Origin: Eledone cirrhosa | Taxonomy: Eukaryota | NCBI GenBank assembly: GCA_964016885.1 | Contig: CAXHJY010000967.1 | Coordinates: forward strand, 135,354-199,353 | DNA length: 64,000 bases | Reading direction: 5' to 3' | In this document: positions 1 through 64,000 of the stretch, one piece after another | Position numbering within the stretch: the stretch's first letter is position 1 | How the letters are laid out: the number at the start of each line of letters is the position of its first letter | Made by a program: the position numbers and the translations under genes | The notes under the pieces: model-generated | The model's database searches: none | What the model was told of the DNA's origin: nothing | What the model saw: the letters and a program-made list of their open reading frames with translations, nothing else

Positions 1-659
1 ATGAATTAGTAGTAAAGATACATGATACATGATAAAACAATAGAAACATTTAAGAGATACACAGCACACATATGTACATATATAAATATATATGTAAATA
101 TAAAGATTTTGCATATATTATAATGAAGGTGACCAAGTAAATTCGGACAACATTTACATGATGCATTGTTATATGAGAGAAACAGAAAAGAAATTAGACA
201 TATATGTAAATATCATTTTCAAAGTTAAATACAATAACTTTGCATTATCAATTAAAAATGTGAGACAAAAAAATATGAAATAATAATTATTGAAGAAGTC
301 TGTTTGGTTAACAGTTACTCTAAGAATCTATTCCATCCAAAACAGCATACAGACAAGACAAGGCTAAAGAGAGATCTAAAGACAGAAGAGAGGAAGGAGT
401 ATTAGGAATATAGAAAACGGTCTTACAGGCATCTGCATATCCAAAAAATTTGAGAGGCCAATCCAAACCTGAAAATATTATTATGTCAAAACTAGAAAAC
501 TGGCAGCACTCACAATACAGCCCAGGTCATGTAATCTGAAGGAAAATACATTGGAGGCTAGCAAAACTTGTGTATGTTTGCTGTGTATTGTTTAAAATAT
601 TTGTAAATAACTCTTCAAAAAGTTAAAATATAAGGCAAACAATGAACTTCAAAGTTTCA

Positions 660-662
<3 letters not shown>

Positions 663-711
<49 letters not shown>

Positions 712-826
712 ATTATATATATATATATATATTATATATATATATATATTATATATATATATTATATATATATATATATATTATATATATATATATATAT
801 TATATATATATATTATATATTATATA

Positions 827-909
<83 letters not shown>
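663..909. repeat. Interrupted (TA)n microsatellite
   Basis: Direct inspection. Further (TA)n, (GA)n and (CA)n tracts at about 30014-30078, 31239-31287, 31405-31453 and 53966-54066. Confidence 0.95.
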
Positions 910-911
<2 letters not shown>

Positions 912-2223
912 CATACATCAACTGTATGCAAATAACAATGTCACAAACATAAATATATCATACAAACTAAAACATGTTTAAAGAATGATATAAGCAAAAA
1001 TGTAATGCAAAAAACAATCAATAAATGCAAAATAATAAAAAAAAAATTATGTGAATATATATATATATATATATATTTGATTCCTATTTCTGATATTTTA
1101 AGTGTATGTGTACTGAAGTGCTAAACCACAATTGCAATTTCATCAAAAATTAAGCAGACAAAAGTTTATTGCATTACAACTAAAATACATTTTACTGGTC
1201 TATCAAATTTCTATTAGTTTATACATTAAGTCTTTATATCTCTTGCAACAAAATGAAAATAAAAATTTTTCATTCATTATTCTCATTTTCTTTAATATTG
1301 TTTTTGCCTAAAAATATAATTATTCAGTTTCCACAACATAACTACATCTAAATTCTGCAGATATTTGAAAATACTTAATTTGATATTAACATTTATAAAC
1401 GAACTCCAGCAATACAGTGAATCAAATCTTTAACCAAAAGGCTTAGAGGAAAGCATCAATTTCAAGGTATGATTGAATTCAGTAGTCTAAATTTTGTGAA
1501 ATTTCAAAATGTTTACTAATACTAGAAAGAGGGGAAGAAAAAGAGAGATAAAGATTATAGTTAAGATAATTCTAAGATGAAATCTACATTACATCTACTT
1601 ATTAATAGAGAAGCATTTTAAAATAATTATTTTAACATCTTAGATAAATGATTAGCTTGGTATGAACTAGCTACAGAAGCAACATGTGGCCATTTTATAT
1701 TAACTAAAAAATGAATGCAGAAGGAATGGCCTAACAGGTAAAAGAATAATGGAATGCTTTGTGAGATGTACTTTGAAGTTTGTTTCTATGTTTAAATTTT
1801 GCTTTGACCAATGTTGCCTGTCAATGAATTCCTAAAACAAGATGTGCTTCTAATAAATCAAGCTCTATCTCTTCATAAAGGAGGGAGCACAGTCGTAAAA
1901 AATAAAATTGAGGGTGTGGCTTCAATATTGTTAATTCTATATCAATATTCTCTAAATAAGCATTAAAAATATTTGGAATATTTTTGGCAAAAATTACTGG
2001 AGCCTGTATTTCACTTATATCTAAAAATAATGTTTAAGCTCTCTATAATTATTTATGTGACAATATTCCCAAATCTAGTATTTATGTAAGAATTCTGTAA
2101 ATAACAACAAATAAAAGATTGTAATTATATCCCACCAAGTTTATCCTGGTTTTCTTTGTTTAAAAAGCACCAAGCAAATTTGTTTCTTATTATTTTTCTC
2201 AGATTAATTACGGTCATATTAAA

Positions 2224-2343
2224 CACATGGACCAACCTAGTGCAAACTAGACTTAATGTAACTTAATTTCAGTAAAATTTCATATTAAGCACATAGACCA
2301 TCTAAGTGCAAACTAGATTTAATGTAGTTTAATTTCAGTAAAT
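2224..2343. repeat. Diverged ~66-bp-period tandem duplication
   Basis: cacat(g/a)gacca..agtgcaaactaga..taatgta..ttaatttcagtaaa occurs twice. Confidence 0.8.
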
Positions 2344-4013
2344 AAAGTTAATATATATTTCAGAAATTTAGCAAAGACAAATATAATTTTGTTGCAGCCA
2401 CTATTATAGAATTAAGCCAGCCAACAATGGAACAACACTCAAAGGTTTGCAAAATAAAAAAAACATTTGAAGAAACAAATAAAAATAAATAAATAGATAA
2501 ATAAATAGCATACTTTAGTCAACAGTGGTACCTGACAATTTGAAAAAGCAGCAAGGTATTTGTATATGTGTAAGTTGAAACTTTGAAGCAATGACAGTAA
2601 AGTTTATTAGCGAAACAAGATATTCAGAACACATCAACTGAGAGGCTTTAAAGAATAAAAAAAAAAATAACAAGCCTATAAAGAATGAGAAACATTTAAT
2701 ATGAATTCTCTCTTCCAAAATCCAATAGTGTATCATTTTTGAAAGGTTGGTTTCAAGTATCTTAGGGCACAATACTTTGCAGGTATACAAAAAGAAGTCA
2801 GTTGAAGAAGTGAATTACACTGACTGAAGAAGCTGACTGATTGTAAGAAGTGTTATAGATGACATGACATTCTAGTAAATAAAACATATTTCAGAATAGC
2901 ATCAAGGACAGCTAGAAACAAGAACAACAAACATCAGCAAATATGTTCTAATCAATAGTTAAAACAATAATGATATTAAAATAAAAAGATAACTAAGCAA
3001 GTGCCATATAAAAATGGAAGCCACACAACACCTAAGATAACTATACTAAAAATACAAAGATGTTTAGTTTGGGGATTTTCTTTCCTCATATTTATTTTTA
3101 AGAAAGAATCTATGCCAATAGCTGTTTCATTTTTTATACGGCTAGGTCTGCAGTTTCATACAAATAGCCAAGTATGTAGTTTCATACAAATAGCCAAGTA
3201 TGTTTATGTTTTATTTAGTAATCATAACAAAGTTATATCCTATTAAACATTTCTAAATATCTGTAGCATTTCATTGTAAATGACTGCAAGGATAAAAAAT
3301 ATATAACCTGTTAAATATAGTGTATAAAAGAAAAATGATTACAGCAAATAGATTTTATAGGTTAGAAACAAGCTTTTATGAGCTACTGAATGCACTCAAA
3401 GGAAATAAAGAGGGGAAAAAAGACTGCATTATGATAATATGACTATCTTATAAAAACATCACATTAATCACATAATAGATCTACAAATTGTAGACCAATC
3501 TCTTATGACTATAAAGATATAAAAATATAAGTAATGAATAAACCCATTGAAATAAATCTAGAAATGAATTTTCTCATACTGACACCATTCATTACTGGAT
3601 ATAATTTGTTGAGAATTTTTTCAAAGAATGTTTAGACTCTTCAACTTATTTATTATACTATTCTTTACATTGCATTTGTATGATCTTTCTGCTTTTCTAG
3701 TAAATTCAAGGTTAATTGGCCAAGGCAACCCTGTTTTGTTTGACATATATATATGAAGTAAAATGCAAAGTAGACAGGTGTAGATAAGAAATATTAATTA
3801 TAGATACAGTTACTATTGGTATATGTAGTATCAAAACTATTCAAACTATTTATTGACAGATAAGAAATTCTACATCTGTTTATTCCTCTCTAAGCACAGG
3901 CATGGCTGTGTGGTTAAGAAGTTCATTTTAGGACCACACTGGGAGGCACCTTGAGCAAATGCCTTCTACTATAGCTCTGAACAGACCAATGCACACACAC
4001 ACATATATATATG

Positions 4014-4131
4014 TGAAAAATTCGGGACCCCCAACGGCTGAGCTCCTGCCGTTTCAACAGCTAGATCTGAACATTCAGATCTAGCTGTTGAAATAGCAGA
4101 AGCTCAGCCGTTGGGGGTCCCGAATTTTTCA
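4014..4131. repeat. Fold-back palindrome, 58-bp arms with a 2-nt spacer
   Basis: tgaaaaattcgggacccccaacggctgagct...ctagatctgaa-ca-ttcagatctag...gggggtcccgaatttttca, with 3 mismatches. Confidence 0.95.
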
Positions 4132-5063
4132 TATTACCCACTTTACTACCCCAAGTATCGAGTACTCTGTTTAATATAGAAATGGCTTTTACAGGACTAG
4201 AACTGTTTCATTCAAAAGAAATCATCATGATGTTTACAATCTACTAATGTATTGAGTACCTTACTAACTGTGGTTACCTCCAATTGTACCCGACACACAC
4301 ACATACATATATAAATGTCTGTTTCAGTATTAACTGAATTTAGTTGTTCTTGTTTTACTAATGTTAATTGAAATATATCTCACTCCTTAAAGCCAACAAA
4401 TAACCCTGTCTAACTTCCACTGCTATATGATTATAATAAGAAGTCTATAATAAGATGTGCCTCACCCACATGTATCAACATTCACATGTTTTCACTTACT
4501 GCTTCAAAGATTTGAGATCTTGTAACATGTAATTTATATGAATTTGTTACTAACATTGCTGTCAGAAACATTGTAGTTTAGCACAGCCAGGCTACAAAAT
4601 TACAAAAGTGACACCTCTGAAAGATTAAAACACTTTCATGTATAGATTTCTTAAATTCTTTTTCCACTTAAACACTTGACTTTATAACTATCGCTACCAT
4701 AAATGAAATGATAGTTAGTGTATACATTTATGTATGTATCCACTCAAGCATAATTAAAAATTTTGTACTTTATAGTTTGTCTATACTAATGTCATTGTGT
4801 ATATATATGTATGTTTTAGTATTAGCACTTAACATCCTGTAATGGTTAAACAGAAAATATCTAACAGGTTTATCAATTCAAATGTTAATATTATCTTTAC
4901 TACTGAACAGATCGTTGTGAAAATTTGCTGTATAAGAGTAAAGATTACAATTGTTAATGTGATGCAGTTGTAGTGCTGTTTTATACTTTTCAAGAATGTC
5001 TTGCTAATGCAGTTTTATGTAGGGCAGGACATTAACTCAAATTAGTAATTATTATATTACTTA

Positions 5064-5255
5064 GGACGGTGGAGTGGCAGTATCGGTAGAGGGTCGGACG
5101 CCATGCTTTGCAGCAAAGAGTTAAGGTCCTTTATGGTCCGAGTTCAAATCCCGCCGAGGTTAACTTTGCCTTTCATCCTTACGGGGTCGATAAAATAAAG
5201 TACCAGTAATATACTGGGATAATTGCTGGCCTTGTGCCAGAAGTAGAAACAATTA
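5064..5255 (+). mobile_element. tRNA-derived SINE family 1 with a Meta/Sauria-like core, full length with TSD
   Basis: A-box tggcagtatcgg, B-box gttcaaatc and core gcctttcatccttacggggtcgataaaataaagtaccag; flanked by attatattactta. Other copies at about 23774-23964(+), 24245-24418(+), 30574-30761(-), 30860-30975(-), 60254-60404(-) and 60872-61045(+), plus fragments. Confidence 0.9.
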
Positions 5256-6831
5256 TATTACTTATGATAATTAAAATATCTCTCACTCCTTAAAGTCAGC
5301 AATTATTCTCTGCTGGCTTCAATCCCTAAAACATAGATACAGCAAGTCAAATAATGCTTGTTTTAGTATAAACTTAACTTGGCATTTATTGTTTTATTCA
5401 TAATAATTTAAATACCTCTCGTTTTAAACCCAGCAAATGACCCCTAAACGAGTTTACATTGCCATACCCCCCCCCCCCCCCCATCCTATCGCTCCCACCC
5501 CCCCTACACAGTAAAGGCATATTTTTATAAGCTCTTTTGGCAAGGCTAGTAATATTTAGACAGCCCCCTCCATTATTGTTATATGCTCTACTTATATATA
5601 CATACATCTATGTATATGCATTTATATGTGCATATATCTCTTGACACTCTTGTAAGCTTGATCCCTACTGCCTAATCTTAGGGCCAATAGACGATCCTAG
5701 AGAAACATTCCTCTCATTATCCTTTAGGTTAAGATAGATTACTTAGAGATCAGTGAGTAGCTTTGGCAAACTAAAATAATAATATATTATATGAAAATGT
5801 CTAACACGTGTGAGAGCTCCATAACCCACATAAATTAATCACACAAACCCCCCTCCTTCCTCCTTTCAGGTTCAGAAAGAAGAAGACTACCTCGATGATA
5901 AATGACAGTAAGTTTATCATGGCTGGCACCGGAAAGGTGTTGCAGGAAGATGAAGTTGACAATCTGCAACAAAATGTAAGGCCTGCAGTAGTGCCATGTT
6001 AGAGGTGGATGCAGCGTGTGTTTGCAACTCCACCAATCCACCACTAGCACAGTCTTCCTCTTTCTTTCAACACCAAGTACTTGGTGTTATAGGCCTGCAT
6101 GGCTTACTGACAATTGGCATTCTTATTTGGTTGCCAAAATATTTTACATGTTGTTGAGCTATGAACTGAATAATAGGCATGATATCAACCATCTGCCTGA
6201 TATCTTTGTTTCTGACCTGGTTGCTTCTTGTTTTACCAGCAGTTCACGAAAGACATCTCATATCACAGATTGTGTGTTTTATAAATTTAGTTATTGTAAA
6301 TTCATTATGTATTAAACATACTCTTAACTTTTACATGCATAGTCAGTTAAGTTATGATACTAAATTTACTTTACAGAGAAGCAGGCTACACTAAGGAATA
6401 GACCTCCATTAGTTTAAATGAGTGTTCCAGTTGTTTGATTAAAGGATCAGTCTGCACCTGAAAACGTACCCTTAATGTAATTTTCAGGAAAATTCAGTGT
6501 GACAATGTGTGATACGGTTAGCCCTTTCAATTACATGTACACCACATTCAATGTACTTCCAAACAGTTTCCATCTACCCAATTTCCCTCACAAGGCTTAG
6601 ACAGACACTTGCCCAAGATGCCATGTAGTAGGATTGATCACTAGACCTAATGATTATGAAGTCAACTCCTTAACTATTTAGCCATGCTGTGGCTCTAGTA
6701 CAAGATGAAGTTGGACAGTGAAACATCAGTCCACAACCAACCTAAAGTGTTTCTTTAGTGTTATCTTTTTCTTTATAAATCACTAAATTTTCTAATTTAG
6801 ATTGATTTCACATTTTCTACATTATATATAA

Positions 6832-7039
6832 CCCTTTAGCATTTACATTACACTATATCTACTATTGTATTTTCATGGTAAAGGCTTTACCTCACATAAT
6901 ATCGCTTCTATGATATTTTGATGTTATTTATTTTGAGAACAATACCTTAACATCAGTATGAGTGGCTGGTTACAGCCGGTTTGAACAGAAAGAAGTGAGA
7001 TAATTCTGGCCGGAAATGGCCAGTTTAAATGCTAAAGGG
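6832..7039. mobile_element. piggyBac-like MITE, family A, opposite orientation
   Basis: ATAA-ccctttagcattta ... taaatgctaaaggg-ATAA. The interior is the reverse complement of the 49607 copy. Confidence 0.8.
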
Positions 7040-10000
7040 ATAAACATTGCATACAATAATTTAAATGTATGACATTCATTTATTAAATTGATGTCCAAGT
7101 ATGTTGCTGAAACTCCAGAATATTTATCACAATTGTCATACTTTTAACTACACCAGTTTGTTAACAATTCTTTGGAGAAATACAAAAAATGTATAATTAA
7201 TCTAACAGTAATTTCATAACGCCCATTATGATTTTATTCATTATGTTGCTGATAAAGACTGAACATCAATGCTGGTAATCTGAAGTGGTCACTAGAGCAA
7301 ACAATCCCAGTCATGTTCATACCAAGTACTTTTACAATCTTTGATAGACCTAACTGCTTCAGCATCATCATTTTACATCCATTTTCCATGCTGGCATCAG
7401 TTGGACAAGTCATCACAATTCAAGATTAGACTAGTGGAAGAACCACGTCTTGTTAATATATTCCATATTTGGTTTGGTCTCTACAGGTGAACATCAATCA
7501 CTTTGCAGAGTTTACTGGATGCATTTTATCATGACACCAGCACTAAAACATTACGGAATGCACTGGGTGCACATTATCATGTCACCAACATGAGAGAGTT
7601 GTCAAGTACGTCAAGATTGAAGAGTTCTCCCTATGCTATATTATCTCTGCTCAATTGTCAATGAGTGTACTGGGTGCATTTTATCATGGTATCAACACTA
7701 AAGAGTCCCCTCAATACTATGTTTCTCAGTTTGTTCATCCTCCACTTTACACAGGATATTGAGTGTGTTCCATTCTGAAACCAAAACTAGAGAAGCTATC
7801 TCAAACACTGCAAACTGAAAGGGATGACCTATTCATTCCATGCAGTCTCTGATCTCTCTTTATATGTACTTTTAGCAACAGAAAGAAATATAGGACCAGT
7901 GGTCACTGATAATATATTATCTATCTTATATTATCACGATTAACTCTTAATGTCCTGTACTGCATGAAACTACATTAGCAAGACATTATGCAGATCATAA
8001 AATAGCACTGTGACTGTATCACATTAAAAATCTATGTCTTTATTTAGTATAATTCAGCAAAGTTTCACACAATCTGTTCATTACCAAAGATGCTACAAGC
8101 ACTTGAATTATCAAAACCTGTTCTTTGACATTTTCTGCTAAATCCTTAGAGAATGTTAAGAAGTAATACACTGGTTTTATCTTCTTAGAAGTACATCACT
8201 TTTACCTTCATAAGTGATAAGAATAACATTACTCATAAAAAGTAATAAATACAGCTCCTTCACTGAAAAATATAAACAGGCATGACTAGGAGATTAAGAG
8301 ATTTGTTTCAGAACCATCTATTAGCTAACCTCAGGTTAATTAATATCTTATGAGTAGAATTTGGTAAACAGAAAGTGATCGTAAGCTTGTTTTGTACTTA
8401 TGTATCTTTATCATCCTCATCAACATTTAACATCTGCTTTCCCTGCTTTGCTATCAAGAGTTGCATTTTATCACAGCACCAACACTAGGAAGGTTGTTAT
8501 ATCTCTCAACCCTTTGTTTGGAAAATTTTCTACGGCTGGATACCCTTCCTATCCCCCAGCCACTTTACAGAGTGTATTGGATGTGTTTTATCATAACCAC
8601 ACCAAAATTAGAGAGATTGTCATACACTTGACACAACAAAAGAGTCCTTTCATTGCTTTTTGGCATAGTTTCTACAGCTCAGTGCCATTCCTATTACCAA
8701 CCATTTTACAAGATGTACTAGTTGCATTTTTTATGGCAATATAGAAATTGCTGTGTGGTGACTGAAATGTACTCTCTATACTATAGGGAGGATATGATGG
8801 GGTGTGTAGGGAAATAGGATAGTGGAAGTAAGAAGGATAATAGGTATATGTCATAGGTATATGACAGGTGTTGTGGGATTCAAATGGGGATTGATGTGGA
8901 GAAAAGAGTGATAAAGTATTCTACTGGCTGATGACAAGTATGGTGGGGAGTAGGAAGGGTAGTACTCTGATGAATGCATCAGTTACTAAGGAGTTTATGA
9001 CTGGTTAAGATTTCAATATGGTAGGTTGGGGGGAGATCCTTGGAGGGAGGTATGATAGTGAAAACAGTTATTAAGAACCGGTGATTGACATGTATGTATG
9101 TTTGAATGTGTATATCTTTCACCAGTGTATATTGACAAAGGATATAAACACAGCAAGAAATGCAATGTTTACAAATTAAATTCCTTGAGATATTTGTTTC
9201 ATACTGAATAATAGACACTCCCTTGCCACTCTCACTGTCAAAAATGCAGTGAATCAGAGATGTACTTATTGGAAACCAATAACTAATGATGCTGTAGTTT
9301 ACAAATTATAATATCAAAAAGAAAAATTAATCTAAGAATCATAAAAAACTGAAGATGATGATGAGAATTTATATTCTAAAATATAATTAAAATTATTAAT
9401 TTCTATAATAAATAAAAAAGAAACAAAATGAACGTAGAAGTTTAAAAAAACTCAAATCATAGCCAATGAAAAAAATTAATTGAAAAATTGTTTAACTTTG
9501 AAACACACTAAATATACTAACTAAATGTAAAGAAACAAAATAATTCTCTCTTTTCCATTGAAGAGAAATTGACTGTAAAACCAAACCGAGCTAAATAGCT
9601 ATCTAATAATGTAATATAATAATATATAAATAACACTGCTGCAAATTTTACAATAAAGTTATTTCTCTGGGAAACCTTTGTTTCATGCTGCCTGCTCCTT
9701 TCGAAAAGATTGTGCCAAGAAAATATACATTTACTGCAGTGGATTACAAGAACATACCAATTCATCAAAAACATTTCACGGAGAAATGGAATGAATTTAC
9801 AGTGAAGAAAATAAATAAAAATAACCCTAAGAATTGGAACTCAAAGAAAAAAATAATCACAACCCCATAATTTTGAGAGTTGTTTTGATCAAAAAGTAAT
9901 TAACTCAACAGACATGATAGAAATTTTCTTTTTTCATCTAAAAATGCAATAAATATTTAAAGTTAAGAATTAGAAAATGAAAAAAAAAAAAAGATTACAA

Positions 10001-11345
10001 AAAGTATAGAAATATAGAATAGTAAAAGAATGATAATGCTTCAATATATTCGTCTAACAAGCAACATTTAAAAAAAAAAACTTTTATGAAATATTTTCGA
10101 ATTTTAAAGGGAGCATGTACATTTGTGTACAGAAATTTGATATAAATTGAAATAGCTCTAAACAGTCATGATTTACATAATGAATCATATACAAATGCAA
10201 TAACTGACACATGAAGATTAACAAAACATAAAGAGATCAATTGAGGACAAGGACTAAACAATGCCATGCTAGAGAAAATAAATACTCTAAGTAGGAAATA
10301 ATATACAAGCAAAGCATATTCTAGACACAAGGACATCTGGAATTAAGGCAGCAAAATAAAAATAAGTTCAAAGAAAATATATCAAAGGAGATTGATATCA
10401 TGGACATTGTATGTATGTGCAGCCTAATGGTTGGAGAAAAATGTTTCCAATAACAAACGAAGCAATCCGATCTTAATTAACAACTGAACATTCTAGTAAG
10501 TTGTTAAGTAATAAACCACCTATCAACAGGTGAAACACGAAAAAACTATATATACATCAAAACTGAAGAAGATATGAACACCAGATAGTCATCATTTTTA
10601 CCTAACAATAACTGAAAAATTTTCAGCAGAAATAAAACTGTCATACAAGGCATTATAACAAATAGCTTTTCAATTTATTGAAATTTCATTTGAAGTATTT
10701 TTTAAAGAGCTAATTTTCTTTTTCTCCCTCCACTCTCTCATGCACACATTCACACTCCCTTAATAATAATAATAGCAATATTCTATTCTATTCAACTACG
10801 TATTTTTTGTGGGTTTAAAAAAATGCTTATTCCAATGAACTGCATCTCCTACAATTAAAAACTTACTAACTAAATCTGAACAGACTAGCAAATGCAATGA
10901 TCTGAATACAAGTTCAATTTCCTATTAAACATATATGAAAATAGTAAATTCTGACATACAACATATATATCATCTACCAACAAAATTTACTAATGAAAAT
11001 TTCATATAACTAAATCTATAAGTAAATAATCAGCATTTAACATTATTCTCTAGTTAATTTATTCTTTTAATGAGAAGCCATGATGTAAAGTAATTACCCT
11101 AACCACTTCTATAATATTTGATATAACTACTTCAAAAGTACTTACTATTTTCTGTAAAAGTTTTATAAGGACAGTGTGATATATAAGATATTTAGTAGTT
11201 GATTTTAAATCAAAAAACTAATTGTTTCAATTCTGCTTTCATTTGAATTTTAGACCCAATTAAATAAAATAATATTTTATTTGGTATTTTTGTAAATGTT
11301 AATAATACAACTAATTTGACATGGTAAAGTATATTTGGAATGAAG

Positions 11346-13608
11346 TCATCATCATCATCAACGTTTAACGTCCGTGTTCCACGCTTGCATGGGTTTGGAC
11401 GGGGGTAGTCCACTTGAGGCAAGAGTGATTGTCTTGCTCGCATAGGACTGTCTGGCAGGTTTTCTACAGTTGGATGCCCTTCCTAACACCAACCACATTT
11501 ACAGTGTGGGTCTGGGAGGTTTTTACCGTGTTGCCTACACGGCCACATTACAGCGTGGACTGTGTGTTTTTTTGTCGTGGCACCTACACGACCTCATTTG
11601 TTTTGGCCTGGATGGTGTGGCACCAACATAACTTTACATAGAACGGGGTGGTGTGGATGGGGTGGTGGTGGTGGTGGGACGGGGGGGGGGTATTTTGTTA
11701 GAGATGCCTACTGGCTGTAGTAGGTTTTACTATGTATTTAGGTAAGGCGGGTCTTCTCTGTTACTGAGTACCGCCAAAGGTCTCGGTCCAGTGACATTGT
11801 CTTGGAGAGGTGTAAGTGTGTGAGGTCGGAGTTTATCAGCTCGTCCCAGGTTTTTCTAGGTCTGCCTATTCCGTGGCTACCGTCTATCTTTATTGCCCTG
11901 CACTTTGTTATACAGCTATCGACTTTCATGCGCATCACGTGTCCATACCAACGTAGCCTTCTCTCGAGTAAACAACATCTGATCCCTCTTATTTCTAATT
12001 TTTTCCTTAGTTCGTTTATGCTTTGCCGTTCACGTATATTACTGTTACACATCCAGCGGAGCATGCAAGCTTCGTTCCTCTCTAGTCTGCGTATATCTTC
12101 TGCACACAATGCCCAGGTCTCACTGCCATGCAACATTGCTGTTCGTATGCAGGCATCGTACAACCTGCCTTTCATTTTTAGGGAGAACCCTTTAGCAGCT
12201 AATAGTGGTATAAGCTCTCTGAACTTTTTCCAACCAGTTCTGACTCTAGCTACTGTACTTTCAGAGCACCCTCCCCCACTGCTGATTTTATCACCCAGGT
12301 AACGGAAGCTGTCCACTATTTCTATAGAACCCTCTGCGCAATTGAAAGAGCTAGTATTTTGTGGGCACTTGCTGCTACTTACTGCACCAGAGCACCGGCC
12401 ACATGTAAAATCTATGTTCTTAGTTAGCTTACCTGTGATCCCACTACATCTTTTATGCACCCATACTTTGCATTTAGGACATAAAATGGAGTTTCTACCT
12501 ACGCCTTTCCTACACACCGAGCACGACCATTTCCCAGAAGGGACCGCTGCCTTATTTTCTTTCCTACAAACTAGAACTTTAGTCTTAGCCAGGTTAATTT
12601 TAAGTCCTTTTGATTCTAGGCCGTGCTTCCATGTTTGGAATTTCTTCTTTAGCTCGGCCATTGATTCCGCTATGAGTGTCAGGTCGTCTGCGTATAGGAG
12701 TTCCCATGGGCAGCCGGTCTTGAACTCCTCTGTTATAGCCTGAAGGGCAATAATAAATAGTAGGGGGCTGAGAACAGAGCCCTGATGGACGCCAACTTTT
12801 ACGCTAAACTCTTCACTATATTCGTTGTTAATTCTAACCTTGCTGACTGTTTCTTTATACATGGCTTGTATAGCTCTCACAAGCCATTCGTCAACGCCTA
12901 GTTTTCTAAGAGCCCACCAGATAATGGAGCGGGGGACTCTGTCGAAGGCTTTCTCCAAGTCGACAAAAGCTAAGTAGAGGGGTTTACCTTTAGCTAGGTA
13001 CTTCTCCTGTAGTTGTCGTACAATGAAAAGAGCGTCTGTGGTACTTTTGCCTGACACAAACCCGAACTGCATTTCATCTAGGTGAATTCTCTCTCTGATT
13101 AGTTGTGCTATTACTTTTTCCGTGACCTTCATGACCTGGTCGGTTAAATTAATGCCTCTATAGTTACTCCTATCTAGGGTGTCTCCTTTACCCTTATAAC
13201 AGTTAACGATGATGCTGCTATGCCAGTCCTTCGGAACAACCCCATTCTGTACGACTTGGTTAACTATGCGGGTGACCATGGTGTGTCCCACCGTGCCAGA
13301 TGCCTTCAGCATCTCAGCAACTATTTCCGAAGGCCCAGCCGCCTTACCCGTCTTCATATCCTTGATTGCCTTACTTATTATACTCCCCTCGACTAACACT
13401 GCTGGTCCCTCTATTGGGTCGATATGGGGGAGACTGTCTTTCTCCCATTTATTCTCCTCATTTAGTAGCCTTTCATAGAGACACTTCCAAGCTACCTTCT
13501 TATCAGCGTCGGTGATGGCAAGTATGCCGTCATCGTTAAGTACACACTTCTCCCCGACAATATCACGGTTTTCCTTGACGCATTGCCTAGCAATCCTGAA
13601 ACACCAAT
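11346..13608 (-). mobile_element. RTE-clade non-LTR retrotransposon, 5'-truncated (endonuclease missing), with 3'UTR and (GAT)n tail
   Basis: Contains an uninterrupted RT ORF. The 3'UTR ends in ...GGACGTTAAACGTT-(GAT)n, a terminus shared with many shorter copies in the window. Confidence 0.92.
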
Positions 13609-13615
13609 GAGACAA
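11738..13615 (-). CDS. RTE-type reverse transcriptase (625 aa, N-terminally truncated) with an internal PHD finger
   Basis: Motifs KAAGP, NYRGI, QFGF, FVDLEKAFD, GVHQGSVLSP, LYADD, FRYLG and RRLRWYGHV. A C4HC3 finger sits between KTKVL and FRYLG. Confidence 0.9.
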   Translation of the reverse strand: MSHWCFRIARQCVKENRDIVGEKCVLNDDGILAITDADKKVAWKCLYERLLNEENKWEKDSLPHIDPIEGPAVLVEGSIISKAIKDMKTGKAAGPSEIVAEMLKASGTVGHTMVTRIVNQVVQNGVVPKDWHSSIIVNCYKGKGDTLDRSNYRGINLTDQVMKVTEKVIAQLIRERIHLDEMQFGFVSGKSTTDALFIVRQLQEKYLAKGKPLYLAFVDLEKAFDRVPRSIIWWALRKLGVDEWLVRAIQAMYKETVSKVRINNEYSEEFSVKVGVHQGSVLSPLLFIIALQAITEEFKTGCPWELLYADDLTLIAESMAELKKKFQTWKHGLESKGLKINLAKTKVLVCRKENKAAVPSGKWSCSVCRKGVGRNSILCPKCKVWVHKRCSGITGKLTKNIDFTCGRCSGAVSSSKCPQNTSSFNCAEGSIEIVDSFRYLGDKISSGGGCSESTVARVRTGWKKFRELIPLLAAKGFSLKMKGRLYDACIRTAMLHGSETWALCAEDIRRLERNEACMLRWMCNSNIRERQSINELRKKLEIRGIRCCLLERRLRWYGHVMRMKVDSCITKCRAIKIDGSHGIGRPRKTWDELINSDLTHLHLSKTMSLDRDLWRYSVTEKTRLT

Positions 13616-13845
13616 ATGTGATAGGAGAAATTCAAATAAATGATAATGCTATCAATGATCACAATGTAGAAAAAGAAAATGCGTCACCAGCGTGATCAAG
13701 GATAAAATTTAGTGAACAATTTATAGACAGAACACTTTTCATGAAGAGTTGAGGGGAGGATAAATTAATTAATCAGATTCTTAAAACTTTGTTGCAGCTG
13801 GCAATAAACTTAACCTACTTATACCTGGTCCTCACCATATAAATA

Positions 13846-14004
13846 CAGTGAAGTTCCGTCATAACGAAATTCATGGAGTATAAAGTGAAATTTGTTGTAA
13901 CGAGATCGGCCTAACACATTGAGCGTGTGGCCGAAGATTAAAAAAAATTTTGTTATACTAAAAAATTCATCATAATGGTATTTGTTATAACGGAATTTTA
14001 TCTG
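13846..14004. mobile_element. Pogo/Tigger-like MITE
   Basis: TA-cagtgaagttccgtcataacgaa ... tttgttataacggaattttatctg-TA, imperfect TIRs of about 24 bp. Confidence 0.7.
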
Positions 14005-14525
14005 TATATAAAAAATAGGTAACCCAAGTAATTTTCATGGTTTCACCTGTCTGTACCTAACAATTGATTACACCTATCAGAACCTACATTAAATTAACCT
14101 ACACATGTCATTACTATAATTACAGACTATAACATTCAGTATTTAGGACATTAAGTGTCATATTGTGTATATTTTTAATAACTAAAAAAAAATATCTTAC
14201 TTTACAGTAAAGAAGAAAAGGTATTTTGGGTCTTTTCATTTACATTCAAGCAATTAAAATTAGTGTCTACAGAAATAAAACCACAAACTTAAAATCCTTA
14301 GTAATTTATGAAAAATATATGTAAAAAATACTTGATAAGTACCAGACAAATTAAAATTCCTATATACTGTATATACTCATATTCAAGTCACATTGCTTTG
14401 CATTTATAATATTGTGACTTTAGGCTTTAACCCATACATAGTTACAATTAGCTTTTCATAAATACTATCAGCAACTTCGCATGCAGGTGCATTTAAAAAA
14501 ATGCTGAGATAATCCAAATCATTAG

Positions 14526-14642
14526 AAATACAGTCAACAAAGTCCTGGAACCATAGATATCATTAAATACAGTCAACAAAGTCCTGGAACCATAGATATC
14601 ATTAAATACAGTCAACAAAGTCCTGGAACCATAGATATCATT
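14526..14642. repeat. Perfect 39-bp x3 minisatellite
   Basis: aaatacagtcaacaaagtcctggaaccatagatatcatt repeated three times. Confidence 0.95.
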
Positions 14643-16491
14643 GCCATGTGTTTCTATGATCTATACCTGTAATGAACACATTAACCAATGCTTTTAAATT
14701 ACAACTCCTGATTCACTCACAATAGATGTAACATTGACAGTGTTGGATTTAGGACAAATGAGGCCCTATGCTAGTTAAGTTGAGGTCCCTTACTTGGGGC
14801 CTGAAGGAGGTAAAAAATATTTTTGGCAAGAAGATGGGTCTCCTGACCAACAAGGCCCTGTGGTTAAGTACACCTAAGCACAATGGTAATTCCAGCACTG
14901 AACATTGGGTAATAGGATTACAGCTGACTGATAGAGATTTGTGCATGTTTCATACACATGGAAAATGTGCATATATAAATTCATGAGACTACATATCATA
15001 GGTGCATTTGTTTTGTAGCAGAATTGAATTCTGCTTGTCATTTCAATAGAAGACGTTATTAACATATATTCGTTTACAACGCTGATATTCATATAGACCG
15101 AGGAGTGATGAGATCAAGCCTGCCCTACATTTCCAATCATTTGTCAGTATATGTATGTTAGCACATGATGCATATTTTGAGCCCAGAGTAAGGTTCAATA
15201 GATAAGTCATATGAGGTTTTTGGTGTTTTATCTTCAAGTATATACAGTAAATAGAACACATACTATAAGATTTATTATCTTAAATAAGTGATATTAGTTA
15301 CTGGATATCTAGACATACTTTTCAGTTTATAAATTTTAGATGAGATACTCTATAGTGCCAATTAAATGTATAACATTAAAAAAAACATAATTATAAAGAT
15401 AATTAACAAATTTGGGTTATGTCACGCATTCATTTTTGGTTTACCTTTAATGATAATATCGATTTATAAAAAACTTTTTGGGGGGGAGGGGGTTCTTTTA
15501 TGATCTTAATGCAGAAATGAGAAGCATTGAGCTAATGACTAAAGTATTTATTACAACTTACTACCATCTAATAATCCCACTGATATTATAATAATTATGA
15601 TATCCTTGCCTAAACATAAAGTGTTTTTTACTTTAGTAATGTTGCTTGAAGTATCCTCAGTGTACTATTTCAATTATTTTAAGTACTGAAAGCAAAGACA
15701 ACCTCTGTGTATTATTTGAACTCTGAACAGCAAAACAGTAGGTTAGATATTGCAAACCAAGTTTAGCTTCCATAGGTTTTGGCTATCTCCAATAATAATT
15801 TATATATTAAGCAAAAGGTAGCACATGAATAGGTGATGTTAAATAACCCGTTGGATAATTGCGGCACCATCAAAAACTGTGTGTGCAGTGTAGCTAAGGC
15901 AAACTGAATGTAAATAATAATAACAATAACAACATCAACATTGTTCTAATGTGCATAAAATATAACAAATCAGCTTTAATTTTTCATTTGCTTACATCAA
16001 GTGCTTTAGCAATTTAAAAAGGAAAATTAGAAACAAGTCACAAAATTAATTAAACCCTTCCTAAATGAAGTTAATATTTGAGAATTTGAAGAAAAGAAAT
16101 GAAAACACCAAAAATGCCAATACCAAATCACCACTTGACATACACTGAATGCTTAATAAATGCTTAATCAACAATATTTTTAGCGAAATAATAAGAACTA
16201 CAAAAATAGAATTGTTCAACAGCCGCTGAAAAAAGCTATATGATCTAGAACTTTCTAAGAAATAATCACAGAAAGATGAAGACAAGAAAGAAAAATGATG
16301 AAAATCAGAAATTTCCAATAGAAATAAATACACCCTGGCTTGTGCTCATGCTGGAATAAATATAATGAAGCCTGTGTATTTGTGTGTTTGCTAAGGCATA
16401 TTGAACATGGGACATTTGGCTGGTTACTGGACTTGCAACATTGAGAGCTAAGTTCAAGCCAATCTATTGCTGCTATGTGAGTGGTACAGAC

Positions 16492-16560
16492 CTTGGGCAA
16501 GACTATCACAGCTCCCTCGCCGATGGAAGTTAGTAAGACTGCAGTCATAATCCCATTTCA
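16492..16560 (-). CDS. Candidate 69-nt phase-1/phase-1 cassette exon in the MKK7-like intron (L)KWDYDCSLTNFHRRGSCDSLAQ
   Basis: Acceptor ctctattttttctttaccag and donor CAAG|GTCTGT. The exon is open in the exon-1 phase, its length is divisible by 3, and it is unique non-repeat sequence. Confidence 0.35.
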
Positions 16561-16839
16561 CTGGTAAAGAAAAAATAGAGACAGCATCTTTCCATCATTC
16601 TAAACATACTCAGCACTTTAATGTAACCTCAGAAATTGCATTACATGAAGCTGTGCAGTATTTCAGCCAATCAGAAAAAAAGAAAATTTCATCTGATAGG
16701 CATCATGTGATGTAGTGAAAACAGGGACAAAGCTGTGTTTACATTTATAATTATATAGTGAGAAACAATTGCAATACTGAATTCTCAAATGAAGTCGGAT
16801 TATATATGCACGTATATATACATATGTATATTTTTATAT

Positions 16840-21132
<4,293 letters not shown>

Positions 21133-21627
21133 AAATTTTAAAATGGATTGAGATTACTTTTTCAATACTTTCTGAGGCTAATGAAATGTACCAAAAACCA
21201 TACATTAATATACTGAGTCAACTTTTCACTTAATACTTAATATTCTGATGCAAGTTAATAAATAGAGGGAACATTAATTATTCCGCCAAATTTTGATCTG
21301 CCAACAAAAAGGTAGAATGGCAATATTGGTATGATTAATTGAGATTAATTTGAAAAGTATGTTGTTGTTTTTCTTTCCTATAATGGAAACATTCTACATT
21401 TCAAGTTATTTTACACTTGGTTATAAATATGAGATTGGTAAAACATTAAATCTTTTTCACAATTAATATATAATTAATTTATTAAAGTATAATGATCTTA
21501 AACAAACTCGGAAACACAAAACTTGCCCTGCAATTGGGTGGAATTTAACTGGAAGGCAGAAACTGGAAACACCTTGAAATAAATATGAACAAGAGAAAAG
21601 GTAAGAAAAAGGGAAGGTGGCACTTAC

Positions 21628-21654
21628 TTGTTAGAATTCAATGATGTGAAGTGT
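21628..21654 (-). other. Candidate 27-nt microexon
   Basis: A ~140-nt pyrimidine-rich tract ends ...tttcacctctccag|, followed by ACACTTCACATCATTGAATTCTAACAA and a perfect donor |GTAAGT. The exon is open only in phase 2. Confidence 0.4.
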
Positions 21655-22532
21655 CTGGAGAGGTGAAATTGATGCCAGTAAGGGGCAGTAGGTGGCAAAA
21701 GGTGAGAGAAACAAGACAAAAAGGAAAGAGAAATGAAGGGAGAGAGAGAGAGAAAGAGTGAGAAAGGTGGGGTGGAGAGAGAGAAAAGTATAAAAAACCC
21801 AGCAAGATGCAGCAATTGACAAACCTAGTATACAGTTGACAGCATTTTACCGAAAACTATTAGTAAGTAACCTCAAAGTTTAAAAACCATGGCTACTTAA
21901 TTCTAAAAACTAAATATTAATCACAATGCACCTATATATGTGTGTGTATATATATATACAGGATGCTATTTTTCCATATTTAATGAATTTAATATATAAA
22001 GATACAACAGTGACCACATACAAGCTCTCCAATATTTCAATTCTATTAATGAAATAAGGAAATACAAAGGAATATCAGCATATCTACTACTAAAGTAATA
22101 GCAAGAAATTATTTTTATAAATTTATGAAGTCAACACCAAGTTGCAGATAAATAGTTTATAAAACAATATTATGAAATTATATTCAAAAACAAACTGACT
22201 CCACAAACCCAAACATAATCTTGTTTTAAGAAAACATTTCATGAAATGAAATTCCTAGAGTTCCTTTAGATAAGTTGAAGATGATATAAAATATTTTCTT
22301 AATGCTTACAAAATATACTAGAAAATTTGCTAAGATATTTTTTATTAATATGTCTATTAAATTGAAAACAGCATATTTATTGATACAAATTTGTGGAATA
22401 TTATTGTTTGTTTTTTGATGAATTTTATAACAAATTTTCATTAAATCTGTTTCAAAGTTGAATTTTTTTTGTGAAGGCTTTATGTTGGTTGACTATTTCG
22501 ATGACAAGAGCTTTGTAATGACAGCTACACCA

Positions 22533-22602
22533 CACTAATGAAGAACTGCACTACACTGTACTAGTTACACTAATGAAGAACTGCACTACACTGTACTAGT
22601 TA
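22533..22602. repeat. 35-bp x2 tandem duplication
   Basis: cactaatgaagaactgcactacactgtactagtta occurs twice. Confidence 0.9.
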
Positions 22603-24513
22603 AACTTGCTTTTGTTTTAAAAGTTTACAGATTAAATTATTTGTTTTAATAATATGGAGAACAGCCTAAGCAAGAATAGTGATAATTATAGAAGGTAATT
22701 TTTTACATATCTTTAAAAATGAATATGAACTTTTCAAAACATCCTTTTTCTTAAATTAAAAAAACGACCAAAGGACTAAACCAATTTATTTCTTTGTTAG
22801 ACTTTTCAATATAACTTCAAGATACAGGGTCTGACTAGTGAGGATTCTTCAAAGAAAAGAATAGATTTGGTTCTAAATGTAAAGTATATTAAATAATTAA
22901 ATACAGAGAGAATACCTTACATTAAAATTGACACAATATCCAATACATATAACTGAGATGCGATAAGCAGCAATATTTTCTCTAGTGGCAACCTGGTGCA
23001 TTTGGTAAAGACCCAGGTTTCATTGCCCGACAAGTTGAAGATAGCAGGCTGTTGTTGTACCAGCCACTTTTTCATAGATTTGTTGTTGAAACCTATATGG
23101 GTGTAGACTTCTGGTGCTTTTGGTCCCCTAACTACCTCTCTACACACTGTTATTGGGGGAAGTAGAAGGGGGAGATTTGGCAATCAACAGGAGTAAGCCC
23201 CAAGAGTTGGAACATTGCCCTCGCTATCCTCTGGGGTAACACTATTCTGTTCGCTGAAACCATGAAGCAGCATGCACCTCAGGTTCTGGGTGTTGGAGAA
23301 GGTTTTCCCACATTGTCCAGAGGAAAATAATGGAAATATATTGCACTGAAGTGTAAATCTTCATACATAAATTCTGTTCCCTTATATAAAAAAATAAATC
23401 AAAATTATGAGCTTTTGATGTTAAAGTATATAAAAAAAAACAACTGTGATAATGATAACAAGGGTTTAATCTTAATGACATCATTAACAACCTTTATTAT
23501 CATTATTATTATTATTAAATGTGCTCTCTTATATACACTTTTAATCATAGTTATTATCCAATCTAATTGGCTAAAAGAATTATGTAAAATAATTAAGTTA
23601 TTAGCCATGAAAGGAATGAACTGGAAGAATTTTGAAGAATTGCAATTAATAGTTTTATTATATTCTGAGAACATAATTTTTAATATATTGGATAACAAAA
23701 GATTAAATGTTGAAAATTGATTTTATAATCTACACAGGATAATTTTATGTATTTCAGGTTAGCAATTATTATTGGTGGATTGGCAGTATTGGTAGAGAGT
23801 CGGACACCATGCTTTGACGCATAGAGTTACGGCTCTTGCCATTCTGAGTTCAAACCCCGCCGAGGTCAACTTTGCCTTTCATCCTTACGGGGTCGATAAA
23901 ATAAAGTACCAGTAATGTACTGGGTAATTGCTGGCTTTGTGCCAAAAGTAGAAACAATTATTATTTTTGTTGTCCTACTTTAATAAATAATCAGGTTTAT
24001 AAAAGGCAATGAACTTTAGAGTTTTCTCGAAAGAAACAAAAACCAGAATAACTCATTAAACTTAGCCTACTATCAACTATTACTAAAATTATTTAAAAAT
24101 AAACAATGAACCTCATATATCTTTCATTTTAATTCTAATTTAAAACACTGTTGATGTCATACCTTCATCATCATTTCTATCTTCCCTAGTATGAAAATAT
24201 CTGTTCATAACTCAACTTTTGTCAAATATGTCAATATTGTTATTCAGTATTGTTAGAGTCGGACGCCATGCTCTGCAGCATGGAGTTACGGGCCTTTATG
24301 ATCTGAGTTCAAATCATGCGGAGCTTAACTTTGCCTTTCATCCTTACAGGGTCGATAAAATAAAGTACCAGTAATACACTGGGATAATTGCTGGCCTTGT
24401 GCCAAAAGTAGAAAGAATAGTTATTCAGTAGCCTCAGTAATAGTTGTGTGAGATGTAGTATGACTGCCTATATTGCATCTGTTTTGCTGTCAAGTCAATT
24501 CATATATCATTAA

Positions 24514-24731
24514 CCTTTTTGATACCAAACCACCTGAAACCAAGTCATGTGATACAAACAAGTTATCTTCAAGTGTTTACATTTATCTAAAAAAACAAAC
24601 TTTGTAGGAACCTTTGTTAAGTTATGCTTCAAACACTAGCTAAATAATTAGAGCATTATATTGCTAAATCCCTCCATATTCTTAATTATTTGAAAATCAT
24701 AGAGTGTCTTACAAATATGGTAACAAAAAGG
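24514..24731. mobile_element. TTAA-flanked MITE, family B (other copies at about 26600-26830 and 56701-56957)
   Basis: TTAA-cctttttgatacc ... ggtaacaaaaagg-TTAA, with three homologous copies in the window. Confidence 0.7.
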
Positions 24732-25169
24732 TTAAAGATTCTAGTAGAGGTTTTCACAAAGACAAGTGAAGTAAATTGAATTCAGAACAGCCTTACTGGG
24801 CAGCTCAGGATAGAATTAAGACTCAGTGTAGCAAATATTACAATGTAAGCATCATCCTAATTTTTACATCTGCATTTCCATACTGGCTTGTGGAAAAGAT
24901 GTTTAGATACATTGTTTTACAGCTGGATGTCTTATCTGCCATCAAACCTTTTAGTTTGCCTCCTGCAGTCATTTTATTAAATATGGTTATTTTATATTCA
25001 TGGTTAATAAAAGATAGTATTAGTAGTAGTCTTCTGAAGTATCACTGATACATTTAGAAGTGTGTAGTTGGTGGCACATGTAGTTGTAGGAATTATATAA
25101 GTTGGAACTGACTCTACCATGAACTATGACCTCTGAATTTGTAAATGGTTGTTATTATGTATGTTGTAT

Positions 25170-26330
25170 ATAGGTAGAATGAGTAGTATGGGCTTACATC
25201 AGAGATGGTCACTGAGATGCTAAAAATATCTAGCAAAAAAAGAGTGAAGTTAATTACTCACGCCATCAACCAGGTAATACATGATGGTATCATACCCAAT
25301 GACTAGATTAGCAGTATCATAATAAACTGCTACAAAATAAAGGAGGTACTCTGGAAAGAAACAACTATAAAGGCATCAAACCATATTTTTAGTGAGACAA
25401 CTAGAAAAGAAGTTCCTAGCTAAGAGTAAACCACTAAATTTAGCTTCCATTGATCTGAACACCATGAACTGTAGTTTGAAAACTAGATGTAGATTAATGG
25501 CTTGCGAGAGCCAAGCCATGTACAGAGATGTCAGTAAAATGAGAAGTAGTATTCAGTGTCCATCAAGACTCAGTTCTCAACTTGCCCCTGTTCGTTATAA
25601 TTTAGCAGGCTATCTGTGGATACTATGGAGAAGAAATTCTAAACATGGAACCAAAAGGCCTGATTAAAATTAGCAAACATCAAAATGTTGTGAAGTAGGA
25701 AAGATAACAGGACCCTACTGTTATCAAAGAAATGGCCTTGCTCAATGTGCAGAAAAGAAATAAGGAGAAATTCCATAAGCTATAGTTGTACAAGAGGTGT
25801 AATTATATCACAAGCTGACTAATAGAAAAAAAAAGAAAGTGTGTGGTGGTAGATGCATGAAGGTAATTGATTAGTATTTCCCAATCCAAGGAAGGGTCCA
25901 TAGAGGTAGCTGATAGCTTCTGTGGCGTAGGTGACCAAATTAACAGTAGAAGGTCCTCTGAAAGCATAGTTGGCAGGCAAAGAACAAGGTTTAAAAAGTT
26001 CAAGGATCTATTACTTCTGTTGGCAATGGAGGGATTCTCTCTTCATGAGTAGGGTAGATTGTATGATGTCTGTGTGCATAGAGCAAAGTTGCATTGTTGT
26101 GAAATGTATGAAACGAATGCAGAGATAATGCAAAGGCTTGAAAGAAATGAATGAAGCATGCTCCATTCAATGTGCAATACTAAATATGCATGAATGATAA
26201 AGCACAGATGAGTTAAGAGAAAAACTTGGATTGAGAGAAATCAGATACAGTGTGCAAGAGAAAGAATTGCACTGGTACGGGCATGTAATGTGCATGGATG
26301 AAGATCAGTGGGTGAAGAAATACCAAGAAA
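25170..26330 (+). mobile_element. Heavily decayed RTE LINE
   Basis: Remnants VRQLEKKFLAKSKPL, EGSIEVADSF and LHWYGHVM. Confidence 0.8.
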
Positions 26331-28318
26331 ATCAACATAGTGTATACATTAAAAAAAGAAGATCTGGTGATAGCTAAGAAGATTAGGTCAAAAATATAAA
26401 GTACTGCAATATATGCAACATTTTTTAAAAATTTTCAGTAGATATTTGACTTTGGAAAAAGATTGTACAACAATATCCTATAGATGTTTGAAGTCGAGCT
26501 AAATGTTACTAATGTGTATAAAAGATGAAAATTATATGAAATATAATAGACTCTCAGATTGACACGACTAACAATAAATGGACACTTTAAGTACATTAAC
26601 TCTTTTGATACCAAACCACCTCTCTTTCAATGATACAAAACTGTTTGTTTTAAAGTATTTATATTTATCTCAAAACCTCCAATCATGATTTTATGCAAGA
26701 ACCTTTAAGTTATATTCCAAACAACAGAAAGTTAATTGTATTACTAAATTCCTCAAAATTGTAGATTATTTTCAAAGGGACTTGAAAATCATAGGCAGTG
26801 TCTTTCATTAGAAATATGATGAGATAAGAGTTCAATTGTAGCTGAAAGTTTGATTTTATGGTTTGTTTGATGAGGTAGATAATCTTGTCTCTTGCAAGAT
26901 TAAATCAACAATGTGGTGAACCAACAATATTTCTCTCAGAGAAAATGTTTGTAGTGACTAAAAGAACTTTAGGGACTTTTTGAGTAATAGTAACAGATTC
27001 TTTCTGATCATAAAACAATGTTTATAGTATCAGAAGTGTGATGTCAAATGGCAGTAAGATATGACTACAAAAGATAGATTATTAATTGCTGTTGAGGAAT
27101 CGGTTGAATATAATTTTCTGAGTGTAGGAAGAGAAGCTGCATGGTTTAGTGGTTAGGGTGTTCAGCTTATGGTCATAAGGTCATGAGTTTGAGTCCTTGA
27201 GCAAAACACTATCCACATTACTCTAGTTAACTCAGGTGATTGAAAGGGCCAACCTTCACAGACTGCAGCATGCTGAATGTCAGTCACGTGTACATTAATC
27301 TGATGAGCAGGTTGTTCTGTTGATCAACCAGTGGAAGACTCATTGTAAGAGAGGTCCAACAACACAGAAAGACAGACTGAGTAATAGATAAGTTAGGAAA
27401 AAATATATGAGAGTGAAGCAAATTTGATGTTTTGGAACAGTGATACGTATGGATTAATATGGATTAATACATGCTAAAAAATGGAGGATGAACTAGTCCT
27501 ACTTTTTTCTGTCTCTAGGGGCTTATATGCCCAACTTATTAAACTGATTTTCATAGTTGAAAAACGTGTTGAAGTCATTAACTCTAAGTTGACCTAATAT
27601 TCAAAAATTTGTAACTCACTCATTGGTTCTAAAAATAGATGGTTTATTTACATTTGTGGCTGATTGAAAAGCTTAAAAAAGAGAAAGGTGTGGCCACCTC
27701 ACTTTGGTGTAATGGAAGCACAGCTACATGGCATACAGCAGGTATGAGTTTGAGTCATACAGGTGACACTGTTCATTTTTTTCATCTCCCAGGGCTTACA
27801 CGCCCAATTTATTAGACTGTTTTCCATAGTCTAAAAGTGTGTGTTGAAGCTGTTAACTCTGAGTTAACTTAATATTCAAATATCTGATTTTCTCCCTAAG
27901 GATCAACCCATCCTACCCATGCTAGTATGGAAGATGGATGTTAAATGACAATGATGATGATATATATATGTATATATATATATATATGATGTGTGTGTGT
28001 ATATATATATGTATATATATATTATGTTGGTACCATAAAACATCCAGCCCACACTGTAAAGTGGTTGTGTAGGTGTCACGTAAAAGCACCCAGCCCACAC
28101 TGTCAATGTGGTGCGCGTTAGGAAGGGCATCCAGCTGTAGAAAACCAGCCAGAAAAGTCCTATATGAGCGAGAGATGGTCACCCAACCCAACTTGCCTCT
28201 AAATGGGACAAACCTGTCTAACCCATGCTAACGTGGAAGACAGATGTTAAATGATGATATATATATATATATATATTAATTCAAAATATTAATAAATATA
28301 GACATTCACGTAATCAAA

Positions 28319-28389
28319 ATATATTTTATTATATATATTTCGGAGGTACTGTGCTTTTTTTCAGTACGTCCTCATCAGATAAAATATAT
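28319..28389 (-). ncRNA. Minimal type-I hammerhead ribozyme, complete core (Penelope/retrozyme type)
   Basis: Minus strand reads atatattttat-CTGATGA-ggacgtactg(aaaaaaagca)cagtacctcc-GAAA-tatata-TA-ataaaatatat. This gives an 11-bp stem I, a stem II with 9 of 10 pairs, and a 2-bp stem III with a palindromic AUAU loop; the cleavage triplet is AUA. Confidence 0.8.
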
Positions 28390-29141
28390 AAATTGATGTA
28401 CTGAAAAAACAGGACAGTACCTCCGACATATATCATCATCATCATCATTTCATTTTACGTCCGCTTTTTCCCTGCTTGCAAGGGTGGGGCGGGAACTGAT
28501 TGTGGCTTGATTTCTACAGCTTGATGCCCTTCCTAACACCAACCTCATTTACAGTGAGTGCTGGGTGTTTTTTGCCATGGCACCTGCACGATCACTTTGC
28601 AGTAGAATGATATGGACCCCAGTCCCTATCATCTCATTTCTACAGCTGAGTAAACTGGAGCAATGTGAAATAAAGTGTCTTGCTCAAGGAAACAACACAT
28701 CACCCGGTCTGAGAATTAAACTCACAACCTTTCGATTGCAAGGCCAATGCTCTAACCACTAAGCCATGTGCCTCCATTGTCTATATTTATTAATATTTTG
28801 AATTAATATTAATAACTCAAGAAAACTTTTTTGTTGAGTGCTTCTAATCTATTGTAAAACTATATTCATTGATTAATCAATGAACCTTGTTTAACTTTTG
28901 GTTATATATATATAATGAGAGGTACACACATATGTGCATACATACATACACATGTATATATACACATATACTTTTTCACAAGTATGTGAGATTGTGTGTT
29001 GTCGACCTTAACCAGTGTTGCTCTATGATTATGAGAGACAAGATAATCGAAGTAATTAAATTGAATCGATATCAGAGCTATGTAACAATTATAAAGTAAG
29101 AAGAAATAGTAGACACAGATATATACCTATTCTTTCTTCAG

Positions 29142-29382
29142 AAATCCTAGTCATTTAGAACATTTAGGGTACATAATTCTTGTTAGTGTCATAGGTAACA
29201 TGTGGAGAGTCAGGAGTTAAAAAGATGTTCTGCTTAAAAGAACACAATTACAGGCAGCACTGGTTGAAAGTGTGTGCTGCCTGTAATTGTGTTCTTTTAA
29301 GCAGAACATCTTTTTAACTCCTGACTCTCCACATGTTACCTATGACACTAACAACAATTATGTACCCTAATGACTAGGATTT
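29142..29382. repeat. Fold-back palindrome, arms 119 and 109 nt with a 13-nt spacer
   Basis: Arms 29142-29260 and 29274-29382 are reverse complements apart from about 1 substitution and a 10-nt indel. Confidence 0.95.
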
Positions 29383-29407
29383 TAGTAACATGTTTCGACA
29401 TTCCCTA

Positions 29408-29454
29408 TGCTCCGATGATTCCAAACTTCCCTCTGGAAGAAACAATTGTCAGCA
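29408..29454 (+). ncRNA. Minimal type-I hammerhead ribozyme motif with a U4C core change
   Basis: Reads tgct-CCGATGA-ttcca(aacttccctc)tggaa-GAAA-caattg-TC-agca. Stems I, II and III all pair, loop III is palindromic AAUU and the cleavage triplet is GUC. One core substitution. Confidence 0.6.
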
Positions 29455-29494
29455 AATAAATGTTCTAAACTAAAATTTGATCGTTTTAACACTT

Positions 29495-29533
<39 letters not shown>

Positions 29534-30037
29534 AAATGAGGAGAAGAATACTGCATGGTTGCACATGGATAACATGTTATAAAATGAGTCCCTGATCAGT
29601 GATTTACCAACGGTCATAGGTATTTCATTGCATTAAAAATCATATACCTCACGTTGGCGCAATAATAACTAAAATAAGTTATTAGGACAATTAAAACGCG
29701 TAAAGCGAGTGAGACAAGTAAACAACAAAGAGGAAAGCTAACCGAAGATAGGAAAAGACACAAACTACATAGTTATTCTATCAGTATAAGCTGGGTGAAT
29801 ATATGAGCGAGTAGAAAATAGACCTTTCGAGATGAATCCGATGTAAGAAAGAAGGAATCGTTAACGTCGCGAAAGGGGGGAAGTGAGAAGGGGAGAAACA
29901 GTGAGTGAGTGAGTGGAAGTGTGAGGAAGAGGTCAGTAGAGAGAAAGTGTTAACTGACATGACAGAGGGGACGAAAGAAAGTAAGTGAAACAGAGAGAAC
30001 GAGGGAGCAGTAAGAGAGAGAGAGAGAGAGAGAGAAA

Positions 30038-30081
<44 letters not shown>

Positions 30082-30090
30082 CTTTCAATC

Positions 30091-30330
30091 CATTGAGTGT
30101 TCTGTGATTGCCTCAAAACAAATCAAATTGTACATGCTATATATATATATAGATAGATATCTTTCTTTATTTGCCACAGGGGCGTACAAAAATGGGACAT
30201 TACAAGACGTGATGGCGTCTTGTAATGTCACATTTTTGTATACCCCTGTGGCAAATAAAGAAAGATATCTATCTATATATATAGCAAGTACAATTTGATT
30301 TGTTTTGAAGCAATCACAGAACACTCAATG
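30091..30330. repeat. Fold-back palindrome, ~115-119-nt arms with a 6-nt spacer
   Basis: cattgagtgttctgtg...tacaagacg-tgatgg-cgtcttgta...cacagaacactcaatg, with about 5 mismatches plus a TA-tract length difference. Confidence 0.95.
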
Positions 30331-30332
30331 TT

Positions 30333-30363
<31 letters not shown>

Positions 30364-31234
30364 GAAACCAGTAAAAGAATAATCTTAATATGTAGAAACA
30401 AAATAGTGTGTTGAGAGAAATGTATATATAAGTGAGATGCAGGCCAACAGCCCATTGACACACCCAATAGAAGCGAGATGCAGGCCCCTTGCCCATTTGA
30501 GAAGCCAGTAGCTTTACATGAATACTGACCGAGTCTGTGACTTTACTACCAAGGAAAACAGATGTTAAATGATAATTGTTTCTTTTTTGGCATAAGGCCA
30601 GCAAGTATCCCAGTTCATTACTGGTACTTTATTTTATCAACCCCGTAAGGATGAAAAGCAAAGTTAACCTCGGCAGGATTTGAACTCAGACTGTAAAGGG
30701 CCGTAACTCTATGCCGAAAGCATGGTGTCCGACCCTCTATTGATACTGCCAATCCACCGCCAGTTAAATGATAATGTTGATGATCATCATATGCTGGCTT
30801 TGCCATCAGAAGCAATCAGTTCTCAAGTTCTGTTGCATGTCTATCATTTAATATAATAATAATTGTTTCTACGTTAGGCACAAGGCCAGCAATTACCCAG
30901 TGCATTACTGGTACTTTATTTTATCGACCCCATAAGGATGAAAGGCAAAGTTAACCTTGGCGGGATTTGAACTCAATATAATAATAATGATCTTGTAACT
31001 TTTTATAAAATCTAAGTTGGCTATCTCTTATTTGCTCTCTTTCTCCCACTCTCACTATTTATTTATTTCTAACTCTTACATCTTTACTAATAAATCCTCG
31101 CTTCCTGTTCCTCATAAATGTTCTGCTGAGAGAGAAAGGGAGAGATGATGCATAACAGAATACAATTTTTATGACCAGCAAGATAGAGACTGAGAGAAGA
31201 AAAGCAGAGAGTTTGATATATCAAGTACTAGAAA

Positions 31235-31293
<59 letters not shown>

Positions 31294-31398
31294 CGGGAGA
31301 TGCATGGAAAGAGAGATTGAAAAGATGTAGAAAGTGGTTTATTTAACATTTGAACCAGCATTAAATTAACTTTGTTGTTCAGACAACAGTCATATTTC

Positions 31399-31455
<57 letters not shown>

Positions 31456-31459
31456 CAGC

Positions 31460-32140
31460 ATCATCATCATTTTTATGCCTGCTTTTCCATGCTTGCATGT
31501 GTTGGATAAGTTCTTCTCAGCATAGCATCTTTCAACTTGTCGCGTTCCTTCGTCATCTCCGCTACCAGTGTTAGTGATTTGAGGCCCACTCTCACAACCT
31601 CTTCCCAGGTCTTTCTTGGTCGTCCTCTACTGCGGCGTCCTTCCACTGGGATTTCCTGACATTTCTTCACCTATCGGTCATTGTCCATACCAACAGTCTT
31701 CTCTCCTGCACACCATATCGGATTCCCCTTAAGCCCAGCTTCTCTCTCAGTCTAAGCTCTGCCTTTCTCTCACATTTACATTGCACATATGACTATACAA
31801 GGTTGCGTCATTTTTCTCCAGACTACACATATCCTCTGCAGTCACAGCCCATGTTTCACTACCATGCAGCATTGTGCACCTCACACAGGTGTCATACAGC
31901 CTTCTCGTTGTACGTAGGGAATAACCTTATATTGTCAGCAATGGGAGTAGTTCTCTAAACCTCTTCTATTCTGTTCTAAATCTAGCTATTATACTCTCAG
32001 TGCATCCTCCTCTGCTGTTAATTAGGTCACCTAGATAACAGAAGCTGTCGACCACTTCTATGGATCCTCCGTGACTGGAAAAGGTTTATATCATTAGACG
32101 TCTTCCTCTCGATTTCCCCTGTGCAAAGTTGATGGAAGCT
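31460..32140 (-). mobile_element. Decayed RTE LINE 3' fragment
   Basis: GRRSRGRPRKTWEEVV, a GSIEVVDSFCYLGD-like segment and a (GAT)n tail. Confidence 0.85.
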
Positions 32141-32419
32141 ATGGAGTAGGAAGATCCATAAGACTTGGGATAAGGTAATAAAAGCTGACCTTGCACAATT
32201 GTACCTCTCAAAGGCAATGGCACAGGACCAGGATCTCTGAGTACAGGCTGAAGCATACATATAATATTCACCTCCAGCCTCCCTTCCAGAACAGTCTGAA
32301 ACATACATCTGGTATGTACCTCCATCACCTTCATCCCCACTTCCACACACTTTCCATGTCCTAACACTCCGGCCCTCACACACACCCATACACCCACCTC
32401 CCTAATCCCCATTAAAACC

Positions 32420-33430
32420 GCCAGCCCACACTGTAAAATGATCGTGATGGAGACACAACAAAAAGTGCACAGCTCACACTGTTAGGTGGTTGTGTAGCAC
32501 AACAAAAAGCACCCAGTACTCACTGTAAATGTGGTTAGTATCAGCCATAGAAAAGAAGCCAAAATCGGTTCTGTATGAGCAAAACATGGTCGTCCGACCC
32601 CAACTTGCCTCATATAGGACAACCCGTCTAACTCATGCTAGCTTGGAAAATGAACGTTAAACGGTGATGATGATATATATGTCATATCATCATCATTATT
32701 TAATACCTGTTTTCCATCTAGCAAGAGTTTTGCTATACATATAGACTGGCAATATGCAATACTGGACTCACCTACCAGCATAAAAACATTACCTTGTCAA
32801 ATTCCACTACATCTATCATAGATATGACATATTTTCTTACCTCTTCTTTCCCTGCCACACCCATCATATGCCCATGGCAATACACTTGTTATCCTCCACA
32901 CATATTGTCCCTTACCAGTGACATACTTCCTTCCTCACACTCCCCATTCAGTAGGGAGGGTTTTTCAGTTGAGTCAATAATCAGCAACCTCCCTAGTACT
33001 GGTGTCACAATAAAATGCATCCATTACACTCTGTAAAGTGGTTGGTGTTAGGGAAGGCTTCCAGCCATAGAATCCATGCCAAAGAGTTGAGAAGATCCTT
33101 CTGTCGTGAGTCATGACATCACTAGAGAGGTTGCCGTGTCATGAATATTGACACAGGAACCTCTCTAGTGCTGGTGACACAAAAATGTACCCAATACACC
33201 CTAGAAGATGATTGGTGATAGGAAAGGCATCCAACTAAAGAAGCCATGCAAAAAATGGGTTGAGAAGTCTTGAGGCACATCAATGACATGACAACCTCCC
33301 TAGTGCTGGTACCAAAATGAAATACAATTGGTGTACTCAGTCCATATGAGAGGTCAATAGCTCTGATGAAGTACTGACATGGTGTGTGACAACCCATCCA
33401 ACCCTTGCTAGAAGGAAAAATGATGAAGAT
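32420..33430. repeat. Cluster of RTE-3'UTR-related short repeats (similar pieces near 7345-7800, 8410-8740, 27905-28258, 28434-28600, 39200-39800 and 46140-46500)
   Basis: The motifs cactgtaaagtggttgg, ggaagggcatccagc and acccatgctagcatggaa recur, with (GAT)n tails shared with the RTE 3'UTR. Confidence 0.65.
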
Positions 33431-33739
33431 TATATATATATTATTACTGAACCTCTATCACTTCCAACAAGTGCTCCAATTGATTCAATCAATGGAACAG
33501 CTTGCTGGTGAAATTAACATGTAAATCGCTTAGCATTCTACAGACACGTGCACTTTTAACAGTTCTCAGGGAGAGTCAATGTAACAAGGATGGTCCATTT
33601 AATTACAGATACAACTAATTTTTGCGAGTAGAGTGGACTGGAGCAAAATGAAATAAAGTGCCTTGTTCAAAGACACAATGCACCTCCCACTCCAGGAATC
33701 AAACTCGTGACTTTACGATTTCTCATATGATTTGTACTT

Positions 33740-34500
33740 CTGCTTTGAAGAAGCTTAGCAACTGATCTAAGCTGAAATTTGTCTGGCTCTAAAGAGAAAG
33801 CCTAACCTTTGAAATTTGAATTTGGCAATGCAGATAAATGTAAGACCACAGTAAGTGAACATCAGAGATTTTGAAGGCCTTTTATCTGTATACTGTCCAT
33901 GGTTATTAAAGTGGGTATAATGCAAGACTGTTTCGTTGATATTTAATGAGATTGTGTTTTGTAAAAACAAGATTATCATGCTCTACTGAAGGTTTTGGAT
34001 ATCTTTATTTACAGAAGTTATGCATCTCTAGATTAAAACATGTAGGTTTCACATGGATGATGCATGTCTACAGAAGTTTGAGGTATGAAGAGTATCATAT
34101 GCAAAGAAGTGTGTATAGTTAGAAGTAACTGCAAGCAAGTCATTATTGTATATAGGAAAGAGTACAGAAGACATAACTGAACCCAGAATACATCAGGTTG
34201 ATAGAGTGTGGTCCAAGAGAGTTTTATTAATACAGGTTGTGATGCAGCAGTCCGACAAGAAGCTTCCAACTGAAGGAAGGTTAAAAACAATCAAACACTT
34301 CACTGATTCCAAGGGCAACAGCATTGCTTTTACCAAAATACTTTAGATCGAGAGACCAGAGGTGAGAAAGTCTGGTTGATCCAGCTCTACAGAAACCATA
34401 CTAGTTATTAATGAGAAGGGAAAAAGACTCCTGGTGATAAATGAGATGATTGATTGCAACAGTTTTCAATACTGCTAAAATCTTATTTCTTATTTTAATA
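33740..34500 (-). mobile_element. Heavily decayed APE-type LINE RT fragment (Jockey/CR1-like)
   Basis: Eroded DISKAFD-like and GSVMSSVLFL-like segments in broken frames. Confidence 0.45.
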
Positions 34501-36955
34501 AATGAAAAGCTACGGCAAATGACCTACTAAGAAAATTATATATGTAGTTCCAAATCCTGATATAATCCCAAACTTAATGTTAACTATTTTGTATTTGCTT
34601 GGCTATAACTCTCCTCTTCCTCCTTTATTGTTTTACATGAGTTACTTATGACAAAATGGAATCCTATATAGGTGAAAATTTGTATAATCATTTATCACCA
34701 CAGAGTTAAAAAGTTAATATCAATCTTATGAACTCATAGTTTATACAAGCAGATATAGCGAATATTCCACTTTTACACTACTAATAGATTATGTTCCTTT
34801 CTTTCAGTTTGTAAAAAACATATTTTTTTAATATAATATATGACAATAACAAGTAGATTCTGTGGGTTTGAATCAAGTTGTTATGAACTGTTTACAGCTG
34901 AAATTAAACTTCTCGTGAAAGCATACCAACGTTCTTTAGTTTACATTATCTAATTTGAAGTGATTAATAGAGCCTCATCCAACAATTAATATTATAACGA
35001 ATGGGATCCAATAAATAACCAGGTAATAACGAGGAGAAAATAGATCAAAATACACCTTAGGAGAGTATATGAAAGCTAAACAACAAGGTAATTATAAACT
35101 AGAACGACAGATCATTTCCTTCGAACTTTCAGACACTATTAGATTCATGAATAAACAAAATGCTCAGTAAACAGCTACTACCGTCCTTAAAACATCACCC
35201 CGAGAAAATAAGTTTATGGGTGGAATATCAACATCATAGTGGTCAGCTTCAGCTAAATGAAAAACACGTTAATGGTCTCTTACTAGATGTTTTACTATTT
35301 GTTACTACGATTAAAGTTGAAATGAGACTTCTCACGGTGGATGAAAAAGACTTATGAGATGTTCAAGTAGCTTCGCATAATTGAAGCTAACGAAAGAAAA
35401 ACACCTAGACTGTTTATTATCATACAAGTATTATTATTGTTTTTTTTTTAATATCAGTTTTTATAGGATAGGCATGGTTTATTTATTGAATAGAAAGTCT
35501 ACAAAATACTAGGGGAGGACATTAAACTAGAGGTGTAGAGTCGCTCCCCTTGATTGGAGCAGTCGCCATTTGTAAATACGCGTTGAGCAAGCTAACTAGA
35601 CTAATCACACACAATGCAAGAGCAACAACAAAACATAATAAAATAAAAAAAGGACAAATTAGGAAAAAAAAAAGAAAAACTCAAAGACAACTAAAAGAGA
35701 GAAGAGAAACAAAAGATAAACATAAAGTTCCCACTGTCCCCTCCCACATCAAAGCCACGGCACTATCACAGCAAATGTCTCCAAGTTGTGTAGCATAAAC
35801 TATAAGGCAAATCATTTATGGTCAGTCACTTACATTCTGGTAAGATCACACATTCAGACACGCAGCCAGACATATGGTTACTATGTGAGGAATCAGATCA
35901 TTCAACTTTAGTTCTCATAAACAATACAAGACATTTCGTTTGAAAACAACTCGAAACCAACAATTAAAAAAAAATTAGGGCAGCTTTTAAAAAGTTATTT
36001 TGTAACAAAGAAAGAATCCTTCGCAAACAATAGGATAAGGTGATTAATTACAACAGGTTAGATTCATTTTAAATTTATTTTTCTTTAATTTTCATTTTTT
36101 TAAAAGCTTTATATTTCGAATATTAGAGCCCATTTTAAAAATATAATTACTAGATGTTTATAAATGGGGGATAATGATATTTTATATCTCAAATATTAAT
36201 TAATGAAGTGGGGAAGTATAATTTTCCACAGTCAATACACCGATTCCTCACTTGGTGACCAGTGTGTTGGTGCATAAATGTATGTCCACACCCACATCAA
36301 TAGGCACGGTAAAACCAAGAGGCCGCTTAAATCGCCGAAGAGTTCTGTAAACGAAAGATTGGGAGCCACTAGGACCACCAACCGTTGTTTGCAGGAATTA
36401 AAAGAGATGATGATGATAGTATTAGTAGAAATAGTAGTAGTGGTGGTGATGGAAATAATAATACAAAAGTAGCATGTTAACAGTTTAAGACATCAATGAA
36501 TGTATTCATTGAATGGTGATGATGATGATGATGTCTGAAGCTAAACAATCATGATGGGCAAAATCTCCAATAAACAAGGATTAGATGAATACAGCAAGTG
36601 GTGGAAGTTCTAACAAGTCTTCTCACATTAAAAGACTTCCAGAAGTTGTGACCAACTTAATACAAAATTTCCCATCGAGTTATGGCTATTATCATTATTA
36701 ATTCATTAATACTATTATGAGAGGTTAGAGGGGGGGATGCTGATGATTGATAGAGAACTAAAGAAATAAACAGCAGGGGAATTAACAGAAAATAATTACT
36801 GCTGCTGCTAATAGAGAATTATAGAGAAGGTGGCGATGGTGGGGATGGATTTTTTTTTTCTCCCCAAAACCTCATTCGTACCGTGCCGTACAGTTTATAC
36901 TCATGAGAATCACATTGGGTTTTTAAATAAACAAAAATCAAACAAAAAAACTTAC

Positions 36956-37088
36956 GCCGACTGGGTCTCCGAGGACCGGAAGATGAGCCGGGGTCAAAAT
37001 TCCTTGCTCGATCCCTTTCTCTGGAACTATTTTCCTCTATCAATCTCCGTTCCAGTTGGTTCAGCTTGTTTTGTATTGAAGTGGACAT
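36956..37088 (-). CDS. MAP2K7: First coding exon of a MAP kinase kinase 7 (MKK7/hemipterous)-like gene; downstream exons not recognised in this window
   Basis: The ATG lies in CAAC-ATG context. The 133-nt exon encodes MSTSIQNKLNQLERRLIEENSSRERDRARNFDPGSSSGPRRPSR plus 1 nt and ends at a canonical donor C|GTAAGT. By eye this resembles the human MKK7 N-terminus (MAASSLEQKLSRLEAKLKQENREARRRIDLNLDISPQRPRP), which from memory also ends exon 1 in phase 1 at the equivalent place. The region is locally CpG-rich. Confidence 0.75.
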
Positions 37089-37100
37089 GTTGAAGCGCGG

Positions 37101-37110
37101 GTCACATGAC
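37101..37110. promoter_or_regulatory. E-box/M-box-like near-palindrome GTCACATGAC (GTCATGTGAC on minus), 12 nt upstream of the MKK7-like ATG
   Basis: Matches the USF/MiT-TFE consensus GTCAYGTGAC in a CpG-containing 5' region; function untested. Confidence 0.35.
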
Positions 37111-38199
37111 CGTAGCATACAAATATAGCAACATATTCAGAGCCACAGATTAAAGTTGTTACTACCCCCCCCCCTCACCCTAATGTTTTTAACCATATAT
37201 TTTTAATAAAGAATTTTATATTTGGATGACACAAAACAATATATATATATATATATATATATTATATTTATATTTACATAGTAATATGACTGAGAATTAA
37301 GAAATAATCAAATTGTTGTTTATATACAAGTAAGGAATGCCGAGGGAGTTTTTCTTTTTTAATCTGTATGTACTCTATGTGGATTAATGGGATTTATATT
37401 AAACGCGTAGTTTTGAGATTTTGGTCCATTTAGAAAATTAGAATTAAATTAATAGCAAAAATTAGTTTAATGTAAAGTTTATCCCAACTACTATATGTGT
37501 GTTTTTATATGTATTTGTTAATCTGGGGCTGAAGGAACAGAACTTAGAACATTTTAGGCCTTTCTAGCCTACAGGATTGAAAGTTGTGATCAATATTGAG
37601 AGTGGAATGAATGAGGTTTTTCTACATTTACTATTCAGAATCAATTGAGTAAAACTAATAGAGGAACTTAAACTATGTAAGATTAGTGAACTTTGTCTTT
37701 CATCCCTCCGAGGTCGATAAAATATAATCTCAGTTAAGTATTGGGGGGGGGGTCGATATAAACGACTCACCCCTTCCCTCTAAAATTGTTGGCCTTGTGC
37801 CTAAATAAGAAACTATTTATGCTTATTAATATTTGGTAGGGCGCTGTGGTTACCAATCAGGAACAATTTGTGCCGTTTTGGCAATTGATGTTGCGAGATA
37901 AATTAAAAAGATTAGTTAGTACAAGTAACATTTAGAGATAACAAGATAGTGCGGTTACTGGCGAGTGTGATCTGTGTCCGTGACCAGATTCAATTCTCAG
38001 CTGAGATGATTTTGTGTGCATGTGGATTTTATCACATATAAATATCTGCTATAAAAGTAAATGTTTGCTACATGATAGGTACGTTATATAGTGTTATAGT
38101 TAAAATACGAAACGGCTGTTATGAATAAACTCCTCTTTATAAAGCAATATTTACATACATATACAGTAACATAGGTGTGTGTGTAAATATATATATGTT

Positions 38200-38570
38200 G
38201 GAGGTGGGGGACGTGATGAGAATGGAGGACTGTAAGTTACCCAAACAACTGTTTATGGTGAGCTGAGGGATGGCAAACATCGACCTGATAAACCCAAGAT
38301 GCTGTTCAAGGACTGTGTGAAAACATCTTTGATAAAAGCTGGCATTTCCGATGGAGATTGGAAAGAAGCTGCCAATGGTCGAACTCGGTGGAGAGAAACT
38401 CTATATAAGTACACTTTAAAACAACCCGAAGAAATTATGAAAGGTTAAAAAGGGATGTGAGGAAGGTCTTGAAAAAGAAACTGCCAGGAAGTGTGGGAGA
38501 GCCTGCCTCAGCAAAGCTGGATTAAAGAGTCACAAAAGGAGCTATGTAAAAAGGGCTGGTGCAGATTATA
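38200..38570 (+). mobile_element. 3' fragment of a second, BovB-like RTE family (another decayed piece at about 58960-59520)
   Basis: RWGHVMRMEDCKLPKQLFYGEL...KPKMLFKDCVK and a C-terminal CGRACLSKAGLKSH zinc-finger remnant. Confidence 0.7.
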
Positions 38571-39849
38571 TTGGTGCGTATAGTATAACAACCTGCCATT
38601 AATATAATTGTTTCTACTTTAGACACAAGGCCAACAATTATCCAGTACATTACTGGTACTTTATTTTATTGACTAAGTCTGCCAATCACCAGGAGGCCTG
38701 AAGCAATACATGGCAACCCATTCCTGCTGTCAAAAGCCATGTCTGTAACATCTGTGCTAGAGAATGTTGGCCTAAATAGTCACAGCCATGCTATACACGC
38801 AGTCTTTGAAAATTCAAGCCATAACTATACTCGAGCCCAAGGTGGCTGCCATCATATATAGATATATGTGTGTGTCCCCTTCTGCTAGCATTTTCCAGCA
38901 GCTATCCCCACCACCATTGCACCCCTACCTATGTTCCCTCCAGTGCCACTCCTTAGCTACTACCCCCTCTTATGCATCTTAGCAGCTACTCTTCCTATCT
39001 CCTGTACACCCCCTCCGCTATCACCCCTATTACACCCCACCTACACACTATTGATCACATTATCCGCACACACACACCAATATATCCCCTCACCCTATAA
39101 ACAATCAGTCACCTCATCCCCTTGCCAAATCACTACATACACCTATAACTTCATACCTATCTTCCTCCCATGTCACCTGTCCGTTCCCCACACACAGAGC
39201 AGAGAGAGCTCTTCAGTGGGGACTATAGCCAATAACCTTTCTAGTGATGGTGGCAAGAAAATACACCATGTACACCACCCGAGGTGGTTGGCAACAGGAA
39301 GGGCATCCCACTGTAGAAACCATGTCTAAAAGAGTTGGGAGGATTCCTCAGTTATGTCAATTGCACAACAACCTCTCAAATGTTGGTGATCTACTGGGGT
39401 GATGAAAATATATATATGTTGGAGTAAAAGAAAAATATAGGAGGATCAGTTAATTATAATTTTATTCAACATGTTCCCAGATTCACACACTTATTGCAGC
39501 TGTCCTACCTTCCCTGTAAAGGTAACAGCTCCATCCTTTCCTGATACCCTTAAGCCAAGAAATTTTCAGCACCATGTTACACAATAAATGCATCCAGTAC
39601 ATGCTGTAAAGTGGTTGGAAATAGGATAGGCATCCAGCCGTAGAAAGCTTGCCAAACAAAAGGTGAGGTCCCTCCAGTTGAGTCAAAAACATGACAACTT
39701 TAGTGCTGGTGTCACAATAAAATGCACTTGGTAGAACATGGAACATATGTAAACCAGATGTGAACCCTTGGTCAGATTAGTACAGACTTAGTCTGTGAAG
39801 ACCCGTCCAATCCTTGCATATTTCAGTAACTTGCAGCTATAATAGCCTG

Positions 39850-41700
39850 GAGATCAGTCAGAGATGACCTGTGCGAAACACTAAACTCTGTCCAGCTCAG
39901 AGTGGGAGTCAAATGTGGATGTTAGGCAACTGCCCATGTGGCCAGGCACTACATATAGCACATGTCCCCTTTGTTACCTTGCCTCCTAGTGAGGCTAGAC
40001 ATGAAAATCGCTTTCAGCAGCATTAGGCTGCATCACATTTTTAAGATGTATCTAAGAGCTGTTCCATCGTTACTTCCCCTTACCTCTCCTATGCACAAAC
40101 AGATCATCTCTGCCACAGGTGTCCACTCAGCCCACTCCTCTTTGTGCTGGCTGTTGATGATATTGCCCACTCAGTCCACTTATTCTTCAATTGGTACTTG
40201 AAAAACATGATGCTAGGTGGCTCAATTGAGTGTGTTGTTGAGGACCTTCAGAAAGTTATCCCAGCCCTAAAGCTCCTAGGACTTAAAATCAACCCGTCCA
40301 AGTCTGAGGTCGTAAATGTGGGCTACAGCAAAGCTGAATTCCAAGACACTATATACAGCCTGTCCTGACTGGGGTTCGGCTAATGCTGTAAGACACTGTC
40401 TACATTCTCAGCTCTCCAATCCTCCCAAAAACCATATGGAGACCAAGCATGCAGACCTGACAAAGATGAATAAGAAATTGTGCTACATTGATGTGCACCT
40501 AGTACTATTCCTCCTGATGAACTGCTTTGCTCTCCCTAAACTCCTTTTCATGTTGCACGGTACACCTTGTTACCCTTTTGCAGATTGCCTCATCAAATTT
40601 GTTGCCACCATTTGATGCTGTGCTGTACTCATTTGCAATGTTAGCTTCGACAGTGACAGCTGGCAAAGCTCCTGGGAAATTCTGTGGCATTGACTTCTGA
40701 TCCTCTTCAGACCTGGCATTGCCAGCTTATCTCTCCTCAATCTCCTCCAGTCAAACTCTCATCAGCAAGGTCCTCCGCAAGACAACAGAACCTGACATAG
40801 CCCAGGAACTGGAGTCAGCTCTGACCAATTGGAGCAACAAAGGCTCGCCGTCCTCCAGTATACCAAAGTCAAATGTAACTGGGACGACATCATGTGCAGT
40901 TCTTCCTGAGTATGCCTTGGACCAACACTGTCTCGCATACTGCTTTTCTGCCTCGCAACCAAACTGGCGTGTGGCTCAATTCAGTGCTCTCCTCATTAAC
41001 TGGTACCCTTCTTGATGAGTACACTCACATTGGAGTAGCCCAGCACTTCAGCTTCCACATGTGCTAGCAATACAAATGCTGTTGTGGAGCTATTGTTGAT
41101 GAGTTCAGCATGCACTTGCTATTATGCCAACTTAGCACAGGCCAGTTACCCCGACACACCACTCTGAATGACATCATCAAGAGGAGCCTTGATGCAGTCA
41201 GCTTCCCGTCACAACTGGAACCTAATGGCCTTGACCATGGTGATTGTAAGCACCTCAACAAATAATCCTCTTCGCATTCAAGGGAGGTAAATCCCTAATC
41301 TAGGATGCAACATGTGACTCATTATCTGATTCCAACCTTGTTGCTTCAGCCACAAACCTAGGAGGCACCACTGACCCCAATGCAGAGGAGAGGAAGATAA
41401 CTAAATACTGGGGCTTGACTGACCACTTCCTTCTCATACTGGTTACCGTCATGACCTCTGGTATCCTTGGTCCCTGCACTGCCGATTTCACCCCACCCCA
41501 TGGGACTCCTTCCATGGGGTGGGGTGGGGGGCTATTGCAGCAGGTCTCACTGGCCATTCTCTGGCAATGCCTTTGCCATTATGTCAGCAGGGCACAGCTG
41601 AATCATGGTTCAATCAGAGGTGTAGAGTCTGGCCCTCTCACCCCTCTCCATTTCTTTCGTTGCTTAATTCTCTTTTTTCTATTTTTTTTGCTTCATTTAA
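39850..41700 (+). mobile_element. Decayed CRE-clade (RLE-endonuclease) non-LTR retrotransposon
   Basis: Remnants of QLGVG, LDMKIAFSS, WYL, GLKINPSKSE, FALPKLLFML, ALPAYLSS, CCCG..D..MHLLLC, RHTTLNDII, EPNGL, DATC and a SLAI..GNA C-terminus. Confidence 0.75.
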
Positions 41701-43618
41701 ATAGTATTATTTTATAATTGTAAATATTATTGAATAAATTGTTAAAGTATTGTGTTATTTATGTGAAACTGAAGTAATTACATTTTAGAAGATAGCTATT
41801 TAAGAACACACAAAAGCCACTGTGGTACTGTGGTCAGATGTTGCCATTCTTATCTGAATACTGCCCTTTGTGGCACTGACTCTTCAGCCTGTCCTAACCA
41901 TTGTACCAAAGCAGTACCTCACTATACTGCTAGCATCACACCTTTCTCCAATTTGGGAGCACTTCTTCAAACATGGCCTTCATTCTGCAGCAGTCTTTCT
42001 CCACAATCCAATTTCTACTCAGCTTATACACAACTCTAAAGAAGTGACTCACGTTCCACTTGACAAGCATATTTTTAGGCAACTCTGAATAAAATGCAGC
42101 ATTGTTGTCCATCCAGGAATATTTCGTTCAGCATCTCTGGAAACTCCATACCAATTTCCCTCCCTATTGCTATCCACCTTAGTCTGCAGTCAATCATTAA
42201 GAGATACACCCCTTGCTGAAAGTGTTCTACATTTACTGCCAACCCTTTCTAGTTGTCTTTTACCCCTATCTTCCCAGTCTTATGCACTGTTGGTAGAGGG
42301 TTGAAGGCCTGACATATGTCACAGCTCCTGACCATCTTTCAAATGTTCTCTCTGTGACATTTGAGTCAACTTTCCTGGTTAAAAATTGGGTCCTATCCAC
42401 TCCCTTATCGCATGCTGTGCTTCTCCTTAACTCTGGATACCCAACCAACACACTATAGCCACCATCCTCATAGAAACCTCAAGTACACCCAACCAATTAT
42501 ATATATTCTTACCTAAGTACCTCACTAGGAAGATGGAATTAGTGGTGCCTTTGACGAGCTAAAAACCAAACTGCATCTCACTAAGATTAATTTTGTCCCT
42601 AATCAATTTTGCTATCACTTTCTGTAACCTTCAGAACCCGATCCAATAATTTGATGCCATTGTAATTACCTCTCTCTAGTGCATCTCCTTTTCCATTATA
42701 ACAGTTTACAATTTATGTTACTACCTGGTTACTATTCAAGTGACTAGCCTGTGTCATGCTTCACTTGATAGTTTCACAATCTCAGCAACTGCCTTCTCTT
42801 CCTTCATATATCCTTAATCACTTTATTTATCATACTGTTGCCAACTTTAATAACTGGTCCCTCAGTTGAGTCTACTTGCGGTAGACCCTCATTTTCCATA
42901 CATTCTTCTCATTCAGCCAACTCTTGTAATAAATCTTTCCAGTATCTGTAAGGCTAAGTGAACTGCTGTTATTCCTTGCACTATTCTCCTTATGATGTAT
43001 TGGTTCTCTCTTGTACACTTGTAAAATATATATATGGGATAACAAGTTATCATTTTAGGTAATCCAGTTAGAGGTTGCCAGTACTCTGTATGGATAGTTT
43101 TAACGTACGGCGTTGTTTGACTCAACAAGAGGTTTCCTTAGTTAGGTAGCGAGTTTGCGAGAATTCCCATGCAGGTCATTCTTGGAGTAATAGTAGTGAA
43201 AGAGTGAAGAATAACATGGTCGGCTGTACAAAAAGGGTTTTATTTACAGTATTAACAATTGTTTCATTGATCAGGTGAGTCTAAAGGCCGCTGATCACTC
43301 GAAATTGTGTCACTCGACCTTAAATACAGTGTGCGTTTCTGATCAAATCATCAGAATACTGGAGTACTGGAGGGTATAACACATGGCATTGGAGAAATCA
43401 AGTGAATGAAAACAATAACATCAATAATAAAAGATAATAAACAATAATAAAAGTATAAAGAAGTTAAAATGAAAATGATATGTATAAATATATATAGATA
43501 TGTTTCTTTATTAACCACAGGGGCACGAAAGAAGGGGACAAATACAAAGGGAGAAGTTTACATACAATAAAAACGTGTAAAATACTATGACAAATGCAAT
43601 TTAAAAGATAGATAGATA

Positions 43619-45603
43619 TGTAGTGGTTGTCTCCCTTGTTGTGACTCACAACCCCAATAGATTAACAACATCTAGACGGGAAGTAGAACCCTTTCTGTAA
43701 CTTCCGGCAGAGCCCTATAAAACGAATAGCCTTCGGCTCTCTCCCTCTCATTTGCCCTTCCGGCGCCTGGCCTTCGCCAGGCATCTCGCGTTTGCCTGGC
43801 AATCAAAACGGTAACTACTAACTTTGCTTCATTCTTTCGTTTATTTCATTGACATGTCAACTATACTGTTAGATTGTTAATTAAATATTATACACACAAA
43901 CCATGTCTCCTTGTTACATTCATACAACCCAGTATCTTCGCTATATTGGTAACCCTGACGTGATACCAACACGCAGCCGTTCATCGCCATAAGTGGTCAC
44001 CCCGAAAAAAGAAAAAAATAGCATAATCTGGTGTTGTGTGAGTAGCATTACGAATACACAGCAAATTTATTGACAAACTATGAAAATACTCAGTAAAAGA
44101 AACGAACACACCACGCACATGTGAAATTTTCGAACAGACAGACTTTTTCTCTCACGCATCAACTAACTGTCGCATTTCACGATATATATATATGTTTCTC
44201 GTTTCTTACAACGAACACTTTCAAAACAAAAAAGAAAAAAAAAAAAGAAATTTGATATTCTTTAAAAAACATTTCAACAGGAACATTTATTTTCGATGAA
44301 CCATTGCCTTTTTTTTCATCATTTTCTTCATCGTTCAAGTTTTTTTTTTTTTTTTTTTTTTTTCAAAAGTTCACACCAATAATTATGCTGAGTGAAGCCT
44401 TTCTTTTTCATCATTGTCACTTTCACACTTGCACTATCATTTTCTCGCGCGTTAGAAATATTATTTTTTCAACCTAGCTTAACCTTGTATTGGCACATGT
44501 AGGCAGCACAAATTCTCAACTCACGGAGATATCTCGACTCACAGAGATAGCCGCACGCCAGAGATAACGTTTCTCGCCAAGGATTCTTCAGCCTTAAGCT
44601 ATATTCTCCTATTTGCCAGTTTAAAAATTTACCACGTAAATTTGCCGTTGAAAACTGCGCATTTATTCAGAATGCTTATTTCTTTGGTCGCTGGCCTCTT
44701 GACCCTTCCAGGTCAACGCATTCTCAACATCGACCATCAACTTCGGCTGTTATTTCTAGCGCTTTGCGCAACTCATTTTTTTCCGAAAAAAATTTTTTTT
44801 ACTGTGAATTTAAACACCGAATACGCCCACTCAGCGAGACAACAACATCAACACAGCTTCACCAACAACCAAGACCAGCAGAACAAGCCAGAGAATTTAT
44901 TTTTGCAGCACTCTTCCTGTGAGAAAATCCATTCGGAGGTTGGAAATTTCACGATATACCACAGAACAGAAACCACCTGCATTCATTCTCTGGAACACAC
45001 TTTCTTTCCTGCTGTCATGTGATTGCACACCTGTGAACTATATTTTGTACATTTGAACGTTGAGCTCTTCTCTTACTTTATTACATTGTATCTTTGGGTG
45101 ATGGATAGATAGATGTCCAGTCGTTCTCTGGCCAAGAGCGGTTGGCTACCTTGATATCTATCATTGATTTTTGCAAACATTCTTTTGTCGTAATTTTCAT
45201 GCCTGTTACAACATTCTCGCCAACTTGCTACAGATTTCATTCGATTTTTATATTCTAAAATTCTGGCGGGAGGTTATGTGGCAGTTGTCTCCCTTGTTGT
45301 GACTCACAACCCCAATAGATTAACAACATCTAGACGGGAAGTAGAACCCTTTCTGTAACTTCCGGCAGAGCCCTATAAAACGAATAGCCTTCGGCTCTCT
45401 CCCTCTCATTTGCCCTTCCGGCGCCTGGCCTTCGCCAGGCGTCTCGCGTTTGCCTGGCAATCAAAACGGTAACTACTAACTTTGCTTCATTCTTTCGTTT
45501 ATTTCATTGACATGTCAACTATACTGTTAAATTGTTGATTAAATATTATACACACAAACCATGTCTCCGTGTTACATTCATACAACCCAGTATCTTCACT
45601 ATA
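43619..45603 (+). mobile_element. Non-autonomous LTR retrotransposon (Gypsy-like) with two 327-bp LTRs
   Basis: LTRs at 43619-43945 and 45277-45603 differ at about 8 positions and have TG...TA ends. There is a 4-bp TSD GATA, a tRNA-Trp PBS at 43947 and a purine-rich tract ggcgggagg before the 3' LTR. The 1331-bp interior has no pol. Confidence 0.92.
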
Positions 45604-46699
45604 GATAAATAGACGTTAAACGATGATGATGATATATATATATATATATATGGCAAACCAAAGATGTGGATTCGTGGCCCATGTACATCAATACTCATCC
45701 CTTTTTTCCATTCAGAGGTTTTTTTAAAATCCCAACTACCAGACTAATTCTATGTAGTCAAATACAGTATAAGTACATGTTACTACTTAATTTTCAAGTT
45801 TGTTAGCCATTTATATACAAAGCCTGCTTTGTGTCTCCCTATTTATATATATATATATATTACCAGCATAAATTGTGACTTGACCCACCTTATGTTGCTC
45901 TTTAGCTCTTCTCATCACTGTACACCCTTACCCTTACTCTGGCCAGGATCACCAAGCTTCTAAAATCCTGACACACCAGTCATAACCCCTTAGCTGTTTA
46001 TTAAAAAAAAACCCAAACACTATTGGAAGTCATCCCATCCCCTCCTACTCATCACCCTCCCAAATCCCACCACCCCACTACATTTGTCATACAGCCATAA
46101 CATCATATCTTTTCTGCTGGTCTTATTCCCCACCATCCCCCATAGAATAGGGAGGGCTATTTAGTTGAATCAATGACCCTCAACTTCTCTAATGCTGATG
46201 CCACATAAAAATGCACCCAGTACACTCTGTAACATGGTTGACAATATGAAGGGCATCATACTGTAGAAACCATGCCAAAAAATGAGCAAGAGGACTCTTA
46301 AGTTGTGTCAAGAACATGACAATCTCTCTAGTGTTGGTGTGGACATGATAAATGCATCCAGTACATTCTGTAAAGTGGCTGGTGACAGGAAGAACATCCA
46401 GCCATAGAAAATTAGTCAAACAAAGGTTTGGGAGGACTCCCCAGTTGTGTCAAGGGCATGACAACCTCCTTAGTGATGGTGCCATGATAAAACATATGAC
46501 TTACAGAACCTTGAAGGGAATCTAGGGACATAAATGGCCAACACCTTCACATTTTTTTCTGTTAATTTAAAGAAGAATAGCTAATGTTGTGATAGATGCA
46601 GTTGAAAATAGATTTAAAGGAAAAATTCCAGAATGTTGCTTTAATATCGATGCTCCAGGAGGATGTTGAAAAACTTATTTAATGAATATAAGAACTGAA

Positions 46700-47090
46700 T
46701 ATTCATTTTATTAAGGTGTAACCGTCAACATAATATTACAAATAGAAAGAGAAAAAAAGAAAAGGGAAAGGAAAAAACGCAGAAGTGGTTAGCACATACA
46801 ACAAAAGGTAGGTGAAAGGGGTGGACAAACGAACTGCTGCCAGAAAAAAGATAATAATATCTCGAGGAGTACTGGGAAACCTCTCTAATAATTTTTGAGG
46901 CAAGTCAGCATGCTCGCAGCGTTACCTCAGGTGATTCCGAGGCTGATGCACTGGAACAACCAAGTGCCCTCATGAGCATCACCAGTTAACTCGGTTAGGC
47001 GACCCACCAGTGAAGATATGAATGTCGCAGTCAGTGGCCCAACTCCCCACAAACGTCTTGAATGCCACAGATCATTTCTCGTCTTAGAAA
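46700..47090 (-). mobile_element. 3' fragment of a second CRE-like element nested in the Helitron relic
   Basis: The minus strand reads RLTELTGDAHEGTWLFQCISLGIT*GNAASML, typical of the CRE RLE C-terminus. Confidence 0.6.
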
Positions 47091-47862
47091 CAACAACTTG
47101 AAAAGTGGATTAAAAAATATGACTATGATGATGATGATAAACAAGTGCTGCCTGGATAGGTACTGCTGCCTCATACCTGTTAGGTGGTAAGATATTATAT
47201 AGCTTGTTTAGATTACCAGTACCTTTAATTAATATAAGTATTTCTAATATATCTATATCTACATCTAAGCAAGCCTGTTTCTTAACAGATCAAGTTAATT
47301 TCATTCACGTTGACAAAGCATCCATGACACTTTCTTTCACCTTTGGTACCATTGATAAATATCATCAGGATCTTACTGATATCAATAGCATTTTTGGAGT
47401 GAAAAATCATCTTATTGTTAGGAATTGTAGACAAGTGCTACCTATTCTTCCAAAAGCAACACAGACTGCTACTATTGATATCATCTAAAACAATCTCACT
47501 TCTGGCAGTATTTGAGACAATATCACCTAACTTGAAATTTGAGGGCCATAGAAGAACAAAAGGACTATGCAGATTGGTTGCTTCTGCTTGGAAATGGAAC
47601 CGCTCCAACTTCTTTGGTTAATATTAGAGTAAGTATGACACATCCTATACCAGGATTAACATCAGATGATGTCCAAGTACTATCATTTTCATATATTTCT
47701 TTAAATGAGGAGATTTTAAAACTACTGCCAGGAAATGTTCAAACATATTTTAGTACAGATCAAATTGTTTGTGAGAATTATTTAATTAATCTACTCCATT
47801 AGGAATGCCTCAATATAAATTGGATTTAAAAATCAGATCTGTTGTAATATTATTACGTAATA

Positions 47863-48105
47863 CAAGGTGAGTCATAAGTAACCAGACAGTCCAACATTTA
47901 TATTCTAAATGATAATATTTACCAAAATTCTGATTATATGCTACAGAATTATAAATGCATCAAACAAAAGTAGTTACAAATTAAAGTAAATATTCGGAAA
48001 GCTGACTCTGTTCCTCAATACATTTCGAAGCAGATGTTCAAAACGTTATCTGTGAACCTTGCAATAAAAATGCATTGACAACCCAGTTAATTATGACTCA
48101 ACCTG
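47863..48105. mobile_element. Tc1/mariner-type MITE
   Basis: TA-caaggtgagtcataa ... ttatgactcaacctg-TA. It splits the Helitron LLRN|IN..LCNG motif. Confidence 0.75.
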
Positions 48106-48659
48106 TATATAAATTCAGCAAGGGCTTTGTAATGGAACTAGGTTAGAAATTGTTAACTTATATTGTAATTGCATTGAAGGTTTATTAATAAGCAGGTAGG
48201 TGAGCGTTAGCACCTAGAGTTAAACTGACACCTGATGATTCAAATTTAACATTTAAATAATAATAATGAAATTATTGTGCACAGTGCTCAGGTGCACTAC
48301 AACTCATCGAAGGCGCACATTTTCTTTACAAAGAACTCAATTTTCAGTTAAATTAGCTTATTCAATGACAATTAATAAAGCAGGGATTTACTTACCACGA
48401 TAAATGTTTAGTCAGGGATAGTTATATGCTGCATATTCTAGAGCTAGGACATTAAATGATTTTTTGTTTAAGTAGTTTGTACCAATAAGCAAAAAAAAAA
48501 AAAAAAGCTATCACTAAAAACATTCTATGTAAAGAAGTATTAAGTTAATGAATTAACATTTTGATAATGATATTTAATAGTAAAATTATTCAAATGATAC
48601 AATAAATATATTGATACAACAGTGTAATGATTGTAATTCTTATCTATACATGCAAAGGT

Positions 48660-49465
48660 AATAAATTACATCAACAAAATTGTGTGCTTGTACAAATATG
48701 TAAATTTTGGATACACAAGAGGTGCAGTGGGATAGCAGGCAGACTAACAAGAAAGGAAGACTTTGTGTGTAATAAATACACAGGGGTTATCGACAGTATG
48801 AGCATCAGTGATATAAACCTTTTCCAATTACATGAAGGATCCATAGAAGTGGTTGATAGCTTCTGCTACTTAGGAGATCTAATTACCAGTGGAGGAAGGT
48901 GCTCTGGGAGCATAATATCTAGAATAAGGAAAGGAAAGAAGTTTACAGAGCTACTTCCTCTGTTGACAACAAAGGTCCCTACAAATAAAAAGATAGCTGT
49001 ATGACACCTGTGTGCAAAGTGCAGTGCTGCATGGAAGTGAAACATGGGTAGTAACTGCAGAGGACATGCATAGGCTGGAAAGAAATGAAGCAAGCATGCT
49101 TTGATGGATGTGCAATATTAATGTGATAGATCAGCAAAGCCTGAATGAACTGAGAGAAAAACTGGCTTTAAGAGAAATCAGAAATAGTGTACAAGAGAGA
49201 AGACTGCATTGGTATGGACATGCGATATACATGGATGATGATCGCTGAGTGAAGAAGTGGCAGGAAGTGTCAGTATAAAGAAGCTGCAGCAGAGGAAAAC
49301 CAAGGAAGACCTAGGCAGAGTTGGCAAAAGCTGATCTCAAATCATTGATACTCACAGAGGAGATAAAGAAGGAATGCAATGAGTGGAGAGATGCTGTGCT
49401 GAAAAGGATCCATCCAACCCATGCAAGCATGGAAAAGTGAACATAAAAACAATGATGATGATGAT
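48660..49465 (+). mobile_element. Decayed RTE LINE 3' fragment
   Basis: CKFWIHKRCSGI...EGSIEVVDSFCYLGD and a (GAT)n tail. Confidence 0.85.
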
Positions 49466-49606
49466 AATGTCAGAGTAATTATTGTGCCTTAGTTGCCAAC
49501 AAACAGAATTTCCATGTAACTAGCTAGTTATTAATTATTTCATTACTAAGACAGTAACTTAATATATAGTTCTTATATAAAATTATGTTGGGAAATTTTA
49601 ATTTAA

Positions 49607-49816
49607 CCCTTTAGCATTTAAACTGGCAGTATCGGCCAGAATTCTCTCACCTCTTTCTATTCAAACTGGCCATAACCAGCTTTTCATACTTATGTTAAGG
49701 TATTGTTCTCAAATTAAAATCTCATAGATTTGATATTATGTGGGATAATTATGTGAGGAAAAGCCTTTACCAAGAAAATATAATAGTAAATATAGAGTAA
49801 TGTAAATACTAAAGGG
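49607..49816. mobile_element. piggyBac-like MITE, family A
   Basis: TTAA-ccctttagcattta ... taaatactaaaggg-TTAA. Confidence 0.8.
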
Positions 49817-50807
49817 TTAAATAGGAACACTTAAATGTACAGTTTTGTTATATAGAACCGGAGCCAGTTTTGGTCAGATTTGTATTGAAAAGGTTAATGA
49901 TAATGATTTTTATATAATGTTACAAATTTAAAGAGTTTGAAGTACAATCTATAAAATCAATCCCAGTGTATCACTGACTCATTTTATTAACTGATGAAAG
50001 GTAAAGTCAAACAAAGCTAGATCTGAACTTGGAATGTAAAAATATCTTAATATATGTATTACAAGACATTTAGTCTGGCACTCTACTGTTTCCACTCCTC
50101 CATCACCCCTGACTTAATAAATATTATTGATAACAAAAACAACTACATCTGTAATTATATGAATTACATGGGTAATGACTAGTGTAATAAGCAATTTTGA
50201 TTGGTTTCTTAACTTTGCTAGCTGATAAAAACAAGCTTCATGATTAACGGTCTTGATCTTCTGGCAACTTTACCAACAGTGATACAGAAAAATAATATAA
50301 TGATTAAATTATCCATATTCTCTAGCCTGAACTATTTTGCCAAATGTTGATGGATATATGATAATTTGAGAAATAGTATTTTTCTAAACTGTTCTTTGTT
50401 TACTACAAATGCTCTAAATTAATTGAAATACTATATATTATCTCTATCAGTTTCATATTAATAATGTCAATAAATGTTATTTTGTTGCTTTGATCTTTAT
50501 TAACAGTTACATGTTATATACAATTCAACTAAACTTAGTCTTCAATAAAATGAAAAACATGGCATAATATAAAGTCTTTGATAGGAACGATTCTGTTCTT
50601 TTAGAATAAAACATTCAGTTTCGGTAAATACAATCATTTTGTAAATGTAATTAATAGTAGCATTGGCCTGGAGATAATTTATCTGTCTATTTCCAGAACT
50701 AATTTTCATCAATATGTGTATGTGTTTGGGTGTTCGGATATCTATATCTATATTTATGTGAGTATATACATATTTGTATACATTTATGTGTATATATCTA
50801 TATCTAT

Positions 50808-53800
50808 ATAATAAAATAATAATGAATAATAATGAAATTATTGTGTACAGTACTCAGGTGCATTACAACTCATTAAAGGTGCATGTATAGTACATAGAAT
50901 AATATACAAATGTCAGGGAAGTGAATAGTGTATGAGTCATGATATACATGTGTGTGTGTGTATGGAGGGGGAATATTAGGTGTAGTGTTGGCGAATCTCA
51001 GGAAGCATAGAGGTTTTAATGGATGCAGTGTCTCGACAGCTAACAACTGATGCAGGTAGTTTGTTCCATGCTTCAGTAACTCTGAGCATGAAAAAATGTT
51101 TCTGAAAGTATATGGGAGCTATGCTATTTTCTCACTTTGTCGGCATGCCCACGTGTGTTAGACACGTGGAAATCAAAAAGGTACTCAGGGTTGTTGTTGG
51201 CAAGATGGTTAATAATTTTGTGGGTGTTTACCAAGTCAGTTGCCAGATGTCAGAGCTTCAATGAATCCATGCCCAAGGAAGCAAGGCGTTCAGAGTATGG
51301 TAGATGCTTGATGGAGGGTATTCGCTTGGTTGCACATCTCTGAACAGTTTCCAGGCGGTCAATGTTCTGAGCAAGATAGGGGTTCCAGACTGGTGATGCA
51401 AATTCTAAGTGTGGCCACACCATAGCTATATACAGCTTTAAATAGATAGCTGGAGAGCGGCTGACAAAGGTCTTGCTGAGTGATGCTAAGACACCCTCGG
51501 CCTTCTTGACAATTTTAGAAACGTGCTTCATCCAACGCAAATCGCTGCTGACTGTAATGCTCAGGTCACGCTCACAAGAAGACTTCTTGATATTAGTGTT
51601 GTGGAGAGAGTATGTGAATGCTGGGTTTTTACTCCCAAAATGCCTGGTGGTGCACTTGTCCACAGCTAGATTGAGTTGCCAGTCTGTGATCCATTATTGC
51701 ATTGTATCCAGGTTAGATTGCAGGCAAGATCTATAGTGTTCAGGATCTGTCCTTTTTATCTCAAGGTACAGCTTGATGTCATCTGCATATTTCAGTACTG
51801 TGGCATTCTTTAAGTTGGCATCTATGTCATTAATATATGCCACAAACAAAAGGGGGCCAAGAGCAGATCCCTGTGGTACACCAGATGACATCTCATATGG
51901 TGAGGAATGCTGTCCTAGAACCGTGACTTCCTCTCTTCGACTGAGAATGAAGGACTTCAACCGGTTAAAAAGATCATCCTTCACACCCATTGCAGAGAGT
52001 TTTGCCATAAGTCTTTTGTGTGGTACAGAATTGAAAGCTTTAGCAAAGTCAAGGTAAACAACATCCACCTATGCGCTGCCATCAGTGATCTGGGTGATGT
52101 CTTCAAGAAACTCGATAAGTTGATCACAGCAGCTGGAGTTAGGGATAAATCCAAATTGCGAGAGCCGGATAAGATTGTGAGAGTTCCAGAAGTTCCAAAG
52201 CATTTCTCTGACACAGGATTCCATCAGTTTGGCGATGCAGCCAGTAAGACTGACTGGACGATAGTTCACAGGTGATGTGCAGTCACCCTTTTTGAACAGA
52301 GGAATGACACTGGCAGTTTTCCACTGTTCTGGAGTAGCACCGTTGTTCAGACAGAATTGGAAGAAGCGTGATAGCTAGTGCAGAAGGAAGTACCCACCAC
52401 GTTTAAGAAGCAGGTACGTAACACCATCAAGACTAGGAGAGGCATCGTTGCATTTATTTTTAAGGTGACATCGTAGCATTGCAGGTGTAAATTCCATAGT
52501 TGTAATAGAATCCGATGTCCCAGGTGCTGGAGATGGTACACTCTGGTCTTCAATAGTGAAAATGCCTGCATAGCATTCAGCAATGAGTTCTGCGCATTCC
52601 TTGGGGTCATCAGTAATCTGGCTTGTGCGGGGATTGTGAAGAGGACCAACTGGAGAGTGAGGCCTTTGCTTTGAGTGAACATACTTCCAGAACACCTTAC
52701 TGTCAGGGCTGGTTGCTATGCGCTGCTCAAATTGAAGCACTGCCTTTTTTGTCACCTGCTTGAGATGGTTGGATGATTTATTTCGCTTCTTCCTATTGAT
52801 ATCTGATTTATGCAGTTTGTACTCACGTTCAGCATTACGATGTTCTTTTCTGGCAAGACGGTCTGCTGCAGTCTCCCAAATTGCACTTTTGGGATGTTTT
52901 TTCTGCTTACATGGCACCGATGCTGCACATGCTGTCCATATTGAGCTCAGGATGTTCTGGAGTACAGTGTTGACATCTCCAGAGTTGTAGAACTCAAGCC
53001 AGTTTGGAACTTGGTGCAGTAACAGTTCCAGTCTGCTTTATTCCAGTCAAAGTGAGCAGATTGGAGATGGTTGTGGTTTTTGTTACTGCCCATGAGGGAT
53101 AGATTGGCAATGATCATAGCATGATCAGAGTCACCTAAAGGTTTCTCAGTAGTAACATTAATAACCGTTTCAGGAGTAGTGGTGAAGAGTAGGTCCAAAG
53201 TGTTGTCATCTCTTGTTGGGAAGGTGACTACTTGGGACCAGTTCGAGTCCAGCACTAGCTCAAGGAAGTCATTTACACTTTGCAGCCAGCGAAAGGTTTC
53301 CCAGTCAATCTCAGGGTGATTGAAGTCTCCTGCAATAAAAACATAAGTGGCTGTTTTACTGGCAGCAACTCTGAGGATATCACAAAGTTGAGTGTCCTGA
53401 TGGTAATTTGGGGGACGGTAAACGACTCCAAGTACCAGTGTTGACATGGTCATACATATATCTCAGTAAAATACCTCTTGCTGTGATTGGATCAAATCAA
53501 CACAAGGAATTGCCGAAAAATTTGACCAAACGTAGATGATTACACCACCACCATGATGATTAATGCGGTCGTTATGAAACAAGCTGTAGCCAGTTATGCT
53601 GAAAACTCGATCACAGAGTAAGGAATGTGCCCATGTTTCCGTGACTGTAATGAAGTCAGGGTTGATACTTTTGACATAGTAGTCTAAAAGATGTATCTTA
53701 TTGCATAGACTACGTGCATTCAAGGACAACAATTTGTACCTTAATTCCAGTCTATGATTATGTGCAGAGGATGGCAGGTTGTTCTGATTTATTTTCCCAG

Positions 53801-53960
53801 AGTTTTTTCAGTTTTTTTTATTGTCAGTTGTTGTGGGTACAGTGTTTTCAGACCAGTTGGTATCTCTTTTCCATGTTTCACCAGCGTTAATAAACTTCCA
53901 TATCTGCCCATCATCACGTAGGCTGAAGCTTTCATGTTCTGCCGAGCTGCGGTTTAAGGA
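50808..53960 (-). mobile_element. CR1-clade LINE with nearly complete ORF2 (APE endonuclease + RT), frameshifted, (ATT)-type tail
   Basis: Motifs LNARSL, VTETW, VYRPP, AGDFN, LDLLFT, SDH, NYRPVSL, YLDFAKAF, GVPQGSALGP, YADD, WNPY and VQRCATK. A short 3' tip of the same family lies at about 48258-48320. Confidence 0.92.
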
Positions 53961-53989
53961 AGCATACACACACACACACACACATATGC

Positions 53990-54068
<79 letters not shown>

Positions 54069-54112
54069 TCAACAGCACCGTTTAACGTCCATTATATATA
54101 TATACTCATATA

Positions 54113-54514
54113 AGGCGGTGGATTGGCAGTATTGGTAGAGGGTCGGACGCCATGCTTTGACGTATAGAGTTACGGCCCTTGCCATTCTGAGTTCAAATCT
54201 TGCAGAGGTTAACTTTGCTTTTCATCCTTACGGGGTCGATAAAATAAAGTACCAGTAAAACACTGTGATAATTCCTGGCCTTGTGCCAAAAGTAGAAACA
54301 ATTATATATATATATATATAGAGAGAGAGAGCGGTGGATTGGCAGTATCGGTAGAGGGTTGGACGCCATGCTTTGACGCATAGAGTTACGGCCCTTGCCA
54401 TTCTGAGTTCAAATCCAGCTGAGGTTAACTTTGCGTTTCATCCATATGGGGTCGATAAAATAAAGTACCAGTAATACACTGGGTGATTGCTGGCCTTGTG
54501 CCAAAAGTAGAAAC

Positions 54515-54558
<44 letters not shown>

Positions 54559-54769
54559 TCAACAGCACCGTTTAACGTCCATTATATGGTAGATTGGCAG
54601 TATTGGGAGAGGGTCGGACGCCATGCTTTGACGTATAGAGTTACGGCCCTTGCCATTCTGAGTTCAAATCCCGCCAAGGTTAACTTTGCCTTTCATCCTT
54701 ACGGGGTCGATAAAATAAAGTACCAGTAATGCACTGGTTTATTGCTGGCCTTGTGCCTAACGTAGAAAC

Positions 54770-54774
<5 letters not shown>
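54113..54774 (+). mobile_element. Three tandem SINE family 1 copies
   Basis: Copies at about 54113, 54330 and 54588, separated by (TA)n. Confidence 0.9.
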
Positions 54775-54813
<39 letters not shown>

Positions 54814-54817
<4 letters not shown>

Positions 54818-56300
54818 TCATCATCATCATCATCATCGTTTTACGTCCGTTCATGGGTTAGACGGGTTGTCCTGTTGTGGGCAGTGTCTGGTCGGCTGAC
54901 CATGCCTTGCTCATACAGGAACTGATTTGGGCTTGATTTCAACAGCTATCCAGCTATTCTTAACACCAACCTCATTTACAGTGAGTGCTGGGTGCTTTTT
55001 TCCGTGCGCCTACACGTCCACTTTACAGTGTGGGCTGGGTGCTTTTTTGCTGTGGCACCTCCACGACCACTTTGCAGTGGGAGGTGTGGAGGCATATTGT
55101 CTATATGCTTCAGCTTGTACCCGTGGGAGGTCGGGTACTCTGTATTACTGCGTGACGCCAGAGGTCACGGTCGTGTGTCATCGCCTTTGAGAGGTGTAAT
55201 TGGGTAAGGTCGGCTTTTATCACCTCATCCCAGGTCTTCTTGGGTCTCCCCACTCCGCGGATTCCAATGACTTCTAGTGCTCTGCACCTTTTTTTGCAGC
55301 TGTCATCCTTCAGACGCATCACATGTCCATACCAACGCAACTGCCTCTCCTGCACACAGCATTTGATTCCTCTTATGCTCAGTCTCTCTCTCAATTCATT
55401 TATGCTTTGCCGTTCGCGTATATTACTATTACACTTCCATCGGACATGCAGGCTTCGTTTCTTTCTAATCTACGTCAGTCTTCCACCTTCAGCGCCCAGG
55501 TGTCACTGCCATGTAACATTGCTGTTCGTATACACATATCATACAGTCTGCCTTTCATTTTGAGGGAAAAGCCTTTTGCAGCTAGCAGTGGCAGTAGTTC
55601 CCTGAACTTCTTCCATCCCGTTCTTACCCTAGTTATTCTACTTTCTGAACACCCACCTCCGCTGCTAATTCGGTCACCTAGGTAGCAGAAGCTGTCTACT
55701 GTTTCTACAGAGCCCTCCCAGAGATTGGTGGTACTTGTTTCTTCTGGCTGTTTGCTGCTTGCTGTCCCAGCACAGATGCTACATGTGAAGCCTACATTCT
55801 TAATTAAGCTTCCTGAGATCCCGTTACATCTCTTGTGTACCTATTGTTTGCATTTGGGCAGAGAATGGAGTTCCTACCTACACCTTTCCTACATACTGAG
55901 CAAGGCCATTTCCATGGGGGGATCTGGGTTCTGTTTTCTAGTCTACTTACAAGGACCTTAGTCTTTGTCAGGTTGACTTTGAGACCCTTTCTTTCTAATC
56001 CCTGCTTCCAAGTTTGGAATTTCTTCTCTAGTTCTACCATAGATTCAGCTATAAGTGCGAGGTCATCTGCATACAGGAGTTCCCATAGGCATCCGGTCTT
56101 AAACTCCTCTGTTATTGCCTGCAGGACTATGATGAACATGAGAGGGCTAAGAACAGAGCCCTGGTGGACACCAACCTGTATGCTAGATTCCTCGCTATAC
56201 TCATTGCTAATCCTAACTTTGCTGACTGCTCCCCTATACATGGCTTGTACAGCTTTCACAAGCCATTCATCTACTACTAGTTTTCTAAGAGCCCACCAGA
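54814..56300 (-). mobile_element. RTE LINE copy, same family, frameshifted
   Basis: GVHQGSVLSP, LYADD, WPCSVCRKGVGRNSILC and RQLRWYGHV lie in broken frames, followed by a (GAT)n tail. A further older fragment lies at about 56300-56550. Confidence 0.9.
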
Positions 56301-57730
56301 TTAATGGAGGACTATAATAAACAGGAGAGGGCTGTGCACTCAGTCTTGATGGACATCTATTTGTATGCTAAATCTTGCTGTACTCATTGTTAACTCACAT
56401 CTTGCTAACTGCACTCCTGCAAATGGCTTATACAGCCCTCACAAGTATTCACCAGATTACAGAAAATGGAATTTTAAAAAAGGCCTTTTCCAGACCAACA
56501 AATGCTATATATTCTTAGCTAAGTACTTCTCTTGCAGTTGCCTCACTAGGAAATTGGAAAGAGTCAATTCTGAAAAGGATTTTAAAAACTTAGATGTATT
56601 GTTGTCTGATGAGAAGAAGGAAATATTCAAATTTCTGGCAATGTTCTTTATTGATGAAAGAATAAATAGGAATTACTGAAATATATGAAATTATAATTAA
56701 CCTTTTCATGACCATATTTTTAATAAAAGACAGTACCTGTGATGTTCAAATCACCTTGAAAACAATCAAGAATTTGGAGGGATTTAATAAAATAACTAAC
56801 ATTTTTGTTATTAAGCTAATGTTTGGAGCATAATTTAACAAAGGTTCTTACATAAAACTACAATGGAAGGTGTTTTTAGATAATATAGCCACATTAAAAT
56901 AAAGTATTTTATATCAGAGAACCAGGGATGGTTTCAGGTGGGTTGGCATCAAAAGAGTTAAAATCATCATCATCGTTTTTATGTCTGCTTTTCCACGTTT
57001 GCATGGGTTGGACTGGTCCTTCTCAGCACAGCATCTCTCCATGAATTGGCATTTTTTTTTTATTCTGAAGAATATTGTTTAATTTTACTTTATTCCTCAT
57101 CAATATATCTTTCTTTGGGATTCTTAACAGTGTTGGAAGCTGTTTAAATGATATATTTAACATCTGAATTAAAAGGATTTGATATTTTATTGAAAGTGAT
57201 GTTGTAACTTTGTTGATGTATGTAATGTTTAAAGTTGTTCTAGTTACCATATTTGATGACATGTAGGAACCTAGGCATTTCAGCAGGGAATACTGATACA
57301 TCAACTTCACATATAACACCTGGTTGATATTTTTTAGACATTTTCTTTTAAAGGAGGTCTTATAAGCCGTCAAATAATGATAATTCTGCATTATGAACAT
57401 TCCAGTAATGTACTGGGTAATTGCTGGCCTTGTGCCTAAAGTAGAAACAATTATGAACATTAGAGTTCATAGTTATCCTATATAGATAAAGCTATTAAGT
57501 TCTTTTTAGATAGAAGACTGGCAGTGTGTGGCTGGTAAAATTATTAAAATAGAGGATTTTAAGTGATCTTAGGAATTGATTTTAAAAGAACAGCTTTTAT
57601 TACGCCAGTGGACTGTTAGTGTGGTCTGATTTATGAAATATAAGCATGTCTCCTTAGCAACATCAGGAAAGCTGATTAAAACACATTGAAACTATCGATA
57701 ACGGTTGCTAAATGAAATATTCAGAAGAAA

Positions 57731-58317
57731 TAATTGTTTCTACTTTTGGCACAAGACCAGCAATTACCCAGTACATTACTGGTACTTTATTTTATCGACC
57801 CCATAAGGATGAAAGGCAAAGTTAACCTCTGCAGGATTTGAACTCAGAATGGCAAGGGCCGTAACTCTATGCGTCAAAGCATGGCGTCCGACCCTCTACT
57901 GATACTTCCAATCCATTCAGAAGAAATAATTATTTCTACTTTTGGCACAAGGCCAGCAATCACCAGTGTATTACTGGTGCTTTATTTTATCGACCCCGTA
58001 AGGATGAAAGGTAAAGTTAACCTCGACGGGATTTGAACTCAGACCATAAAGGGACGTAACTATGCTAGAAAGCATGACGTCCAACCCTCTACCGATACTG
58101 CCAATTCACCGCCCCTCGCGTCAAAGAAATAATTGTTTCTACTTTAGGCACAAGGCCAGCAATTACCCAGTGCATTACTGGTACTTTATTTTATCGACCC
58201 CGTAAGGATGAAAGGCAAAGTCAACCTCGGCGGGATTTGAACTCAGACCATAAAGGGACGTAACTATGCTGGAAAGCATGGCGTCCGACCCTCTACCGAT
58301 ACTGCCAATCTACCGCC
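57731..58317 (-). mobile_element. Three tandem SINE family 1 copies on the opposite strand
   Basis: Copies at about 57731, 57927 and 58130. Confidence 0.9.
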
Positions 58318-61300
58318 CTATCGCGTCAAAGAAATAATGACGTGGTAACAGTAGGTTACCTCCCCTAGAACACTTGAATTCAAATACGATGCTACACTAC
58401 AGCTATATATCATACTAGACTGTACCACACTACACTGTTTGTGCTACCTGTTCACTAGTATAGATATGAGAAAGGTGAATGAATAAGGTATGGGAATATC
58501 TGTTCACATGTTGTGGTTTAAAATCCGTGAACACTTAATTCTACATTTTCTCAGTTCACTTACCTTCTCAGGAATAGCTACTGGCTCATATAGGAAATTT
58601 ACATGTGGTAAACTAGTGTCCTATCCAAGGGAAGAGTCCACACCATAAAGCTAGTGACAGAAGTCATTTACATTAGGATAGTTCAAAAGAAGGGTTGAAT
58701 AAAACCATTTGCCTTGAGAAGTGTATAATTTAATGTTTTAGTCTTTGTCCTTCATCAGAGAATGGAGAAAAGAGACAAAAAGATGTTGTTACTTAGGTTA
58801 GAATACTGATACACTGCTACAACAGTAATGTATTACAATACTAATACTTAACTGCAACACATACTACAGTGATAGCAGCTTGTCCAATCTGAGGCAACTA
58901 TAGTCCCGCACCAAGTCACTGGAGCAACTCATCCAAGAGTCACTTATTGCTGCTGCTGTTGCCCACACAGAATCAGCCTTGCAGGATATAACACCCTGTT
59001 TTACAGAGGCTACCAAACTCTTCTGTCTGGAGGTCACCTTGCAGAAAACGGAGGTTCCACAAGCCTGCATCTCAGAAAAAATACCATCTTACCTGCACTC
59101 CATTAGTGAAACAAAGCTGAAGACAGTCCACCAGTTCAGCTGCCTGAAGTTCAAATGCCAAGATTGACAGCAGATTGGCAAAGGAAAACAATGTACCAAG
59201 TTGTTGTACTAACCATACTCCTGTATGGCTGTTGTGGGTTACTTACTGCCATCAACTACGAATCCTTGAGCATTTCAACCAGTGCTGCCTTTGCACCATA
59301 TTCAACATCAACTGAAGTGACTTTGTTACCAAGTTTGAAGCCCTTGAACAAGTAGAGGTCACCAGTAACAAGGCCATGCTGTTAAAGATGCAACCACACG
59401 GAGCAGGACATATTTTCGGGATGGAGAATCCTTTCCTTCCCAAGATAGTTCTGTAAGATGAACTCATTACTGGCCATTGAAACAGAGGAGCACCAAAGAA
59501 AAGGTGAAAGGACTCTCAGAAAACTCTGTTTTTCATCATTCTAAGTTCAAATCCCAATGAAGCCAGCTTTACCTTTCATCATTTTGGAGTTGATAAATAT
59601 AGTACCAGTTTAGGGTGGTGGGTATCAGGTCGTGTTAGAGCATAGGATGAGACACCTGGAGGAATCTGTCCCAGAACTTTGCACTCTGATGGAATAGCCG
59701 GCAACAATACTGGCGGAAAGTTGTATCAGCCTTTGCCTTTTCTTTGGATAATATCCATGGCATGGACTGGTGAAACTTACATACATACACAATTGATGTT
59801 CTTTTATGAAAAAAAAAACAAAACAAAAAAACCTTGTCCAGGCCTGCATTTCATATGCAGATCCATGGTCTAACAAAACATAGTGAGGCCCAAGAATTTA
59901 TATTTAAGATCGTTTAATTATATCAGTATCTTAGGTCAATGTGTGGTCAATAAAATGGATACATCACTGGCATCTATTTTATCAATCTCTAAATGGAAAG
60001 TCAAATCTTGTGGGATTTGAACTCATAGTTTTTAGCTTTATACCACTAAATTCTATCTTCAAATTCCATAAGAGACAAGTTGGCATTTTATTGATAACGT
60101 AAGTACCAGTTAATCTGTCATCAAGTTTAACACTAGCTGATGCTTGTGTGCCTTTTATAAGCACTTGAGTCAGGCTTTGCTCTGAAGTTAACTTCTTTCC
60201 ACCAGGTCCTGTAATGGGTGCTGCTCTTCCCTTTCTGACAAAGTTTTGTAATAATAATTGTTTCTACTTTTGGCACAAGGCCAGCAATCACCCAGTGCAT
60301 TACTGATACTTTATTTTATCGACCTCGTAAGGATGAAAGGCAAAGGGCCGTAACTCTATGCGTCAAAGCATGGTGTCCGACGCTCTACCGACACTGCCAA
60401 TCCAATAAAAATAATAATAATAACAAAGTAAGGCCATTGGGTACGCGATCATGCTAGGAATAACAGCCAAATTACATTCTACCATCTTGGGTAATGGGTA
60501 TAGGAGAAAGATGGGATGATCAGGGTTGGAACGCTTTTGATCATTAGTTTGCTTAATCAGAGCTATCTTTGTACTAAACAACAACAGCAATAAATAATGT
60601 TAAACATGCTAATAAGCCTTTAGGTGGTTAGTCATCCTACTAGAAATTATTGCTAAATCTCCCTCAAATCATACTCTGCCATCTTAAAATATAGAACACA
60701 TTGGATATAATCCTAAATATACTATGCCCCAAAAGAGGAGGGCTTGAACATTTTCCCTTCTAGTTCTATTCAATAAAACCTGACCTGGATTTAAACAAAA
60801 ATAACTTATCAGATTAAATAGATATTAGTCCTCGAACTAACATTTTCATTGCCTCACTGCATGCATAATTCGGCAGTATCGGTAGAGGGTCGGGCGCCAT
60901 GGTTTGAAGCATAGAGTTACCTCCCTTTATGACCTGAGTTCAAATCCCGCCGAGGTTAACTTTGCCTTTCATCCTTACGGGGTCGATAAAATAAAGTACC
61001 AGTAATGCACTGAGATAGTTGCTGGCCTTGTACCAAAACAATTATTTTAATAACATTCTAGAGTTGTTTCCCTTGTACATTGATCCCATTTTATCACATT
61101 CACCCATATTGCAAAGAAAATATTTTTGTTTATTCCACCCCCACTTTTTGGGGGTCTCATTCCATTAATGATGTTAAGGTCACTCTGTTTCAGCACATGA
61201 TATACAACTGTAAAGCACATACTTGTCTCATAAACTTCAACACACACACATTAAATTTATAATGGGGGTTATAAATTATTCTTAATAGGTGTAAAATTGG

Positions 61301-61769
61301 ATATGAGAGATAAGTGTGTGTGATAAATGTATGAAAGTTATTTTAACTTTTTTACTCCAAGACTCCCAGTACTATTAAGCTATGTTGAATTTCTTGAAAT
61401 ACACACACACACAGGCACAGACACACACACACACGCACACACACACACATATATAGTTGTATGGTTGCATGAAAAATGCGTCTGTAGGCGGTATGCTGGT
61501 TGAGCACTCGATGCTTGCGTAGAGCAGAGTGTAATACTATAAGGATAAGGAACAAGGATTCAGTGTTGCATTATATCATATTACATATGTTTCACTATCG
61601 ATCAGCTCAAGGCAAGACCTATTATAGATCGAACCTGACTGTCATTGAAAGGTCGTCAGATATATATATATATATATCTGTATCAACGTGCTTGTATTTT
61701 CATCGTTGTGGTGCCTTCTGTGGCGTTGTGGTGCTTTCTGTGGTAATTTGAATTTGTAAATTTACCGTT

Positions 61770-62200
61770 ACGCATATTTATTTTATTTTCTCTTGGTCTC
61801 TCACTTTGATGTTTTGTCTCTGGATCATATTCGAACATACATGATTCATCTCCTGTTATTACTTTATTCAAGAAATTTGGCTCAATTTCGAGTCTTTCTA
61901 GCAAATCCTGACAAATTTGCAACTGGTCTTTTGCTTTACAGACAAATTTTTGGGCACTAGATTTGCATAAATTTTTTCCATGTGCGAATCATCTGTTAAA
62001 ATTCTGTAAACTGCATTATCCAAGCCTGTTTCTCCTGCAATTATCCCAGCATTTAATTAGCGATCTTTTGCCATCACTGCTCACATCACTTCCACATTTT
62101 ATTCAGTTTTTGATTGGCCTTCCAGAACAAAGTTTGTCCTCAACATTTTCTTAGCTCTCTTTCAAAACTTTGTGCCACTTCTTCATAGAGCGGCATCTTC
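61770..62200 (-). mobile_element. Mariner transposase relic
   Basis: QICQDLLERLEIEPNFLNKVITGDESCMFEYDPETKHQS (ITGDE..YDPE motif). Confidence 0.8.
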
Positions 62201-62344
62201 ATAAGTTTAAGTTAAAGAATTAAAATAAAAACATTTCTAATTAGATTATTTTTATGCTCACTATGTTAAATATGTGAACACTAGCATATCTATAGTTTTC
62301 TTTATTACTCATAGGAAGTTGACTCTGCATCCTGTGCTATTCAC

Positions 62345-63165
62345 CATTATCATCATCATCGTTTTTATATCCATTTTTCCATGCTTGCATAGGTTTGACG
62401 AGTCCTTTTCAGTACAGCATCTCTCCACTTGCTGCATTCCCTCATCTCCTCTGTGAGTCTCAGTTATTTGAGATCTGCTCTCACTACTTCTGTCCTTGGT
62501 CTACCTCTACTGCGTTTTCCTACCATTGGGATTTCCTGGCACTTCTTCACCCAGCGATCATCATCCATGCACATCACATGCCCATACCAACACAGTCTTC
62601 TTTCTTGCTCACCACTTTGGATTACTTTTAAATCCAGTTTTTATCTCAGTTCATCCATTTACAATGCACATCCAACAATGCATGTTCTCTGCAGTCTCTG
62701 TCTATGTTTCACTACCAAGCAACATTACACACGGATGTCATACAGTTGTCCTTTTGTACATAGGTGGAAACCTTTTGTTATTAACAGTGGGAGTAGCACT
62801 CAAAACTTCTTCCATCCTATCCTGATTCTAGCTACTATGCTCTTGAAGCCCCCTCTTCTACTGATAATTAGATCTTCTAGGTAGCAGAAGTTAACAACTT
62901 CTATGGATCCTTCATGTGATTGGAAAGGATTTATATCACTGATGGTCTTCCATTGATTACTTGTGTATCTATTAAATACAAGGTCTTCCTTTCCTGTCAG
63001 TCTACCCATAAACCCACTACATGTCTTGTGTATCCAAAATGTATACATCGTATAGAGTTTACACCCACTCCTCTTTTACACGTTGGGCAGGGCCACCTCC
63101 CTGAAGGAATCAGGGTTCTATCTTCTTTCCTGCTTAGTGGCACTTTAGTTTTGGCTAAGGTTTTG
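62345..63165 (-). mobile_element. Decayed RTE LINE 3' fragment
   Basis: LAKTKV...WPCPTCKRGVG, WIHKTCSG, RIRIGWKKF and a (GAT)n tail. Confidence 0.85.
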
Positions 63166-63229
63166 ACTCCCAATTCTGTTTCCGAAGTCTCTCCCCCCCC
63201 CTCTCTCTCTCTCTCTCTCCATATATACA

Positions 63230-63390
63230 TGGAGACACAAGGCTTAGTGGCTAGAGCATTGGCCTTGCAATCGAAAGGTTGTGAGTTCAATTCTCAGACC
63301 GGGTGATGTGTTTCCTTGAGCAAAACACTTTATTTCACATTGCTCCAGTTTACTCAGCTGTAGAAATGAGATGATAGGGACTGGGATCCC
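63230..63390 (+). mobile_element. tRNA-derived SINE family 2 (close copy at 28615-28776 on minus; older relatives near 3896, 6410-6690, 27133-27360 and 33475-33720)
   Basis: A-box ggcttagtgg, B-box gagttcaatt and body ccttgagcaaaacactttatttcacattgctccagtttactcagctg. Confidence 0.8.
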
Positions 63391-64000
63391 TAATGGCAAG
63401 GGCCGTAACTCTATACGTCAAAACATGGCGTCCGACCCTCTGCCAATACTGCCAATCCTCAGTAATAATAATATTGACCAGTTGATTAAGGATGAAGGCA
63501 TTTTTTCTCAAAGCAAATAGAGCTAAATATATTGCATAGAGATACAGGAAAATACCTACAATAGACCAACTTGGTAGCCACCTAGGGTGCAGTGCTCAGA
63601 GAAACACATTACTCAACTTCAAAGGATCACAGTTTTATACAAATTTGAAAAATTATCTTCAATATATAGTTTCTTGCCATAAATAAATAAATCCTTAAAC
63701 ATCTTTGCTGCATAGCAGCATTGTGGAAATATCCCAAGTTGTGTAGAGAGTCATATGGTGTTATGACCTGTCACATGATTTGGCACATGTAGTAGAAAAT
63801 GCAGTGCTCATCATTTTCTCAGCGTAGTTAGAGCAAGAAGTGTCAAAATCTAGGTTTGTTAGCTTGCTAAACTGTAAGATGGAATTTATAGTTATACCTA
63901 GCTGGCCCGTCCGGCTGGCCGCCGTCTAGGTATACCTGCCCCCCCCCCCCCACTCCACTGCAAAGATACCACACACCCTCCCGTGTCACATTGTCCTTCC

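Follow-up and report, generated by a model that had tools for sequence, protein, structure and literature searches.

A Hydra-clade Penelope-like pseudo-LTR insertion carrying a hammerhead ribozyme, predicted to be folded shut, in intron 1 of Eledone cirrhosa MKK7

The window analysed here is a stretch of 64,000 nucleotides of Eledone cirrhosa DNA (GenBank assembly GCA_964016885.1, contig CAXHJY010000967.1), and positions 469..36955 of it are intron 1 of MKK7 (MAP2K7), on the minus strand. This intron of 36,487 nt, whose GT-AG borders were read, lies between coding exon 1 (minus strand; start codon at 37088), whose peptide at 36957-37088 is 93% identical to cuttlefish MAP2K7 (one match among seven candidates), and exon 2 (468 to about 428, minus strand), which was mapped with the cuttlefish MAP2K7 protein. 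The same mapping placed the kinase exons in nearby parts of the contig, and all of them are minus-strand; the exon 1 peptide found no match in the Atlas. Because the exons are on the minus strand and the borders are GT-AG, the hammerhead ribozyme described below lies in a 36.5-kb intron and on its sense strand, in agreement with the host gene and orientation of the original prediction. From the host gene, we infer that the ribozyme region is transcribed.

In the adjoining 10-kb stretches of the contig (L041-L043), the same sequences recur at a spacing of about 10 kb, i.e., as a tandem array or an assembly artefact. The segments 50979-53807 (minus strand), 54985-55560 and 47536-47799 of the window hold what we take, from their translations, to be a decayed LINE (endonuclease and reverse transcriptase), RTE-like fragments and possibly a helicase fragment. 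There are also near-perfect foldbacks at 29164-29370, 30142-30283 and 3999-4121 (97-nt arms at 99%, 68-nt arms at 96%, and a long hairpin), which are probably MITEs or other inverted insertions; such foldback elements account for spurious Rfam miRNA matches in the window. Rfam miRNA matches at the ribozyme locus were rejected, as they reflect the hairpin alone.

When both strands of the whole window were scanned with a type-I hammerhead descriptor, there was a single match, at 28319-28389 on the minus strand, with the core nucleotides conserved and in register. The complete core originally proposed for this interval was therefore recovered, as the sole match of the scan. Reading along the minus strand, stem I (28379-28389/28319-28329) has 11 bp, the first core box occupies 28372-28378, stem II (28362-28371/28342-28351) has 9 bp plus one C.C mismatch, and the second core box (28339-28341) is followed by a palindromic stem III (28331-28338) of 2 bp, closed by a self-complementary 8-nt AU run. 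The predicted cut is between 28330 and 28329. A 77-nt stretch containing the hammerhead folded better than 200 out of 200 shuffled sequences (z -3.8). Rfam hammerhead models, which had also been suggested as a check, gave no match in the window at E<=1.

With the ribozyme folded alone, the predicted pair probabilities of stems I and II were 0.6-1.0, and that of the complete hammerhead fold was 7e-4. The pair probability of stem III was about 0 in the monomer, i.e., a stable stem III is predicted to be absent, so that the earlier description of three pairing stems holds for stems I and II, and for all three in a dimer only. A duplex of the stem III palindrome was predicted at -3.2 kcal/mol, which would permit a weak dimer, and an 8-nt self-complementary run at stem III is the layout of dimer-dependent motifs (PMC4209133).

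Copies elsewhere in the genome support the fold. The 191 motif copies in the examined loci formed 16 clusters, from which 14 representatives plus the window gave an alignment of 15 sequences, those of L186 (decayed) and L218 (stem deleted) being excluded. In stem II, seven of the nine pairs vary at both of their positions, and 89.6% of the cells are paired. The covariation score for stem II, another of the checks suggested, was 0.317, compared with 0.207 +/- 0.017 after shuffling (0/500 reached the observed score, although relatedness of the sequences may inflate this test) and 0.06-0.13 for slid alignments. Stem I varies among the 15 sequences mainly via G-U pairs, and the invariance of the core is partly circular because the copies were chosen by their core. 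Covariation of stem II across subfamilies argues that the hammerhead fold has been maintained in the lineage of the element; it carries no information on selection acting on the copy in the MKK7 intron. The hammerhead is real. It is not a host element, and belongs to a pseudo-LTR (pLTR) of a Hydra-clade Penelope-like retrotransposon.

The ribozyme is contained in the short arm of a pLTR insertion (28273..28400, minus strand, sense with MKK7). This arm, with 93-99% identity to genomic copies, includes 71 nt upstream and 57 nt downstream of the cut, and stops at the short 3' end of the family. It meets an inverted long arm head to head, with an overlap of 3 nt at the junction. The 5' piece of the long arm (28398..28433, plus strand), recognized from sequence and fold, comprises the stem II region only and, in the host transcript, runs antisense to the ribozyme; the 3' piece (28778..28902, plus strand) carries a tail of about 93 nt corresponding to the 5' UTR of the element, and stops at the long 3' end of the family. 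The (TA)n target is visible in the sequence on the left (28256..28272) and on the right (28903..28914). Separating the two pieces is one SINE (28434..28777, minus strand; 345 nt), whose later insertion struck the inverted arm in its (TA)n-like stem III, about 27 nt being lost. The inverted copy lacks the first core box and has a substitution in the second, and its cut site was within the nucleotides lost at the SINE.

Some details of the original prediction need revision in the light of this layout. An inverted copy does start at 28398 on the plus strand without the first core box, but it extends to about 28902 rather than ending at 28808. The separate "RTE tail" and "SINE" proposed to interrupt it are a single element, since whole copies align to it elsewhere. 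The "broken head-to-head duplication" is indeed head to head and interrupted, but is not a local duplication, this being the usual form in which the family inserts. The SINE has a tRNA-like head near 28709-28766 (a weak Rfam tRNA match, E 0.58, below gathering) and a trinucleotide repeat at its 3' end, and its tail may be of RTE origin; 14 further genomic alignments of at least 310 nt have 90-97% identity, some of them being redundant. At several other loci (L075 857-1196, L094 5766-6080, L006 and L133), the same SINE directly adjoins pLTR ends of the Penelope-like family, probably because the two share a preference for (TA)n.

A 101-nt query yielded 1,115 candidates in the 3-Gb genome, and 40 of these, when scored, gave 53 matches at 88-100% identity. 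There were 169 exact genomic matches to a 19-mer of the subfamily and 8,000 to a degenerate 23-mer of the superfamily over the 3' half of the ribozyme, with none for either reversed control. Upstream of longer copies lies an AT-rich 3' UTR, preceded by an ORF: one locus (L078) has pieces of an ORF for reverse transcriptase (RT) and endonuclease, a 1.2-kb AT-rich 3' UTR and then a pLTR 94% identical to that in the window, and in another (L075) the pLTR plus tail continue into the ORF where it begins. The counts and these linked ORFs answer the suggestion that copies be enumerated genome-wide and examined for ORF linkage. A third locus (L094) has a frame of 750 codons whose Atlas neighbours, scoring 0.96-0.98, carry HTH_animal, GIY-YIG and RVT_1. 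The ORF encodes RT plus GIY-YIG, the latter C-terminal, in a single frame contiguous with the pLTR repeat, and the pLTRs occur both direct and inverted, with a tail on one end, as in Penelope-like elements. The surmise that this is a minimal hammerhead of the Penelope type was correct.

Searches of the ORF in Pfam (nothing above cut-off; RVT_1 E 0.044) and the PDB (no useful match) were uninformative, and assignment to a clade therefore rests on motifs, the Atlas and comparison by eye with Hydra-1_Obim. The ORF has a CxCx5C linker, DKT and no CCHH, with CxxC and CxH around a catalytic E and N near its end, and an N-terminal RxWC/RxWH motif at the place aligned with the RWK of the Hydra clade; a preference for (TA)n is seen in the flanks of family copies. 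The Hydra clade is defined by a CxCx5C linker, DKT, absence of CCHH, CxxC and CxH around the catalytic E and N, and (TA)n targets (PMC8557442), and its families are "generally <3 kb", a size that the present element exceeds. Judged by its linker, DKT, CxxC and CxH, the lack of CCHH and the (TA)n targets, the family matches the Hydra clade; the RxWC/RxWH motif and the size speak against this. The Neptune and Nematis clades were rejected, because the Cx2-5CxxC linker and the CCHH motif are both lacking.

Other hammerhead-like families with unrelated stem II sequences were seen at L118, L180, L139, L019, L095, L082, L083, L146, L152, L167 and L208, in some cases with two copies on opposite strands; Penelope-like families that bear a ribozyme are therefore likely to be numerous in this genome. 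Beside copies of the present family, pieces of further Penelope-like ORFs with different linker motifs are nested (L046, L072/L079 and L077).

The ends of the arms were tabulated at the first 100 of the 169 listed sites of the exact 19-mer, an anchor just 3' of the cut that therefore imposes no selection on the sequence upstream. At the 5' side, 38/100 arms end at -120..-110 relative to the cut (23 of them within four positions), and 13/100 further upstream than -125. This peak falls on an Inr-like site about 30 nt downstream of a TATA-like run, an arrangement reported in rotifer pLTRs (PMC3846280). There was no peak of 5' ends at the cut site among the 100 arms: 88 span the cut and three begin within 2 nt of it, although 13 begin at -13..+4, where (TA)n microhomology could mask a few cleaved templates. 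At the 3' side, 56 arms end at +54..65, 33 at +140 or beyond and 11 elsewhere, so that the family has two 3'-end sites about 93 nt apart.

The two kinds of arm are paired in an almost invariant manner. An inverted partner was absent for 35 of the 100 arms and unclassifiable for three; among the remaining 62, which represent about 48 insertions because 14 insertions have both arms anchored, 61 pair a short arm with a long one. The sole exception (L192) has a long arm broken by a deletion. The insertion in the window conforms, with a short and a long arm, its small junction overlap and a (TA)n flank on either side. That pLTRs can be inverted and truncated, and that the tail is "often at only one end", had been described before (PMC8557442). 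Within the pLTR, about 82 nt before the cut, there is a consensus 5' splice site that the subfamilies have retained, and just past the long end (L075 and L096) lie candidates for a branch point and a 3' splice site; this suggests that the ribozyme may be inside a predicted 5' UTR intron of the element itself.

The near-absolute pairing of short with long favours a model with two primers. In this model, the RNA of the element would start about 118 nt before the cut, at the putative TATA/Inr promoter, and the element's protein, probably as a dimer, would nick both strands of a (TA)n target. Two cDNAs would then be primed on uncut RNA, at +57 and at about +150, presumably by twin priming on the two target strands, and both would extend toward the 5' end of the RNA before joining head to head via microhomology. 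An alternative, which we consider improbable, derives the inverted arm from a local duplication by fold-back or from self-priming of one cDNA. The junctions often show short palindromes or microhomology, and self-priming on an antisense template has been proposed for rotifer elements (PMC3846280); however, fold-back of a short arm could not supply the tail of about 93 nt on its partner, and short is paired with long in all but one case. Fold-back of a long arm that stopped early, at +57, could still give that pairing.

The long tail contains a hypervariable patch, at 28826..28833 (plus strand) in the window. It is 5-11 nt long, and the 69 of 77 long arms in which it could be parsed carry 58 different versions. 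Its mean pairwise distance was 0.43, about 9-fold greater than the 0.046 in the 62-nt flank (68 arms), and only 7/235 pairs of arms with identical flanks have the same patch. Variants concentrate at 28827-28831 in contigs of one public sample, and by eye this position is also variable in other subfamilies. Both tails at L075 have an identical patch, as do both at L163, some unlinked copies share a patch, and patch distance correlates weakly with flank distance (rho 0.13); these observations argue against fresh randomisation at each pass. Our best guess is that the patch comes from an error-prone step active in some replication cycles and is then inherited, rival explanations being relaxed constraint among many source copies or scarring at the DNA level. 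A broader proposal, that all two-armed insertions are twin-primed from two RNA sites 93 nt apart and that the intervening loop is actively mutated by replication, is tentative, and we would sooner doubt it than accept it; if true, the loop would be a natural barcode for each source copy. A literature search with subscription papers and bioRxiv supplements outside its scope found neither this Penelope-like family nor a hypervariable tail patch, and a site-specific mutagenic step was absent from the Penelope-like literature searched.

Returning to the host transcript, the antisense piece (28433 to 28398) precedes the ribozyme on the minus strand, and would therefore be transcribed first and form a hairpin of about 40 bp that covers stem II together with the second core box. 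The original prediction that the inverted copy would pair with the ribozyme is upheld by the predicted energy of this hairpin (-43.7 kcal/mol). In equilibrium predictions, the probability of the hammerhead fold dropped from 7e-4 for the ribozyme alone to between about 1e-16 and 1e-18 in three longer contexts, and the hairpin was the best predicted fold at all four growing transcript lengths (4/4). This imperfect duplex (28334-28433), which would bury the ribozyme in the pre-mRNA, might serve as a substrate for A-to-I editing or small-RNA processing.

The descriptor scan found no second sense copy in the window that might form a tandem dimer. Single minimal motifs did not cleave in vitro (PMC4209133), and related hammerheads required a dimer or, like the ribozyme of the anole element, the element's own protein (PMC4209133, PMC11167929). 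Given the antisense arm made first, the missing second copy and these needs of related motifs, cleavage of the MKK7 pre-mRNA appears unlikely, contrary to the earlier suggestion that the nascent intron could be cut. A version in which low-rate cutting of nascent intron 1 by the ribozyme affects splicing or termination, and the inverted arm acts as a tunable brake, seems to us very improbable. It has in its favour the complete core, the sense orientation and the stems I and II predicted for the ribozyme alone, and the hairpin could in principle be opened by proteins or by A-to-I editing, which occurs in cephalopods. Set against these are the predicted lack of a stem III in the monomer, the order of transcription, the absent tandem partner, the behaviour of the related motifs, and the fact that this is one young copy among thousands.

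We thus have high confidence that the locus holds a 5'-truncated, head-to-head pLTR insertion of a Hydra-clade Penelope-like element in a (TA)n run of MKK7 intron 1, interrupted by a SINE, with a ribozyme that is predicted to be folded shut by its mirror copy and is likely inert, doing nothing for the host gene. That it is instead a non-LTR retrozyme or satellite unit spreading through circular RNA from hammerhead cleavage, as the type-I motif with a palindromic stem III and a proposed derivation of animal retrozymes from pLTRs (bioRxiv 10.64898/2026.07.22.740005) might suggest, has been largely refuted and is scarcely credible, since within the first 100 listed sites every close pair (14/14) has a head-to-head rather than a tandem arrangement (a few direct neighbours, e.g., L228, occur in the wider superfamily), the ends lie away from the cut site and the sequence is contiguous with an autonomous ORF.

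For MKK7, the insertion is probably of no consequence, since the genome is rich in repeats and has thousands of such transposon ends, and the ribozyme is a real minimal hammerhead in an ordinary setting. The end statistics of the family and the patch are more interesting than the ribozyme in the intron. The family offers Penelope biology a large and young dataset that backs uncut RNA as the template, indicates a start site from DNA alone and makes the qualitative rule of a "tail at one end" near-absolute (61/62 arms). If it is the element that makes the hypervariable patch, the mutagenic step involved would be new, and the patch would tag the lineages of source copies.

Among known systems, the closest include Hydra-clade elements such as Hydra-1_Obim from Octopus bimaculoides (Craig et al., 2021; PMC8557442), which likewise has a C-terminal GIY-YIG without CCHH, CxCx5C, DKT, (TA)n targets and a hammerhead near its 3' end; the RT motifs align by eye. 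However, Hydra-1_Obim is described there as 2,507 bp long with no pLTR, whereas the present family has a 3' UTR of 1.2-2 kb, clear pLTRs, a different hammerhead sequence in which stems I and II are longer, head-to-head insertions and thousands of copies. Like minimal hammerheads described earlier, which were known both as solo copies and as pairs on opposite strands at distances of 100-700 bp, ours has a long stem II, a tiny palindromic stem III and a predicted dependence on dimers. It differs in having a stem I of 8-11 bp rather than 4-5, no bulge between positions 9 and 10.1, a first stem II pair that is G-C, G-U or A-U according to subfamily, and a retained mismatch at the fourth position of stem II. 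Non-LTR retrozymes also carry a type-I hammerhead in a short mobile unit, but here no tandem arrays were seen, the ends are off the cut site and an autonomous ORF is attached. As to mechanism, the green anole's Poseidon element (Frangieh et al., 2024; PMC11167929) similarly has two internal RT starts that define an optional tail, an uncut RNA template and a predicted protein dimer that cuts both strands. In contrast to the anole tail of 30-40 nt, the tail here is about 93 nt and contains the hypervariable patch, and whereas the anole ribozyme overlaps the start codon, that of the present family precedes the ORF, within a predicted 5' UTR intron.

Follow-up and report, generated by a model that had tools for sequence, protein, structure and literature searches.

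The closest described setting for the locus analysed here is that of the Penelope-like retroelements (PLEs). In these elements adjacent inverted copies truncated at their 5' ends and a bias for (TA)n are known (PMC8557442), and head-to-head palindromes have been interpreted as products of self-priming (PMC3846280). The PLE ribozyme is reported to be assisted by protein and to be dispensable in vitro, and both strands are nicked and extended (PMC11167929). In these elements the hammerhead could serve in RNA processing or might simply be carried along as a passenger, depending on the reading (PMC8557442, PMC11167929). A change of U to C at position 4 of the hammerhead core (U4C) has been described in a viroid variant, which showed lower activity in vitro and was still infectious (Ambros and Flores 1998, cited in PMC3088659). 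Using comparisons with sequencing runs, descriptor scans and fold predictions, we analysed a 64-kb stretch of Eledone cirrhosa DNA (hereafter the window), in which a 355-bp fragment belonging to a multi-copy repeat is quite probably the 3' end of a Penelope-like element, lying head-to-head with a shorter inverted copy of itself and carrying a predicted hammerhead with C at core position 4.

The arms of the hairpin that had been described as near-perfect at 29142-29382 indeed pair closely: 29142-29260 and 29274-29382 form 109 paired positions with one mismatch around a 13-nt loop, the left arm being longer by 10 bases, and the fold of the region including hairpin and ribozyme motif has a z-score of -25 relative to 100 shuffles. 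Arm pairing and family contigs identify the left arm together with the "loop" (29142..29273, minus strand) as an inverted copy of an upstream, non-coding part of the element; its end falls 25-30 nt short of the ribozyme, and it retains 10 nt that are absent from the other arm. The direct copy (29274..29496, plus strand), which is represented in 934 contigs of the run X1, is a 5'-truncated version of the 3' end of the repeat comprising the right arm, the ribozyme and a 3' tail. The longest piece of the family covers 29274-29493, with loose letters preceding 29274, and the 3' boundary at 29496 was placed by the adjoining TA tract. In 23 contigs the loose letters that precede 29274 finish, with one mismatch, on the reverse complement of 29261..29273 (minus strand), which is the loop. 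The loop can therefore be assigned to the inverted copy; it is the head-to-head junction and consists of element sequence rather than host DNA.

The (TA)n tract noted earlier on the 3' side of the ribozyme occupies 29497-29529, starting 42 nt past the ribozyme, and is likely to be the insertion target or a tail; TA is present on the right flank only, and no target-site duplication was found beyond it at the locus. The inverted and direct copies terminate 114 nt apart, as compared with the tail difference of 30-40 bp in EN+ Penelope-like elements, which insert at AT-rich or (TA)n targets with or without a short target-site duplication. Neither copy end coincides with the predicted cut site, and the left end lies away from the 3' end of the element and does not adjoin TA. 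As the arms differ by one indel and one substitution, a read chimera at the junction is disfavoured; none of the contigs listed for the four runs compared with 29245-29496 bridges the hairpin junction. All three frames of both copies contain stops, and no second copy of the element was found within the window.

Around the locus the window consists of AT-rich animal DNA that contains microsatellites and pieces of LINEs. At 11738-13648 (minus strand) a 636-codon open frame encodes a LINE reverse transcriptase that includes a PHD-like finger (best matches 57% identical); decayed relatives lie near 48.6 and 55-56 kb, and a different LINE lies near 51-54 kb. A TA-rich tandem repeat of ~4 kb, with GC as low as 8%, extends from about 16800 to 21200. 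Long hairpins are common in the window, with further inverted repeats at 30049-30362, 4011-4134, 33117-33173 and 57402-57977, and two descriptor scans recovered no hammerhead inside any of these four.

The preliminary description had also placed a hammerhead with a CCGAUGA core 25 nt after the hairpin, and this is upheld by a descriptor scan and by shuffled controls. The type I fold spans 29408..29454 on the plus strand, with the C at core position 4 located at 29413. Stem I is formed by 29408-29411 and 29451-29454, followed by the core CCGAUGA (29412-29418), stem II (29419-29438), GAAA (29439-29442) and a stem III that is an 8-nt palindrome, with the predicted cut at 29450/29451; fold prediction adds a putative distal stem I pairing 29397-29402 with 29459-29464 (29397..29464, plus strand). 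Three stems surround the core and stem I is open, as in the canonical type I layout. The canonical letters C3, G5, A6, G8, A9, G12, A13, A14, A15.1-U16.1 and H17 are all present, and among the 40 of 88 difference rows listed there is none at these core letters. Position 4 is C rather than the canonical U, both here and as the family majority, and the closing pair is U10.1-A11.1 instead of G10.1-C11.1; closing pairs other than the latter occur in PLE motifs (PMC4209133, PMC8557442). Stem II has 7 bp in the family, and a G>A change at 29424 breaks its sixth pair in the present copy. The one-mismatch descriptor gave two matches in the window and missed a canonical motif at 28.3 kb that a later scan found. 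In 40 shuffled windows there were 0.175 loose descriptor matches per window and none at the stem lengths of the present motif, a stricter cut-off that was chosen with the present match already known. Rfam returned 27 matches without a hammerhead among them, and likewise missed the canonical motif at 28378 (minus strand).

Nine sequencing runs were listed, six of them containing matching sequence and none on record as RNA. To place the element in a family, 29245-29496 was compared at 80% likeness with four of the nine, X1, X4, X6 and X7, which derive from three organisms (A, B and C). Matches were obtained with 934 contigs of X1, nine of X4, one of X6 and 698 reads of X7, which supports the proposed insertion of a repeat family. 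The summed depth in X1 rises from ~20,000 at 29299-29325 to 143,000 at 29452-29460, against a depth of 7-18 for the longest pieces; summed depth is not copy number, as overlapping short contigs inflate it, and we infer hundreds to thousands of copies. The 3'-weighted gradient fits 5' truncation, and subfamilies with different upstream sequence may contribute part of it. One 270-nt contig of X1 covers 29274-29493, and hence the arm and the ribozyme belong to one element. Inverted joints were also recovered in other copies, in one X4 contig and in 17 reads of X7 with two starts. A further joint, 29394-29432, skips 29395-29431, including the core's first half, and is seen at a depth of 690 in X1 and in one X4 contig with a 20-letter side; if real, it would represent an amplified core-less derivative, and the core would then be unneeded for amplification. 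Organisms A and B have an inverted junction with similar ends, 29273/29274 to 29390, which may reflect a single old insertion common to both or a derivative that was amplified. Pattern scans elsewhere gave six metagenome matches, none of them homologous, and no viral contigs or prokaryote genomes. Separately, an unrelated metagenome contig (L005:2822-2871) holds an apparent canonical type I hammerhead with a palindromic stem III.

The variation within the family bears directly on the unusual core letter. Rows caused by one 100-read RAD locus that was placed out of register were excluded. A U at 29413 is found in none of the 40 of 88 difference rows listed for the four runs and three organisms, and these include rows with support far below that of any majority change. 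No C>T change occurs in the X6 contig, and the only two differences of X4 record 12 are assigned to 29405 and 29424. In loose ends, the core of one diverged type reads CCGACGA (a mix of 11 contigs with an agreement of 0.66) and that of a second reads CGATGA (one RAD locus). C4 is the majority letter of the family, common to its subfamilies and to the three organisms, with U4 possible in a minority. The change had been suggested to be either decay after insertion or a variant of the family; it is the latter, and decay fails to account for it given that C is the majority letter in the runs. CpG decay, moreover, turns C into U and not U into C. Elsewhere in the motif, the family has G at 29424 (98%), and the pair 29424/29433 is G-C in the majority; a minor subfamily (X4 record 14; X1 depths of 954 versus 905) has A-U at this pair, and in the RAD locus G-C replaces A-U inside the stem III palindrome. 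Changes in stem II and in the palindrome are therefore compensatory in diverged subfamilies that keep C4. All eight variable places listed within the motif lie outside its 12 core positions; this does not reach significance (p = 0.075) and leaves the constancy of the core suggestive only.

The 10 extra bases of the left arm had been reported to match the reverse complement of sequence just 3' of the ribozyme; the match is real and exact over 13 nt, with 29154-29166 being the reverse complement of 29457-29469 (~3e-4 by chance nearby). Self-comparison and family copies show these to be the upstream unit (29154..29166, minus strand), which contains the extra bases, and the downstream unit (29457..29469, plus strand) of a 13-nt direct repeat that is internal to the element. 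The same 10 bases are present at 29368 in other copies of the family, in one X1 contig for each of two forms and in 55/225 and 36/225 reads of X7, and also in loose ends of X1, X4 and X7. As they are part of a direct repeat flanking the ribozyme, the right arm most likely deleted 10 bases that the left arm kept. Template switching, proposed earlier as their source, is unneeded, because other family copies have them at the same place. A longer internal duplication around the 13-nt repeat is weak, with 25 of 2000 shuffles scoring as well. The 3' unit pairs into the distal stem I, for which the 5' unit could compete, and the left copy ends 12 nt beyond the 5' unit. Elsewhere in the direct copy, 29331-29339 and 29385-29393 are exactly complementary, aided by letters seldom seen in other family copies, and may represent a templated mutation cluster.

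Rare letters also throw light on the origin of the inverted junction. Both arms carry minority letters at 29298, 29336, 29338 and 29342, where 88-99% of the family depth differs, and they differ from each other at only 1 of 95 places. The sharing of four rare letters implies that one arm was copied from the other, that both came from the same rare template, or that they were homogenised; judged from the sequence, copying of one arm from the other is likely. Any fold-back would have taken place on the top strand, as the loop is part of the inverted copy. A cDNA primed at the left flank would have run up the element RNA, stopped 13 nt beyond the point where the right arm now starts, turned back and served as its own template. 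For the remaining 114 nt with the ribozyme and tail, the source might then be another cDNA, primed at the TA tract; alternatively, the left copy may have lost them later. A simple fold-back of this kind predicts a junction 2 nt shorter than that observed. The hairpin would accordingly be a by-product of insertion without function, and it is likely an insertion junction rather than a purpose-built partner of the ribozyme. The locus preserves the geometry of the junction, namely the loop on the inverted copy and the shared rare letters, and is in this respect relevant to the self-priming model.

Two traits of Penelope-type elements are found at the locus: 5' truncation with an adjacent, head-to-head, inverted truncated copy, and a hammerhead, here with a variant core, near the 3' end. 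The reverse transcriptase plus GIY-YIG ORF of full-length EN+ Penelope-like elements was not found near the repeat: none of 53 frames of at least 55 aa at 24-36 kb matches Pfam, as expected for a 223-nt 3' remnant. Membership of the Penelope type appears likely from the two traits above. Of the earlier suggestion of a non-coding insertion that is either Penelope-derived or retrozyme-like, it is the former part that is supported; for the latter there is neither a tandem unit at the locus nor a head-to-tail joint in the 252 nt compared.

Whether the family form is likely to cut was addressed with fold predictions. In the monomer, the core is predicted to pair with the cut-site strand; a state in which the core is open and stems I and II are formed has a probability of 0.002 in the family form, compared with 0.001 when position 4 is U. 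Between two molecules the palindrome gives an 8-bp duplex of -6.4 kcal/mol, and the hairpin within one molecule (+1.7) is not stable; a duplex that is stable only between molecules is what is expected of PLE hammerheads that act as dimers. The misfolded CUGA/UCAG duplex has -3.7 kcal/mol with C4 versus -6.4 kcal/mol with U4, a difference that amounts to only about twofold in the whole fold. On these models, the balance tips slightly towards weak cleavage by the family form, as a dimer via the 8-nt palindrome or with the help of an element protein, and the present copy, given its broken stem II pair, would likely be weaker. Pile-ups of read ends beside the cut site were considered as signs of cleavage and rejected, the five listed out of six all falling on AATT cuts made for a RAD DNA library (X7). 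We tentatively propose, at somewhat less than an even chance, that Penelope-like families in at least three organisms fixed U4C and still cut as a dimer or with their own protein. If true, U4C would tune activity down and weaken the CUGA/UCAG misfold.

The success of a family bearing a core letter that is normally damaging amounts to a natural test of the role of the hammerhead. Cleavage by the family form would mean that the U-turn position naturally tolerates C and that standard searches undercount such ribozymes; failure to cut would mean that the fold is retained for another job. Moreover, since C4 motifs escape CUGANGA descriptors and the one here was missed by Rfam, some elements said to be without a ribozyme may bear variant cores.

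Of the alternatives, the one that we regard as a serious minority possibility has the same origin for the locus, with a C4 motif that no longer cuts: the fold would be a signal for protein binding or initiation, or would simply drift, and the family would spread without cleavage. The lower in vitro activity of U4C (PMC3088659) agrees with this, as do catalytic mutants that left insertion in vitro unaffected (PMC11167929), the Naiads, which thrive without canonical hammerheads (PMC8557442), the possible core-less derivative within the family and the predicted misfolding of the monomer. Yet the U4C viroid remained infectious (PMC3088659), the dimer palindrome is maintained with a two-sided change in one locus, and the other core letters are without listed variation whereas N7 and stem II vary with compensation, the last of these being a weak point (p = 0.075). 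It is unlikely, in turn, that the family is a non-autonomous, retrozyme- or SINE-like one of a few hundred bases, which borrows the Penelope protein and may circularise, with the locus as a broken monomer. No coding sequence was seen in the copies or in the frames at 24-36 kb, upstream continuation of the family is seen only over 30 loose letters, and retrozymes are described as deriving from Penelope pLTRs and occurring solo (10.64898/2026.07.22.740005). Nevertheless, the locus has no tandem and the 252 nt compared no head-to-tail joint, the head-to-head inversion and the 3'-weighted depth fit truncated Penelope copies, and the word "inverted" is absent from a paper on retrozymes (PMC7229834).

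We consider it rather improbable that this was a plain truncated insertion whose inverted arm arose later, through a fold-back duplication at the DNA level, or whose arms were homogenised by conversion. The four shared rare letters could be mutations that arose at the locus, and the left end is neither at the 3' end of the element nor beside TA; however, inverted joints are found in other copies, and the left copy has 13 upstream and 10 internal nucleotides that the right arm lacks, so that the right arm as it now stands was not its template. Finally, the motif might be suspected of being a chance resemblance in single-copy DNA, or a canonical hammerhead that has decayed, next to a MITE or microRNA-like hairpin unrelated to it; grounds for this are the lack of a hammerhead among the 27 Rfam matches, where microRNA hairpins are sub-threshold only, and the lack of a second copy in the window. 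This is largely refuted by the large family with arm and ribozyme in one contig, and is extremely improbable: C4 recurs in three organisms, CpG decay would take C4 to U and not the reverse, and Rfam missed the canonical 28.3-kb motif as well. As for the hairpin itself, a MITE or a microRNA precursor was rejected, the repeat being internal and one-sided and all microRNA matches being below the Rfam gathering threshold. The preferred reading thus remains a Penelope-like 3' end with a shorter inverted copy of itself.

A second element in the window, at 28268-28814, has a hammerhead with a canonical core at 28378 (minus strand) and a palindromic stem III, an inverted degenerate copy alongside (28333-28433) and 37-nt inverted ends (28268-28304 and 28778-28814). 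It likely belongs to another Penelope-like family; as had been stated before, the two are unrelated in sequence, with 278 and 775 of 1000 shuffles scoring as well.

Comparison with the described systems shows resemblances of several kinds. The viroid hammerhead with U4C (cited in PMC3088659) has the identical core change; there it is a population variant, whereas here it is found in most copies of a genomic repeat family, and in several organisms. The non-LTR retrozymes (PMC7229834; 10.64898/2026.07.22.740005) share a non-coding nature, a type I hammerhead, low GC and a relationship to Penelope, but are defined by tandem hammerhead units of 150-450 bp and by circular RNA; the present locus has a single motif, with no go-back joint in 252 nt, and longer units are possible elsewhere. 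The minimal hammerheads of metazoan PLEs (PMC4209133) similarly have a short stem I, a long stem II and a palindromic stem III suited to dimers, and are mostly single motifs of truncated copies with neighbours on the opposite strand. They differ in their consensus G10.1-C11.1, as against U-A here, and in having U4 in 56 of 56 aligned motifs, a count biased by a descriptor that fixed the core.

The closest likeness is to PLEs of the Hydra clade, including Penelope-13_HM (PMC8557442, File S2), which have a type I hammerhead near the 3' end and, as compared by eye, an additional base flanking stem II on either side and a near-palindromic stem III of 3-4 bp. They also have a (TA)n neighbour and, as in Penelope-13_HM, an inverted truncated copy at the 5' side (PMC8557442). 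The Hydra clade is defined by RT/EN phylogeny, while the present element, having no ORF, is likened to it by ribozyme layout alone. The octopus Hydra-1_oBim motif differs in sequence from the present one (PMC8557442). Of six short motifs of the present element compared with the supplement of PMC8557442, five gave 0-6 matches, none of those listed being the element, and neither was any of the 5 of 17 places inspected for the sixth. U4 is present in every one of the 34 rows in File S2 (PMC8557442), in contrast to the C4 seen here. In the literature searched we found no family-wide U4C in a retroelement, and published lists of PLE core variants might include one. A family-level C4 in a hammerhead of Penelope-like layout did not turn up, so that the core variant appears to be new, set within an architecture that is itself ordinary for these elements.
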